Source: Candidatus Poribacteria bacterium
GTDB taxonomy: Bacteria > Poribacteria > WGA-4E > JAJDTR01
Assembly (NCBI GenBank): GCA_028820655.1
Contig: JAPPIK010000006.1
Span: forward strand, 183,427 to 247,426
Direction: 5' to 3'
DNA length: 64,000 nucleotides
Shown in pieces: positions 1 through 64,000 of the stretch. The position numbers and the translations under genes were made by a program. Positions within the stretch are counted from its first letter, which is position 1. Each line of letters starts with the position of its first letter. Below the pieces are notes generated by a model. The model was not told the origin of the DNA, made no database searches, and saw only the letters and a program-made list of their open reading frames with translations.

Positions 1-260
1 ATTCCCGCACTCCAGCGGAGTGCCATGTGAAAAGAAATACAATGCACACAATCCTCTCTTCTCCCTGTAGCAGCGATCTCCCGCTCGCGACTCCCCGCTC
101 CGGCGGAGTGGAATGTCAATAGAACGGAGAAACCGCAATTCCCGCACTCCAGCGGAGTGCCATGTGAATAGAAATGCAATGCACACAATTCTTACTTCTC
201 CCTGTAGGAGCGATCTCCAGGTCGCGATTCCCCGCTCCAACGGATAACGCACACGAATAG
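1..260. repeat. Two tandem copies of a ~128-bp unit containing paired hairpins (cgcactccagcggagtgcc and ccgctccggcggagtgg); a reverse-complement copy lies at 36000-36103
   Basis: Direct reading: unit 1-128 repeats at 129-256 with few mismatches. Reverse complement of 36000-36103 matches the unit junction (approx 75-175). Confidence 0.8.
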
Positions 261-528
261 CGAGTACAATAGAAAATCCCGCGCAATGTCGGTAGAATGA
301 TGACAGGAAAAGCACCAAACTGTATGTTAGCGATTCCTCCGTCATGCCATAGATTACGCAATGGTTGCGGTATACTAAAGAATGCCCACTACTTTGCTCA
401 AACGCATCTTTTTTGTTGCAAACAATCCCAATCTGATATATAATTTAGCCTGCTGCGATTTGGGTGCATCGTCTTATTGTCCTATCTTGTGAAGTTTTTC
501 ACAACCCTATTGAAATCTAGCTGAGACC

Positions 529-933
529 ATGTTTTTTAACTTCGCAAATGTGCTGATTTTCCTCTTCGTCGGTTCCGTTTTCGTGGCGCTGAACCTCGCC
601 GTGTCTCGCCTGCTTCACACCAAACTTTTTATGGAGGAGAAGTTCATCCCTTATGAGTGCGGCGAAGATCCGATCGGCGATACGCGTATCAAGTTCAACA
701 CTCGCTTCTATGTGATCGCTCTTATTTTTCTGATTTTCGACGTTGAGGTGGTGTTCCTTTTTCCGTGGGCGGTCGTTTTTCGCGGTATCGGTGTGCTTGC
801 GTTTGTCGAAATGTTGATCTTCATCGCCGTGTTGCTGGTCGGACTCGCCTATGTCTGGGCAAAGGGGGATCTTGAATGGATTCGTTCTATCCAGCAGGAG
901 GTGCAAGGGAAGCGTGAGGAGGTTGAAGCCTAG
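529..933 (+). CDS. nuoA: NADH-quinone oxidoreductase subunit A
   Basis: 134 aa, 3 TM helices, conserved PYECG and FDVE motifs. First gene of the nuo cluster. Confidence 0.9.
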   Translation: MFFNFANVLIFLFVGSVFVALNLAVSRLLHTKLFMEEKFIPYECGEDPIGDTRIKFNTRFYVIALIFLIFDVEVVFLFPWAVVFRGIGVLAFVEMLIFIAVLLVGLAYVWAKGDLEWIRSIQQEVQGKREEVEA

Positions 934-956
934 CCGGGAGCGGAGGGTGATTCGTT

Positions 957-1547
957 ATGATTATTGATGAGAAACTTGACGACAACGTTATCGTCACATC
1001 CGTGGACGCCGTCGCAAATTGGGCGCGTGCCTCCTCGCTGTGGCCCATGACCTTCGGACTGGCATGCTGCGCGATTGAGTTTATGGCCACGGCGGCTTCC
1101 AACTATGATCTGGATCGGTTCGGAGCGGGCGTCCCGCGCGCGACCCCGCGTCAATCCGATCTCATGGTGATTTCCGGCACCGTCACCCTGAAGATGGCGA
1201 CGCGTATCAAGAGGCTCTACGAACAGATGCCCGAACCCAAGTACGTTATCTCCATGGGGAGTTGCGCCACCAGCGGCGGTCCATACTGGCAGCACGGTTA
1301 TCACGTGCTCAAAGGAGTCGATCGAATTATCCCGGTTGACGTTTATGTACCCGGTTGCCCGCCCCGTCCCGAAGCCCTGATTGAAGGCTTGCTGAAACTT
1401 CAGGAAAAAATTAAAACACAAACAGTCGCCAAGCGCTCGTACATCCCGTTCCTGCGAAGGCTATACACCAAAACGGATCTCGAAGACCAAGAAATTGACG
1501 CAGTGGTAGAGGAAGGCGCCGAGGAACAGGAAGAAGCCGCTACCTAG
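957..1547 (+). CDS. nuoB: NADH-quinone oxidoreductase subunit B (N2 Fe-S cluster subunit)
   Basis: 196 aa. CCAIEFMA and [10 protein letters not shown] and PGCPPRPE cysteine motifs typical of NuoB. Confidence 0.9.
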
Positions 1548-1567
1548 TGACGGTTTCAACCTTGGTA

Positions 1568-1588
1568 CCGCAAACTGTTGGTTTGCGG
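1568..1588. repeat. Hairpin repeat ccgcaaactgttRgtttgcgg (copy 1 of 3; others at 41626-41646 and 46587-46608)
   Basis: Perfect 8-bp inverted repeat with 5-nt loop. Near-identical copies found in two other intergenic regions. Confidence 0.6.
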
Positions 1589-1677
1589 CCGCATACAATC
1601 CGCTGCAAAGGTGGAAACCTAGGTAACCTGACAAACACCCCCGGTAAAGGGCGAAAGGAGAGCTGCAACGCAATAGG

Positions 1678-2193
1678 TTGATTCCTAGTTCTGGATGCGT
1701 TGTTTTATCTGTGACATCGGAAGAAATTTACACAATACTTAAAGAGGAGTTCGGAGACTCCATTCTCTCCTTTGAGGAGGTCGTCCTAGATTCGTTTATT
1801 CTCATCGCACCAGAGGCAGTCGCCGATATCGCCCGTTATCTAGCCGAAGATGCCGAATTCGCTTTCGATTCGCTAATGTGTTTAGGCGGCGTTGACTTGG
1901 GCGTCAAGGAAGAAAACCTTGAAATCGTCTACCACCTCTTCTCAATGACCCACCGTCACACTGTAGTCCTTAAAGCCATCCTACCCAAGGAAGATCCGCA
2001 TATCCCCTCCGTCGAAGATATCTGGAAGACAGCAAATTGGCACGAGCGGGAGGCGTACGACCTCTACGGAATTACCTTTGAAGGACACAGCGATCTGCGG
2101 CGAATCCTGATGCCGGAGGACTGGGAAGGGCACCCATTGCGGAAAGATTACAAAGATCCCGATTTCTATCGAGGGATGCGAGTGCCGTATTGA
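1678..2193 (+). CDS. nuoC: NADH-quinone oxidoreductase subunit C (30 kDa subunit); exact start uncertain
   Basis: 171 aa. C-terminal HEREAYDLYGITFEGH and PLRKDY motifs characteristic of NuoC. Confidence 0.85.
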   Translation: MIPSSGCVVLSVTSEEIYTILKEEFGDSILSFEEVVLDSFILIAPEAVADIARYLAEDAEFAFDSLMCLGGVDLGVKEENLEIVYHLFSMTHRHTVVLKAILPKEDPHIPSVEDIWKTANWHEREAYDLYGITFEGHSDLRRILMPEDWEGHPLRKDYKDPDFYRGMRVPY

Positions 2194-2745
2194 CGCAACC
2201 AGGCGTAAGGAAAACAGCTATTTGTAAGGTGCAATCAAGTAATTGTAGGGTGTGCACTGCGCACCAGCCTTTTGCTCCGAGGGCGGGACCAAACGAACGA
2301 ACAGTGGGTCCGATAGTGATCCCTCAAGGGAACCGGAACGGTCAAACGTTACGGTAGGAACACAAGCATCCAGAACAATATGGTGCGATGCGGGTGTCGT
2401 ATTGCTGTAGGCAAGCATCGCGAACCTGTCTGAATAAGAGAATAACTCCCGCTATACGGGAAACAATTGCGATATCGGTGCTGGTTCGTCCATGCATAGG
2501 AAGCAATCATAGGCTTATTGGCGGATTGACCGATTTGGAATGACCAGATCCAGATTCTTTACGGCTTTACCATTGAGTTCGTAGTTGAGCGGACCGTCGC
2601 TATCTTCGATGATCAATCAGCGATCATGTCTCTTCTACTGAAGCCGTTGTGTTTTTTCTCAATTCATCGCCGAGTCAAGAATTCTATAGTTTTCAACTGC
2701 CAGAGTTGCCATGACATTATTCCTTGTCTACGAAAGGAGAATATC

Positions 2746-4437
2746 ATGGCACGCAAAGCATCACTAATCACTACATTGCTACCCCTTCTTCTGTGGGGAA
2801 GAACCGCCGTATCCGCGACCCCTACCTCTGAAGAGATCGCCCTGAATGCGCTGGACGGAACAGTCCTTCTGACAATGACGGATGCCGACGGTCGGGCAAT
2901 CGCGTACGGCAGCGGATTCTTTGTTTTGTCCAATGTTGTTGCAACCAACTTTCACGTGATTGAGGGAGCCCGCGGAGGCACCGCCCGCCGCGTGGCTCAG
3001 AATAGATCGTATACCCTCGGGCGGATTCTCAAGAGCGATGAGACACAGGATTTGGCGCTGATCGAGGTATCGGCACCGGATGCCGAACCGCTGCCCATCG
3101 GCGATAGCGATAGCAGGTCGTTACGAATCGGCGCGAAAGTTTATGTCGCGGGCAATCCGCTGGGTTACTGGTGGGGAACCTTCTCCGAAGGTATTGTTAG
3201 CGCCCGCCGTACGTGGGGCAATGGAGCGCAGAGGTTACAGATGACCGCTCCGATTTCGCCCGGAAGCAGCGGCGGTCCGGTTCTTAATGAAAGAGGTGAA
3301 GTTGTAGGTGTTTCCGTTGCATCGAGTTCAGATGAAAGGGCTCAGAATATCAACTTCGCCGTTCCGTCTAACGAACTCAAGAAACTCGTCGCCGAATTGG
3401 ATCCCCCGGCGATGAGCCTCGCTCTCCCTCGACGAGCGAACTGGAATATCGGCGACTCGATTGACGTTGTTCTCAATATCGCGAACGGATCAGACATTGC
3501 GGGATTTCAGGTAACTCTGGGATTTGATGGTTCCGTTCTCAAATATCTTGACGTCTTAAAGGGGGATTACATCATCGAAGGAGATGACTTTGCGCGTGAG
3601 ATCGAGGGCGAGAATCAGGTGACATTGGCGGCAACCGGCTTCCCTCAAGTGATGGATGAAGATGGCGTACTTGCGGTAATAAAGTTTGAAATTACCGCTT
3701 TCAAGCCGTACGGTTGGGTACTGTCCGACCTTATTATGTCGGAGGCAATCCTTGTCGATGCCGATGGAGGGCGATCATATCCACGTGTATCCCATGCGAA
3801 GGTATGGGCGCGTCCACTCGGATTCTTGGAAGACGTGAACGGTGATGGTGATGTAGATATTCTGGATTTACGATCCGTTTTTACCAATTTTGGGGTGCGC
3901 GGGAGGAATCATGCCGATGTCAATGAAGATGGTGTCGTAGATGTCGTTGACTTGGTAAGAGTTGCCTCGGCCATAAACACGCCGCGGGGAACTGCCCCTC
4001 CATTAGCGCAAGAAACTCTTGAGGGACTCACTGCCGCGGACGTGAAACAATGGTTGGCATCAGCCTCGCAGCGAGGTCTGACGGATCCCGCTTCGTTGAG
4101 AGGCATATTCTTTTTGGAGCAACTCCTTAACACACTGCGACCTAAAGAGACAGCGTTGTTGCCCAATTTCCCGAATCCGTTCAATCCGGAGACTTGGATT
4201 CCGTACCACCTCGCTAGTCCCTCCGATGTGAAGATTGCGGTCTACAACACAAACGGAGAAATGGTGCGTCAATGGCACTTGGGACATCAAGAGGCAGGAT
4301 TCTACACCGATAAAAACGACGCTGTATATTGGGACGGACGTAATGGAAGTGGTCAGCTCGTCGCAAGCGGCGTATATTTCTATTCGCTAACTGCCGGCGA
4401 TTTTACGACGACGCGCAAAATGTTAGTCGGAAAGTAA
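2746..4437 (+). CDS. Secreted trypsin-like (S1) serine protease with cohesin-like domain, two dockerin-like repeats and a T9SS C-terminal sorting domain
   Basis: ATG at 2746 preceded by AAGGAGA. Signal peptide MARKASLITTLLPLLLWGRTAVSA. His/Asp/Ser triad context (TNFHV, DLALIEV, GSSGGPV). DVNGDGDVDILDL and DVNEDGVVDVVDL dockerin-like repeats. C-terminal LPNFPNPFNPETWIPYHL...GVYFYSL as in T9SS CTDs. Confidence 0.8.
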   Translation: MARKASLITTLLPLLLWGRTAVSATPTSEEIALNALDGTVLLTMTDADGRAIAYGSGFFVLSNVVATNFHVIEGARGGTARRVAQNRSYTLGRILKSDETQDLALIEVSAPDAEPLPIGDSDSRSLRIGAKVYVAGNPLGYWWGTFSEGIVSARRTWGNGAQRLQMTAPISPGSSGGPVLNERGEVVGVSVASSSDERAQNINFAVPSNELKKLVAELDPPAMSLALPRRANWNIGDSIDVVLNIANGSDIAGFQVTLGFDGSVLKYLDVLKGDYIIEGDDFAREIEGENQVTLAATGFPQVMDEDGVLAVIKFEITAFKPYGWVLSDLIMSEAILVDADGGRSYPRVSHAKVWARPLGFLEDVNGDGDVDILDLRSVFTNFGVRGRNHADVNEDGVVDVVDLVRVASAINTPRGTAPPLAQETLEGLTAADVKQWLASASQRGLTDPASLRGIFFLEQLLNTLRPKETALLPNFPNPFNPETWIPYHLASPSDVKIAVYNTNGEMVRQWHLGHQEAGFYTDKNDAVYWDGRNGSGQLVASGVYFYSLTAGDFTTTRKMLVGK

Positions 4438-4546
4438 CACCATTTCCCTTGAAACCGAGTTTTTTCGTGAAATCTCGGTTTCTTCGCTAAATCCTAGTAG
4501 GCTTCAAGGTAACGGTTTAGAGTTTTGTTGAAAAATACATTATGAA

Positions 4547-4563
4547 GGTGCGCACTGCGCACC
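4547..4563. repeat. ggtgcgcactgcgcacc hairpin (copies also at 2247-2265 and 8395-8412), each preceded by a tgtaggg/tgaagg motif
   Basis: Perfect short inverted repeats located just downstream of the nuoC, protease and nuoI stop codons. REP-like or intra-operon terminator/attenuator elements. Confidence 0.5.
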
Positions 4564-4674
4564 GGCCTCTAAAAGCCCAAGCGGGGATCAAACGAGTGGA
4601 TAGATCAAATGAGCGAATATCGACTGCGATAGAAATTCCCCGCCCACCATTCCTTGTAGCAATTAACTGACGGG

Positions 4675-4920
4675 ATGAAGACAACCGACTCGATTTTCCC
4701 GCTCCAGAGGATCAAGCGACTGAATAAGGAGCGCGATAGTAAATCCTTGAATGTTGATAGAACTCCCAAAGCAAATCCAAATAAAGAATCGGTAGAGGTT
4801 GAGCATCAAACATGGTTAAATCTGTCGATCCAAGGCTTGGAGGAAGCATACGGGGAAGACGAGCCGGAGTATTCTAGCGACTTTATCGAAAAGGTAAACC
4901 CCCACTATTCGGGGAGGTAG
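4675..4920 (+). CDS. Hypothetical small protein (81 aa), low confidence
   Basis: ORF only; no recognisable motifs. Confidence 0.2.
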   Translation: MKTTDSIFPLQRIKRLNKERDSKSLNVDRTPKANPNKESVEVEHQTWLNLSIQGLEEAYGEDEPEYSSDFIEKVNPHYSGR

Positions 4921-5013
4921 TGTCATATTGACTGCTACTATGACGGAGAACCATCGTGGTAGAAACCTTTTCTCATTCGCTCATCACTCATTTGATGCTT
5001 TAGTGAACTCATT

Positions 5014-6198
5014 ATGGCAGCGCCACAACTTGAAAGCAAATTCATAGAATTGCAGCCGTTCTCGGATGAGATGGTCGTGAACATGGGACCTCAGCATCCG
5101 AGCACACACGGCGTGTTGCGCCTGGAGTTGAAACTTGACGGCGAAGTCGTGCGTGAAGCCATCCCGCATCTCGGCTATCTGCACCGCTGCTTTGAGAAAC
5201 ATTCGGAGAATCTGTCGTATCCGCAGATCATTCCGTTTACGGATCGCATGGACTACATCGCCGCCATGAACCAGAACTGGGGATTCTGCCTGGCCGTGGA
5301 GAAGTTGATGGCGGCGGATGAATCGAAGTCCTTTGAAGTCCCGGAACGCGCCGAGTACCTCCGCGTGCTCATCTGTGAACTGAATCGCATCGCCAGTCAT
5401 CTCTTGGCGTTCGGCACCTACGGTATGGACATCGGCGCCTTTACGCCGTTCCTTTACGCCTTCCGGGATCGCGAAAAGATTCTTCTGATGTTCGAGAAAA
5501 TCTGCGGCGCGCGATTAACCTACAACTATGTGCGTATCGGCGGGGTTTCCAGAGATTTGCCGCCTGATTTCCTTGACGAAGTGAAGGAGTTTATTGACTA
5601 CTTCGAGCCAAAGATTGATGAGTATAACAATCTTCTTTCCGGCAACAGCATTTTCATCGAGCGCACAGCCGGCGTCGCGGTGATGGACCAAGAGATGGCG
5701 ATCAACTACGGCGCGACGGGACCGAACCTTCGTGGCGCCGGAATGCAATGGGATCTGCGTAAGGACGAACCGTATTCCATTTATGATCGATTCGACTTTG
5801 ACATCCCCTACGGCAAAGATATGCCCGAAATCGGCGTGGTCAAGGGCGACTGTTGGAACCGATACAAGGTGCGAATGGATGAGTTGAAAGAATCCGTCAA
5901 GATTGTCCGACAGATACTTGAACTTGAGAGCGGCATTCCCGACGGACCGATTGTGGCGGAGTTCAAAGCCGTTCGCCCGCCGAAGGGTGAAATCTTCTTC
6001 CGGAGCGAGGCGCCGCGCGGCGAGTTGGGATTCTACATCGTGAGCGACGGCACGCCGAAACCGCTTCGTCTCAAGGCGCGGTCGCCGTGCTTTAGTGCGT
6101 TGAGCGCATTGTCGGAGTTGAGCAAAGGATTGATGGTCGCCGATATCATTGCCATTATCGGAAGCATCGATATTGTAATGGGCGAGGTTGACCGCTAA
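5014..6198 (+). CDS. nuoD: NADH-quinone oxidoreductase subunit D (49 kDa subunit)
   Basis: 394 aa. NMGPQHPSTHGVLRL N-terminal motif and C-terminal RxxCxSALS...GSIDIVMGEVDR signature. Confidence 0.92.
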   Translation: MAAPQLESKFIELQPFSDEMVVNMGPQHPSTHGVLRLELKLDGEVVREAIPHLGYLHRCFEKHSENLSYPQIIPFTDRMDYIAAMNQNWGFCLAVEKLMAADESKSFEVPERAEYLRVLICELNRIASHLLAFGTYGMDIGAFTPFLYAFRDREKILLMFEKICGARLTYNYVRIGGVSRDLPPDFLDEVKEFIDYFEPKIDEYNNLLSGNSIFIERTAGVAVMDQEMAINYGATGPNLRGAGMQWDLRKDEPYSIYDRFDFDIPYGKDMPEIGVVKGDCWNRYKVRMDELKESVKIVRQILELESGIPDGPIVAEFKAVRPPKGEIFFRSEAPRGELGFYIVSDGTPKPLRLKARSPCFSALSALSELSKGLMVADIIAIIGSIDIVMGEVDR

Positions 6199-6435
6199 AA
6201 TCCGTAGCGATCGAGGGAGTGGATAACGACCGCGACAGAAATCCCTCACACCACATGTAGGAGGGAATCAAGCGACTGGACAAGGAGTGCGATAGAGATC
6301 TTCTTGCCACGATCGGCTAACGTGCAATCAACCGAGTAGTTAGCCACCGCGATAGAGATCCTAAGGCGATAGAAAATCCTGTAATGAGTACCGTAGAATT
6401 TTGCTGACCACTGATCACTAACCACTGTCTTCAAA

Positions 6436-7701
6436 ATGTTTGACCAGATACAACAAATAATTTCAAATTCTCCACGAGTGTCCTCCGAAGCTACCGGAAA
6501 CTGGGCGGAGGAATTTGCCCGGAATCGGTTGATTCCGATTCTGGAACATCTTCCGTTTGTCCCGGCAGGGGTCGCCGAACACTTTCCCGTTTCGCTGGGT
6601 ACGATTCTCGTGATGTTCGGCGCATGCGGCATTTTTGTCGCAATTGTACCGCTCATTCCCCTGGTGCTGGTGCTGGCGGAGCGCAAGGTGTCTGCCCAGA
6701 TTCAGAACCGGACGGGTCCCATGCGCGTAGGTCCCTGGGGAACGCTTCAAACGCTGGCGGACGGGGTCAAGTTAATCTTTAAGGAGGATTTCATCCCTCC
6801 GCAGGGCGACAAACTACTCTTTGTCTTCGCACCATACATCATCTTCGCGTGTTCATTCGCCGCCTTCGCCGCCATCCCGTTTGGCCAAGGAATTTTAATC
6901 AGTGACTTCAACATCGGCATCTTCTATATTATGGCGATATCCTCGGTTGTCGTCATGGGCGTCATTATGGCGGGGTGGTCGTCCAACAGCAAATGGTCGC
7001 TCTTGGGGGCGCTCCGATCCGCCGCACAAATCGTCAGCTACGAAATTCCGTTGGGGCTCTCCATTCTGGTCGTTGTGATGCTGGTTGAGAGCCTGAGGAT
7101 GCAGGATATCGTCGGCAGTCAATCCGAGGGGCTGTTTAGCTGGCTGATATTCCGCACTCCCTTCACGTTTATCGGCTTTTTCGTCTTCTTTATCTCATCG
7201 ATCGCCGAAGTGAATCGGACGCCGTTTGACCTACCGGAGGCGGAATCGGAGATTGTCGCGGGGTTCCACACCGAATACAGCGGAATGCGGTTCGCGCTCT
7301 TCTTCATCGCCGAATATGCGAACATGTTCGCCGTGAGCGCCATCGCGGCAACGTTGTTCCTCGGCGGTTGGGAGGGCATACTTCCGGGATACGACTTCCT
7401 CGGCGGAATGCCGGGCTTCGTCCTTAAGACACTGTTCTTGGTGTTTGTCATGATGTGGTTGCGGTGGACGCTGCCGCGCCTGCGCGTGGATCAGTTGATG
7501 AACCTCTGCTGGAAATATCTCCTGCCCATCGCATTCTTCAACATTCTGGGAGTGGGGATATGGGGATTGATCTTCCCCAAAGATTCCAGGCTAAGCATAA
7601 TCATCAGCATGGCTATCATCGTTGTCGGGATTATCGTCACCTACGCCGTGGCGGGAAAGAGCCTTTCCAAACGCCCCGAGCCTCAGCCGAGTTCAGCTTA
7701 A
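6436..7701 (+). CDS. nuoH: NADH-quinone oxidoreductase subunit H; N-terminal extent uncertain (true start may be internal)
   Basis: ERKVSAQIQNRTGPMRVGPWGTLQTLADGVK and EYSGMRFALFFIAEYANM motifs. About 80 residues precede the ER motif versus about 35 in typical NuoH. Confidence 0.85.
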   Translation: MFDQIQQIISNSPRVSSEATGNWAEEFARNRLIPILEHLPFVPAGVAEHFPVSLGTILVMFGACGIFVAIVPLIPLVLVLAERKVSAQIQNRTGPMRVGPWGTLQTLADGVKLIFKEDFIPPQGDKLLFVFAPYIIFACSFAAFAAIPFGQGILISDFNIGIFYIMAISSVVVMGVIMAGWSSNSKWSLLGALRSAAQIVSYEIPLGLSILVVVMLVESLRMQDIVGSQSEGLFSWLIFRTPFTFIGFFVFFISSIAEVNRTPFDLPEAESEIVAGFHTEYSGMRFALFFIAEYANMFAVSAIAATLFLGGWEGILPGYDFLGGMPGFVLKTLFLVFVMMWLRWTLPRLRVDQLMNLCWKYLLPIAFFNILGVGIWGLIFPKDSRLSIIISMAIIVVGIIVTYAVAGKSLSKRPEPQPSSA

Positions 7702-7720
7702 CATAGGGAGGGATGGTACG

Positions 7721-8383
7721 ATGAACAAGTATTTCTACAATATCTACAAAGCGCTCTACACGGTGCTCATCGGCATGCGGATCACGTTTAAGCAAATGTT
7801 CCAGCACGCGGTAACACATCAGTATCCCTATCAACGTCCGTTTGAGAAGAAGCGAAACGTGCGTGATATTCCCAAGGGTTATCGGGGGCAACTGTTCAAT
7901 AGGATTGAAGACTGCATCGGCTGCAAGAAGTGCGAGATGATTTGTCCCGTCGACTGCATCGCTATCACCACCCAGAAACTTCCCAAGGGGGAACGGCTTT
8001 GGGATAGCATGAACGTGGTTCATCTCAAGGATCGCTCCGAGGTTGTCGGTTTCGTCGAAGGCGACGAGAAGGTGGTCCCGGACACAACGGTCACCGTCAA
8101 AACTCGTGACGACCAATCCCTTGACATCCCGAGCGGCGACATTGCCCGAATCGTCGAACGCAAACCCGTCATCTTCTATCTCGACAAGTTTGACATTGAT
8201 ATGTCGCTCTGTATGTACTGCGGGCTTTGCACCGAAGTTTGCCCGACGGAGTGCCTGATAATGTTTGATGATATGAAAGGCATCGAGTATTCGACGTTCG
8301 ACCGAATGGAATTGGTATTTCCGTTTGCCAAACCTGAGATGTACCAAAATGAGCCTGCTGCCGAGACGGAAGCGACCGAGTAA
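7721..8383 (+). CDS. nuoI: NADH-quinone oxidoreductase subunit I (2x[4Fe-4S]) with an ~50-aa insertion between the two cluster motifs
   Basis: ATG 7721 preceded by AGGGAGGG. CIGCKKCEMICPVDC and CMYCGLCTEVCPTEC ferredoxin motifs. Confidence 0.9.
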   Translation: MNKYFYNIYKALYTVLIGMRITFKQMFQHAVTHQYPYQRPFEKKRNVRDIPKGYRGQLFNRIEDCIGCKKCEMICPVDCIAITTQKLPKGERLWDSMNVVHLKDRSEVVGFVEGDEKVVPDTTVTVKTRDDQSLDIPSGDIARIVERKPVIFYLDKFDIDMSLCMYCGLCTEVCPTECLIMFDDMKGIEYSTFDRMELVFPFAKPEMYQNEPAAETEATE

Positions 8384-8566
8384 CGGCTACTGTAGGGTGC
8401 GCACCGCGCACGAGCGTTTAAAAGCCCTAGAGAGGATCAAGCGACTCAATAAGTAGCGCGATAGAGATGTCTTATTCTTCAATAATCCGGTTTCTCTAAT
8501 CCTCGTTGCATTGTCTTTTAACATGAACCAACTAGCCACTGACCACTAGCCACTAAACACTGCCTT

Positions 8567-9094
8567 ATGGAATTCGCCGGCATTAAATCCCTGATATTTT
8601 ACGCTTTCGCGTTGCTCACCGTTGCCTCCGCGGTCCTCGTGGTAACTGTGCGGAACATCGTCCACGCCGCCTTTTCACTGATGATTACGCTCTTTGGCGT
8701 TGCGGGGCTTTATGTGTTTCTGCAAGCCGACTTCCTCGCCGCAACCCAAGTCATCGTCTACGTCGGCGGCATTCTGGTACTCATCCTTTTCGGTGTCATG
8801 ATGACGAGCGGGCGCCTCCAAATGAGGATTCAGATTGAACGGGGACAACTAATCCTCGGTGGACTGGTCGCGCTGTTGATTCTGCTCCTTCTGTTCGGCG
8901 TGATTTCAAATACGCCCCATTGGGAAGGAATCAAGGACGACGGGTCAACCTTGGAACCGACCACCCGCACCATCGGCGAGATGATTATGCAAGGTGAATT
9001 CCTGCTGCCGTTTGAGGTTGTCTCAATCCTGCTGTTAGTGGCGCTCATCGGCGCAGCGCTGATTTCTCGCAAGGAGGTGCGAGACGAAGAATGA
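8567..9094 (+). CDS. nuoJ: NADH-quinone oxidoreductase subunit J
   Basis: 175 aa, 5 TM helices, position within cluster. Stop overlaps nuoK start (ATGA). Confidence 0.85.
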   Translation: MEFAGIKSLIFYAFALLTVASAVLVVTVRNIVHAAFSLMITLFGVAGLYVFLQADFLAATQVIVYVGGILVLILFGVMMTSGRLQMRIQIERGQLILGGLVALLILLLLFGVISNTPHWEGIKDDGSTLEPTTRTIGEMIMQGEFLLPFEVVSILLLVALIGAALISRKEVRDEE

Positions 9095-9399
9095 CGCTCC
9101 AGCACTATCTCGTTATCAGCGCGATCCTGTTCACGCTCGGCGTATTTGCCGTATTGACCCGCCGGAACGCAATTAGTATCCTGATGGGGATCGAGTTGAT
9201 TCTTAACTCGTGTAACCTGAACTTCGCGGCGTTCTCCCGCTTTATGACGCCTGCCGAGGACATCAACGGGCAAATCATCGCCATCTTCGGGATTGTGCTT
9301 GCCGCCGCGGAAGCGGCAGTGTTTTTGGCTATTATTTTGGCGATTTACAGGGAGTTTGGCACAATCCAACCCGATCAAACGGATACATTGAAGGGATAA
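9091..9399 (+). CDS. nuoK: NADH-quinone oxidoreductase subunit K
   Basis: 102 aa, 3 TM helices. LGIELILNSCNLNFAAFS and AAAEAAVFLAI motifs. Confidence 0.9.
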   Translation: MTLQHYLVISAILFTLGVFAVLTRRNAISILMGIELILNSCNLNFAAFSRFMTPAEDINGQIIAIFGIVLAAAEAAVFLAIILAIYREFGTIQPDQTDTLKG

Positions 9400-9403
9400 T
9401 AAG

Positions 9404-9817
9404 ATGGGCAGGATTTCGGTTGATCTCAAGCTGACAAATAGTCAAGATATGCTCCGTGCGGAAGATGGCATATTGCCTCCTGATCAGATTCGTCAGACAA
9501 CAGCGCGCGGTGTGGTTGACACCGGTGCAACGCGATTGGTAATACCTGCTGCAGTGGCTGAGCAGTTGGGACTGCCTGAGACTGGCGAAGTGGGAGTTCG
9601 TTATGCCGACGGACGGACGGGAACACGCAAGGTTGTCGAAAATGTTCGAGTGGCACTCCTAGACCGTGAATTCACGTTTCGTGCCATCGTTGAGCCGGAC
9701 CGAGACACGGCGCTTATCGGCGCGATTGTTCTTGAAGAACTTGATTTTGTCGTGGATTGCGTCGCCCAGAGGTTATATCCACGAGATCCGAATCGTATCA
9801 TCGCGGAGATTGAGTAA
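9404..9817 (+). CDS. Retropepsin-like (clan AA) aspartic protease, single-domain
   Basis: 137 aa. VVDTGATRLVIP catalytic D-T-G-A motif. Inserted between nuoK and nuoL with 4- and 12-bp gaps. Confidence 0.75.
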   Translation: MGRISVDLKLTNSQDMLRAEDGILPPDQIRQTTARGVVDTGATRLVIPAAVAEQLGLPETGEVGVRYADGRTGTRKVVENVRVALLDREFTFRAIVEPDRDTALIGAIVLEELDFVVDCVAQRLYPRDPNRIIAEIE

Positions 9818-9829
9818 GGAAAGGGTGGT

Positions 9830-12052
9830 ATGGTCGTACCTTTAATCAGCATAATTCTGCTTTGTCCGCTCGCGGCGTTCGCGTTCTTCGGACTGCTGTC
9901 ACTGACCGGTCGAAACTATTCGCGTCAAGACCTCGTCTCGACCGCGGCGATGCTAATCGCAGCAATCTGCTCCTTCCTCCTACTGCCGCAGATTACTTCC
10001 CACCCGGAGCCCATCTCGATTACGTGGATCGAAATCGACCAAATCAAACTGTCGATGGGATTCTATTTTGACAGCGTAACAGCGATGATGCTGCTCGTCG
10101 TCACGATTGTCAGTAGCCTCGTTCATATCTTTTCCATCGGCTACATGCACGGCGACCCCCGCTACCCTCGATTCTTTGCCTTCCTCTCGTTGTTCTCCTT
10201 TTCGATGTTGTTCCTCGTCGTCTCCGACAACCTGTTAGGCATCTATATCGGGTGGGAGCTTGTCGGGTTGTGTTCCTATCTGCTCATCGGGTTCTGGTTC
10301 GAGAAGGACTCCGCCGCAGACGCTTGCAAGAAGGCGTTCCTGACTACTCGTGTGGGCGATGTGGGGATGTTCGTGGGCATGATGATGTTATTCACGAAGT
10401 TCCATACGTTCGCGCTTTACGGCGACGGCGGCATCTTCGCGGCGGTCGCAAATTTGGGATCCGGTGACATCGTTTGGTTGTCCATTGCGGGTGTTCTTAT
10501 CTTCTGCGGGGCTATCGGCAAGTCGGCTCAGGTTCCGCTTCACACCTGGTTGCCCGATGCCATGGAAGGTCCCACACCCGTCAGCGCGCTCATACATGCA
10601 GCCACGATGGTGGCAGCCGGTGTCTACTTGACCGCGCGAATGTTTCCCATCCTGACGCCCGATTCCTCTCTGACGATAGCCTACGTCGGGGGTATCACAG
10701 CTATTGTAGCCGCTACAATCGCCATCGTCAGGTTTGACATCAAGCGGGTGCTCGCCTACTCGACCATCAGTCAACTGGGTTTCATGATGCTGGGTATCGG
10801 TGCCGGGAGCTACGTTGCGGGTCTCTTCCATCTCACCACGCATGCCTTTTTCAAAGCGTTGCTGTTCCTTGGATCGGGCAGCGTCATTCATGCGTTGGCG
10901 GTTCACAACGGCTCGCACGGCGACGACCACGGCCATGAACCGGAGCATCATGACGGCGAACACGGTGAAGCTGAACACCACGACGATACGGGGTTTGACA
11001 GCCACGGCATCCCGGAAGAGCAGGATATGCGCCACATGGGCGGACTACGCCGCAAGATGCCCATCACCTTCCTCACGATGCTGATTGCCACCCTGTCGAT
11101 TTCGGGCGTGCCGTTCGTGTTCTCCGGGTTCTGGAGCAAAGACGCCATCCTGGCGGGCGTTCTGGATCGGGCGATGGCATGGGATTCGGTGCATTACTAC
11201 ATTCTTTTCATAATCGCGCTCGGCGCCGCCGGCATCACCGCCTTCTATATGTTCCGTCTCATCTTCATGACCTTCTTCGGGGAACCGCGCAACAAAGAGA
11301 TGTACGACCACGCGCACGAGTCGCCGGGCGTCATGGCAGTTCCGCTGATCATTCTGGCAGTCCTCAGTTTTCCCATCGTGAACACCTGGTCTTTCAACCC
11401 GTGGTCTTTCAAAAAACATGTGAATGCGCCAATACAACCCCACGTGCACGCTCCCGCGCATGCTAACGAAGAGCGTCCGGTGCTATACGCGATGGCAGGC
11501 GCCTCCGACGCGCACGCTGCCGAAGACGCTGGCCACGGCGCTCATGACGCCGCGCACGCCGAAGACGACCACCATGCTCACCACAGCCCCGCCCACACGA
11601 TTGCAATGGTTCTCTCCATCATTGTTGCCAGTTTCGGCATTTTGCTATCCTATCTATTCTATCATCGCAAAGTATTCTCTGCCGAAGGTGCGGCGTCGCG
11701 TTTGCGTCCGCTTTACAAACTCTGCTGGGGCAAGTATTTCTTCGATGAATTTTATGACGGCGTAATCGTGGCGTTATCCGTCGCTTGGGCAGGGTCTCTC
11801 AGAGTTTTTGACTTGCGCGTGATTGACGGCATCGTGAATCTGGTGGGGTTTGTCACACGAGCGGTGGTCGCCGCGTTCACGGGTTGGTTTGATAACAAAT
11901 TTGTTGATGGGCTGGTAAATTGGGTCGCGCAGATTACGTGGTCGGTCGGTGGGAGGATTCGACGGATTCAAACCGGCGCCATCCAGAATTATCTGCTGAT
12001 CGTTTTGGGCGGTGTCGTGTTGTTGATTCTGATTTTCCGGCGATTTTTATAG
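9830..12052 (+). CDS. nuoL: NADH-quinone oxidoreductase subunit L with two His/Asp/Glu-rich insertions
   Basis: 740 aa. WLPDAMEGPTPVSALIHAATMV antiporter-like motif. Inserts HNGSHGDDHGHEPEHHDGEHGEAEHHDD and HVHAPAHANEE...HGAHDAAHAEDDHHAHHSPAH. Confidence 0.9.
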   Translation: MVVPLISIILLCPLAAFAFFGLLSLTGRNYSRQDLVSTAAMLIAAICSFLLLPQITSHPEPISITWIEIDQIKLSMGFYFDSVTAMMLLVVTIVSSLVHIFSIGYMHGDPRYPRFFAFLSLFSFSMLFLVVSDNLLGIYIGWELVGLCSYLLIGFWFEKDSAADACKKAFLTTRVGDVGMFVGMMMLFTKFHTFALYGDGGIFAAVANLGSGDIVWLSIAGVLIFCGAIGKSAQVPLHTWLPDAMEGPTPVSALIHAATMVAAGVYLTARMFPILTPDSSLTIAYVGGITAIVAATIAIVRFDIKRVLAYSTISQLGFMMLGIGAGSYVAGLFHLTTHAFFKALLFLGSGSVIHALAVHNGSHGDDHGHEPEHHDGEHGEAEHHDDTGFDSHGIPEEQDMRHMGGLRRKMPITFLTMLIATLSISGVPFVFSGFWSKDAILAGVLDRAMAWDSVHYYILFIIALGAAGITAFYMFRLIFMTFFGEPRNKEMYDHAHESPGVMAVPLIILAVLSFPIVNTWSFNPWSFKKHVNAPIQPHVHAPAHANEERPVLYAMAGASDAHAAEDAGHGAHDAAHAEDDHHAHHSPAHTIAMVLSIIVASFGILLSYLFYHRKVFSAEGAASRLRPLYKLCWGKYFFDEFYDGVIVALSVAWAGSLRVFDLRVIDGIVNLVGFVTRAVVAAFTGWFDNKFVDGLVNWVAQITWSVGGRIRRIQTGAIQNYLLIVLGGVVLLILIFRRFL

Positions 12053-12284
12053 TGGGATGTAGGCGGAGGAAGTTCTATAGAGCTTAGGTATTTTGAATTC
12101 TGGCAACCAAAAAACGGATAATTCCGTGCTCGGTCTGGATTGATAAATCCAGACCCGGCGTTGGACTTCACAATCGGACAGAAGGAAAGCATTGTACCGG
12201 TCAGAATTAATTAAGATAAATTTGATTTAACAGGAGCGCCTGTTTCGATTCTTTGTAGTGATGTAATGGGGAGGAATTTATTAG

Positions 12285-13796
12285 ATGCTATTAACGTTAA
12301 TGATTTTTGTTCCGCTGATAGGAATGATTGTTGTGCTATGCCTACCGCGGAACGCAGAGGAAACTATTAAACGCACGACGCTTGTCTTCACGCTTATTCC
12401 GCTCATACTGGGAGTGATGCTGCTTGCGGGATATGACCGGGAGAGCGAAGATCTTCAGTACGAGGTTAACGTAATGTGGATTGACGCGTTCAAAATCCAC
12501 TACCACATCGGAATCGACGGACTGAGCGTGACGCTGATACTCTTGACCGTGCTGCTCGGACCAATATGCGTGATAGCATCGTGGCGGAATATCGAGAAGG
12601 GCATCAAAGCCTATATGGGGTTGTTCCTGTTGCTGGAAACGGGTATGGTCGGTTTCTTCGCAGCGCTCGACCTTTTCCTCTTCTACGTCTTCTTCGAGCT
12701 AACCCTGTTGCCGATGTACTTCCTTATCGGCATCTGGGGCGGTCCTCGACGCGAATATGCAGCCATTAAATTCTTCCTGTACACCCTCTTTGGCAGTGTG
12801 TTGATGCTGATAGCGATGATCGCCGTGTATCTCAAAGGCGGCACATTCGACATTCCGACACTGATTACATTGGCTCAACAGGACGGTCACGCACTCGCCA
12901 ATCCGGTATTCCAGATTTGGGTGTTCCTCGGTTTCTTTATCGGGTTCGCCGTCAAAGTCCCGATTTTCCCCTTCCACACGTGGCTTCCCGACGCGCACGT
13001 AGAAGCGCCGACAGCCATCAGTGTTATTCTTGCGGCTATCCTACTGAAGATGGGAACTTATGGGCTTATTCGAGTTAATTTCGCCATGCTGCCGGAAGGT
13101 ATGGCTTTCTTTACGGACCCGGAAGCTGCAGTGAAGCTGGGGCGATCTGCCACTTGGGGATACGGGCTGGCTATCCTCGGATTTATCAATATTGTCTACG
13201 GATCATTCTGCGCGCTGGCGCAAACCGATTTCAAGAAACTCGTCGCCTACTCCAGTATCGGGCACATGGGGTTCGTCATATTGGGGCTTGCCGCGCGCAA
13301 CGAGAGCGGTGTGACGGGCGCTATTCTGCAGATGTTCAACCACGGCGTGATTAGCGCGATGTTGTTCCTACTCGTCGGTGTGGTCTACGACCGAGCACAT
13401 CACCGCGAAATCAACGGCTTCGGCGGGCTTGGAACCAAGATGCCAATCTACACCGGCATCACCACCTTGGCATTCATGGCATCGCTCGGGCTGCCGGGGC
13501 TTAGCGGATTCGTCGGAGAGGCGCTCGCTCTGCTGGGGGCGTACAGTAAGTATCAGGTGCTGACCATCCTTTCGACAATTGGCATCGTCGTCGGCGCCGC
13601 CTATTTCCTCTGGACGCTGCAGCGCGTGTTTCTCGGAAAGTTGAATCCGAAGTATGAGGGCATCTCCGAAATCAATGGGCGCGAAATCCTGACGCTCGTA
13701 CCGCTCGGTATTCTTACCATTGTTTTTGGAGTTTATCCGTCTCTTCTCATTAACATGTTCAATCAAGCGGTAAGCATGTTGCCGCTCGTGCCGTAA
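12285..13796 (+). CDS. nuoM: NADH-quinone oxidoreductase subunit M
   Basis: 503 aa. FPFHTWLPDAHVEAPT motif, position in cluster, RBS GGGGAGG. Confidence 0.9.
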   Translation: MLLTLMIFVPLIGMIVVLCLPRNAEETIKRTTLVFTLIPLILGVMLLAGYDRESEDLQYEVNVMWIDAFKIHYHIGIDGLSVTLILLTVLLGPICVIASWRNIEKGIKAYMGLFLLLETGMVGFFAALDLFLFYVFFELTLLPMYFLIGIWGGPRREYAAIKFFLYTLFGSVLMLIAMIAVYLKGGTFDIPTLITLAQQDGHALANPVFQIWVFLGFFIGFAVKVPIFPFHTWLPDAHVEAPTAISVILAAILLKMGTYGLIRVNFAMLPEGMAFFTDPEAAVKLGRSATWGYGLAILGFINIVYGSFCALAQTDFKKLVAYSSIGHMGFVILGLAARNESGVTGAILQMFNHGVISAMLFLLVGVVYDRAHHREINGFGGLGTKMPIYTGITTLAFMASLGLPGLSGFVGEALALLGAYSKYQVLTILSTIGIVVGAAYFLWTLQRVFLGKLNPKYEGISEINGREILTLVPLGILTIVFGVYPSLLINMFNQAVSMLPLVP

Positions 13797-13809
13797 CTGG
13801 GAGACTGAC

Positions 13810-15279
13810 GTGACGTCGTTGACAAACATCCAAAGCATTCCCTACTTTATTCCCGAACTGATTCTCGTCGTATTTGCGGTGGGCGCCATCCTGTTGGATT
13901 TGGTGAACAGGGGTAGGAACACCGAGCGGGTCGCTTATCTTGCGCTTGTCGGCGTGGCGGCAACGCTGATTGCGGTCATCGCTGTCGGATCATCGGAAAA
14001 ATCGCTGTTCCTCGGTATGATCCGGCTCGACAGTTTCGCGGTATTTTTCAAAATCATCATCTTGGTCGCCACGGCGGTCACGGTGATCTTCTCCATCAAA
14101 TCCGAAGAGCTTGACCCGCGAATGAAGGGGGAATACTACGCCCTCCTGATTGCCGTGACATTCGGCATGTTCCTCATGGTATCGTCGAAAAATCTGTTGA
14201 TGATTTTCATTTCGCTCGAAACCGTGAGCCTGACCTCCTACATCTTGGCGGGATTCTTGACGCACAACCCGCGCTCGAGTGAAGCGGCGTTCAAGTACAT
14301 CACCTATGGGGCGGTCGCATCGGGAACAATGCTGTTCGGATTTTCACTTCTGTTTGGGTTGACGGGCACCGGGGATGTGGTACAGATTAGCCACCGACTG
14401 ACCGAGATGTTCAGCGCGGGCGAAGCCTATCCGCTCGTCGTATTGGTGATCATCACCTTTATCCTGGCGGGCATCGGCTACAAGATGGCTTCGGTGCCGT
14501 TCCACATGTGGTCGCCCGATGTGTACGAAGGCGCACCTATCCCCATCACCGCGTTCCTGTCGGTGGCGTCGAAAGCCGCCGGGTTCGCGCTGTTCATTCG
14601 ACTGTTCTATTCGACATTCCAGGCTTCCAATATTGTTGGTTCTGTCGATTGGTCGCTTATGCTGTCGATTGTCTCCGCGCTGACGATGACGTTGGGCAAT
14701 CTAGCCGCGCTGCCGCAACAAAACGTCAAGAGGCTGCTTGCGTATTCGAGCATAGCGCACGGCGGCTACCTGCTCATGGGGGCAACCTTGCTGACGCCCG
14801 AGGGAATTCAAGCCATTCTCTTCTACTTCATAACCTACCTGTTCATGAACTTGGGGGCATTCTTTGTGGTGGTGTTGATTGCGAACGAGCTGGGGAGCGA
14901 AACCATTGACGGCTATCGGAATCTCTGGTCCCGCGCGCCGTTCGTTGCGGTGTCAATGGCAATCTTTCTCTTCTCGCTGACGGGCATCCCACCCTTGGCT
15001 GGGTTTTTCGGTAAATGGTGGCTCTTTATGGCGGTCATTAAACAGGAACTCTACTGGCTGGCAGTTGTCGGCTTGCTGAATTCTGTTGTTTCGCTTTACT
15101 ATTATGCGCGAATCGTGAAGGCGATGTTTCTGGAATCATCCGATGAGACGGATGCAATCTCCTTTTCGTGGGGCAATCTTGCGCTGCTGGTTGTGTTCGT
15201 TGTGCCGACGATCATCATCGGTTTCTGGAATACCGTTTATGAGGTGTCGAGGGCTTCGCTGGGGAGGATTGTTGGTTAG
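13810..15279 (+). CDS. nuoN: NADH-quinone oxidoreductase subunit N (GTG start)
   Basis: 489 aa. VPFHMWSPDVYEGAPIPITAF motif. Last gene of the cluster. Confidence 0.88.
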   Translation: MTSLTNIQSIPYFIPELILVVFAVGAILLDLVNRGRNTERVAYLALVGVAATLIAVIAVGSSEKSLFLGMIRLDSFAVFFKIIILVATAVTVIFSIKSEELDPRMKGEYYALLIAVTFGMFLMVSSKNLLMIFISLETVSLTSYILAGFLTHNPRSSEAAFKYITYGAVASGTMLFGFSLLFGLTGTGDVVQISHRLTEMFSAGEAYPLVVLVIITFILAGIGYKMASVPFHMWSPDVYEGAPIPITAFLSVASKAAGFALFIRLFYSTFQASNIVGSVDWSLMLSIVSALTMTLGNLAALPQQNVKRLLAYSSIAHGGYLLMGATLLTPEGIQAILFYFITYLFMNLGAFFVVVLIANELGSETIDGYRNLWSRAPFVAVSMAIFLFSLTGIPPLAGFFGKWWLFMAVIKQELYWLAVVGLLNSVVSLYYYARIVKAMFLESSDETDAISFSWGNLALLVVFVVPTIIIGFWNTVYEVSRASLGRIVG

Positions 15280-15512
15280 AAGCCGGTGGGAGCGAATCTG
15301 TTGCACTTAGTGATAGGGCGTTACCAAGTATATTTGTACGGTGGGATTAAGTGACCGAACAGGGAGTGCGATAGAGTTCCCATAGAAATCTTGATAGCGA
15401 AGGACCAACTGACCTATAGGAGTTCCCACGGAGGAAATCCCATAGATAATCCTACTCGCTCGCTGCTTTGATCGCTCAATCGAACCTACCTGCTAATCTG
15501 TTGATTGCATCG

Positions 15513-15800
15513 TTAGGAGTCGCTTGTTTTAACAGAGTCATTGATGTGGGAATGCGACCCTATATGTGCAAATAGCATCTGTCGGATTTCTCTGATATCA
15601 TCCTTTAATTCCGTTCGTAGCTGGGAAATGTCGGCTATTGTTGCCATGCTCGTGGTAACTTTCCACCACAATCCGCTTGCCGCTACTATCACCGCTATCG
15701 TAGGTATAATCCAACTTTCCATTGTAATCTCCTCGAGTTTATGATTCACGCTCGTTACAACCCTAAGTTTACAAAAAGTTTGCGCAGATATCAAGCACAT
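15513..15800 (-). CDS. Hypothetical small membrane protein (one predicted TM helix)
   Basis: ORF only. Confidence 0.25.
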   Translation of the reverse strand: MCLISAQTFCKLRVVTSVNHKLEEITMESWIIPTIAVIVAASGLWWKVTTSMATIADISQLRTELKDDIREIRQMLFAHIGSHSHINDSVKTSDS

Positions 15801-15893
15801 TGACTTTTAGTTCGCAAGATGCAGTCATTAAACCTAGCAGATTAGGCGAATAATGAACAGTCGAGGTCGGAGCGAAAGCAGGAGGCGTTTCAC

Positions 15894-16121
15894 GTGAAAG
15901 TCACGGAGACCGCCGGTACTTTTGAGGGATCATTTGAATCGACAGTTTTCGAAGTAGATAAGGATGATTTGGACGAAGAGGCAGAACTTCTGTTGAATCA
16001 TCCTCGAATTACTGAAAGCTTTGAAAAATATCCCGTGTGTGATGAAGATGATTTGATACCTTGGGAAAAAGTAAAGCGTTTGGTAAAAGTTCAACCTAAC
16101 CTATGTAGTGAACAGCCGTGA
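15894..16121 (+). CDS. Hypothetical acidic small protein (75 aa)
   Basis: ORF with GGAGG upstream. Confidence 0.3.
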   Translation: MKVTETAGTFEGSFESTVFEVDKDDLDEEAELLLNHPRITESFEKYPVCDEDDLIPWEKVKRLVKVQPNLCSEQP

Positions 16122-16205
16122 TAGCACTAACAGGGTACCGTCCAAAAGCGAGCGCAGGCGCTCGCTTTTTTCTTTGCTGCAAGACAATCCATAATTCCTA
16201 ACCCA

Positions 16206-16829
16206 ATGATATGTCTAGCCTCTGCTGATTGCACAACTGGGCGAGCAAACGAAAAAGAGGAGGCACTCTTGCGCCAAAGCCCCAACTCCTCAAACCCAAA
16301 CATCGTCTACTTCGATCTTGAGACCCAGAAAAGCGCCTCTGAAGTCGGCGGCTGGAAAAATATCCACCTAATGAGGCTGGCTGTCGGTGTCACTTATAGC
16401 ACGGTTTCGGGGCGTTATGAGACATTCTTCGAGGAAGATGCGGATGCGTTAGTCGATGAACTATCGGGAGCGGATCTTGTCGTCGGATTCAACGTCAAAC
16501 GGTTCGATTACACCGTGCTTTCGCCCTATACGGCTGTTCCATTAAAACGATTGCCAACGTTCGATATGCAGGAACACGTTACGCGCACGCTCGGATTTCG
16601 TCTGAGTCTGAATGCCTTGGCGCGCGCAACGCTAAACGAGGCGAAGTCCGCGGACGGAATGCAGTCGCTGCGATGGTGGAAAGCTGGCAGGGTCGATCTG
16701 ATAATGGAATACTGTCGAAAGGATGTTGAAATTACGCGGCGACTGCACGAATATGCACGTGAGCACGGTCATCTGTTATACGATAGTCGGGATGGGCGCA
16801 AAAGGCGCGTTAATACGCTGCATTGGTGA
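16206..16829 (+). CDS. RNase H-like fold 3'-5' exonuclease-domain protein (YprB/PolB-exonuclease-like)
   Basis: IVYFDLETQ (Exo I D-x-E), VVGFNVKRFDYTVL (Exo II) and EYCRKDVEITRRL (Exo III Y-x3-D) motifs. Confidence 0.6.
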   Translation: MICLASADCTTGRANEKEEALLRQSPNSSNPNIVYFDLETQKSASEVGGWKNIHLMRLAVGVTYSTVSGRYETFFEEDADALVDELSGADLVVGFNVKRFDYTVLSPYTAVPLKRLPTFDMQEHVTRTLGFRLSLNALARATLNEAKSADGMQSLRWWKAGRVDLIMEYCRKDVEITRRLHEYAREHGHLLYDSRDGRKRRVNTLHW

Positions 16830-16843
16830 ACGGCAGCAAACTG

Positions 16844-17899
16844 TCACAGTTTTATTATTCCGCGATTCTCCTCCGCAATAATCTCTGTCCCCCATTTCTG
16901 TGAAAGCGTTCGAATCTCATCAATCGCCGCCCGTTTTGTCTTTCCGTCCCTAAAGGTAACGCGCAGGATTGCGCCCGTGTGCTTGCTCTCGCTGCCGGAT
17001 CCGAACACGAAATCCCCCAAGCTGTAAGCGATGATTTTTCCCCTGTAGACCTCAATCCCCTGCAAGACATGGGGATGATGGCCAAACACGAGGTCCGCGC
17101 CGGCATCGATTGCTTTCTTGCCAATCCATTCCTGATACTCGCGCGGTTCGGTAACGAGTTCGCCGCTCCAATGGAACGAAACAACGACGAGGTTTGCCCG
17201 TTCCCTCGCCGCCTTGATGTCGGGCACAAAGATCTCCGCTATGCCGTTCACCGTCCCCGGATCTCCTTCACCCGCGAAGAACTCAAACGGGTACGTTTTG
17301 GAATACGCCAGCACCGCGATGTACACGTTTCTCGACTTCACGATCGCGGGTTGTCTTGCCGTTTGGAGGTCGGGGCCCGCCCCACAGTACAGCAGATTGT
17401 TGGCGCTTAACACCTCCAACGTTTCCAGCAGCGCCTCATCACCATAGTCGCCAATGTGATTGTTCGCGAGCGCGAGCACGTCAAAGCCTGCCTTCGCAAT
17501 TCCCTGTGCCAATTTCGGTTGACCTACGAACACGAATTCCTTGTCGGGGAAAGGGTCGCCGGACGTGGCAAGCGGCATCTCAAGATTCCCAATCGCGAGG
17601 TCCGCCGCCTCAATAATGGAGCGAATGCGGTCAAACGGGTATTCAATGCCGCGTTGCGCGATTACCGGTTTGGCGCTGCCCACCAGCATAATATCCCCAG
17701 CGCAAAGGATGCTTGTTTCTATGGATTGGGGAGCCAATGCGGACGATTCATGCGCAGCCTCCACCATGCGGTCAGTCTTGGTTGGTGTGGCAACGGAGTG
17801 ATCGGCATACAGTATCATGATGAGTATGACAGGCTGCATACTGCGCTTAACTTTCAGCATCGCTCCGCCATATTTTCTGCTGCTTGATGATGCATACAA
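16844..17899 (-). CDS. CapA/PgsA-family metallophosphoesterase (poly-gamma-glutamate capsule synthesis protein-like), secreted
   Basis: GNLEMPL, VVSFHWSGE and GHHPHVLQGIEVYRGKIIAYSLGDFVF motifs typical of CapA family. N-terminal signal sequence. Confidence 0.75.
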   Translation of the reverse strand: MYASSSSRKYGGAMLKVKRSMQPVILIMILYADHSVATPTKTDRMVEAAHESSALAPQSIETSILCAGDIMLVGSAKPVIAQRGIEYPFDRIRSIIEAADLAIGNLEMPLATSGDPFPDKEFVFVGQPKLAQGIAKAGFDVLALANNHIGDYGDEALLETLEVLSANNLLYCGAGPDLQTARQPAIVKSRNVYIAVLAYSKTYPFEFFAGEGDPGTVNGIAEIFVPDIKAARERANLVVVSFHWSGELVTEPREYQEWIGKKAIDAGADLVFGHHPHVLQGIEVYRGKIIAYSLGDFVFGSGSESKHTGAILRVTFRDGKTKRAAIDEIRTLSQKWGTEIIAEENRGIIKL

Positions 17900-18578
17900 T
17901 CACGTGGTCGCCTCCGTGCGGTCTAATAAACGCCCATGAATTCGATTTGTTCCGTGACGCGACGCAAGGATACATCGGATGGGGGTGGGTTGTCACCTGA
18001 AAAATTTAGCAAATTCCGCGCCTATTTCATGATAATTCAAGCCATCTTGATATAGTTATTGCAGATTTTGCAAGGCACTAGCGTGGATTTGTGCTGGGTA
18101 TTGAAGAACAGAACGTCCTATGATAGATCAGCTTTCAACTGGTGGAAATATTCTGCGATCTTGAATCGGGGTACCACTTACGGTTGGAAAGGAGAAATTG
18201 ATGAATTTTGGACAGAAAATCACAATCAGTCTTTTTCTCACTATCGTTCTGGAGAGCGTAGCGATTCGCAGCCCGTCCACACTCCCGACCGGAACCTACA
18301 CACCGCTGTCCAAAACCCGCTCAACCTCGCCCCTACGATAGGGTCCTATCGGCGAAGTACCGACCCGCCTTACATAAGTGTCAACATGCCCTAGTCGGTT
18401 GATCGCTCCTACCTCCTACTAGGATTCTTACCTGCCGGTTCTATCTGCAATGGCGACCCTGTCGGCTTTTTGTTGCTTTGCTGTCGCTTCTTTGCTATAC
18501 TAATTAGCGATTTAGAATCCTACCCTCCATGAGTTCCATGCGCCCGATTCACGTGGAACCGCAGAAAGGCGCTAGTCT

Positions 18579-19121
18579 GTGACCCTATCAGATATATTTG
18601 ACGCATGTCAAGATATTGAGTTGAGGCAGGCGAAGTTGTACGCCGCGCTGTCCTTGCGTTTGGGTGATGTGGATGAACGGATTGCCCGATTTTGGGAGCA
18701 GATGAGCACGGAGGAGTGGCAGCACTACATGCTCGTCGACTTCGGTCGGTCGCTATGTGCTCAGACGATCGGTCTGGACGCACCCGCCGCAGGGTTGCCG
18801 GGGGTGTCCATCCAACAGATCACGGATGCGTTAGACGAGCATGAGCGGAAGATTGATAGCGGGGAAATTACGCTGAATGGGGCTTTTGAGATCGCCATCG
18901 CCATTGAAGGGAGCGAGGCGGATACTATCTACATGTATCTGCTATCCACCATCAAAAAAGCGATATACGAGAGTGACCAACCGTACCTGATTAGCCGAAT
19001 CTCTCATGTTGAGAGGGACATGACGGTGCACATAGACCGCCTTATCGATGCCACCCGGCAGTTTTCCAAAGTACCGGAACTCGTCCGTAGTGCGCAGGCG
19101 CTGAAGGAACACCATCCTTAG
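18579..19121 (+). CDS. Hypothetical protein, possibly ferritin-like four-helix bundle
   Basis: ORF of 180 aa; only weak E..H-type pairs. No firm family assignment. Confidence 0.35.
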   Translation: MTLSDIFDACQDIELRQAKLYAALSLRLGDVDERIARFWEQMSTEEWQHYMLVDFGRSLCAQTIGLDAPAAGLPGVSIQQITDALDEHERKIDSGEITLNGAFEIAIAIEGSEADTIYMYLLSTIKKAIYESDQPYLISRISHVERDMTVHIDRLIDATRQFSKVPELVRSAQALKEHHP

Positions 19122-19204
19122 GAGTCACGTAGAAAGCAAGTCGGTGACGGACTCGATACGAGGATTGCACGGTCAGGTTCGTGGAATCTGAGTCGCGGGC
19201 GCAC

Positions 19205-19870
19205 TCAGGCGTTGGCTACCCATTTTAACGGCTCGTTTTGCAAGTAGGGGCGTAGAAGGATTTGGAGGCGGCGGTGGGCGTGATGGAGATGTGCCTTGAT
19301 TGTCCCTTCGGACCTATCCAAGCGAGCGGCAATCTCTTTTAGCTGCAAGCCTTCATGATGTCGAAGGTTAAAGACTCGTTGCTGTCCCGGGGGGAGTTGG
19401 CTGACCGCTTCGCCTATTATTCTGCCGAGTTCTCTTGATTCCGCTTGGTCCGGCGGGCGTGGTTTTGAATCGTCGAAGATGAGGTCTTTTTCGGGAATTG
19501 TCGGGCTCAATTCGTCAAACGACACGGTGCGCTTTCGGTTTTGTTGGCGAATAAAGTCGATACAACGATTGATTGCGATTCGATAGATCCAACTATAAAA
19601 CGCCGATTCCTGCTTAAAACTGGGAAGAGCTTGGTACGCTTTGATGAATATCTCTTGGCAAAGGTCTTGGGCAGTCTCGGGATTGGCAACGTGTTTGTAA
19701 ACCAAGCTGTAGATTCTGCCTTGGTACCGTATGATTAGCTCGTTAAAGACATCCCGTTCGCCGCACTGAAACCGGTCAATGAGTTTGTACTCGTCAATAC
19801 GATTTGAATCTAACGACAAATCGACGATGGATAGTTGACTGGAATTAACCATTTGCCTTCTCCCTGACAC
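19205..19870 (-). CDS. ECF-subfamily RNA polymerase sigma-70 factor
   Basis: Sigma-70 region 2 (DLCQEIFIKAYQALPSF...FYSWIYRIAINRCIDFIR) and region 4 (LKEIAARLDRSEGTIKAHLHHA) helix-turn-helix. Confidence 0.85.
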   Translation of the reverse strand: MSGRRQMVNSSQLSIVDLSLDSNRIDEYKLIDRFQCGERDVFNELIIRYQGRIYSLVYKHVANPETAQDLCQEIFIKAYQALPSFKQESAFYSWIYRIAINRCIDFIRQQNRKRTVSFDELSPTIPEKDLIFDDSKPRPPDQAESRELGRIIGEAVSQLPPGQQRVFNLRHHEGLQLKEIAARLDRSEGTIKAHLHHAHRRLQILLRPYLQNEPLKWVANA

Positions 19871-20209
19871 CGGTCAAATCCTCTGACTGTCGAGTTTGCG
19901 AACAGGTTGGTTGCCCAACAAATGTCCCTAGTTGAACACCTAGACCGAACAATTGTTCCATATTTCGGAACAATTGTGGACATTCAGAGGTGTGGTTGAT
20001 TGCTTGAACTCCGTAAATAAAGTAATTTCGCGTCTTTCCCGTATAACCCAAGTTGCTACGCCTACAAAATATTGAGGTTTTCATTCCTTCGGGCATTCTG
20101 TTACGTCTTTGATTTTAATCCCGACCTATAGGAATGGATAGCAGCTTGCCCGTCAGCCGTATTTCCTTCTCGCAAGAATCTTGCCATTTGAATCATCCTG
20201 AAATGTCTT

Positions 20210-21592
20210 ATGCCTCGATATAGCATTCAGAACAAAATCGTTTTGCCGTTCCTTGTACTTTTCATGGCCGTTCTGATTGTTGTTCCGCTCATTACCATCG
20301 CACTATTTGATCGAACATACAATAGGCAGTTCAGCCGTGAAACGGAGGGATGGCTGAAGGTCATCAAGGAAACGGGATACGTTGAAAGACCGGATCAGGT
20401 GCAACAGGCGTACGGCGTGGAAGTTATGGTTTTCGGCGCAAGCAACGCTCTGAATTTCACCTCACTGGACGATTTATCGGATGACGGTATGGTCAATCTG
20501 ACAACCTATATGAAGTTGCGGGAGGCGCGACAGAAAATAACAGAATCGGGTGACACCCTCGTATCGCAAAACGTCGTTCTTGACGGCATACCTTATAAAG
20601 TCATTTATGACTCACTCGCACAGGGGCGGCTTTACTGTTTGCTGCGTCCAATGGACGATATTGCGGTCGCCAGGCGTCGGTTGACATGGTTAATGTCGGG
20701 AATTGCCGTCGTCGTCATATCATTGGTTGCACTTACCAGCAATTTAGTTGGACGAAATCTCTCAAATCCGATAAAAAATTTGGTGCAGTTTACGCGGCAG
20801 GTCGCCGCAGGCAAGCTAGATGGGCAGTGCAACGTGAAGAGTGACGATGAGATTGGCGATTTAACGACTGCCTTCAATCAAATGACACGTGACCTGCGGG
20901 ATTCGCGGAACGAGCTTATCCGCGCCGAACGGCTTGCCACCGCGGGACGGATGGCGGCGTCATTTGCTCACGAAATTCGGAATCCGTTGTCCTCTATGCG
21001 GATGCTAACCCAGATGTTGATTCAGAGGAAGGACGTGCCGCCCTCAAAACGCGAACAATCGATGGGTTATATTCTTGAGGAGATTGGACGTATTGATGTT
21101 ATCGTCAAAGGATTCATGGATTTTGCGCGCCCGACGGCTCTCGAACTTGCGTCGCACGACCTCAATGATGCGCTTGAAGAGGTGCTCAACCTTATGGAAG
21201 CGAACTTGAACCATCACCAGATTACGCTTGTCAAGAAATTTGACTCGGAACTCTCCCCAATACGGGTTGACCGGGACAAGCTAAAACAGGGGTTCATGAA
21301 CATCATGCTGAATGCAATAGAGGCGATGGCGGAGGGAGGGACCGTTGAGGTAGAGACCTCACGGCATGAGGATCGAGTTCAAGTGGATGTCCTCGATACA
21401 GGATTCGGTATACCGGCGGAAGATGTGGAGCAATTGTTTGAACCGTTTTTCACCACCAAGGTACAGGGATCGGGACTTGGGCTGCCGAACACAAAAAGGA
21501 TTATGGAGCAACACGGCGGAGGGGTGACCATCAAGAGTGCTGAAGGCGAGGGGACGAGAGTGTCTTTTTGGCTTCCTTTAAAGCCTAATTGA
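20210..21592 (+). CDS. Sensor histidine kinase (TM - HAMP - HisKA - HATPase_c)
   Basis: H-box FAHEIRNPL. N box NIMLNAIEA. G1 DTGFGIP. G2 GSGLGL. Two TM segments flank a periplasmic domain. Confidence 0.88.
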   Translation: MPRYSIQNKIVLPFLVLFMAVLIVVPLITIALFDRTYNRQFSRETEGWLKVIKETGYVERPDQVQQAYGVEVMVFGASNALNFTSLDDLSDDGMVNLTTYMKLREARQKITESGDTLVSQNVVLDGIPYKVIYDSLAQGRLYCLLRPMDDIAVARRRLTWLMSGIAVVVISLVALTSNLVGRNLSNPIKNLVQFTRQVAAGKLDGQCNVKSDDEIGDLTTAFNQMTRDLRDSRNELIRAERLATAGRMAASFAHEIRNPLSSMRMLTQMLIQRKDVPPSKREQSMGYILEEIGRIDVIVKGFMDFARPTALELASHDLNDALEEVLNLMEANLNHHQITLVKKFDSELSPIRVDRDKLKQGFMNIMLNAIEAMAEGGTVEVETSRHEDRVQVDVLDTGFGIPAEDVEQLFEPFFTTKVQGSGLGLPNTKRIMEQHGGGVTIKSAEGEGTRVSFWLPLKPN

Positions 21593-21801
21593 ACAAGGGG
21601 TACAAAATCCGTAAACGGTCATTTGAGGAATGTTTTTTCAGGTTGTCAAAGTTGCATGCGTGTGGAATCTTAATCGCACTCCTTGTTTATGTGGTCGATT
21701 TCCGGCTACGGGGTAGTGCGAAAAGTAGCTGGTGGTATCAGTCTCTCCACCGTAAAACGGTTGGATAACTCAAGAGTTAACGTTTTTCAAATGAAATGAC
21801 A

Positions 21802-24555
21802 TTATTTGTGGATTCTCGCCGAATTCGCAAATAGTTTCTTGGCTTTTTGTCGGTTTAACGGAAGCACCGCGAGAACGCAAAACGCGCCGACCCATTGCCA
21901 TTCCCCCAACCTCAGTGGGGCTGTTCCGAAAATATTGGCTGCGGGTTCATGGTAAATAACTGCCGTATGCAGTCCCAAACAGACGAGAATGGCGGAGAGC
22001 AAGGGGAGGTTTGCCGCCATTCTTTGGGGGAGCGACTCCCATGCATAACGACGGCGCTGGAAGTTGGAGAGCAATTGGGTGAAGATGAGAATGGTACACG
22101 TTGTGGATTGTGCCACCATTTGAGTCTGCGCCCAACTCGCGGATCTCGGCCCGATGGTCACCAAGAATCCCGCAATCGCGAATGCGCTCATGAACAAACC
22201 GCGCAGCAAATCGGCACGCCAAGGGGTGTGCAGGAACGGTGGAATTTTCTGAAGTCTACGGTACTTGAATTGCTCCTGAATTCGGTCGCGTCCCAAGAAG
22301 CCAAGCGGAATCACGTTCACGAGTAGATGAATCCAGACAATCTGAAGAAGAGTCAGCGGCATAGGAAAACCGTACAGTCGATGCAACGCTAAACCGGCAA
22401 CGAGCGTGAACAATTGGGCAAGAGTGCACGAAAGCAGCCACCGCATTGAGTATCTCAGATTGTCACACGCCTCACGCGCGTGGTGCAACAACGCCTCAAT
22501 TACCGAAAATCCGTCCTTAAGCACGAGACAATGTGCGTGTTGTTGTACTGCGTGACATGCATGCGATGCCGAAGCCAGACTCAGGTCCGCCGCTTTCATG
22601 GCGCCCACGTCCCTCGGACTCCGCCCTAAAAAACCCAATGTATATCCGTGCCGTGCCAAGTGTTGCGTAATTTTCAGCGTCTGTGCAGCGGAAAGTTTGC
22701 AATATACCAAGCTGCGACTGACGACAGAATCGTAATCTTCACCATGGATGTCAAAATCGAATCTCTCCGCGATTGCATTTCTGTCCTGCGTTATCCCGAT
22801 TTCTTTGGCGAGCTCTGTAGCCGCCCGCGAATCCAAGTCGGTGCTAACTACTACCTTGACACCCGCATCCATGCAGGATTCAACGGCTTCCCTGGATTCT
22901 TTGTGGATGGATGATGAAAGTGCCACCAGCCCCAAAAACGTGGCACCGCGTTTTATATCGCGCTGAAATCCGGCGGCACCGAAAATCCTATGCGCAACCC
23001 CAAAGACATGTGCTCCTCTACTTTGTAGATGTTTGGTTACCTGCCGAATCAACTCTGATTGATCCGAAGAAATCTCGTACGTAGTGCCTTGGTCCTGGAC
23101 TGATCGACAATCCAAAAGCACCGCCCCCGGATTACCGAGGATTATCTCCAGACGTTTCTCGCCTTCAGTGTTAAACACAAATCCTTGATAGGGATGATTC
23201 GGCGTCTCGGGGATTTCATCTATCAAGGGTAGTTCGGTGTCATAACGCTTGAGATCGAAGCCAATCCGATTAGCGACTTCTTTAAGAGCCGTGTATATAT
23301 CTTCGCCCGCCGAATTGGCGTGCCGGTAACGTCTACCGCTAGCACATCGACTGGCAGCCAATATCAACAATGGAAATCCGTAAGGTACTTGGGACTCCGG
23401 CGGCGGAACAGGAAGGGTGTTCTCGTCCGCGTCGCCGGATGCCTCGTCCAGGTCTGCAATCCACTGTTCCCAAGCGGCTTGCTCAATCAACTGCTCGTCG
23501 ACGAACACATGAGAAAGCGAAAGACTTGCCTGCGTGACAGTGCCAATCTCGTCTACACAAACCGCATTGAGGTTATTCAGTTTCTCTAGGGTATCCAAGC
23601 GCTGTATAGCAACCCCTTTTTTCAGTAGTTTCTCGGCACTGTCGGCAAGAATCGACCAGGTCATCGACGCAATGCCGTCCGGGACGGATGCGATAGCAAA
23701 TCCCAATCCCAAAAGAAAAAGTTGCATCCATTCCAATCGGACATCGGCGGTTCTGGTCAGTGCCCAAGTAATAGCAACGGCAACCGTGGCGGCGATCAAA
23801 CCCGTAAAGCTGAAATAGTTGTAGAAACGGCGCATCTGCCTCTCGGCTTCCGTGCAAGGGTCGGAAGGAATAGACGGCTGTCTACCGTTTATCTGGAGTT
23901 CAAGATTTTTGCCAGTCTTCACCACGATCACCCGGCCATGGCCCTCCACCACGTACGTTCCCCCAAATACCATATTTCTCTGCTTTTCGGGTGGAACAGT
24001 AGCACTTTCCAGCGCATCTTCAGCACTTTTCTGGACAGATATCGCTCCATCGAACAGTCGTGATTCATCAATACCAAGCGAGTCCGTCTCGACAACGCGA
24101 GCATCGGCGGGGACATAGTCTCCTTCATTAAGGATAAGCAAATCTCCCGGCACAATGTCTTTTGGAAATAGCTTGGTAAGCACGCCGCCGCGAATAACGG
24201 ATACGTGTATGTTCACGTGTTTTCGGATGGTTTGAAGTTGATTACGAGCCTTGGTTACCAGGGCAAACCTCCAAACGACCTGGAATCCAAGAATGGCAAA
24301 GATCACGATGGCTTCGTGAACCGCCTGCTGAGAATACCATAGTGCGGCAGCGGCAACCGCCAACAGTAACACCGGTATGTTAGCAATTTGCCTCAGGAGA
24401 AGTAAAGACAGGCGGGGTATAGGTAAAGAGTCAAATCCATTGTCGCCATAACGCTGATGTCGGGCTCTCGCCGCATCATTGGTTAGTCCACGCTCAAGAT
24501 CTGTCGCTAACGCGTGCAAGATATGCGGAATCGTCTGGGCATGCCAGTCTGACAT
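21802..24555 (-). CDS. P-type ATPase homologue with degenerate catalytic motifs (likely non-catalytic)
   Basis: 917 aa with P-type topology. Signature motifs altered: TGES->FDGA, PEGLP->PDGIA, DKTGT->DEIGT, TGD->TDL, GDGxND->GRSPRD. Confidence 0.7.
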   Translation of the reverse strand: MSDWHAQTIPHILHALATDLERGLTNDAARARHQRYGDNGFDSLPIPRLSLLLLRQIANIPVLLLAVAAAALWYSQQAVHEAIVIFAILGFQVVWRFALVTKARNQLQTIRKHVNIHVSVIRGGVLTKLFPKDIVPGDLLILNEGDYVPADARVVETDSLGIDESRLFDGAISVQKSAEDALESATVPPEKQRNMVFGGTYVVEGHGRVIVVKTGKNLELQINGRQPSIPSDPCTEAERQMRRFYNYFSFTGLIAATVAVAITWALTRTADVRLEWMQLFLLGLGFAIASVPDGIASMTWSILADSAEKLLKKGVAIQRLDTLEKLNNLNAVCVDEIGTVTQASLSLSHVFVDEQLIEQAAWEQWIADLDEASGDADENTLPVPPPESQVPYGFPLLILAASRCASGRRYRHANSAGEDIYTALKEVANRIGFDLKRYDTELPLIDEIPETPNHPYQGFVFNTEGEKRLEIILGNPGAVLLDCRSVQDQGTTYEISSDQSELIRQVTKHLQSRGAHVFGVAHRIFGAAGFQRDIKRGATFLGLVALSSSIHKESREAVESCMDAGVKVVVSTDLDSRAATELAKEIGITQDRNAIAERFDFDIHGEDYDSVVSRSLVYCKLSAAQTLKITQHLARHGYTLGFLGRSPRDVGAMKAADLSLASASHACHAVQQHAHCLVLKDGFSVIEALLHHAREACDNLRYSMRWLLSCTLAQLFTLVAGLALHRLYGFPMPLTLLQIVWIHLLVNVIPLGFLGRDRIQEQFKYRRLQKIPPFLHTPWRADLLRGLFMSAFAIAGFLVTIGPRSASWAQTQMVAQSTTCTILIFTQLLSNFQRRRYAWESLPQRMAANLPLLSAILVCLGLHTAVIYHEPAANIFGTAPLRLGEWQWVGAFCVLAVLPLNRQKAKKLFANSARIHK

Positions 24556-24958
24556 ATTTGACTCAACCTGTAGGCTGGGGGCGGTTTGATCTCAGTTCAC
24601 GATGGACTGGGGAATCTTCTTGAAGATTCTTGGGGAGCTAACACTCAATTGAAAGATAAGCGGCAAACCAGTATTCGGCATTAGAGTTGAGTCTAATGCG
24701 CGTGCAACGCGCAGGGAGACGGCGGGCAACACGAAAGGAAACCGACAGCCTTTACTCACATCGTTGAAAATGGAATACGGTTGACGGCCGCCAATCAATT
24801 TCTATCGCAGCCCAAACCTCGCTGCGTGCCGTTATCCGCTAGCTTGAGTCAATCCCGCCATCAATTCCAACCTGAAAAAACTAGACCGGACGTGCAAGGA
24901 CTGGGATGTCTTCAAGAAAAGAGCGAGCATCGACAAACCGATGATTGAAAAGATGCTT

Positions 24959-25891
24959 TCAGACAGACCCTAGGCTTGTCGATTGGATGAGTTGTACGGT
25001 TGCCCCGGTTGTATCAATGGACAAAATCTTGACATCACAGACAACTTCATGGCGGGCGAATGCCTGAGACATCTTCTCGGCAACTTTGTGCATGGCGGAT
25101 ATGCAGTAAGCGGCAACAGTTGGCCCTGCACCGCTCAATGCAACGCTCAACGCGCCAGCCTGTTTTGCCGCTTCCGCAATCTCATCGAAACCCGATATCA
25201 ATGGTATACGGTAGGGTTGATGCAGTCGATCATCCATCGCTTCGGATAACATCCCGAAATTACCGGTGGCAACGGCGGCAACAAGCAGTGAGCTACGACT
25301 CACATTAAACGCGGCGTCCTTGAATTCCACCGATTTGGGCAAAATTTGGCGTGCGTCTTTGGTTGAAATCGGGAAGTCCGGAATCGCCACCACCACCTGT
25401 AGACGTGAAGCACAATCCAACTTAATCGTGTGGACAACATCAGAGTCCGTCACGGAAACAACGAATCCACCCAATAACGATGCAGCTACATTGTCCGGGT
25501 GTCCTTCAATTTCGCAAGCAAAATTGAGGAGTTCGGATTGTGAAAATGGTTCACCACAGAGTGCGTTTGCGGTAAGTAAGCCGCCAAGGATAGCGGTGCC
25601 GCTACCCCCTAATCCGCGGAGTGCCGGTATCCCGTTGGTTAGAACTAATCTGAGCCCTTTAGGACAGTTTCCGCTGCGTTCAAATACTAGCTCTGCGGCT
25701 TGAAGGCTTATGTTTTCGGATGTGCTGGGAATCTTATTGGCGTCGATTCCCGATACAACGACTTCCCTGCCACTTCCCGTTTCTTCCAACTCGACCGTGC
25801 TATACAGTTGGAGTGCCAATCCGAGCACATCAAAACCCGGTCCAAGGTTTGTCGTACTTGCAGGAACACGCGCTATTGCTTTACGAGACAT
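24959..25891 (-). CDS. thrB: Homoserine kinase
   Basis: GHMP kinase motif PASTTNLGPGFDVLGLAL and LSGAGPTV. Length 310 aa. Confidence 0.85.
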   Translation of the reverse strand: MSRKAIARVPASTTNLGPGFDVLGLALQLYSTVELEETGSGREVVVSGIDANKIPSTSENISLQAAELVFERSGNCPKGLRLVLTNGIPALRGLGGSGTAILGGLLTANALCGEPFSQSELLNFACEIEGHPDNVAASLLGGFVVSVTDSDVVHTIKLDCASRLQVVVAIPDFPISTKDARQILPKSVEFKDAAFNVSRSSLLVAAVATGNFGMLSEAMDDRLHQPYRIPLISGFDEIAEAAKQAGALSVALSGAGPTVAAYCISAMHKVAEKMSQAFARHEVVCDVKILSIDTTGATVQLIQSTSLGSV

Positions 25892-25895
25892 ACAC

Positions 25896-27062
25896 CTAGG
25901 CTATCTTTGCAATTCCCGCGTTCATACGCTCTAGAGCTTCATTGATGTTTTCAAGGGAATTTGCGTACGAAAGTCTCAAATACCCGTCGCCGTATTTACC
26001 GAACGCTGTTCCCGGCAACAGCGCGACGCCAGCCTCACTGAGCAGATAATCGGCGAGGTCGCCGCAAGAAAGGGGGAGTTGCGTCACATTAGGAAACACG
26101 TAAAAGGCTCCGAGCGGCTTGCGACAACTGATTCCTTCAATCGCGTTCAGACCGTCGACGATAGCGTCACGTCGAGTCTTGAATTCGGCAGCCATGTTCC
26201 CCACAAAGTCTTGCGGCCCTTTGAGAGCCTCGATACCCGCAATTTGAATGAACGTCGTCGTACAAGAATTGGAGTTAATCGTCAACTGGGTAATCTTATC
26301 AGCCATAGGCTTCGGCGCAATGCCGTAGCCAAGTCTCCACCCCGTCATTGCGTAGGTCTTTGAGTGTCCCTCGATCATGATTGTCCGTTCTTTCATGCCG
26401 GGCCGATTGATCACACTGTCGTGAGTTCCTTCGTAGAGTAAGCGGGAGTAGACTTCATCGGTGAGGACGTAGAAATCGTGCTTCACCGCCAATTCCGAGA
26501 TTGCATCAAGGTCCTCTTTCAATAGAATCCCGCCTGTCGGATTCTGGGGCGAATTGATAATCAACAGTTTTGTTTTATCGGAAATCGATTGAACAAGGTC
26601 GTCAATGCGAAATCGGAAATCTACGTCCTCGCGGAGTGGGAGCGCTACGGGAGTAGCGCCGATGAAGTTGATAACGGACTCATAGATTGGGAATCCCGGT
26701 TCCGGATAGATAACTTCGTCGCCCTCGTCAGCTAAAGCCAAGATGGTAAAGAACATGATCGGTTTGGCGCCGGGCGTCACCGTAACCTCGTCCGGGTGAA
26801 TCGCGACACCCCGCGTTTCCGAGATATGTTCAGCCACGACCTCGCGAAACTCCAGCATTCCCGCAGACGGACCGTAACCCGTGTGCCCATCCTTCATAGC
26901 CTTGAAGGCGGCCTCGCAGATGTTCATTGGTGTTATGAAGTCGGGTTGTCCAATCTCAAGATGAATAATGTCTCGTCCCTGTGTTTCGAGGGCTTTCGCT
27001 TTCGCGAGCACCTCGAACGCTGACTCAGTTCCCAGACGGTCCATACGAGCCGCAAAATCCAT
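25896..27062 (-). CDS. Class I/II pyridoxal-phosphate aminotransferase (aspartate aminotransferase-like)
   Basis: 388 aa. INSPQNPTG and SKTYAMTGWRLGY (PLP-Lys region) motifs. Confidence 0.85.
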   Translation of the reverse strand: MDFAARMDRLGTESAFEVLAKAKALETQGRDIIHLEIGQPDFITPMNICEAAFKAMKDGHTGYGPSAGMLEFREVVAEHISETRGVAIHPDEVTVTPGAKPIMFFTILALADEGDEVIYPEPGFPIYESVINFIGATPVALPLREDVDFRFRIDDLVQSISDKTKLLIINSPQNPTGGILLKEDLDAISELAVKHDFYVLTDEVYSRLLYEGTHDSVINRPGMKERTIMIEGHSKTYAMTGWRLGYGIAPKPMADKITQLTINSNSCTTTFIQIAGIEALKGPQDFVGNMAAEFKTRRDAIVDGLNAIEGISCRKPLGAFYVFPNVTQLPLSCGDLADYLLSEAGVALLPGTAFGKYGDGYLRLSYANSLENINEALERMNAGIAKIA

Positions 27063-27213
27063 TCGGTTGTCTTCCCCCTAACGCGAATTATGAATGTGTG
27101 CCGCACTCACATACGACACACGAAACTATAACAGGCTTGTTCTACCGTTGCTTGAAAAACGCGCGCACATTACCGGAGGCACGGTTTTCGTTGCGGTTAA
27201 CATCTGAACAGGT

Positions 27214-28245
27214 TTACCTATACTGCATGACCAGACCATTGTTGCCTGTCACCCAAGCTCTTTCACCTCTTATGAAGATGTCCTTCACGGGAATTTTGGC
27301 TACGTCAGGCTCACTTAATTCCTGTGTTTGCCACGTTTTCCCGCCATCCGTCGTGTGGATAATCGCTGTCACGCCGAAGTCGCCTCCGACTGCCCAACCG
27401 ACGGTCTCGCTCGCGAACTGGACACTCAAGAGGTGTTCCTCAGTACCGCTGGACTGGCTTTCCCACGTATCTCCGCCATCGGTGGTATTGAGTATGACCC
27501 CGTTTTCCCCGACCGCCCATCCTATCGAGTGGTTAACGAAGAACACGTCTTTCAAGATATCTTCGATGTGGGTTGGCTGGTCTATCCAATTTGCGCCGCC
27601 ATCGACGGTTTTCTGGATCAACCCGTCTTGGCCTCCCGTGCGTGGACTGAGTCGTACGCCAACCACCCAACCCGTGGAATCATCGACAAATTGAACCCCG
27701 TTGAAGACACTCGTATCGTCTTCGCCGACTCCACTGCCGGCTTGCCCGCCGCGCAGAATCTTCCACGTATTTCCGCCATTCCCCGTTTGAAGAATGGTCT
27801 CGCCCATTCCGACCACAAAGCCGTTCGTCGGGCTGACAAAATAGACACTATATAGGTCGTTCCCTACTTTGCTAGTTTGAATGTCCCAACGTCTGCCGCC
27901 GTCCTTGGTGGCGACAATCGTGCCCTCGGCGCCAATCGCCCATCCGTGTTTGTTATCGTAAAAGTAAATGGCCGACAGGTTTTTGTTGACGTCAACCTCA
28001 GCCTTCGACCAAGTTCTGCCGCCGTCTTTTGTGTGACCGATGAACCCCGGGTAGTCCATTTCAAGGACAGAACTTCCCACGACCCAGCCTTCTTTTGAAC
28101 TTGTGAACGCAATCGAGAAGTAATCCCTTATTTCGGGGTCCTGCTTCTGCATCACGCCCCATTCGCCGTGTGCGTAACCTTTGCCAAAGCTAGTTATGAG
28201 CAACACAATGACTCCGATTTGAAGCCATCCCCGTTGGTATATCAT
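27214..28245 (-). CDS. Secreted BNR/Asp-box repeat beta-propeller protein (Ycf48-like)
   Basis: Six S/T-x-D-G-G-x-T/N-W repeats (DGGRTW, DGGRRW, NGGNTW, DGGANW, DGGDTW, DGGKTW). Signal peptide. Confidence 0.8.
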   Translation of the reverse strand: MIYQRGWLQIGVIVLLITSFGKGYAHGEWGVMQKQDPEIRDYFSIAFTSSKEGWVVGSSVLEMDYPGFIGHTKDGGRTWSKAEVDVNKNLSAIYFYDNKHGWAIGAEGTIVATKDGGRRWDIQTSKVGNDLYSVYFVSPTNGFVVGMGETILQTGNGGNTWKILRGGQAGSGVGEDDTSVFNGVQFVDDSTGWVVGVRLSPRTGGQDGLIQKTVDGGANWIDQPTHIEDILKDVFFVNHSIGWAVGENGVILNTTDGGDTWESQSSGTEEHLLSVQFASETVGWAVGGDFGVTAIIHTTDGGKTWQTQELSEPDVAKIPVKDIFIRGERAWVTGNNGLVMQYR

Positions 28246-28658
28246 TAGAACTTACTCCTTCCTTAATTTTGATTTTAGTATAGCACTCAATCAAAATTAG
28301 TGTCAATGTAAAAAACCTTAGTGATCAGGGCGCTTGCACTTGAATTCGGTAATCATGCGAGCCAAAAAGTTTCCGGAAATCAATTGAGATTTCCTAGTGT
28401 ATTTCGAGCGATCGATTGCCCCCTTAAGGACGGCGATAGAGATGCATGATAGCAACTGCGGCAGAGATCCTCGGCAGCCACAGAAATTGACATCCTTGAG
28501 AAATCTCTCGCGAATCATCAATCCGAAGAATGGTCTTCAAAAGGTAGATGAAAGGTTGGAAGTGCGAATGGATGGATGTGGGATTGACGATTGACGAGGA
28601 ATACTTATCGAAGAAATAAATCGGTGATTTCGTGCTCGGCGATCCTTATCCATTGATG

Positions 28659-30065
28659 CTATCTGGCGACAATTATCGTTCCCGTTTTGTAGCTGTCACC
28701 AATCTGCATCTGGTATACATAAACCCCACTTTCCACGACATCGCCCCTTTCGTCTTTACCATCCCATTCCAATTCCTTGTCGTCAGGACCTGCCCTCAAT
28801 TCTTTAACCATGGCTCCGTCAATATCGAAAATCAGTACAAAGAATTCACCCTCGGCTCCTTCGATCGCACGGGCGGGGAACACAATGCGGTTAAAGGCGG
28901 GATTGTCCGAAACAGGAAGGAACGGATTTGGCGCAGGGGAATCAAGAATACGATGTTGTTTAACCTTCCGAGTGGATTTGTTTTCAGCCTCGTCAATCGC
29001 TTCGACAGCATAGAAAAAGATACCGACTCCGAGTATACGATTGTCCGAGAACTCGTAGTCTTCGCGGTTACGGTCTGCCAGGACATCTCCGTTGACTAGG
29101 GGGCTCAATTGATTGGGCGAGGAACCAAACAGCACCCGGTATCTCGTCACGTCCGGGCTTGGACTGCGCGTCCACTTTACTTTGATCGCACTGCCGGCGC
29201 TTGTAAGTGTGAGGCCTTCAGGCGGTTGAGGCGGGGCGGTATCGGGATGCACGCTGATGCGTCGGACAGCTGAGCGTTCAGATCGCAAGAGCGGCGTCTT
29301 GTAGGCCTCGATTGAATACGCGCGGAGACCGCGTGGAACATCTACATCAAGGAAAACCGTCGATGATGGATCATCAACATCGGCTAATCTCTCACCATCG
29401 CGATAAATGAAGTACCCAATTACATCCGGATCCTCTGATTCGCCCCAACTGACGGTCACATCATTATCCCCCGCCGCATCTCTCTTAACCGTGAGCCCCT
29501 GGACGCCGGCGGGCGGCACATTTGGAATGACTTCGAGAGTGAAATCATCATTATTCAGTTTTCCATCCGCCTGCCCCGGCTTGATGAATTCCCCAATAGG
29601 CTGACCATCCACATTTCTGAGTCGGGCCTTGAAAGTCACGGTTTGGGTGACCGGACTGGGGGTCTGGCATTCAAACGTAATTTGATACACAGAGTTGCTA
29701 AAGTCGTCGATCGGCTGGGCGAAAACCACTCGCAGCGAATTCCCGCCGAATTCGGCCGACACCGTCTGGTTTACGCCATCGCGTTGAATCCAGCGAATAC
29801 TTGATGCCCTGGCGATAAATTCATTTGGCAATACGATCTCAATAGTCTGAATTTCCTCGCCCGGTTCAGCCTGAGACCGATCAATAATTATCGTGACGAT
29901 GAGGTCTACAGTCGAATTTGCAACGACGACCCCCTGATCGTCCCCCACGACGTTGATTTCACCCACCGAGGTAACCGCGGCATAACTGGTCGTTGCGGCA
30001 ATAAGCGTGAGAATCGAGATAAAGCTACCAATGAATCCGCGTTGTGTCTTCGTCATATATTTCAC
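28659..30065 (-). CDS. Secreted Ig/FN3-like repeat protein with T9SS C-terminal sorting domain
   Basis: Signal peptide. C-terminal ...FFVLIFDIDGAMVKELRAGP...GVYVYQMQIGDSYKTGTIIVAR typical of T9SS CTD. Confidence 0.65.
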   Translation of the reverse strand: MKYMTKTQRGFIGSFISILTLIAATTSYAAVTSVGEINVVGDDQGVVVANSTVDLIVTIIIDRSQAEPGEEIQTIEIVLPNEFIARASSIRWIQRDGVNQTVSAEFGGNSLRVVFAQPIDDFSNSVYQITFECQTPSPVTQTVTFKARLRNVDGQPIGEFIKPGQADGKLNNDDFTLEVIPNVPPAGVQGLTVKRDAAGDNDVTVSWGESEDPDVIGYFIYRDGERLADVDDPSSTVFLDVDVPRGLRAYSIEAYKTPLLRSERSAVRRISVHPDTAPPQPPEGLTLTSAGSAIKVKWTRSPSPDVTRYRVLFGSSPNQLSPLVNGDVLADRNREDYEFSDNRILGVGIFFYAVEAIDEAENKSTRKVKQHRILDSPAPNPFLPVSDNPAFNRIVFPARAIEGAEGEFFVLIFDIDGAMVKELRAGPDDKELEWDGKDERGDVVESGVYVYQMQIGDSYKTGTIIVAR

Positions 30066-30145
30066 CTAGAAAACCGTACGGGATTGGCCGTCAATACCAA
30101 ACCGAACAACTCCGTAATTTTGTTGCGATTCTGCATTCCTCTACG

Positions 30146-31093
30146 TCAGAATATTAGGTTAAACGATATGCGCTGTGTCGTATTGTCCCGAATGTCCCCC
30201 GTGAGGATTTGAAACGCATAATCTAGTTGTATGATTTTTGCAAGTCTCGCACTTCCTCCGATTGCGACAGTCGTTGCACTGCCGACGCCATTTTTTACGC
30301 CGTACCCGGCTCGGACGGCAATCGATTGATTCAGCCACACTTCCGCGCCGGCACGAACGAAATTTTCACCGTTTCGAACTTCCACCTCAGCAAGACCAAG
30401 TCCCGACCTCAGGATGTCACGCATTGATTCCTGCTCGGTACTTTCGGCTATTCCGGCGAGGCTGTACGCGAGACCGACACGTAAACGAACGGGAACACTA
30501 TCAGCGTCGGTTGAATCGAAAACACTAATATCGGCGGGCAGAAGGTTTTCACCCGACAATCCAAAGCTCAATCCCTCCGACGGTTTGACAATGATGCCGG
30601 CATCAGCGGAAAAAGCGGACGCAGAGGTGCCATTGTCCGCAAACAATTCTCTCACGAACCCCTCAGTCACATCAAAGTTCGTCCCGAACGACTTCAGGTT
30701 TAAGCCGACTGCAATATTCCGGGAAAGTGCCTTTCCGTAAGAGAGTTTGAAGGTCCGTTCCGTATAGATTTCCGAGTCTTCACTCAAGATTCCGATACTT
30801 GCTCCCAGCGTACCCGCGCCGCCGAGCGGCAGAACGCCGCCGAAATACTGGTAATTGACCAGCCCTTTGAATCGCTGCGCCAACGTTGCATTGAGATAAT
30901 TCGTATCAATGAATCCTAATCCGGCAGCGTTATAGTTCGCCGCGCTGCCATCATCGGCAAGTGCGACGAAGGCTCCTCCCATTCCGAGAGGACGTGCTCC
31001 CACTCCGATATCTCGAAACGCACCGATTGCGGCAGACGAGAAGGTGCAGGAGATTATCCCTATTGCGCAGACGGCAACTTTCAATTTCGCCAT
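30146..31093 (-). CDS. Outer-membrane beta-barrel protein, possibly PorV/PorP-like T9SS-associated
   Basis: Signal peptide, alternating amphipathic beta-strand pattern, C-terminal ...RISFNLIF aromatic terminus. Adjacent to a T9SS-CTD cargo gene. Confidence 0.5.
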   Translation of the reverse strand: MAKLKVAVCAIGIISCTFSSAAIGAFRDIGVGARPLGMGGAFVALADDGSAANYNAAGLGFIDTNYLNATLAQRFKGLVNYQYFGGVLPLGGAGTLGASIGILSEDSEIYTERTFKLSYGKALSRNIAVGLNLKSFGTNFDVTEGFVRELFADNGTSASAFSADAGIIVKPSEGLSFGLSGENLLPADISVFDSTDADSVPVRLRVGLAYSLAGIAESTEQESMRDILRSGLGLAEVEVRNGENFVRAGAEVWLNQSIAVRAGYGVKNGVGSATTVAIGGSARLAKIIQLDYAFQILTGDIRDNTTQRISFNLIF

Positions 31094-31205
31094 GTTTTGC
31101 TCCTTGATTGAGGTTCAGCGTCCCTGTATGCGATTCTGTTGCATCGGTATTCGTATTTCTTCACAGTTTGCGGCCCCACACCCGTTACAAACTCGTTCGA
31201 GAGTT

Positions 31206-31916
31206 TTACCCATCCATCACGCGCTCGCCCCCTGTCATCGGGACAAAACGGACCCCTGTGATCGCCGTCTGTTTAATTCCGCGGTCCGTCTTCCGGATCA
31301 GGATGAGTTCTTGATCGCTATCTCCTATCGGGAGCACCAACCTGCCCCCGTTTGCCAGTTGGTTTATGAGCCGATCGGGAATATTCTTTGGCGCAGCCGC
31401 CACAAGAATACCGTCGTAGGGCGCGTGTTCCTGCCAACCGAAGTAGCCGTTTCCAATCTTCAATTGGACATTCCGATAACCGAACATGTCGAGTCGACTT
31501 TGTGCGCCAATCGCGAGGCTCTCTATGATTTCTACGGTGTAGACCTGCCCAACGATCTCTGCCAACACCGCGGTTTGGTAGCCGCACCCCGTGCCGATTT
31601 CGAGAACCTTGAACCCCGGTTGTAGTTCGAGAAGCTCCGTCATTAGAGCAACAATGTAGGGCTGAGAGATGGTCTGGTTGTCAGCGATGGGCAATGCATG
31701 GTCGGAATAAGCCTCGCTCAGAAATGATGATTCAACAAAACGATGACGAGGCACCTTTTCCATTACTTCCAGCACGCGCGAATCCGCAATTCCCCGTTCG
31801 CGAATCTGTTTGCGAACCATCTTGTGTCTCAATTCGGCATAGTTTTCCTCAACCGAGTGAGTCTTGTTCCGAGACTTTCGGACTCTGAAGCGCATTGTCT
31901 TCACCTTGGGACTCAC
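31206..31916 (-). CDS. pcm: Protein-L-isoaspartate O-methyltransferase; start likely internal to ORF
   Basis: SQPYIVALMTELL, VLEIGTGCGYQTAVLAE (SAM-binding motif I) and GRLVLPIG motifs. Confidence 0.88.
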   Translation of the reverse strand: MSPKVKTMRFRVRKSRNKTHSVEENYAELRHKMVRKQIRERGIADSRVLEVMEKVPRHRFVESSFLSEAYSDHALPIADNQTISQPYIVALMTELLELQPGFKVLEIGTGCGYQTAVLAEIVGQVYTVEIIESLAIGAQSRLDMFGYRNVQLKIGNGYFGWQEHAPYDGILVAAAPKNIPDRLINQLANGGRLVLPIGDSDQELILIRKTDRGIKQTAITGVRFVPMTGGERVMDG

Positions 31917-33014
31917 GCACTTCGGTTAGCTAAATCGTTTATCAATGTACCTCTGAGATAGGATTTTGCGGGCAATCATGTGCCAGGAAATCGTCACGAT
32001 AAACTAGCGTAGGAACAACCTACCGCCGCGAGCGAAACTCGCTTCAACAGAAGACAGCCCAAAGATCGGGTCAATTTAGGACCGAGTTGACGATTCGGTG
32101 AAAGATCTTTGTTGATTCGTTGACTCAACAGCGACAATAAAAGTCAATAGAACATGAAATAGCTGTTTTGCGGTGATAGTATTTAAACCAATCGGGAAAC
32201 TCAGTAGCATCGAAATCGGTATCGCCTCTGTTATCCACTCGATAAATTCCTATTCGCCCCTTAATCCCTCCCTATCAAGTCGGTTGATTGTTCCTTTGAT
32301 TCTTCCTACAAAGTGAGATAATGATCGGCGGGCGGCGCCGGCGCTACATGAATTGTTTCATCATCCATTCGGTTGACGCTACCCTAGTATCGCACTCGAC
32401 AAATGTTGTCGCAGATCATGTGTTTCGACTCGAAAAGGGCGTCGAAGCGAGTCGCAGCTTGGCTTCGCGCATGATTTCTGTCGTGATTGAAGTATGCGAA
32501 ATCCTGCGAAATCCTGCGAATATAATCTCTCCCTCCCCCGGTGTTTATAACGATTGCTCAAAAACCGCGTCGGGCACTATGAGCGGACGCCGCCCGGATT
32601 CGCTCATTTCCCGACAAAATCGGCGTCGAACGCGGGCAAGATCAGTCGAAAGGGACAAACGACTTGGAATCAAATTAGACATTTTACTCCGTCGGTTATT
32701 CTTATTTTCAAGGCAAAAATGGCGCGGGCCAGGTTGACCAGACCGTCCTTTCAGCACAGCATCGCGAAGGCGCTTCGACCTCTCCAGCGGCGGATGCGTT
32801 TTTGAACCGATTGCACACGAGATACTGTGGACTGTCGTGCCGGCGACATGTCGCCGGCGGGTGTCGAATCGCGACCAACGACAACCGCTTAAATTATACT
32901 ATACATGTGTATAGTTGTCAATAAAAAAACTGGGAGACATTGCGATCAAATCGTGCCCATAAGACGCCCGCGCCTCACTGCCGCACGATTCATTACCACA
33001 CTAAACGGTGAAAC

Positions 33015-35348
33015 CTAATCGTTGACCTCTATTGCATACGGAGTCAATAGGAACGTGCGATGTTGGCGCAACAGGTCCAGTAGCGAACCACGCCGACCAT
33101 CCGTCGATCCGCCGACGAATGTCTTTGCGGTATTGTAAGCCTTGAGCCATTGGGTAAACCAATGTTCGCGAGGCAACCGGACGAGTTCAACTTCCTTACT
33201 TTCCAACCCGGCTCTCTTCCGGGCGACCATAATAGCGTGATTCAATCCTCCGAGTTGATCAACGAGTCCATTCTCAAGCGCTTGTTTTCCGGTCCAAACC
33301 CGACCTCTGGCAATGCGATCAACCTCGTCCTTCGTCATGTCACGAGCGTCTGCCACTTTTGCGATGAATTCGTCGTAAATTTCGCTAATTTGACGGCGAA
33401 CAATCGCGCGTTCTTCGGGTGGATAATCTCCATAATCCGTATAGAAATCGGCATGTTTTCCGCGTTTGATAATCTCTTTGCGTACGCCAATTTTGTCGTA
33501 CAGTCCTTTGAGGCTAAATTTACCGCCGATAACGCCGATAGAGCCTGTGATGGTGCCGGGTTCGGCGACAATAACATGTGCCGGCACGGCAATATAATAA
33601 CCTCCAGATCCAGCAACATCGGCCATCGACACAATTAACGGTTTAACCTCTTTCAGAAGCATCAACTCCCGCCAGATGATGTCCGCGGCGATGACCAGCC
33701 CCCCGCCGCTGTCAATCCGTAATACAACCGCCTTAACGGAATCATCCAGGCGAACGGATCGGACCGCACGTGCAATTGTGGTAGAACCCATCGCTTGGGT
33801 TCCCGTGAACGGATCCCAAAAACTGTCGCCGGTGACCATGGTTCCGGCGGCTTCAATGATTGCGATCTTCGGCAAGGGAATCTCCCAGTCGGGCCGGTAT
33901 GTCTCGGTGTTCAAATATAGCTTCGCCTTCACCAGCGAATACGATCCTCTCATCAGTTCCTTCGTTATGGTTTCCAATTCATCTCGATATGCAAGCCGAT
34001 CAACAACACCGTGCTCAACCGCCTGCTTTGCCGTGAAGGGGCCCCGGTCAATTTGTTCCTTAATTTGGTTTTGCGTTAACTTTCGTTCGGCGGCGATGGA
34101 TTCACACACTTGATCGTACAGATCATCCAGAATTGAGTTTTGGACCTCCCGGTGGGCATCGGACATTCGCTCGCGGGTAAAAGGATCGGACGCCGTTTTG
34201 TAGTCGCCAATGTGTTCGAGATCGGCTCGAAGACCCAATTTGTCCAGCGTCTTTTTGTAGAACGAAGTCTCCGACCGCAGTCCGATCAACCGCACTTCCC
34301 CCGATGGATGAAGGACAATTCGGTCACATGCGGAGGCAACGATGTAAGTGCCCGTAGAATAGTTGTGCCCGTAACAGATCGTTCGCTTGCCGGCGGATTT
34401 AAAATCCGATACCACATCGCGCAACTCCTGTAATCGCCCAAGTCCGAGATCGGTGTTCTCAACCCGTATGAGCGCCCCTGCAACGTCGGGATCTCGCTTT
34501 GCAATCCTCAGTGTCCTTGCGGCATCGCGGATCCGAGTCTCCAGGAAGATCTTGCTCCGCAACCGAGGTTTGTTTTGATCGACGTTGGAGACGTGTATGT
34601 AACTGAGACCGTCCCGATGCTCCCGGTTCTCATCGAACCGATTAAACGCTCCCAATCCGACTTGACCCAGCGTGATGCCGAAACGGATGTCGAAGCTGCC
34701 GCTCTCGTTTAGATTGGCTCTCACCAACACGGCTTGAACCGGACGGAATTCTACGGCATAGTCAAGATCGATCCCGTCGATGTTTTCCGTTTTTCGCGCG
34801 TCAAGAGAGAAGGTTACGCGCCAGGTGCGCGGTCGAAAAGCCAAACCGAAATCGTAGGTTCGATTCTTGTCAAGAAGCTTCGGTCGATTCAAATCTCTCG
34901 CAACAATGCCAAGCGAAAGGTAGCGTCGGCGCAACATCAAACCGAGCGACAAGGAAGAGAACTCATCGTAGCTTTCATCATCGGAATTAATCCAGCTATA
35001 ACCGGTTCCCCAATAAAGTGATCCCAAGAGACGACTGCCGCTCGACAAGGTGTATCGAGCGAAATCAACATTGACTCCGCCGAACTCCATGCCGAACCCG
35101 ATACCGGGGTTGGAGACAAAGAAGGCATCATCACCACTTGAGGCGCCGCTGTAGGTACGCAAATAGCATAAGTTGAAACCGTTACTTACAGCAAGCCCCG
35201 CAGGATTGAGAACTGTTGCCAGCGGATCGTCACTCACAGCGACAGAATTGGAGGGGAGAGGTGTCTGTGTCTTTGGGGCGGCTGCCGCAGGGTGGGAGAC
35301 AACAAGTGCGAGGAGTGCAGCAATGAATCCAATTTTCGGGCGACTCAA
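33015..35348 (-). CDS. sppA: Signal peptide peptidase SppA (67K tandem-domain type) with ~260-aa N-terminal beta-rich extension
   Basis: Two ClpP/crotonase-like SppA domains (ICYGHNYSTGTYIVASACDRI and VVSMADVAGSGGYYIAVPAHVI with Ser). N-terminal signal peptide plus an OMP-like region. Confidence 0.8.
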   Translation of the reverse strand: MSRPKIGFIAALLALVVSHPAAAAPKTQTPLPSNSVAVSDDPLATVLNPAGLAVSNGFNLCYLRTYSGASSGDDAFFVSNPGIGFGMEFGGVNVDFARYTLSSGSRLLGSLYWGTGYSWINSDDESYDEFSSLSLGLMLRRRYLSLGIVARDLNRPKLLDKNRTYDFGLAFRPRTWRVTFSLDARKTENIDGIDLDYAVEFRPVQAVLVRANLNESGSFDIRFGITLGQVGLGAFNRFDENREHRDGLSYIHVSNVDQNKPRLRSKIFLETRIRDAARTLRIAKRDPDVAGALIRVENTDLGLGRLQELRDVVSDFKSAGKRTICYGHNYSTGTYIVASACDRIVLHPSGEVRLIGLRSETSFYKKTLDKLGLRADLEHIGDYKTASDPFTRERMSDAHREVQNSILDDLYDQVCESIAAERKLTQNQIKEQIDRGPFTAKQAVEHGVVDRLAYRDELETITKELMRGSYSLVKAKLYLNTETYRPDWEIPLPKIAIIEAAGTMVTGDSFWDPFTGTQAMGSTTIARAVRSVRLDDSVKAVVLRIDSGGGLVIAADIIWRELMLLKEVKPLIVSMADVAGSGGYYIAVPAHVIVAEPGTITGSIGVIGGKFSLKGLYDKIGVRKEIIKRGKHADFYTDYGDYPPEERAIVRRQISEIYDEFIAKVADARDMTKDEVDRIARGRVWTGKQALENGLVDQLGGLNHAIMVARKRAGLESKEVELVRLPREHWFTQWLKAYNTAKTFVGGSTDGRRGSLLDLLRQHRTFLLTPYAIEVND

Positions 35349-35475
35349 ATTTTTTCCTTCCTAATCGAGTAGGCTGCGCTATGGGCCGGCTTTGCGCGCC
35401 ATCGCTTGATGTGAATAATAACCCGCCGCGCGGAGACACTAACCCATTCAACGCAATGCATGAATAGCATTTTTG

Positions 35476-37594
35476 CATTATACCACCAAAGCGAGGTGTT
35501 AGCAATTCAAATTGAGCGGCTCACGTGAGATAGCAAGCCTCTATAGCCTTTTAAGAGTGGCTCGTCGGAATTAAATGTGGAATATAAAATTGACGTTGTG
35601 GTTTATTTTCAAGAAAAAAACTCGGTTTCGGGGGCGCTGGTGCGCGGATACGGGAAGATTGGAAGGAGGGAATGGGGAGAGGATTGTCTGAATCACGGAT
35701 TGGGAGGGATGGTGGGCGGTGACGTGGGGCGGGCGGGGGAATCGCGATCGGGAGGTCGATTCTACAGATAAAACGCTGGTGCGCGGAAGATCGCTATCGG
35801 AGTTCTACCGCGCTCGCTATTCACTCGCTTGCTGGATCTCTATCGCACTCGCTATCCACTCGCTTGATTACCCTACACGTTGTGAATTAGGAATGGTGGG
35901 CAATGCCCACCCTACAACTGCCAAATCGCGATCGGGAGAAGATCGCTGTCGTGGTCGTTGTTCTCTCGGTTGTATGGATGTTTGTCTCGCCTTTGAAATC
36001 ACATTGCACTCCGCTGGAGTGCGGGAATTGAGATGTCTGTTTTCTATTGACATGCCGCTCCGTTGGAGCGGGAAATCGCGATCGGGAGATCGCTCCTACG
36101 GGGCGGGGAGTCGCGGCCGGGAGGTCGATTCTACAGAAAAAAGGCGCGTGCGCGGAAGATCGCTATCGGAGTTCTACCGCGCTCGCTATTCACTCGCTTG
36201 CTGGATCTCTATCGCACTCGCTATCCACTCGCTTGAGGGATTTCTATCGCGCTCGCTATCCACTCGCTTGATTACCCTACAGGTTGTGAATTAGGAATGG
36301 CGGGCAATGCCCACCCTACAACTGCCAAATCGCGACCTGGAGAAGATCTCTATGGGATTTCTACCGCAGTCGCTATTCACTCCTTTGCTCACTCATTATC
36401 CATTCGCTTGATCTCCCACAGGAACCGGTTGATGGGCGCCGGGGAGGGGAATCGCGGCCGGGAGGTCGTTCCACAGGGAGGGGAGGCGCGGCGTCGAGGT
36501 CGTGCGGTAAGAAATCGGGGCAAGATGCCTCTCCCACAATTCTCAGAAAGAAGCCAAGTTATCAAGAAAAAACTGGGTTTCGGGGGCACTGGTGCGCGGA
36601 CACGGGAAGAATGGAAGGAGGAAGGGGGAGGGGTTGTCTGGATCACGGATTAGAGGATGGCACAGACGCACAGATGATAGAAGAATAGACGGGACGAAAT
36701 CGGGGGCAAGACAAAAAGACAAGATGTCTACGATGTGATGATGGATGACTGTGTGAAGAAAGAATTGTTGTGCCGCGAGGAGCTTTTATTGAGATCTTCC
36801 GTTTATTTAGGGCATAGATCGTTCAGACGCAATCCTCGGTGCTGTCAGCCTCCAGTCCATCGTTATTAGCCACGTGGATCAATCAGATTCCGTTGATTTA
36901 TGTATTTCGTAGTTTCCAATGTGAGCGTCTAGCTTCCTGTCGATAACATCGACTTTCCGAGCCAAGTTATCGTGTTCTCTGCTAATCTGCGACCGGAGAT
37001 CGTTGAATCGCTGGTCGATTTGTTCGAATCGTTGGTCCATATGCTTGCCAAAATGATCGAATCGATGGTCAATGCTTTTGGAAAAGTCATCGAATCGTTG
37101 GTCAATGCTTTTGGAAAAGTCATCGAATCGTTGGTCAATGCCTTTGGCAAAGTTTTCAAATCGATTGTTCATGTTCTTACTCAAATCGTCTACACGCTTG
37201 CTTACAATGTGCGCGACCGAGAAGATGCCACCAATGTACAGAGCGATTAGCGCGGCAATCTGTCCCATTAGTATCCAACTCATCGCTATGAACCCCCTTG
37301 ATAGTATTGCATGCAACTGTCAATCGCCTAACAGAAAATTCTTCTTCAATATCTTCCTGTTATAGTAGTTATCCATTTTCAAACATACTTCATCAGTTGG
37401 TCCACGTCCTCTCTCACTCCCAATTCATTGTGTTTGCGCTATGGCTTCATGCGCGAAAGAACCTGTCACGCGAAAACACCAAACTGTGCCGGTCATAATT
37501 CGCGTCTCCGCATTATACCACCAAAGCAAGGTGTTATCAATTCAAATTGAGTGGCACACGGGAGATATCCAGCCCCTATGTCTTTCAGAGTATA
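35476..37594. repeat. Repeat-dense ~2.1-kb non-coding block
   Basis: Two 85-bp direct repeats (35476-35560, 37512-37594). Two ~230-bp direct repeats (about 35740-35950 and 36105-36350). ~100-bp direct repeats (35600-35700, 36560-36660). ~35-bp minisatellite tctatcgcRctcgctatYcactcgcttg. Inverted copy of the window-start unit at 36000-36103. Overlapping ORFs here encode repeat-derived peptides. Confidence 0.8.
36879..37316 (-). CDS. Membrane-anchored coiled-coil protein with tandem 11-aa repeats (IDQRFDDFSKS)
   Basis: N-terminal TM helix, then 5-6 tandem repeats encoded by 33-bp DNA repeats. Confidence 0.55.
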   Translation of the reverse strand: MHAILSRGFIAMSWILMGQIAALIALYIGGIFSVAHIVSKRVDDLSKNMNNRFENFAKGIDQRFDDFSKSIDQRFDDFSKSIDHRFDHFGKHMDQRFEQIDQRFNDLRSQISREHDNLARKVDVIDRKLDAHIGNYEIHKSTESD

Positions 37595-37604
37595 CCACCG
37601 CACA

Positions 37605-37634
37605 TTGCAGAACTGTGTTTTAATGTGCTAAAAT
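37605..37634 (+). promoter_or_regulatory. Candidate sigma-70 promoter (TTGCAG - 18 bp - TGcTAAAAT extended -10) for the DUF3179/rSAM operon
   Basis: Sequence match to -35/-10 consensus about 90 bp upstream of the ATG at 37726. Confidence 0.35.
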
Positions 37635-37725
37635 GCTGTGGACATCGGGATGTGTACATTCCGGAGAAGGCTCCGTGTCGCACGCAGTATTGAAATCCGA
37701 AAGGAATGGTACCCGCACCTGTAAA

Positions 37726-38784
37726 ATGGATAAGAATATCACCCTTTTATCGACCACAATCCTGTTGCTGCTGCTCAAATGCCTACCGTGGGCGGGCACA
37801 ACCCGTGCCGCAGAGGCAGGTTATTCGCGAGATGTCATTAAGACACTGCTGCCTTTCGATGCAATTCCCGCGATCACGAACCCGCAGTTTGTGTCAGCGC
37901 ACGAAGCGCAATTGGGCGGCGATGCTCCCGTTATCGGAGTGACTTTCAACGGGGAGCAGCACGTTTACTCGATCTATCTCTTGAACGGGCACGAAATCGT
38001 GAACGATGTTGTCGGCGGAATGAAGATTGCGACCACATGGTGACCGTTGTGCAACTCGGCTATCGTGTATAGCCGCGAGCTTGACGGGAAAACCTACACC
38101 TTCGGCGTTTCCGGCAAACTGTGGCGCGATGCGCTTGTCATGTACGATCATCAGACTCGCACGCTGTGGTCTCACATCACGGGCGAAGCTATCCGGGGAA
38201 AACTCGAAGGGAAGAGGCTAAAGATGCTGGCGGGGATGCCCAAAATCGACTGGCGAACGTGGCGCTTGAATTTCCCGGGGACGAAGGTACTTTCCGTGCC
38301 GGTCGGCGCTTTCGATAACTCCTTCTCGATCGAGGAGCAGAGGCGCGACAGCTACGCGCAATATCACGCCGGTCCGGAAACGGGAGTTAGCGGTATGCAC
38401 TACTCCGATACCCGTCTAAACAACAAAGAACTGGTAGTTGGCGTGAAACACGGAGATCGGCACCGTGCTTACCCGACTTCGGAATTTCAACCGAAGCCGA
38501 TCGTCCATGACGCCATCGACAATGTTCCGATCCTCGTGTTTCACGATCAAAACTCGGGCGCCACCGCCGTGTACAAACGAACGCCAGATGGATTGACGTT
38601 GGTGTTCGAATGGTGCAAAGGTTATTTTGCCGTAGACAGCGCGGGAACAACTTGGAACCTTATCACGGGCCTCGCGACGCAGGGGAAATACAAAGGGACA
38701 CGGCTGGAACGGCTGCCTTCAATCAACCTCTACTGGTTCGCATGGGCGCGTTACTACCCCGATACGTCGATTTATGGTCGATGA
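37726..38784 (+). CDS. DUF3179-family secreted protein with in-frame TGA (38041-38043) at the first Cys of the conserved C-P-L-C motif; predicted selenoprotein (U-P-L-C)
   Basis: ORFs 37633-38043 and 38047-38784 are in the same frame across one TGA. HEIVNDVVGG...TTW-[TGA]-PLCNSAIVY matches the DUF3179 HEIVND...TYCPLC core. Hairpin cggctat-cgtgt-atagccg sits 13 nt downstream of the TGA. Signal peptide from ATG 37726. Confidence 0.65.
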
Positions 38785-38804
38785 GATCGATACACTAAGG
38801 AGCT

Positions 38805-39779
38805 ATGCAGGAAGCAGAACCGATGAATCCATTTGAGAAGGAAATTGCGCGTTACAACGGACACGGACTCGGCGCCTTAGACATCGATACGATCCAGGTC
38901 AATATCGGTCTAAGGTGTAACTTGGAGTGCGCCCATTGCCACGTCGTGTCCTCTCCGCGCCGGAAGGAGACTATGGGCTGGACCACGATGGAACATGTGA
39001 TATCGGCTGCGGAAGAGGTGTGCGCCAAGCTCGTCGACATCACCGGAGGCGCCCCGGAAATGCATCCTCATTTCCGGCGATTTGTCTCCGCACTGCACGA
39101 AAAACGACTGCCCGTGATGGTGAGGACGAACCTGACGATCCTGCTGGAAAGCGGATTTGAGACGATGCCGGAGTTCTTCCGCGAACATCAAGTTGAACTT
39201 TGCGCCTCCTTGCCCTGCTACTTGGAGGAGAATGTGGATTCACAGCGCGGTACAGGAGTTTACGAAAAAAGCATCCAAGCACTTAGAGTTCTAAACGAGC
39301 GCGGATACGGGATTGAACCCGGCCTGCCGTTGAATCTAGTTTATAACCCGGTTGACGCCGCTCTCCCGCCGAATGCATTAGAACTTGAAGCGGATTACAA
39401 GCATGAGCTACGGGAACGTTTCGGAATCGAATTTTCCAGTCTGCTGACTATCACAAACATGCCGATCGGTCAATTTCGGCGCGACTTGAAACGGGAAAAT
39501 AAACTCGAAGATTACAACCGGCTGCTTCAAGCGTCGTTTAATCCCGCGACGCTGGATGGCTTGATGTGCCGTCATCAGATTCATGTCGGCTGGGATGGCC
39601 GGCTCTACGATTGCGATTTCAACTACGCGCTCAAACTACCGGTAGGTGACGCGTATCCCCAATATATCAAGGATTTCAATCCCCACCTGCTTCTGAATCG
39701 CAAGATTCAGACGGGATTCCACTGCTTCGGATGCACGGCGGGTAGCGGGTCGTCCTGCGGCGGTGCACTGGTTGAATAA
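38805..39779 (+). CDS. Radical SAM protein of the ArsS-like family (Cys-rich C-terminal CxxCxAGxGSSCxG)
   Basis: CNLECAHCH CX3CX2C radical-SAM motif near the N-terminus. C-terminal GFHCFGCTAGSGSSCGGALVE. Starts 21 bp after the DUF3179 gene. Confidence 0.75.
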   Translation: MQEAEPMNPFEKEIARYNGHGLGALDIDTIQVNIGLRCNLECAHCHVVSSPRRKETMGWTTMEHVISAAEEVCAKLVDITGGAPEMHPHFRRFVSALHEKRLPVMVRTNLTILLESGFETMPEFFREHQVELCASLPCYLEENVDSQRGTGVYEKSIQALRVLNERGYGIEPGLPLNLVYNPVDAALPPNALELEADYKHELRERFGIEFSSLLTITNMPIGQFRRDLKRENKLEDYNRLLQASFNPATLDGLMCRHQIHVGWDGRLYDCDFNYALKLPVGDAYPQYIKDFNPHLLLNRKIQTGFHCFGCTAGSGSSCGGALVE

Positions 39780-39792
39780 ACCTCGCTAGGGC

Positions 39793-41445
39793 TTATTCGT
39801 AGATATTCTTCATCTGCCACGCATCAAGCGAGCTGAGCGTCATATCTTGATTTTGGGCGCGTATCGAGACGCCGGTGCTGTCCTCGCGACCGGGATATAC
39901 GCGCACCGCCACACACTGTTTGCCGTTGACAAATACCTCAACCACGCTTCTGTCGACGAATACGCGCAGCTTGAGCCGCTCTTCCTTTCCAATTGACACG
40001 GGCGCCGTCTCGGGAGGTCGAGGGCGCGCGTCGGGCAGCGTCGATGAATAAGACATATCAACCGTGATCATGCTGTACTGTCCGTCTCCTCCGATGTCCC
40101 GTCTACTGAAGCCCCGGTTCCTGAAGAACACGATTCGCGTGAACTCCTCCGCCCCCGGCGACCGGAACACGTTCAGTTCAACCATACCGGCTGTTGGCGC
40201 ATCTGCCGGATCTATTTCGGCGATCAGTTCCATCGAATTTCCACGGATCGCATCGAAGACAACCTCCTGATTCGCGGGAAGTTTCGTTGTGCCCACGTGC
40301 TGATGGTTGTATCGCAGCGATTCAATGTCGCCGGCGGGTTCCATTCCCAACTCGTCCTTCCCGATCAACGTCAAACGCCTTGGCAACGTCATGATCTGAT
40401 TCCAACCTAAGGTATCCCTCCCCGGGTTCATGTTGAAGATAATAATCAGCCCGCCGTTGCCGTCCGGAGTAGCCGACGGTGCATGCGACGCGGAAGGGGA
40501 TGCCGCCCCGAAGGTGAAGTTGCCGGCCGCAGTAACAACGAATTTGTCTCGATCCTTATCGTAATCTCCCAGTAGATACTGTCCTCCACTCATGTGGCTG
40601 AAGAACGGAAGTATATGGCGATCCCCGATCGGCCAGAAATACGGACAAGCACCGTCATCGCCCACCAAGGTGAAGCGGTCATCTTCGACGAACGGATGCA
40701 GATATTCCCAGGATGCCAGGTCTCTTGAACGGAAGAGGAAATTCGCACGCACCGGTTTGCCGCCGGGCCCGTTCGGCAGCGTCCCGCCCGATAGGGAGTA
40801 GTACATGCCGTCTTTCTTCCAAATGCACGGATCGAAAACCCGATACGGCAGAGGCGACCCGTCGGGGCTTTTCATCGGAATTACAGCGTTGCCGGACACC
40901 TTCTCCCAGTTCAACAAAAGAGGATCGCTCGACACGGCGACCATATTGCCCACCTCGGTGCCGTGATACATGGCGATAACTCGATCTTCCTCGACGAACG
41001 CGGAACCGGAGTAGCAACATCTTTCCGGGTTCGGATAGATTGCATAGGGTAGATCTCGCCAGTGGATTAAGTCGTCGCTGACGGCATGTCCCCAATGTTG
41101 GCGTGAATCCTCCGGGGGGTAGGCTTGATAGAAAAGGTGCCAGCGCCCCTGCCAGAAACAAATGCCGTTCGGGTCGTTGAGGGTGTGTTCAGGATTGACG
41201 TAGTGATAAATTGGGCGATGCTTGTCCCCGGAGATCGCTTTGCGCGCCTCGAGCAGCCTCAGCATCAGCGGATTGGTTTTAAGTTGCGCTTCCTGTTCTT
41301 CAATCGAGTTGGCAAACGTATATTTCGGAACCTTTGATGTGTAGTCGGGTTGTGCTGTCGTTTCAGTTTGATTCATAAGTCGGTCTCCCTCTTGCTGGAA
41401 AATTGCTGTCGTTGGACCTCGTGCCGCGATGGGCGGATTGAACAC
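39793..41445 (-). CDS. Glycoside hydrolase family 32 (beta-fructofuranosidase/levanase-like)
   Basis: NDPNGICFWQGRWHLFYQ (GH32 catalytic NDPNG block), RDL and EC-type downstream blocks. 550 aa. Confidence 0.75.
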   Translation of the reverse strand: MFNPPIAARGPTTAIFQQEGDRLMNQTETTAQPDYTSKVPKYTFANSIEEQEAQLKTNPLMLRLLEARKAISGDKHRPIYHYVNPEHTLNDPNGICFWQGRWHLFYQAYPPEDSRQHWGHAVSDDLIHWRDLPYAIYPNPERCCYSGSAFVEEDRVIAMYHGTEVGNMVAVSSDPLLLNWEKVSGNAVIPMKSPDGSPLPYRVFDPCIWKKDGMYYSLSGGTLPNGPGGKPVRANFLFRSRDLASWEYLHPFVEDDRFTLVGDDGACPYFWPIGDRHILPFFSHMSGGQYLLGDYDKDRDKFVVTAAGNFTFGAASPSASHAPSATPDGNGGLIIIFNMNPGRDTLGWNQIMTLPRRLTLIGKDELGMEPAGDIESLRYNHQHVGTTKLPANQEVVFDAIRGNSMELIAEIDPADAPTAGMVELNVFRSPGAEEFTRIVFFRNRGFSRRDIGGDGQYSMITVDMSYSSTLPDARPRPPETAPVSIGKEERLKLRVFVDRSVVEVFVNGKQCVAVRVYPGREDSTGVSIRAQNQDMTLSSLDAWQMKNIYE

Positions 41446-42030
41446 CTAAGATATTATGTTCGAGAATCTTTCGAATGGCAATCACAAAATTGATGGACCT
41501 GCATCCGCTGCACAAGGACGGAGACAACATGGAAGGATATCTATCACCGCTCCGATCCAAATCACATTGGGCGAATCATAGGAGCGCGCCATTGTCCCTG
41601 TCGGAATAATTCTTCCAGCAGGTAACACTCTTGTACCGCAAACTGTTAGTTTGCGGATCACAATCTAACAGATTGCGGTACAGATTTACTTCTCTAAGAC
41701 TGGTTCTGAAAAGGTGTTACCTGTGAGAAATGTCCCGTAACTCTTAGGCGTTTCGCAGGATTCGTAGAGTTAAAATTTGCCGCATGTTTAGTCCGGGCGT
41801 GTAAGCCCCCGTTAGCACTGCATTCCCCTACTCGGCGCGTTCCCTTCCTCTTCGATCGGGCTGGATTGGAAAATGCAGACCCATGGTCTAGACAGTTACA
41901 ATTTCACCCTCGGAACCTGCCGAGATACTTCCCGTTTTTGCTTGGTAAAGAAACCTCCGAATCAGGTAGAATATGCGGAAACATCAACTTGCCGAACGAA
42001 CGCGGTTGAACTTTCTCGCGGAGGAAACCG

Positions 42031-43083
42031 ATGATCGAAGTTGAAAATCTCACGAAAAATTACGGACCGATCCGAGCGCTAGAGGACATCTCGTTTCGAA
42101 TCGAAAAAGGCGAAGTTGTGGGTTTTCTCGGTCCCAACGGCGCGGGCAAGACGACCACCATGCGCATCTTGACATGCTTCATGCCCGCGAGCAGCGGTAG
42201 AGCGACTGTTGCCGGATACGACATCTTTCGTGAATCCATTGAGGTGCGTAAGCGCATCGGCTATTTGCCCGAGAACATACCGCTTTATCCGGAGATGACC
42301 GTCTCCAGGTATCTCAAATACATCTCGAAGATTAAGGGATTGCCGCGCAGTCGGCGCGCCGATCGATTGGATCTGGCGGTTGAGGCGTGCGGTTTGACCG
42401 AGCGGCGGAATCAGATTATTGGTCAGTTATCCAAGGGATACCGACAGCGTGTCGGTTTGGCGCAAGCTTTGATACATGATCCGGAAGTGATGATATTCGA
42501 CGAGCCGACTTCGGGTTTGGATCCGCGCCAAATTATTGAAATCAGGGAACTGATTAAGGACCTCGGCAAGGAACATACAATCATCCTTAGCACACATATT
42601 CTGCCGGAGGCGAGCATGACCTGCGAACGTCTGATTGTCATAAACGAGGGACGCATCGCGGGCGATGTCAAACTGTCGGAGGGGAAGGCTATCTCGATTG
42701 ATGCAGGCGAGCAGGTTGAATCGACTCTCAATGAGGGGAAAACGCTTTACCTTGAAGTTGACGGACCGGCGGAGCAGATCTCGACCGCACTCGAACCCGT
42801 GCCGAGTGTCGACCGAGTAGTAGACCGGGGGACGAGCGAAAGCAACCATCCGATTTTTCACGTGAATTACGATGCGGAGACAGATGCCCGCCCGGAAATC
42901 GGGGCTACGATTGTCCGCAACGGGTGGAGTTTACTTGAGATGCGCGTGATCGACGAGACGCTTGAAGAGGTTTTTCTCCGGTTGACTTCGGGCAGCGATA
43001 ATCGAGCGGACGGATTGAGCGACGACGTGGATGTTTCTGAGAATGACCAAGTTCAAACGGCACATGTAGACATAGAGGATTAG
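42031..43083 (+). CDS. ABC transporter ATP-binding protein (ABC-2/GldA-like) with C-terminal extension
   Basis: Walker A GPNGAGKTT, signature LSKGYRQRV, Walker B MIFDEPTSGLD, H-loop STHIL. Confidence 0.88.
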   Translation: MIEVENLTKNYGPIRALEDISFRIEKGEVVGFLGPNGAGKTTTMRILTCFMPASSGRATVAGYDIFRESIEVRKRIGYLPENIPLYPEMTVSRYLKYISKIKGLPRSRRADRLDLAVEACGLTERRNQIIGQLSKGYRQRVGLAQALIHDPEVMIFDEPTSGLDPRQIIEIRELIKDLGKEHTIILSTHILPEASMTCERLIVINEGRIAGDVKLSEGKAISIDAGEQVESTLNEGKTLYLEVDGPAEQISTALEPVPSVDRVVDRGTSESNHPIFHVNYDAETDARPEIGATIVRNGWSLLEMRVIDETLEEVFLRLTSGSDNRADGLSDDVDVSENDQVQTAHVDIED

Positions 43084-43182
43084 ATGTAGTAAAATGGCTT
43101 AGTAAGCGAGGAAGAGAACCCGAAGACGAAAGAGCCACCGAGAATAGTTCCAATTCGACTGAGTCGTGGTGTAGATTAACCC

Positions 43183-43337
43183 CTGGTGCTAGTGCGTTAG
43201 ATACCGTATTGGGCGATTGATAAAGGTACAAAGCCATCATCGTGAATCGACACCATGATACATTTCGCGCTAGGACAATCCCAACATGCATTATTACGCA
43301 ATTTATCTACGAATTTCATACTGGCAACATTGGTTAT
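43183..43337 (+). repeat. ~155-bp structured element, copy 1 (copy 2 at 46414-46567; 62-bp identical core)
   Basis: Direct read: shared core gcgattgataaaggtacaaagccatcatcgtgaatcgacaccatgatacatttcgcgctagg. Bracket a 3.1-kb AT-rich segment. Confidence 0.8.
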
Positions 43338-46300
43338 TAGCTGGAACTATCAACTGGGTGGTGTCCATGGTTGATGCTTACAGTTCCGCACAACGAATCA
43401 ATCTTGAACGTGCGTATCCAACGAGACGATTAAGCCTTCAACCAAGGCTTTCCGAACACCAGGAGGGGGCTCTGGTGTCTTTCCGGCTCTAACATATTCT
43501 AAGACCTAGCGGGCATCATTGGCTGCGCCGTCTAGAAGTTTCTAATTGAAATGTTTGACCACTGAACTTGAACACGATAAGGAGAAGCTGACAATGAGTG
43601 ACATTGGTGATGTGCTTAACAAGCTACAGCAGATCGATTGCCGCGACATAAACAGTGAACTAATTGACGAAATTCAACTAATCGTCCAAGAAGTGGGCGA
43701 AACTCATAAGTTAGAAAGCGGAGGCGCAGTCGACCGAACTGGCTCGCATGAACAACTAGACCAAACTTGGGATGAATTAGATCGGACAATTGAGAAACTA
43801 AGCACCAATTCAACTCCAGAAGAATGTCGTCCATTAATCCATCGGGCAACCGAACTAACGAACCGTCTGTATGATAGATTTTACCACCCAAATGGGATGC
43901 CTAAAAAACTGCGTTAGGTTTCCTCTGCGTAGGGGAGCGATTATGAACGAGTTTAACGATGATTATATCCGAGATTTATCAATCCTAACCAAGTAGGCTA
44001 AAGTTTGGGCGAAGGTTTTACGGTGTGAAACTGAACTCGCAGTATTAAGAGTGACCTGCGGCGGCGTTACGGGTACGCAGTCTTGTTAACTTACCCGTCT
44101 CTTAGACAGGGAAGAAGGAGGTTTACCATTTCTGAACATGATATAACTGCCGTACGCATTGCGAAGCGATATTATGGTTACTATCATCGTGGTTACGGGG
44201 CTGATATTGTAGTAAACAATATGGCTATCAAGGTAGAAACCCTTTAAACGGTTGAAGAAGCCGAGGGCCAACTTAGAATGTATCGTTTCCCGGTTTACGT
44301 GGCTGGAGCCAATCCCGCCGCAACCTAGATCGGTCTTGATTACTATGCACATTCCGACATCGGTGTGATGGGCCGTACTGGAAACATAGTCGTAGAATCC
44401 CATCAACCTGAGCCACTGCGTATGTTCGACTGAGTTTGCATCGCTCGGATGCACTCTAATTTTATAAAAGCGCATTCCAGAGTTCGTCTTGATTGATTTG
44501 ATATCCAAAGTAGCCAATATACTAGAGGTAGAAGATGACAGATACGACCAAGTGGAAAAACGTGCGGATTAGGGCGGACTACGCCAATAAAATTCGCAAT
44601 CTTGCATCATTGCGCGAAGAGAAGATATGGTATGTGGTGGACACGATTGTGCTCACACCCAGTGACAATGTCGTGATAGACCGATTCGTCGAGGGCAAAG
44701 TGTGCTTGCTTCGAGACATAGAATCTGGTAAAAGCACAGTGGACATGGGTTATACCACTATCCACGTCACTGCTGCAGCATATGACAGAATCGCTAGGAT
44801 AGCGAAGGTATTCTCTCGCTATTCGACTGCGAAGTACATGTCTACGCTTTTCTCCCCGCCTATCAAGCGTCTGATAGAGTATCTGGACGCCGACGAGGCG
44901 CATTCACCCCACGAGTTGGGAGTGCAAGTCGCACCCCAACTCACTCAACTCAAACTAGGCAAGGAGGATTAACCATCCATGTATGGTGGACGCATCATCA
45001 AGCAATTCGCGAATACGCCGACAGTGTAGATAAGATGAAGAAATGGTTGGACGCATGACAGGGCAATGCCGCTAGGTAGACCGTTTCCCGACACTTACCG
45101 CTACATGTCCTTCCAGTTAATGCCATGAAATACAGCAGGAACACTGACAAAAGCAACTACCAGTCGCATAGTTGATGACGAGATACACGTGCATTTCAAA
45201 TCAACACGCGTTACATGATCTTGGCATCGTTGATGGAAATTATAGCCTTTTTATTTGCCATTCCCATTATTATCTTAACAATCAACAGCATGATTGCGAT
45301 CGCAAAGCATTTCATTGAACGCCCCGACGAGATATTTTGGGACTCCACTCAAGAGTTCATTAGATTGTTTATGAGCCTCTGTTGGTCCAATGGAGTTATC
45401 GCGTCTTGCAATCCAAATGACTATTTGGAATCAATAGCAGAAGGTTTCAACTATATCGACACTTCAGAGTTTCGACATCCTAACCAAGGCCACACTGCCA
45501 AGGCCACACTTACCATCAACTCTGCGGTCACGATGGCGAATCAGAAGAACGTTCCACCAAACTGGGCGGTGGAAATCGTAGTCGAGGCTGTTATCCGGGC
45601 TCTAAATGACAAGCATCCGTTCATAGCTAAATCTCAGATAAAGAAGTCCTATAACGCGCTTTACGATGCGGTTTTGGCTAGTCATGGTAATGGTATGGAA
45701 GTCGAACCTCCAGTTTAACACGCCCATGTCCATCAATTCATGATGAACCTGTTTATCTATGCAATGAAATACGGCGGCAATATCGACAGAAACAACCACC
45801 GGTCGCTTAGTCAATGAGCAGATTTTGGTGCGGTTAGAGCGAACGGTAATCTATTGCCGTATCCCCAGTTCGCGCTTTGGTGTCTCGGGGGCATTTTTTT
45901 AACCTTCATTCCTTTCAGAACGGAAAATGAAAACCATGATTACGAAGATTCTTGTCACGCTAGACATCATTGACAACGGCTATCTCGATCCAAGGAAAAT
46001 ATCGTCAACGTGCGCCGTGGCACAGGCTTTGGGAAAGCCACTTTTTTCGCAACACTTCCCGTCGGCACAGGTTTTCAATAACTTTGTGCTACTCAGGCGT
46101 CCGAATGACATCCGAGATACTGTGTTCACGGTGTCAATAGCGTTTAGGAACTGGATTTACATATTCGACCGGTGGCAGAAACTCCGTTCGAAGTTGCAAA
46201 CAGCGAAGTTGGAAGGCATGTCCCCGGGAGAGTTAAGAGAACGCCCAATACGCGAATTGGCTTAATGGAAGCGGGAAATCCGTGCGCAAAGCTGTGCCGT

Positions 46301-46413
46301 GGCGCGGACATAGAAAGTGGGCAGCCACCGGACCAGCGGCTAAACAGAGTCTTAACGGCGAGCGTCTCATGGGCGGTGACAAGACAGAGGAATCTGATTC
46401 GTTTGTCTAATAA
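43338..46413. mobile_element. AT-rich (~40-45% GC) 3.1-kb island of small hypothetical genes bounded by ~155-bp direct repeats; no integrase seen
   Basis: Compositional shift versus flanks. Direct repeats at both ends. ORFs 43546-43917(+), 44535-44972(+), 45215-45718(+), 45927-46265(+) and a possible 44086-44517(-) have no recognisable domains. Confidence 0.5.
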
Positions 46414-46626
46414 CCTTTGGTGCTAGTTTAGAGACTGAATTGAGCGATTGATAAAGGTACAAAGCCATCATCGTGAATCGACACCATGATACATTTCGCG
46501 CTAGGGCGATGCCAAAATGTATTATCGCGCTATTTATCTCCAAGTTTCGAACTGGCACCATTGGTTATGAATGAGTACGGTAATGTAGCGCAAACTGTTA
46601 GTCTGCGGGATGGGATCCCAATACCC

Positions 46627-47712
46627 ATGAAGATTTTACATATTATTATCTTATGTATCGTATTCTTATCAAGTTCGTGTTCTAGGCGTTCTATTACAGG
46701 GCTGTTTTTTCGCGTAAACACTGCACCAGTTGGCCTGAATCTCGAAGATTCGTATGGCCCACGCGAAACTGATGAAAAAACTAAAGCGATAGTCGCGGCG
46801 GCCAAGACTTTTCTAGCTTCACTAAATGATAAACAGAAGCAGGCTGCGTCGTATGATTTTTCCGATAACGCACAACGATCCAACTGGTCAAACTTCCCTG
46901 AAGGCATGATCCCTAGGGGTGGCTTAAAACTGGGTAAACTCTACAAGGAACAACGTACACTTCTGGATAAACTGCTGTCCGAACTCATGAGCGAAAAAGG
47001 TGTCCAAAATATCAGCTACCAATTGGCGGCTGAAGACTCCATTTCCCCAAACTCACTGCTTAAATATGGGACACAATACTTCTACGTCGCTTTTCTTGGC
47101 GAGCCTTCAAACACTTACCCGTGGATGTTCCAGTTTGGCGGCCATCACCTAGGTATCAACGTTACGATTTATGGCCCTGACACTACTTTTTCACCAATGC
47201 TCACCGGCGGTCAGCCAATGCTTATCAAATACGGAGGAAAGGAAGTATTTATCATACAGAAAGAAGCTTCGGTAGCTCAAGCCTTTCTGAATTGTCTGAC
47301 CGAAGAACAGAAAAATATCGCTGTGTGTGGGGAAGAAGCAATCGACCTTCTGCTGGGTCCTGGTGAATATGGTACGGTCGTCACATCCGAGGGCATCAAA
47401 GGTAGCGATCTGACAAACGACCAAAGGCTATTGTTACTGGAATTGATCAAAACGCGATTAGGCTTCATTAACGACGACGATTTTGCCGCAACGATGGCCA
47501 CTGTCCTCGCTGAACTAGACGATACCTATTTCGGATGGTGGGGACCGCAGGATAGGTTAGGGTTTGCCTATTTCCGAGTGACCGGACCCTCTTTGGTGCT
47601 TGAATATGCCCCTCAAGATGATGACGATGCAAGTTTCATAACCCATGTACATAGCATATACCGCAACCCTAAAAACGACTACGGTGCCGCATGGCTGAAT
47701 GACAAGCAATGA
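46627..47712 (+). CDS. DUF3500-family lipoprotein
   Basis: ATG 46627. Lipoprotein signal MKILHIIILCIVFLSSSC. YPWMFQFGGHHLGINV motif typical of DUF3500. Confidence 0.6.
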   Translation: MKILHIIILCIVFLSSSCSRRSITGLFFRVNTAPVGLNLEDSYGPRETDEKTKAIVAAAKTFLASLNDKQKQAASYDFSDNAQRSNWSNFPEGMIPRGGLKLGKLYKEQRTLLDKLLSELMSEKGVQNISYQLAAEDSISPNSLLKYGTQYFYVAFLGEPSNTYPWMFQFGGHHLGINVTIYGPDTTFSPMLTGGQPMLIKYGGKEVFIIQKEASVAQAFLNCLTEEQKNIAVCGEEAIDLLLGPGEYGTVVTSEGIKGSDLTNDQRLLLLELIKTRLGFINDDDFAATMATVLAELDDTYFGWWGPQDRLGFAYFRVTGPSLVLEYAPQDDDDASFITHVHSIYRNPKNDYGAAWLNDKQ

Positions 47713-47921
47713 GAAAAATAGCCGCGGCATTATACGAACATTCACTACTGCTTTTTGGAGTAATGATTACTCTTACTATTTTAACCGCTGCAGCGGCTCG
47801 TCATTCCACAAGTCGTCATTTCTTACCAGGCGCGAAAATCTGAGGACTGGCAACGGGGAATCGGGTACCTGAAACAGGAGATTGAAACGCTTAATCGGAA
47901 TTAAGTCGCGAAATCATAACG

Positions 47922-50765
47922 ATGAAAACATGGGTGAGGTTGTTATTTATAGGGTTTCTCGTTCTGCTGACGAACAGCGCTTATCTCATCAGTTCCGGAG
48001 AGCCGACTCTATTTTACATCTTTAACGTCCTGCTTCATGTCGTAATCGGTTTGGCGCTGGTAATTCCGTTTGCCGTGTATGTCAGGGGACATATCAGGGG
48101 TATGTCCATCGTTGGCAAGGTGAGCCTGCCATGTTTGGCGATTGGGATTGCCTCCGGCGGATACCTGATGATAGTCGGGGCGACTCGGCCGTATCGATGG
48201 TTGCTCATCCTACATATCGCCGCAACGACGCTTGGAGTGCTTTTGCTTGTTGCGCATCTAATCGTATTGGCTAGGCGTCCGGACGCCTCGATATCCCAAC
48301 AAAAAGCGGCAAAAACAGCGGGCGCCATCCTCGTTGTCTGTATTCTCTTTCCCTTCGCCGCGAGAATCGTGGGGCATTACCGCCCAAACCCCGACTATCT
48401 GGTCAGGAATCCGTCTTCCCCTCCTGCCAGCATGCACGAAGAGGGCGGGGGCAGCGGCGGTCATTTCTTTCCGGGTTCCGTCGAAACCTACTCCGGCGGC
48501 CTCATTCCGACGGATTTTTTTCTGACATCGCACACCTGCGCCGAGAGCAACTGCCATCCCGACATCTACGAACAGTGGAACGAGTCGGCGCATCACTTCG
48601 CTTCCTTCAACAATCAGTGGTATCGCAAGTCGATCATGTACATGCAGGAGGTCAACGGCATCCAGCCGTCGAAATGGTGCGGCGGCTGTCATGACCTCGC
48701 GGTATTGCTAAACGGCGTGATGGACAAACCGATCCGGGAGAACCTACATACGCCCGCGGCGCAGGCGGGGTTGGCTTGCGTTGCATGCCATTCGATCGAG
48801 AAGGTCAAGGATACGATGGGCAACAACGGATTCGTTATGAACTATCCGCCGCTGCACAAGATCGCGGCCAGCGAGATCCCGGCTATCCGAAAACTCCATA
48901 ACTATCTTATCCGCCTTGACCCGGAACCGCACAGACGAAGTTTCTTGAAGCCCTTCCACCGCGAGAGTACCGCCGAATTTTGCTCCACCTGCCATAAGGT
49001 GCATCTGGATGAACCGGTCAACAACTTCCGTTGGTTCCGGGGTTTTAACGATTACGACCAGTGGCAATCCAGCGGTGTTTCCCATCAGGGGGCGTTATCC
49101 TTCTATTACCCCGAAAGTGCCAAGAAATGTACCGATTGCCACATGCCGTTGGTCGAATCGACCGATGCGGGCAACGTCGATGGCAAAGTGCACAACCACC
49201 GTTTTCCGGGCGCGAACACCGCGCTTCCTTACGTGAACAAGCACGCCGAGCAACTCAAAATCGTTACGGAGTTCTTGCAAAATGATCAAGTCACCGTGGA
49301 CATCTTCGCACTGAGCGGCGCAACGCCGATTCAACTTTCGCAAGAGGGTCGCCCGGTAAACCGCCCGACAGTGTTGAGCATGATGGGAGAGGAGGACACC
49401 CACGGACGGGCCGCCGGGACGCTAACGGACATATCAAAGATTGTCGCGCCGATCGATTTATCAGATGCGACGGTGAAGCGCGGCGAGGAAGTCCGCGTAG
49501 ATGTAGTCGTCCGAACGAGAGGGGTGGGGCACCGCTTTCCAGCGGGAACGATCGATGCTTTCGACATCTGGTTGGAGTTGAAGGCGACCGATGAGAACGG
49601 GACAATCATATTTTGGAGCGGACTGGTGGAGGCGGAAGACGGTGACGGTCCGGTTGACCCGGGGGCGCACTTCTATCGAGCCTACATGCTGGATGAGCAC
49701 GGCAACTTGATTAACAAACGCAACGCTTGGGCTACGAGAACGGTTCTGTACGCGCGAACGATTCCGCCCGGGGCTGCGGATACGGTGCATTATCGCTTGG
49801 CTATACCCCCCGACTGCGGCGATAAAATTTATCTTCACGCCAAATTGAACTATCGCAAGTTCAACTGGTGGCATACGCAGTGGGCGTATGCGGGAGTTCG
49901 GGATCCCGAGGACACCGATTTTCAGGTCGATAAGGGGTACGACGACGGTCGGTGGGTGTTCACCGGCGATACATCGGACGTCGCCGGCGAAATCAAAGAG
50001 ATTCCCAATCTGCCGATTGTAGTCATGGCGGAAGATGAAACGACGTTAACGGTTATTGACGCCGACGCCGTCAAGCCCGATGTCGAAACTCCTCCCGGAG
50101 AGGGTCTGCGTGAGCGCTGGAACGATTACGGAATCGGCTTGTTCCTCCAAGGCGATCTGAAGGGGGCGGAAGCCGTGTTCACCAGAGTTACCGAACTTGA
50201 ACCGGATTATATGGACGGGTGGGTCAACATCGCGCGATGCCGCATTCGAGAAGGGGATATAAAGGGCGCTGACGAAGTGCTTTTCAAAGCCTTCGAGATT
50301 CAGAAGACGCTGCCTGAAAACAGCCCGCATCGCGCGAAGGTGCATTACTTTTATGCACTTACGAAAAAAGCGGTCGGCGAGTATGACGAGGCGATTCAAC
50401 ATTTGCGATCCGCCGCGTCGCAATTCCCTCGGGACCGCACCGTGCGCAATGAAATCGGACGCCTGCTTTTCCTGCAGCGCAAATACAACGAAGCCATTGA
50501 AGAATTTCAGAAAACCGTTGCAGTTGACCCGGAAGATCTGAACGCGCACTACAATATGATGCTCTGCTACCGCGCACTCAAGAATACGTCGATGGCGGCA
50601 AAGGAACAGAAGTTGTACATGCGGTTCAAAGCCGATGAATCGGTTGACGCGATTACCGGTATAACACGCCGCGCGGACCCCCATGCAAACTTGGAGCGCC
50701 AGCGAATCCATGAACACAGGTCGGCGCTAAAAGCCCCAATCAGCGTTCAAAGTTCGAGTTATTGA
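47922..50765 (+). CDS. Membrane-anchored multihaem c-type cytochrome with C-terminal TPR repeats
   Basis: 4 N-terminal TM helices. Haem motifs CGGCH, CVACH, CSTCH, CTDCH plus atypical CAESNCH (CX4CH). TPR-like repeats in the last ~250 aa. Confidence 0.75.
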   Translation: MKTWVRLLFIGFLVLLTNSAYLISSGEPTLFYIFNVLLHVVIGLALVIPFAVYVRGHIRGMSIVGKVSLPCLAIGIASGGYLMIVGATRPYRWLLILHIAATTLGVLLLVAHLIVLARRPDASISQQKAAKTAGAILVVCILFPFAARIVGHYRPNPDYLVRNPSSPPASMHEEGGGSGGHFFPGSVETYSGGLIPTDFFLTSHTCAESNCHPDIYEQWNESAHHFASFNNQWYRKSIMYMQEVNGIQPSKWCGGCHDLAVLLNGVMDKPIRENLHTPAAQAGLACVACHSIEKVKDTMGNNGFVMNYPPLHKIAASEIPAIRKLHNYLIRLDPEPHRRSFLKPFHRESTAEFCSTCHKVHLDEPVNNFRWFRGFNDYDQWQSSGVSHQGALSFYYPESAKKCTDCHMPLVESTDAGNVDGKVHNHRFPGANTALPYVNKHAEQLKIVTEFLQNDQVTVDIFALSGATPIQLSQEGRPVNRPTVLSMMGEEDTHGRAAGTLTDISKIVAPIDLSDATVKRGEEVRVDVVVRTRGVGHRFPAGTIDAFDIWLELKATDENGTIIFWSGLVEAEDGDGPVDPGAHFYRAYMLDEHGNLINKRNAWATRTVLYARTIPPGAADTVHYRLAIPPDCGDKIYLHAKLNYRKFNWWHTQWAYAGVRDPEDTDFQVDKGYDDGRWVFTGDTSDVAGEIKEIPNLPIVVMAEDETTLTVIDADAVKPDVETPPGEGLRERWNDYGIGLFLQGDLKGAEAVFTRVTELEPDYMDGWVNIARCRIREGDIKGADEVLFKAFEIQKTLPENSPHRAKVHYFYALTKKAVGEYDEAIQHLRSAASQFPRDRTVRNEIGRLLFLQRKYNEAIEEFQKTVAVDPEDLNAHYNMMLCYRALKNTSMAAKEQKLYMRFKADESVDAITGITRRADPHANLERQRIHEHRSALKAPISVQSSSY

Positions 50766-50808
50766 TTCCATCTCAAACCCCTTTTTTCTTCCGCGATTCC
50801 GCCCCGCC

Positions 50809-52356
50809 ATGTTTAATAGACCCAATTTCAGATTAGCGTGCGCAATTGCCTTGGCGGCTTTCAAAGTGTTGTGCGCCAGTCATGCCGATAGGGGTGACGA
50901 TATCCTTCCGTTGATTCAAGCCGATGCTCTCGAAACCCACATCTTCGCACTGCAGGAGAATATAAAGCGCGGACGAACGGACTTTGCTTATCGCACGCGC
51001 AGTGCCCACAATAGCGAAGCTTCGGACAATGCAGCGGAATATATCGCTTCTCAGTATCGAAGGTCGCCAAGGTTAGAGGTCAAGTTCGAGGAGGTTGGCG
51101 GCATGAAGAATGTGGTGGCTACATTGCCCGCACGCCCCGAATCGGGAAGCGACCGGATATTCATCCTTTGCGCTCACTATGACTCAAAGGCGGATCGCGA
51201 CCGAGATTGGAACCCTTTGACATCGGAGGCTCCCGGGGCGGACGACAACGCGACGGGGGTTGCCGCGATGCTCGAGATCGCGCATGTTCTAAGTCAGTTC
51301 GATTATGATTACGAGTTGCGATTCATCGCATTTGCCGGAAAAGAGGTCGGATTGGTAGGCAGTAAATTTCATGCCCAAAAGGCGTCAGAGACGGGGGAAG
51401 ACATTGCGGCGGTGCTCAACATCGACATGATCGGTTTCAATTGGATCAAAAACCGGGTGGTGATAATCCAAGACAACTCGTCTCAATGGATTGGCGATAC
51501 GACGCTTCTCGTTAATAGATGGTATGCACTTGGAATGGAAATCGTGGGTGCCGGAGTTACACCGGTTGAGAAAGGAGATCATACATCGTTCTGGGGGAAC
51601 GACTATCACGCGATGACCCTCTCCGAAAGCGAAATCCCCAGGTTAGATTCAGAAGGTTACCGCGCCAATCCGTTTTACCATACGTCTGAGGACACGATTC
51701 AGACGGTTAACGTCGATCTTGTCCGGAGAGTCACGCAACTTGCGCTCTTAACGCTGAATTGCCTAGCAAGCATGCCCTACGAAATCAATGACACGTTACC
51801 GCATGTTACGGTCGATCCACAGACTCTGGTCAGACAGAATCCGGTTCAAATCACCGGTCAGTTTGAAACGCTGTTCCCAATCTACATTGTCGTGCAGCCG
51901 GGAAATATAAGCGCTCAAATAGATAGAACCAATAATACCTATTCAGTAACGGTTCCGTTGCGGACGGGGACAAACCGTATCCGTGTATCGGCAATTCATG
52001 CACTGAGTGCCCGTTCGGTAGAACAGACTATTGTGTATGAACCCGATTTTGAATGGGAAAGTGTGCTCGTTTATCCGAATCCGTCGCGGAACAAGGATGA
52101 ATTGGTAGTATTCCGGGCGGAGGCAAATCTGCCAATCGAACAGATGAAGGTGTACGTACATTCATCGGACGGTATGTTGGTAAGGCGAATTACAGGGGCT
52201 GTCGATCGGGCGGATTCGCGAATCTGGCGAGCGTGGTGGAATCGAAAGATTGTCTACAACCTTCCGGTTGCATCAGGAGTTTATGTGTGTCGATTTGAAA
52301 TCATCGTCAAGGGAAATACATACACTCGACACCGAAAACTGGCAATTGTCCAGTAG
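50809..52356 (+). CDS. M28-family zinc aminopeptidase with T9SS C-terminal sorting domain
   Basis: Signal peptide. DDNATGVAAMLEIAH (M28 zinc-ligand region). C-terminal ...LVYPNPSRNKDE...GVYVCRFEI... CTD. Confidence 0.75.
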   Translation: MFNRPNFRLACAIALAAFKVLCASHADRGDDILPLIQADALETHIFALQENIKRGRTDFAYRTRSAHNSEASDNAAEYIASQYRRSPRLEVKFEEVGGMKNVVATLPARPESGSDRIFILCAHYDSKADRDRDWNPLTSEAPGADDNATGVAAMLEIAHVLSQFDYDYELRFIAFAGKEVGLVGSKFHAQKASETGEDIAAVLNIDMIGFNWIKNRVVIIQDNSSQWIGDTTLLVNRWYALGMEIVGAGVTPVEKGDHTSFWGNDYHAMTLSESEIPRLDSEGYRANPFYHTSEDTIQTVNVDLVRRVTQLALLTLNCLASMPYEINDTLPHVTVDPQTLVRQNPVQITGQFETLFPIYIVVQPGNISAQIDRTNNTYSVTVPLRTGTNRIRVSAIHALSARSVEQTIVYEPDFEWESVLVYPNPSRNKDELVVFRAEANLPIEQMKVYVHSSDGMLVRRITGAVDRADSRIWRAWWNRKIVYNLPVASGVYVCRFEIIVKGNTYTRHRKLAIVQ

Positions 52357-52602
52357 ACCATGGTCAGTCCAATTGGTAAATTTTACGATGGACATGTCGA
52401 GTCATTCTGTGCTATAATTTGTAGTCAGATAAAATTGCAATGAAGTCGATGAATAAATTGACGACCCAAAAACTACAATTGAGATCGTTGCTTGGAGCGA
52501 CCAAGCGGGGTTTTTTGAAGCCGCCGGTCAATGCACGGGTTCCGGTCTAGACATCACAATAAAGATGACGAGTGTATCTTCTACGAAAGGAGGTATTCTG
52601 AA

Positions 52603-52872
52603 TTGGCCCATAGAAAATCCGCAATGAAGCACATTCGTGCCGATCAGAGAAAAGCGGAAGTGAATCGAAGACGGAAGGTGACCCTGAGAACAACGCTGAA
52701 GAAAACAGAAGCGGCAATCGCGGCAGGGGATTCGGAACTTGCTCAGGGTTTGTATCGGCAGGCTTCCGGACGCCTCGACAGGGCGGCGCAGAAGGGCGTC
52801 ATCAAACGAGGCGAGGCGGCACGTCGGAAGTCGCGTCTTTCACAGAAGCTGAACGACATGAGCGCCGACTGA
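52603..52872 (+). CDS. rpsT: 30S ribosomal protein S20 (TTG start)
   Basis: AHRKSAMKHIRADQRKAEVNRRRK... basic N-terminus typical of S20. RBS AAAGGAGG 9 bp upstream of TTG 52603. Confidence 0.8.
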   Translation: MAHRKSAMKHIRADQRKAEVNRRRKVTLRTTLKKTEAAIAAGDSELAQGLYRQASGRLDRAAQKGVIKRGEAARRKSRLSQKLNDMSAD

Positions 52873-52910
52873 TTGTTGGACTTTTCAGGTTGTAGCACGA
52901 TTCCTATAAA

Positions 52911-52950
52911 AGCCCCGTAACTCGGTAGAGTTACGGGGCTTTTTTGTTTT
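52911..52950 (+). terminator. Rho-independent terminator after rpsT
   Basis: agccccgtaac-N8-gttacggggct stem followed by TTTTTGTTTT. Confidence 0.8.
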
Positions 52951-53177
52951 GATTGAATGGGGGCGGGAGCGTCGCGATTCGGAGATCGCTCCTACCGCGG
53001 TCGTTATTCACCGGCTTGACTGTCGCGATTCGGAGAAGATCTCTATCGCAGTCATTATTCATTCCTTTGATCTCCTACGGTTGTAGATGCATGACAGAAA
53101 CCGGTTCATTGCGTGCGGGGCATTTCTATCGATCAACCGACCGGATATGGATGAATTTGACGAAGGTTAATGCGCGA

Positions 53178-53984
53178 TCAATTTTTCCATGAATTGTGCC
53201 AGACGAGAGTGTTCTGGATGTCGTCGTTCAGAAGATCGCCGATTTTGAGGGAGTTGAAGAGGTCTTCGGGCAGAACGTTGCGTTTGCCGTTAAAGGCGCA
53301 CCCATCGGGCATGAAGGCGCATGTCATAGCGCGGCGCGGGGCGAAGGTCATGTTGGCGCCCGCGGCGTGCGCCGTCAACCCGTTATGCCAGACGATCGAG
53401 CCGGCGGGACAGGGGACCGGTCGGGGCTCAATCCCCCGCCATTCCGGATAGATCGTGAAGAGTTCCGCAAGGTTTTCACCGATGTTGCAGTTCTCAAAAC
53501 GCGCCGTCAGGTGACTCCCCGGAAGGTACCACATACAGCCGTTGGCAAGCGTCGCGTCATCTAAAGCCACCCAGCAGGAGATCGCGTCGCGCGAATCGAA
53601 CGACCAGTAGGGAACATCAAGGTGCCATGCGGTCGGATTTCCGCAGGGCGGTTTGATAAGCGCTTGATCGTGCCAGATTCGAATTCCCTCGACTCCAGCC
53701 AGCGCCGCTCCAATCCGTCCGAGTCGCGGGTCATGGATTAGATCTCTTATGCCCGGGTGCGTATCGGCGAGTCGGAGACACTGTGTAAAGACCCGGGCAT
53801 AGAAATCATCGGGCCGCATTTGGTTCGTCATGAATTCAACGGAATTACCCAGCCGCTCCGCGACAGCCTCGTCGGTGCAACGGCGCCACGCCTCCAGTTC
53901 GTCACGGTCGAGGAATTTCTGAATCGCGACAAATCCGTTGGTTCGGTAGAATTCAATCTGTTGATTCGTTAGTCGGTGTTTCAT
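53178..53984 (-). CDS. Phytanoyl-CoA dioxygenase (PhyH)-family Fe(II)/2-oxoglutarate oxygenase
   Basis: Start MKHRLTNQQIEFYRTNGFV. WHLDVPYW (H-x-D) and WHNGLTAHAAGAN (distal His) motifs. Confidence 0.75.
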   Translation of the reverse strand: MKHRLTNQQIEFYRTNGFVAIQKFLDRDELEAWRRCTDEAVAERLGNSVEFMTNQMRPDDFYARVFTQCLRLADTHPGIRDLIHDPRLGRIGAALAGVEGIRIWHDQALIKPPCGNPTAWHLDVPYWSFDSRDAISCWVALDDATLANGCMWYLPGSHLTARFENCNIGENLAELFTIYPEWRGIEPRPVPCPAGSIVWHNGLTAHAAGANMTFAPRRAMTCAFMPDGCAFNGKRNVLPEDLFNSLKIGDLLNDDIQNTLVWHNSWKN

Positions 53985-53997
53985 TGCACCCCGCCTC

Positions 53998-54891
53998 TTA
54001 GACGAAGAACGGGTTTGACCATGCCTTCTTGCCTTCTTCGTCGACGATCTCCACGCGGACGTATTTCGCCGCACTCGGCACCGGGTATTCCGCCTCGGTC
54101 AAGCTTTCGCCTTCCGGAGCAACGATACGCCGCCCGATGCTGCATTGCGCTTTGAATATGATGGACTGGGCGGGGGAACATTTGACGGTGACCTTCTGAT
54201 CGCGAGCAGAATCGCCTACCAGATCGAGATCGACAATCTCCGGACCAAGCGTCGAATAGAAGGAGCCGGTGCGGAAGGCATCCATAATCGCATCGATTGT
54301 GAGTTCGGGGGCTTTCACCATGACCCAGGCGTGGAAGCAATCGTGTTCGGTGCCGTGCGCATCGTCGGCGGCAATACCGTAGACGGGGCCAATCCGATCT
54401 AGGACATCGTCCCATGCCTGTTCTGAGAACCCTTTGCCGATGCCTTGCATGCAGGTGTCGTTGTAGACTTCGACGGCAAAGTAACCATCAAGCTGTTCGT
54501 AGTCTCGGATGGTGTGTCCGCACCAGTACGGGTGGCAAAGCACCGCTTCTCCGCCTTGCGCTTTGATGTCGGCGATAACGTCGTTGGGATGAAGTTCGGC
54601 GCAGTTGATGCGTTCACGCAGGTTGATGCCCACGATGTGATACGTTGAGCCTCCGTACGGGTTGTCGGGATGAACTTCGCTGCCGGAAATAGCGAGGAAG
54701 TTCTCTCGGCTGTGGGATGACACGTCGTTGACTTTTCGGTGATCGGTGAGCACGAGGAAGTTGTATCCGGCTTCGCGGTAGGCGGCGAAGCGTTCGTCCA
54801 TCGGAATCCTGCCGTCGGATTCGGTGCTGTGACTGTGAGTGTTCCCTCGATACCATTGTCCGGGTTGTTTGAACGGGTTTAGATTCTCCAC
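53998..54891 (-). CDS. PHP-domain metal-dependent phosphoesterase
   Basis: WYRGNTHSHSTESDG (H-x-H), LTDHRK, HPYW and DDAHG motifs of the PHP family. Confidence 0.75.
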   Translation of the reverse strand: MENLNPFKQPGQWYRGNTHSHSTESDGRIPMDERFAAYREAGYNFLVLTDHRKVNDVSSHSRENFLAISGSEVHPDNPYGGSTYHIVGINLRERINCAELHPNDVIADIKAQGGEAVLCHPYWCGHTIRDYEQLDGYFAVEVYNDTCMQGIGKGFSEQAWDDVLDRIGPVYGIAADDAHGTEHDCFHAWVMVKAPELTIDAIMDAFRTGSFYSTLGPEIVDLDLVGDSARDQKVTVKCSPAQSIIFKAQCSIGRRIVAPEGESLTEAEYPVPSAAKYVRVEIVDEEGKKAWSNPFFV

Positions 54892-55184
54892 AGGGCGCCT
54901 CCTTGTTTGTGATGTAAATTCAATCCTAGCATACTAGGCAGGAAATTGGAAGGGGAAAAGAGAGGCAGTGGCCAGTGACGGTGGCCGTAAAAGGCAACGG
55001 TCGGGGAAGCAGTACACGAGGGGACGGGTCGGGGCAAAGGGAGCTATATCGCGCTCGCTATTCGCTTCCTTGATCACTCACTATCCGTTCGCTTGATTCC
55101 CTCCTACGTCTTGGTGGAAGGGAGTTCAATTAGGGTTACGGCATACGGCGTATGCCTACTACAGAGGTAGCATAGGATTTTGAT

Positions 55185-55214
55185 TTTGACAGGTTTGCGG
55201 GGGCGTGATATAAT
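55185..55214 (+). promoter_or_regulatory. Near-consensus sigma-70 promoter (TTGACA - 18 bp - TATAAT) upstream of the rhodanese-E1 gene
   Basis: Exact -35 and -10 hexamers. Lies 100 bp upstream of ATG 55313 and just after the gggttacggcatacggcgtatgcctacta element. Confidence 0.55.
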
Positions 55215-55312
55215 TGGAAATGGTTGGGTGGGCTGCGAAACGCGGCGTGCCGGGAGGGATGTTCAGGGGTTGTCTCGGATTGTGCCGCATGTTTTTGAGG
55301 GGAGTGAATTTT

Positions 55313-56512
55313 ATGAGGTCGTCTGCAGAGATTATTGAAGAGGTGAGACAGGAGATTCCGGAGGTTTCGGTTGACGAGGTGAAAGCGGAACAGGACCGGG
55401 GCGAGGATTTTGTGCTGCTCGATGTTCGCGACGATGACGAGCGCCGGGCGGGGTATATCCCGGGCGCGGTTCATGTGTCGCGGGGGATGCTTGAGCTTTC
55501 GATTGACGATTATGTAACTGACGCGGATCAGAAGATTATTCTTTACTGCGCGGGCGGAGTGCGTTCTCTGCTCGCCGCGAAGTCGCTGAAGGATATGGGT
55601 TACACGGACACGATCTCGATGGCGGGCGGATACAGGAGTTGGTTGACGGCGGGCTATCCCACGGAACAGGATAAGCCGATGACGCATGAGCAGTTGGACC
55701 GGTATAGCCGCCATTTCATGCTGCGTCAAATCGGGGAGGCGGGGCAGGCAAAGTTGCTGGAGTCGAAGGTGCTGCTTCTGGGCGCCGGGGGTCTGGGTTC
55801 GCCCGCGGCGGTGTATTTGGCGGCGGCGGGGGTCGGGACGCTCGGTGTGCTGGACTCCGATCTGGTCGAAATCAGTAATTTGCAGCGGCAGATCGCGCAT
55901 CGCACGGAGGCGATCGGCACGCCGAAGGTGCAATCGGCGACGACGACCATCAAGTCGTTGAACCCGGATGTCAAGGTGGTACCGCATCAGACGCGGTTGA
56001 AGGCGGAGAATGTGCTTGAGGTTTTTGAGGGGTATGACTTAATCGTTGACGGCTGCGACAATTTCCCGACGCGCTATCTTGTGAACGATGCCGCGGTGCT
56101 GACGAACAAGACGATTGTGCATGGCAGTATCTCGGAGTTCGAGGGGCAGGTGACGGTGCTCAAGCCTTATGACGGTCCGTGCTATCGCTGCTTGTATCCA
56201 GCACCGCCGCCTCCGGGGATGGTGCCGAGCTGAAGCGAGGCGGGTGTCCTGGGCGTGCTCCCGGGCGTGGTTGGAGTCATGATGGCAACGGAAGCAATTA
56301 AAATATTGGTGGGGATCGGCAGTCCGCTCATCGGTCGGTTGGTGCTGTATGATGCGTTGCGCATGCAGTTTCGCGAGTTGAAGTTGAGCCGGGATACGAG
56401 TTGCCCGGTTTGCGGGGATAAGCCGGAGGTGACGGGGTTGTTTGAGGATTATGACGCATGGTATGATGATTATTGGGTGAATGCGCCGGCGGGTCAAGAG
56501 GCTGCGGATTGA
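55313..56512 (+). CDS. Rhodanese-E1 (MoeB/ThiF/MoeZ-like adenylyltransferase) fusion with in-frame TGA (56231-56233) at the conserved E1 active-site Cys; predicted selenoprotein
   Basis: ATG 55313 with GAGGGGAG RBS. N-terminal rhodanese (YCAGGVRS C-x4-R loop). E1 domain LGAGGLGS Rossmann. Zn motifs CYRC and CPVC. ...CYRCLYPAPPPPGMVPS-[TGA]-SEAGVLGVLPGVVG aligns with MoeB ...TCVEAGV.... Downstream ORF 56255-56512 is in the same frame. Hairpin cctggg-cgtgct-cccggg sits 14 nt after the TGA. Confidence 0.65.
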
Positions 56513-56746
56513 GGTGTGCCCCGGAGGTTTAAAGGCAGTGGCCTGTGTTCAGTGGCTAGTGACCAGTAAAGGCGGGGAGTTGGGTTTCGCTAGAGTTGCG
56601 GTGTTTTCGAGTTACCTGAACCATCAAGAGATTTTATTGACGCGAGTTCTTTTGGAGTTCCGCTCAACCCAACCTACGGGCTGAAATTGCCCCTAAAAGG
56701 CACTAAAACATGGGTTTGAGTTCCAAAGTAGCAAAATGGTGAACCA

Positions 56747-56947
56747 ATGAAGAATGAAAAAGGTGAAAAGGATAAAGAAAAGCAGCCTAAACTTTTGTTT
56801 GAGAACATGAGTCAATCTTCCGGTTATGTGGATGAAGATTCCGATTTATACAATGACCCCGATATTGTTGCGAGTTTGAATCGGGCAAGAAAGCAGATGG
56901 AAAACGACGAGTGCATTCCCAGTAATAGAGTATTCAAGGATGTTTGA
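56747..56947 (+). CDS. Type II antitoxin (small acidic protein upstream of and overlapping the RelE/ParE toxin)
   Basis: 66 aa. Overlaps toxin start by 8 nt (ATGTTTGA). Confidence 0.5.
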   Translation: MKNEKGEKDKEKQPKLLFENMSQSSGYVDEDSDLYNDPDIVASLNRARKQMENDECIPSNRVFKDV

Positions 56948-57197
56948 CTCACAATTTACCAAAGATGCTCATGAGTATTTTAGAGATAAGTTGGATAATA
57001 ATATGAAAAATCGAGTCAAAACCGCTGTGTCACATATAGAAAATAACCCATACCGAGGTCCCAATATTAGGAAACTTGTAAACCGGGAAAACGAATACAG
57101 ATATAGAGTCGGCGATTATAGAATGGTATATCATGTCGACAAAACCAAACGAATGTGTACAATTTTAAGTATACTTCCACGGGGGCAGGTGTATTAA
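56940..57197 (+). CDS. RelE/ParE-superfamily type II toxin
   Basis: 85 aa. ...YRYRVGDYRMVYHVDKTKRMCTILSILPR matches RelE/ParE core (YRxRVGDYRxxY...V..I..R). Confidence 0.7.
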   Translation: MFDSQFTKDAHEYFRDKLDNNMKNRVKTAVSHIENNPYRGPNIRKLVNRENEYRYRVGDYRMVYHVDKTKRMCTILSILPRGQVY

Positions 57198-57564
57198 TCG
57201 ATCAAAATTGCCTATTCCAAGATTTTGGACATGCCCCACCGTTTTTGATCGAGATATGTTCACAAATTGCGGAGATTTGTAGCGATAAGGGTCAGTTTGC
57301 GCATCACATACACAATCTGACAGATTGTGCTGCGAAGATGGGCGACTCGGGTTAAAATAGGATATGCACGGTAGGGGCACGTAGTTGGGTGATGTTTCCC
57401 CCAGTGAAGTGTTGGGTTTCGCCGGAGTTTGGTGCTTTCGGGTAGCATGAAACATCGGGAGGTAATTTGGATGTCCGCTCAACCCAACCTACGGGCTGAT
57501 CGGGCGCGGGAACCGCGCCCCTACGAGGAATTAAATTTGAGATTGTTTTGGAAGGATATGTGAT

Positions 57565-57810
57565 ATGTTACCTTGCCCGGATTGTAATAATCCTTTGACG
57601 CAGTTTCCGGTTGAGCCGTCGGATGTGGATTTGATGAGTTGCGACAGTTGTCAGGTTGTGGTTCTTAACCGCGCGGGTCAGGATCTTGAACGGGTTGATG
57701 ATACGTCGTTCGGTGACTTGGTTGAAGCGTATGGCACGGAGTTTCCGATCGATGTCGATCCGAGTACGGTGACGCTGCCGGAGGAGGTCGAGGAGGCGCT
57801 CGAGGAGTAG
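57565..57810 (+). CDS. Small zinc-ribbon protein (CPDC...CDSC) with acidic tail
   Basis: Two CxxC pairs 23 residues apart. 81 aa. Confidence 0.4.
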   Translation: MLPCPDCNNPLTQFPVEPSDVDLMSCDSCQVVVLNRAGQDLERVDDTSFGDLVEAYGTEFPIDVDPSTVTLPEEVEEALEE

Positions 57811-58021
57811 TGGACGTCGGGGATTGGAATCCCCTCCTACAGGTGGTTGGAGGGCGAGGGAACCTCGCCCCTACGGTTGGGGGTGTGGAATCGGCAGGGA
57901 TTTCTATCAGGATTTGCTATCGTGCACACAATCCATTCGCTTGATTTATTCGCTCGGATTACGTTACAGCAGATGGTGGGCAGTGCCCACCCTACAGTTT
58001 TGTTTTGTTTGATGTGTTGAT

Positions 58022-58906
58022 GTGAAAGCATGGTATCGATTCAATCGATTCTTCCGCGAAAATTTCGATAACCGCGTTCTCATACTTCTTTTTCCCGCCC
58101 TGTTTTGGCTCGTCCTCTTTTTTCTCGTCCCCATCGCGTCGATTCTCATTTACAGTTTTGCCGAGCGCGGCACGTACGGCGGCGTTGACTGGACGCTCAC
58201 GCCAGGAAATTACCGACGGCTGCTGGATCCGCTCTATCTGGGCATCCTTTGGCGGTCGATCGTGACGGCGGCGGTTTCAACGGTTGTCTGCCTGATTCTT
58301 GGTTATCCCTTCGCTTACTACGTTGCGCGCTATCAGTATCGTTGGCGCACCGTCCTGCTTTTGCTTGTCGTTGTCCCCTTCTGGACAAATTTCCTGATTC
58401 GCACGTACGCGTGGATTGTGATTCTGCGGGCGGAAGGGGTATTGAACAAGCTCTTGGTTGCACTCTTCCCCGACATCACGCCGCCGGAATTGCTCTACAC
58501 GCCGGTTGCCGTGCATATCGGTCTCATCTACGGGTATCTGCCGTTCATGATTCTGCCCCTGTATGCGTCGCTGGAGCAGATTGACGGCGCACTGATCGAT
58601 GCGGCAAAGGATTTGGGCGCGAAACCTTGGCGGGCGTTTCTGAATGTGACGCTGCCGTTGAGCCTTCCGGGGGTCGTCGCCGGATCGGTGTTGGTGTTTA
58701 TCCCGACGGTCGGCGCATTTATCACGCCGGATTTGTTAGGCGGCGGAAAGGTCAATTATATCGGGAATGTTATCGCGCGCCAGTTCAAGACGGCGCGGGA
58801 TTGGCCGTTCGGCTCGGCGCTGTCGTTTCTTTTGATGGGGGTTGTGTTGGTTGGGACGGTGGTGTATTTTCGGTCGATGAGGGGTGAGAGAAGCAGTGGC
58901 CAGTGA
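58022..58906 (+). CDS. ABC transporter permease, PotB/spermidine-putrescine-like
   Basis: 6 TM helices. EAA-like motif region IDAAKDLGAKPWRAFLNVTLP. Confidence 0.8.
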   Translation: MKAWYRFNRFFRENFDNRVLILLFPALFWLVLFFLVPIASILIYSFAERGTYGGVDWTLTPGNYRRLLDPLYLGILWRSIVTAAVSTVVCLILGYPFAYYVARYQYRWRTVLLLLVVVPFWTNFLIRTYAWIVILRAEGVLNKLLVALFPDITPPELLYTPVAVHIGLIYGYLPFMILPLYASLEQIDGALIDAAKDLGAKPWRAFLNVTLPLSLPGVVAGSVLVFIPTVGAFITPDLLGGGKVNYIGNVIARQFKTARDWPFGSALSFLLMGVVLVGTVVYFRSMRGERSSGQ

Positions 58907-59191
58907 CCAGTGGTCAGTAGCCAGTGGAGGAAGGATGGAAGGGGGAATTGTCTGAATCACGGATTTTCACGGATTAAGCGGATTACACGGATTGAAGTCG
59001 GTTGAATAGAATTCGATGGGATTTCTATGGGAGCACTATTAGTCGCGGTGGCGTGATTTGGAGTAGGGTTGCGGCATAGGGAGTATGCTTACTACGGGGG
59101 AGATTTCGGCGTACGGTTGCTGGATTTGGCAACCTAGCAGGGGCGGTATTGTCGTAGAGATCTTTATTACGGGTTACGCATTACGTATTAG

Positions 59192-59971
59192 GTGTGGTTT
59201 ATGATAAAACGGGTATTGCAGTTGAATGTTATTCTTGTGTTGGCATTTCTGTACGCGCCGGTAATTGCGCTGGTGGTGTTTTCGTTCAACGCGGCGGAGC
59301 ATACGGCGGTTTGGGAGGGATTTACGTTTGACTGGTACGCCAAACTGCTGGGGAACCGGGATTTGTGGCGCGCGTGTCTCGTTAGTTTGATCGTGGCGGG
59401 GTTCTCGACTTTTATTGCGACAGTCATCGGTACCATGGCGGCGCTTGCTATCGAACGGTATCAATTTCCGCTGCGGAGTGTCTTCATGCAGGTCATTTTT
59501 CTGCCGATTATCGTTCCGGATATTGTCATGGGTATCGCGCTGCTCATGTTCTACGCTCAAGCGCACATCCCGCTGGGGATTGCCTCGATTATCATTGCGC
59601 ATGTGGCGTTCAATATCTCGTATGTCACTATCATCGTTCGAGCGAGGTTGCAGGGGTTTGACCGGTCTATGGAAGAAGCGGCGCTGGACTTAGGCGCCAA
59701 CGAGTGGAGAACGTTTCGGTCTATCACGTTGCCGCTGATTGCGCCGGGGGTGGTCGGCGGGGCTTTGTTGGCGTTCACGCTGTCCATCGACGATTTTGTG
59801 ATTTCGTTTTTCACGGCAGGGGTGGGCTATACCACGTTGCCGGTGCACATCTATTCCAAGTTGAAGTTCGGGATTACGCCGGAGATCAACGCGATTTCGA
59901 CGTTGCTGCTGTTTAATTCGATCGCGTTGGTGGTGTTGGCGATGAGGAAGGCAGTGGTCAGTGGCCGGTGA
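59192..59971 (+). CDS. ABC transporter permease, PotC-like
   Basis: 6 TM helices. EEAALDLGANEWRTFRSITLP EAA motif. Confidence 0.8.
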   Translation: MWFMIKRVLQLNVILVLAFLYAPVIALVVFSFNAAEHTAVWEGFTFDWYAKLLGNRDLWRACLVSLIVAGFSTFIATVIGTMAALAIERYQFPLRSVFMQVIFLPIIVPDIVMGIALLMFYAQAHIPLGIASIIIAHVAFNISYVTIIVRARLQGFDRSMEEAALDLGANEWRTFRSITLPLIAPGVVGGALLAFTLSIDDFVISFFTAGVGYTTLPVHIYSKLKFGITPEINAISTLLLFNSIALVVLAMRKAVVSGR

Positions 59972-60142
59972 CCAGTGGCCAGTAGAAGCAGTAGGAAGGC
60001 TGGAAGAAGGGAAGGGTGGAAAGGAGAAACGGGAAAACGAGAGAGTGGAAAAACGGGAGAGGGAAGAGGCAGTGGCTAGTGACCAGTAACCAGTGATTAG
60101 AGGGGAAGAGGGTTACGGCATACGGCGTATGCCTACTAATTT

Positions 60143-62398
60143 ATGGAACTGGATCGATATTCCACAATTACATTGGAGCAGGTTCGAGTGTTGGCGGAGA
60201 GGTTGGCGAAGGGTGAATTGCCGGTTGTCGACCGGCTTGAACCGGTCGCGGATTATGAGGAACTGAGTACCTTCGCCACCGAGAATCCTACGCCCGTATT
60301 CAGCCTGGATCGGGCCCCTATCTGGCGGCTGGAGTCGGTTGCGGCAAGGCTGGGCGAAGCGTTTGCCATCGCGTCGCATGAACCGCTGTCGAGGGAGGAT
60401 TGGGAGGGCTTGGCGAGGATAATCGTCGAGCATGCCGAATACCTGTACACCTATCACAACTCGGCGCAGAGACACAGCCGATTGGAAGCGGGCGCCGCGC
60501 TGGCTTTGGCGGGTTGCTGCTGCCGTTCGATTCCACAATCGGCGGCGTGGCGGTTCGCCGGGTTCGCGCGGATCGCGGAAGCGGCGGAGAGCACCGCTCC
60601 GTCCTATCTCGTCGAACTGGTCGATGCGGCGTTTGAAGCGGCGGTTGCGCTCAATCTTCCGATTTTGGATGAAGCTGTCAAGGCTTACAACGGCGCTTTC
60701 AATCGTGATCTGAAGTGGGAGAAACTCGAGCGTCTTGGTTTGACGGATACCGAATTTTTCGAAGAATTGGATTTGGACGGAGAGGGTCTGAAGGGCGTCA
60801 AAGCCGAATTGGCTCGCGGGAATGTCGAGGGAGCAGCGGCGGAGTACGAGGCGTTCTTGCGTCGAGAGGTAGGCAGCTCGGAGTTGCACCGTGCGTGGAG
60901 GGAGCACGACGGCTCGGAGGCACCGCGCTCCTTGGAATGCGGTTTCGGTTCCGCCATATCGTGCTTTGAACGGGCGCGGCGATTGTCGGCGCAGACGGAG
61001 AGTTGCGGCTCCGGTGTCACCGTTCAGGGGGTATCGGAAACGAGCGATACCGGAATTGCGGCTCTGGTTTATCCCGATTGGAGAGACAGCGATCAACTGC
61101 TCGCGCTCGCTGTGCGCCGCAGCAGTTGGATGCTTCACACGCGCTTTTTTCCGGACGGCTGTCATGTCCACGGTTCGACCCGTTCTCAGCATGAGGAGTT
61201 CACGCACCTCTGGCGTTTCTACCGGCTTGGAAAACTCGGCGGAGTGCAGTTCGCGCCGGAGTTTAAGTCGCAGATGGAGAGGGTGCTTGAGGCGTTCATT
61301 TACTTGAGCCAGCCGGACTTCACTCTGCCTGCCGTCGGAGATTGCGACCCGTCGGGAATCTATGCCGCGGAGGTTTGCTCCCGCGGTGTCGAGATATTTG
61401 ATCGCGGGGATTTGAGGTATATCGCGTCGGAGGGGAGGGAGGGCGAGCCGCCAACGGAGACCTCGCGCTCTTTTCCGTATGCAGGATACTGGGTCATGCG
61501 GGATTGTTGGCGTCCGGAAGCGCAGTATCTGCACTTCAAAGCGGGAGGAGGGCGGTCGCAGGAGGAAAAACTGAGTTTCCTACTGTACGCCCACGGGCGG
61601 CGGCTGATTGCCGCTCCGGGGATTGTGGGTCCCGGCAAGGGCGTTGGCATGAAGGAATCGGTGTATGTTCCTGATCCGGATGCGCGGTGGATGAGTACGC
61701 CGTCGTTTGATTTTGCGGAGGGTTGGTCTAAGGGAGGTTACGGCGATAATGACGCCATGCGCGGCCTCGTTCATAAGCGGTCGATTTTCTATGTCCGGGG
61801 AGAGTATTTTATCCTGCACGATTTGGTTCTTGGCGAGGGTGAGCATCGAATCGAGCAGGTTTTTCACCTCGCACGGGGGAACGACGACGGAGGAGCGGTC
61901 GAGCGCCCGGAGGGCGGGATTGTTCGGACGGACGATCCGAATTCGGGGAACCTCGTGATCGCGCCGGCGGATGCCGACGGTCTGGAGGTAACGCTCGAGG
62001 GCGGAGGAACTTCCCAGTGTGAGTTGGTTTACGCTATGGATCGCTCCCTCCCGACGCCTATGAATGTCTTGCTGTTTCCGTTGGCGCCGGGTGCGGAGGT
62101 GTCGCCGGAGATTCGTTTGCTGGAGGTTGCGGCGGATGCGGATGTGCTGGCGACGGGGTTCAGCATCGCGCACGGGGAGTTCACCGATTATGTGCTGATC
62201 TCGGATGACGGGTTCGCGGAGATGTGCACGTCGGAGTTGGAGTTTCGGGGTGAGTATGCTTTTTTGCGAGTGGATAGGGAGGGGCGACCGCTCTGGTGCG
62301 GGACGGTGCACGGGGAGTTTCTTGGATGGCGGGGAGAGACGGTGGTAGATTTGCCGGAGGCGCGGGAGAGCTATGTGGAGAGGAGGGAAAAGGGCTAA
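60143..62398 (+). CDS. Heparinase II/III-like (polysaccharide-lyase-like) family protein
   Basis: 751 aa. C-terminal block GGGRSQEEKLSFLLYAHGRRLIAAPG...GWSKGGYGDNDAMRGLVHKRSIFYVRGEYFIL resembles the Hepar_II_III domain. Confidence 0.55.
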   Translation: MELDRYSTITLEQVRVLAERLAKGELPVVDRLEPVADYEELSTFATENPTPVFSLDRAPIWRLESVAARLGEAFAIASHEPLSREDWEGLARIIVEHAEYLYTYHNSAQRHSRLEAGAALALAGCCCRSIPQSAAWRFAGFARIAEAAESTAPSYLVELVDAAFEAAVALNLPILDEAVKAYNGAFNRDLKWEKLERLGLTDTEFFEELDLDGEGLKGVKAELARGNVEGAAAEYEAFLRREVGSSELHRAWREHDGSEAPRSLECGFGSAISCFERARRLSAQTESCGSGVTVQGVSETSDTGIAALVYPDWRDSDQLLALAVRRSSWMLHTRFFPDGCHVHGSTRSQHEEFTHLWRFYRLGKLGGVQFAPEFKSQMERVLEAFIYLSQPDFTLPAVGDCDPSGIYAAEVCSRGVEIFDRGDLRYIASEGREGEPPTETSRSFPYAGYWVMRDCWRPEAQYLHFKAGGGRSQEEKLSFLLYAHGRRLIAAPGIVGPGKGVGMKESVYVPDPDARWMSTPSFDFAEGWSKGGYGDNDAMRGLVHKRSIFYVRGEYFILHDLVLGEGEHRIEQVFHLARGNDDGGAVERPEGGIVRTDDPNSGNLVIAPADADGLEVTLEGGGTSQCELVYAMDRSLPTPMNVLLFPLAPGAEVSPEIRLLEVAADADVLATGFSIAHGEFTDYVLISDDGFAEMCTSELEFRGEYAFLRVDREGRPLWCGTVHGEFLGWRGETVVDLPEARESYVERREKG

Positions 62399-62452
62399 TG
62401 GCAATCGCTTGACGCCCCCCTACCAATATGTTATTATTCCCAATGATAGTGT

Positions 62453-63052
62453 GTGGAAAGGATATCTGGCCGTATGTGCGATGGACAAAGTATGATTGAA
62501 GCTGCGACTAAAGTCGCCGAAGAAGCGCATCGCGGTCAGTTTCGGAAGGGCAGCGGCATCCCCTACATCTCCCATCCGCGCGCCGTGGCGCGTATTCTCT
62601 CGGATGCGGGTTGTTCGGAGGAGCTTGTTGCCGCAGGGATTCTTCACGATACGGTCGAGGATACCTCTCTTACGCTAGACTATATCCGCGAGAGGTTTGG
62701 CAATAAGGTCGCGAAGATTGTGCAGGGGTGTTCGGAACCGGATAAGTCGCTGCCGTGGGAGCAACGGAAGCAACATACGGTGGAGTTCTTGAAGACCGCA
62801 CCCTTGGAGGTGCGCACGGTTACCTGCGCCGATAAACTTCATAATCTTCTTTCCATTATAGCCGATTACGAGGTTATGGGGGACGATGTTTGGGATCGGT
62901 TTAGTAGGGGGAGGGACGCGCAGGAATGGTACTATCGGGAGTTGGCGGCTAGTTTGTGCGCTCAGCCGGATTGTGATGGGGACGGAGCGATTTTCCAGCA
63001 GCTTAAGGAGAGTGTAGAGGCGCTTTTTGGCGCCGCGGAACCGCAGGAATAG
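62453..63052 (+). CDS. HD-domain hydrolase resembling the RelA/SpoT (p)ppGpp hydrolase domain (Mesh1-like small alarmone hydrolase)
   Basis: AHRGQFRKGSGIPYISHPRAVARIL...GILHDTVEDT H-D signature. Confidence 0.7.
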   Translation: MERISGRMCDGQSMIEAATKVAEEAHRGQFRKGSGIPYISHPRAVARILSDAGCSEELVAAGILHDTVEDTSLTLDYIRERFGNKVAKIVQGCSEPDKSLPWEQRKQHTVEFLKTAPLEVRTVTCADKLHNLLSIIADYEVMGDDVWDRFSRGRDAQEWYYRELAASLCAQPDCDGDGAIFQQLKESVEALFGAAEPQE

Positions 63053-63206
63053 GAAAGGGGTAACTGTTTAGTCCACCGGTCTGGATTTGCCAATCCAGAC
63101 CGAGCGGGCAGAGAACGCGCCGAGAATTGAAGTACAATGCTAATTCAGACGAATCGGGGGCTTACATGCCCAGAACAGACGTGCAATGAAAAGGGATTTG
63201 AGGCTG

Positions 63207-64000
63207 ATGACGAAGAAAAAGATTCGTTTAACGAAGACAGTGGAGTGCGCGGGGTGAGCGTCCAAGCTGGATCCGGGTGATCTGGCACAGGTATTGGACG
63301 GTTTGCCCGCCATGGATGATCCGAATCTGCTGGTGGGTACGGAGACATCGGATGACGCCGGCGTGTACCAGCTTAGCGACGAACTCGCCATCATAAACAC
63401 CACGGATTATTTTACGCCGATTGTCGACGATCCGTATGACTATGGCGCCATCGCCGCTACGAACTCGCTGAGCGATGTGTACAGCATGGGCGGCGTCCCC
63501 AAGACGGCGTTGAACATCACGTGTTGGCCCAAGAACCAACTCGATCTGGGCATCCTGCGCGATGTGCTGCGGGGCGGCGCCGATAAGGTGAAACAGGCGA
63601 ATGCGGTGAGTCTCGGCGGGCATACGGTGACCTCCCAAGAGTTGATGTACGGGCTTGCGGTGACGGGCGTGGTTCACCCGGATCGGATTGTCAGGAATTT
63701 CGGTGCGAAACCGGGCGATGCGTTGATTCTCACGAAACGACTCGGAGTCGGCATCCTCACGACGGGATTGAAGTTCAACAAGATCAGTGAATCTGTGCTT
63801 CCGGAGATTTTGGAGTCGATGGCGCGGCTTAACGCCTCGGCGTCGGAGGTGATGCAGAGGCACAATCCCCATGCCTGCACGGACATCACGGGGTTCGGTC
63901 TGCTCGGGCACGGCTTTGAGATGGCGCAGGGGAACGGTGTCCGGCTGGAGTTTTTTGCCGGGGAGATTCCGGTATTTGACGGCGCGACACAGTTGGTCAA
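63207..64000 (+). CDS. selD: Selenophosphate synthetase SelD (partial, continues past window end) with in-frame TGA (63255-63257) at the Cys17-equivalent position
   Basis: MTKKKIRLTKTVECAG-[TGA]-ASKLDPGDLAQVL aligns with E. coli SHGAGCGCKISPKVL. Downstream NLLVGTETSDDAGVY, ATNSLSDVYSMGG, DITGFGLLGH as in SelD. Hairpin gctggatc-cgggt-gatctggc begins 8 nt after the TGA. Confidence 0.8.

Follow-up and report, generated by a model that had tools for sequence, protein, structure and literature searches.

The locus at the end of the stretch analysed here raises a simple question: is the TGA at codon 17 of its selD gene a stop, or is it read as selenocysteine (Sec)? The stretch as a whole, 64,000 nucleotides of Candidatus Poribacteria DNA, is referred to as the window. 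Three features at its end frame the question:

63207-64000, plus strand: selD (selenide, water dikinase), 264 of ~349 codons, cut by the end of the window; assigned by TIGR00476 and PDB matches.
63200-63203, plus strand: GAGG, a Shine-Dalgarno-like motif 3 nt 5' of the selD ATG, read from the sequence.
63255-63257, plus strand: in-frame TGA, putative Sec codon, selD codon 17; opposite E. coli Cys17 and the Sec of Aquifex aeolicus, and conserved in relatives.

Read from the sequence, selD starts with the ATG at 63207-63209, and its frame runs MTKKKIRLTKTVECAG, then TGA, then ASKLDPGDLAQVLDGLPAMDDPNLLVGTETSDDAGVY... (ASKLDPGDL... directly after the TGA), staying open up to the last base of the window. 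Upstream of the ATG, TTGAG.C was invariant in a four-sequence alignment. With a placeholder in place of the TGA, the 264 residues scored 335.7 bits against TIGR00476, the NCBIfam equivalog for SelD (cutoff of 125), and reached this score with only 264 of ~349 residues. Strong matches were also obtained to the SelD structures of E. coli (3u0o, E = 2e-62) and Aquifex aeolicus (2yye, E ~1e-62), the former co-linear with the window protein over 260 residues by phmmer. In alignment to both, the metal- and ATP-binding motifs of the PurM-like N domain were kept (ETSDDAGVY, TTDYFTPIVDDP, NSLSDVYSMGG and CTDITGFGLLGH), and TDITGFGLLGH also aligned with its counterparts; the Asp/Asn metal- and ATP-binding motifs and Lys20 are thus shared with the E. 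coli enzyme. The closest genome matches were complete Poribacteria MAG chromosomes, with 94-96% SelD identity. As regards the C-terminal AIRS_C domain, the window reaches residue 264; the homologue at locus L006 (96% identical) is intact to residue 349, with the C-terminus ...EIVVSG, and close homologues carry PF02769. The Sec-type SelD proteins of A. aeolicus and Haemophilus influenzae belong to the same AIRS and AIRS_C fold family. Every SelD membership test that the partial sequence permits came out positive, as did the comparative test for a Sec-encoding UGA described below. The end of the window is the 5' three-quarters of a Candidatus Poribacteria selD, and its predicted product is a standard Sec-type bacterial SelD.

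A reading made previously from the sequence alone (the sequence-only reading) had placed the TGA at the equivalent of E. coli Cys17. This placement was upheld. The phmmer alignment with E. coli SelD ran without a gap over residues 1-35, so that the TGA of codon 17 lies opposite Cys17 and Lys20 lies opposite Lys20 (HGAGCGCK in E. coli, ECAG[U]ASK in the window), and the string C-A-G-U-A-S-K given by that reading is exact. With Cys at position 17, in the motif G-A-G-C-G-C-K, the E. coli enzyme needs no recoding, unlike the window SelD. The A. aeolicus protein, a natural selenoprotein represented in the PDB by its Sec-to-Cys variant (2yye/2zod), has Sec at the same position of the Gly-rich loop and Lys three residues later (S-G-U-A-A-K, as against A-G-U-A-S-K here). 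The window SelD differs from known Sec-type SelD in having a Cys three residues before the Sec (C-A-G-U) and Ser where E. coli has Cys19. Among its relatives, the subgroup to which it belongs (codons 14-20, 63246-63266) reads C-A-G-U-A-S/A-K, with Ser or Ala in place of Cys19; Planctomycetota-type relatives read G-G-G-U-A-C-K, and in some from Chloroflexota and Clostridia both flanking Cys are absent.

An early in-frame stop in a single sequence resembles a nonsense mutation, and selD might accordingly be a pseudogene cut at codon 17. Against this, the identical TGA was found at codon 17 in 76 of the 80 best genome relatives (TGC or TGT in the other four) and in 63 of 79 scorable metagenome relatives (again TGC or TGT in the others), or 139 of 159 combined, with TGC/TGT in 20. 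The relatives with TGA span Acidobacteriota, Firmicutes, Gemmatimonadota, Planctomycetota, Chloroflexota and others. Downstream of the TGA, 247 codons are intact and 94-96% identical to those of relatives, with a GC3 of 0.74, typical for coding sequence here. The pseudogene interpretation, and with it truncation of selD at the TGA, the outcome that the sequence-only reading had set against its own claim, is exceedingly improbable in our estimate and effectively refuted by conservation. The split between TGA and TGC/TGT is instead the classical Sec/Cys signature; the sequence-only reading had called this a well-known Sec/Cys variable site. Sec/Cys alternation at this position of SelD has been textbook knowledge since the 1990s. 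The signature agrees with a published survey that counts Sec in 19% of SelD genes from prokaryotes and places it "always in the same position" (PMC4561486), and no bacterial selenoproteins are more widespread than SelD and FdhA (PMC5029168).

Translation could also start 3' of the TGA, at Met36 (63312) or Leu21, which would make the first 17 codons an untranslated leader. Automatic gene callers do give such starts (P0002 MDDPNLL, P0005 MDPGDL, and the NCBI model P0039 MLENLP). The region before the TGA nevertheless behaves as coding sequence. An ATG stands exactly 16 codons before the TGA in all 16 Poribacteria sequences (the window, L001, L002, L006-L015 and L086-L088), and variable sites in those 16 codons numbered 7, 3 and 15 at codon positions 1, 2 and 3, respectively. 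Variation mostly at third positions indicates a translated peptide under purifying selection, neither a leader nor part of a dead gene. The motif LT....CAG-U-A.K is conserved across phyla among SelD relatives, and a protein started downstream would be without both Cys/Sec17 and Lys20. Mutagenesis of E. coli SelD has established that Cys/Sec17 and Lys20 are required for catalysis. We therefore regard a downstream start as very improbable.

Two further in-frame TGAs, and one TGA cited earlier as a normal stop, bear on whether the codon has changed meaning throughout the genome:

55313-56512, plus strand: rhodanese-MoeB/ThiF-type adenylyltransferase (NF006444), in-frame TGA at 56231-56233, terminal TGA at 56510.
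37726-38784, plus strand: DUF3179 protein (PF11376), in-frame TGA at 38041-38043 within W-U-P-L-C, terminal TGA at 38782.
9091-9094, plus strand: ATGA overlap of nuoJ and nuoK (nuoJ stop TGA 9092-9094, nuoK ATG 9091-9093).

Genome-wide reassignment of UGA to Trp or Gly, in place of recoding site by site, would account for these in-frame TGAs and for that of selD, but nothing beyond the three speaks for it. Under the standard code, all long conserved genes of the window are open and over 40 of its ORFs have matches to full-length family profiles. TGA terminates at least 13 family-supported genes, often right after the end of the profile. The HATPase_c match of a histidine kinase (110/111) ends two residues before its terminal TGA, and the profile match of the DUF3179 gene (2-292 of 292) ends five residues before its own. 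At the nuoJ/nuoK overlap, located at 9091-9094, the nuoJ product covers the whole of PF00499 (1-146 of 146) ahead of the TGA, and in the following ORF, nuoK, the match to PF00420 starts at residue 5; this agrees with the earlier citation of the overlap as a normal stop. When the sense strands of the window were scanned for TGAs with coding-like composition on both sides, the only plausible cases were those at 38041, 56231 and 63255, each standing in for a Cys that is catalytic or redox-active in a known Sec/Cys family. The at least 13 family-supported genes ending in TGA thus exclude genome-wide reassignment in the window; the sequence-only reading had called it unlikely, and we give it practically no probability.

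Taken from the sequence comparisons, Sec at the Cys17-equivalent site of SelD is strongly supported as the predicted reading, and so is a double role of UGA here as both Sec codon and stop. The best explanation overall, which we hold with high confidence, is a Poribacteria selD whose UGA codon 17 would be decoded as Sec, with UGA a normal stop elsewhere.

The complex I operon to which nuoJ and nuoK belong (951-15279) comprises nuoB, nuoC, nuoD and nuoH-nuoN (H, I, J, K, L, M, N), with nuoE, nuoF and nuoG missing from this run. A 636-codon ORF (2530-4437) interrupts the operon after nuoC and before nuoD; its product is a trypsin-like protease that also carries cohesin, dockerin, FlgD-Ig and T9SS sorting-tail domains.

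The proposed course of selD translation is as follows: initiation would take place at the ATG at 63207, and at codon 17 the UGA would be read as selenocysteine, within the N-terminal glycine-rich catalytic loop C-A-G-U-A-S-K and three residues before the catalytic Lys. Past the Sec, the ribosome would proceed into the AIR-synthase-like domains, while UGA elsewhere in the same genome would act as an ordinary stop codon. Recoding would be directed in cis by a bacterial SECIS element just downstream, most probably an 8-bp stem with a CGGGU loop at 63266-63286, to which SelB carrying Sec-tRNA(Sec) would bind. The structures considered for this role are:

63266-63286, plus strand: hairpin H1, putative bacterial SECIS (5' arm 63266-63273, loop CGGGU 63274-63278, 3' arm 63279-63286).
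63259-63300, plus strand: optional extended structure, a lower 7-bp stem (63259-63265 with 63294-63300) around H1, from the minimum-free-energy fold.
63282-63302, plus strand: position of hairpin H2, in codons L-A-Q-V-L-x, degenerate here, with three contiguous pairs in the window.

The stem of H1 has eight base pairs, two of them G-U, and begins 8 nt (GCGUCCAA) after the selD TGA; the loop begins 16 nt past the UGA. The bSECISearch model of Zhang and Gladyshev, from 2005, reportedly looks for a stem-loop immediately 3' of the UGA with its apical loop ~16-37 nt away and a G early in the loop; H1, with 8 bp and a CGGGU loop starting at 16 nt, has these properties, and it is the only long hairpin (≥7 bp) within the SECIS-permitted interval of the window selD. 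The E. coli fdhF-type SECIS is likewise a stem-loop in the coding sequence directly 3' of the UGA, and H1 shares with it G-G-U in the apical loop ~16-18 nt after the UGA and an optional longer lower stem that begins at the UGA; hairpins in the coding region after the UGA occur in Aquifex and H. influenzae selD. H1 is putative and differs from the fdhF type in having no bulged U in the upper stem, a CGGGU loop instead of GGUC, and a spacer of 8 instead of 11 nt.

The statistical case for H1 is modest. In its favour, an uninterrupted hairpin of at least 8 bp at the same distance, with a G early in the loop, followed only 1.5% of the 2,194 TGA trinucleotides of the window. Against it, 4.8% of synonymous recodings of the same peptide gave all 8/8 pairs. 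The fold energy of the region did not differ significantly from dinucleotide shuffles (z -0.8 to -1.2). Rfam returned no match at gathering score in the whole window and noise only for 63150-63450 at E ≤10, with no SECIS family from either search. Across 15 Poribacteria sequences, 82% of the cells of H1 were paired, as compared with ≤45% for slid controls. The apical four pairs were always paired, one of them through a compensatory change from A-U to C-G by which the protein acquires two substitutions (D to A, D to E), and the only freely varying base of the loop was the third position of the Gly codon. The pairing follows in part from the peptide L-D-P-G-D-L, whose codons themselves form a palindrome; the constancy of this peptide accounts for most of the conservation of H1 among Poribacteria, and H1 is just modestly better than the amino-acid sequence alone would yield. 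Several Poribacteria relatives (e.g. L007, L010-L015) have a disrupted lower stem, and this part of the extended structure was not treated as conserved.

Across the selD family a second hairpin competes for the same role. Among the 5' regions of Sec-type selD (70 distinct sequences), H2 had the best support of any helix; it lies at columns 28-48 counted from the U of UGA and with a GUU loop, ~17 nt further downstream than H1 and used by most other Sec-type selD. Its covariation was 0.345, against ≤0.157 for slid controls, and the third base of its Ala codon covaries with the residue after A-Q-V-L (GCC/GGC, GCU/AGC, GCG/CGC, GCA/UGC). The functional SECIS of the window gene could then be something other than H1: the remnant of H2, a two-stem structure at 63259-63300, or an element that simple folding cannot recognise. 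Such a reading gains from the comparison of the two hairpins in the same 70 genes (77% of H2 paired versus 58% of H1, covariation 0.345 versus 0.157), from the equal overall length of H1-type stems in Sec-type and Cys-type genes (4.7 bp), and from the partial dependence of H1 on the peptide. It loses in Poribacteria themselves, where H2 was no better than shuffled controls and is reduced to three contiguous pairs in the window, and where conservation does not reach the lower stem of the two-stem structure.

Uninterrupted stems were then compared at the two defined positions in 117 distinct Sec-type and 18 Cys-type selD genes. A hairpin of at least 7 bp at H1 or H2 was present in 89% of the Sec-type but 11% of the Cys-type genes (Mann-Whitney p = 2e-9), and in Sec-type genes the lengths of the two stems were anticorrelated (Spearman rho = -0.60, without correction for phylogeny). 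A strong H1 was also seen in several other lineages whose H2 is weak. Sec-type selD thus appear to need one strong hairpin, which here is H1. This test, which does discriminate, superseded a comparison of the fold energy of selD 5' regions, in which Sec-type and Cys-type genes did not differ (p = 0.53) and which is confounded by GC content. Candidate structures also included a third hairpin in Poribacteria, with a loop that starts 39 nt from the U of UGA; it was rejected, being composed almost entirely of G-U pairs and absent from the window. In the comparison of window positions 63255-63310 with loci L001-L165, the strong hairpin of Sec-type selD seemed to fall at either of two sites, L069 and L103 being among the loci with the proximal one.

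On balance, H1 is probably the SECIS of the window selD, a modelled assignment that we make with moderate confidence, and a functional element other than H1 is unlikely though far from negligible. The sequence-only reading, which had pointed to a hairpin 8 nt after the TGA, was right about its 8 bp and its loop, given here as CGGGU, and the core is conserved in the clade; the significance is modest, and this is not the hairpin of most Sec-type selD. The likely loop of the window gene starts 16 nt after the UGA, as compared with about +33 nt in most sampled Sec-type selD. It is conceivable, at slightly short of an even chance, that the selD SECIS has two alternative positions according to lineage and that the recoding signal moved while the Sec codon stayed. 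The proximal position, which we propose equally tentatively, would fall in the codons L-D/G-P-G-D/E-L, with the loop ~16-20 nt after the UGA, in Poribacteria, some Gemmatimonadota and others. The distal position, put forward with the same reserve, would fall in the codons A-Q-V-L-x, its GUU loop starting 33 nt past the UGA, in most Acidobacteriota, Firmicutes, Planctomycetota and Chloroflexota.

The other two in-frame TGAs lie in families where Sec is known. The adenylyltransferase gene, with an N-terminal rhodanese domain, scored 537.8 bits against NF006444 (MoeB) over 55313-56512 when read through its TGA, which aligns with Cys184 of E. coli ThiF; in the close relative at L001, the MoeB-like gene breaks into two ORFs at this very point. 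The rhodanese domain of this fusion keeps its own Cys (CAGGVRS). The DUF3179 gene read through its TGA scored 256 bits against PF11376, and is followed by a further gene of interest:

38805-39779, directly 3' of the DUF3179 gene: ArsS-type radical SAM gene, Cys form (TIGR04167, 416.8 bits).

This last family is annotated as a "(seleno)protein", and the member here has Cys (G-S-S-C-G-G) at the C-terminal Sec site. MoeB, DUF3179 (UxxC/T) and TIGR04167 (GxxU) are all among the known prokaryotic selenoprotein families in a 2026 review (PMC13188914). The sequence-only reading had offered a Sec-containing SelD as an internal positive control for the other two TGAs, and it serves as one: both lie in published selenoprotein families and become credible Sec codons. 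It had also suggested comparing the three putative SECIS hairpins for a shared structure, and they prove to have comparable geometry and a common loop start. The hairpin after the MoeB-like TGA (within 56231-56265) has 6 bp and the loop CGUGCU, and that after the DUF3179 TGA (within 38041-38075) has 7 bp and the loop CGUGU, each with the loop starting 20 nt after the UGA. With the CGGGU of selD, all three loops begin CG(U/G)G and start 16-20 nt after the UGA. On this model, CG(U/G)G at the start of the loop may be the SelB recognition motif of this organism.

The three in-frame TGAs lie within 25.2 kb, in accord with the earlier statement that three selenium-linked genes fall within 26 kb; a selenium gene cluster they are not. 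A "selenium island" or operon of the three genes was considered and rejected. Between them are a GH32 enzyme, an ABC ATPase, a DUF3500 protein, a TPR/cytochrome protein, an M28 peptidase, a PhyH protein, ABC permeases, a heparinase-like protein and an HD phosphohydrolase, and the linkage of selD and MoeB (~7 kb apart) is confined to the closest relatives, being kept in L001 (94% identity) but not in L002 (79% identity). Unrelated intervening genes and shallow synteny indicate co-location, not a functional cluster.

Extension of the locus, which the sequence-only reading had proposed for recovery of the SelD C-terminus and of neighbouring selenium genes, was carried out through relatives. No record matched the HD protein exactly, and the only identical record of the heparinase-like protein came from an NCBI contig of 4.2 kb (GCA_028823835.1), which stops short of selD; the SelD C-terminus and downstream genes were taken from relatives of 94-96% identity (L001, L006). 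The C-terminus was recovered in this way, from L006. Downstream of selD in L001 and L002 are two small ORFs and genes for a YmdB-like phosphoesterase, XseA, XseB, Dxs and an FtsJ-like methyltransferase; selA, selB, selC, ybbB and yqeB/C were not found near selD in close relatives, the first three not within 10 kb of it. No selA, selB or tRNA-Sec was found within the window, and ARAGORN detected no tRNA-Sec either there or in 12 Poribacteria loci covered to 10 kb from selD. From the three Sec-family genes with conserved TGAs, together with the Sec-containing hydrogenase already reported for Poribacteria (PMC13582414), we infer that the Sec machinery is present in the genome.

Upstream of selD, a scan of 62900-63400 for promoter and terminator consensus returned no sites. 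Between the HD-domain gene and selD lies a perfect 11-bp inverted repeat, CGGTCTGGATT-tgcc-AATCCAGACCG (63077-63102), its start 24 nt past the HD stop codon and its end 104 nt short of the selD ATG. No T tract accompanies it, and the terminator scan did not call it; it may be an element of the terminator or operator kind.

A Sec-type SelD is an ordinary, long-known form of the enzyme, met here in the genome of a sponge-associated Poribacteria member, and its recognition is correct but neither novel nor surprising and changes no concept. Its main value lies in annotation, because public gene models of this protein are N-terminally truncated. Poribacteria SelD models (P0002, P0005 and P0039, the NCBI "selenide, water dikinase SelD") start at Met36, Leu21 or further downstream; starting after the TGA, they are missing the catalytic Sec and Lys loop, and the Sec form goes unannotated in Poribacteria. 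Recognising the Sec codon would restore the true N-terminus of SelD. The finding also supports Sec decoding in Poribacteria, a phylum of sponge symbionts, and with it the credibility of the other two in-frame TGAs of the window as Sec codons. It is useful both as an annotation fix and as an internal control.
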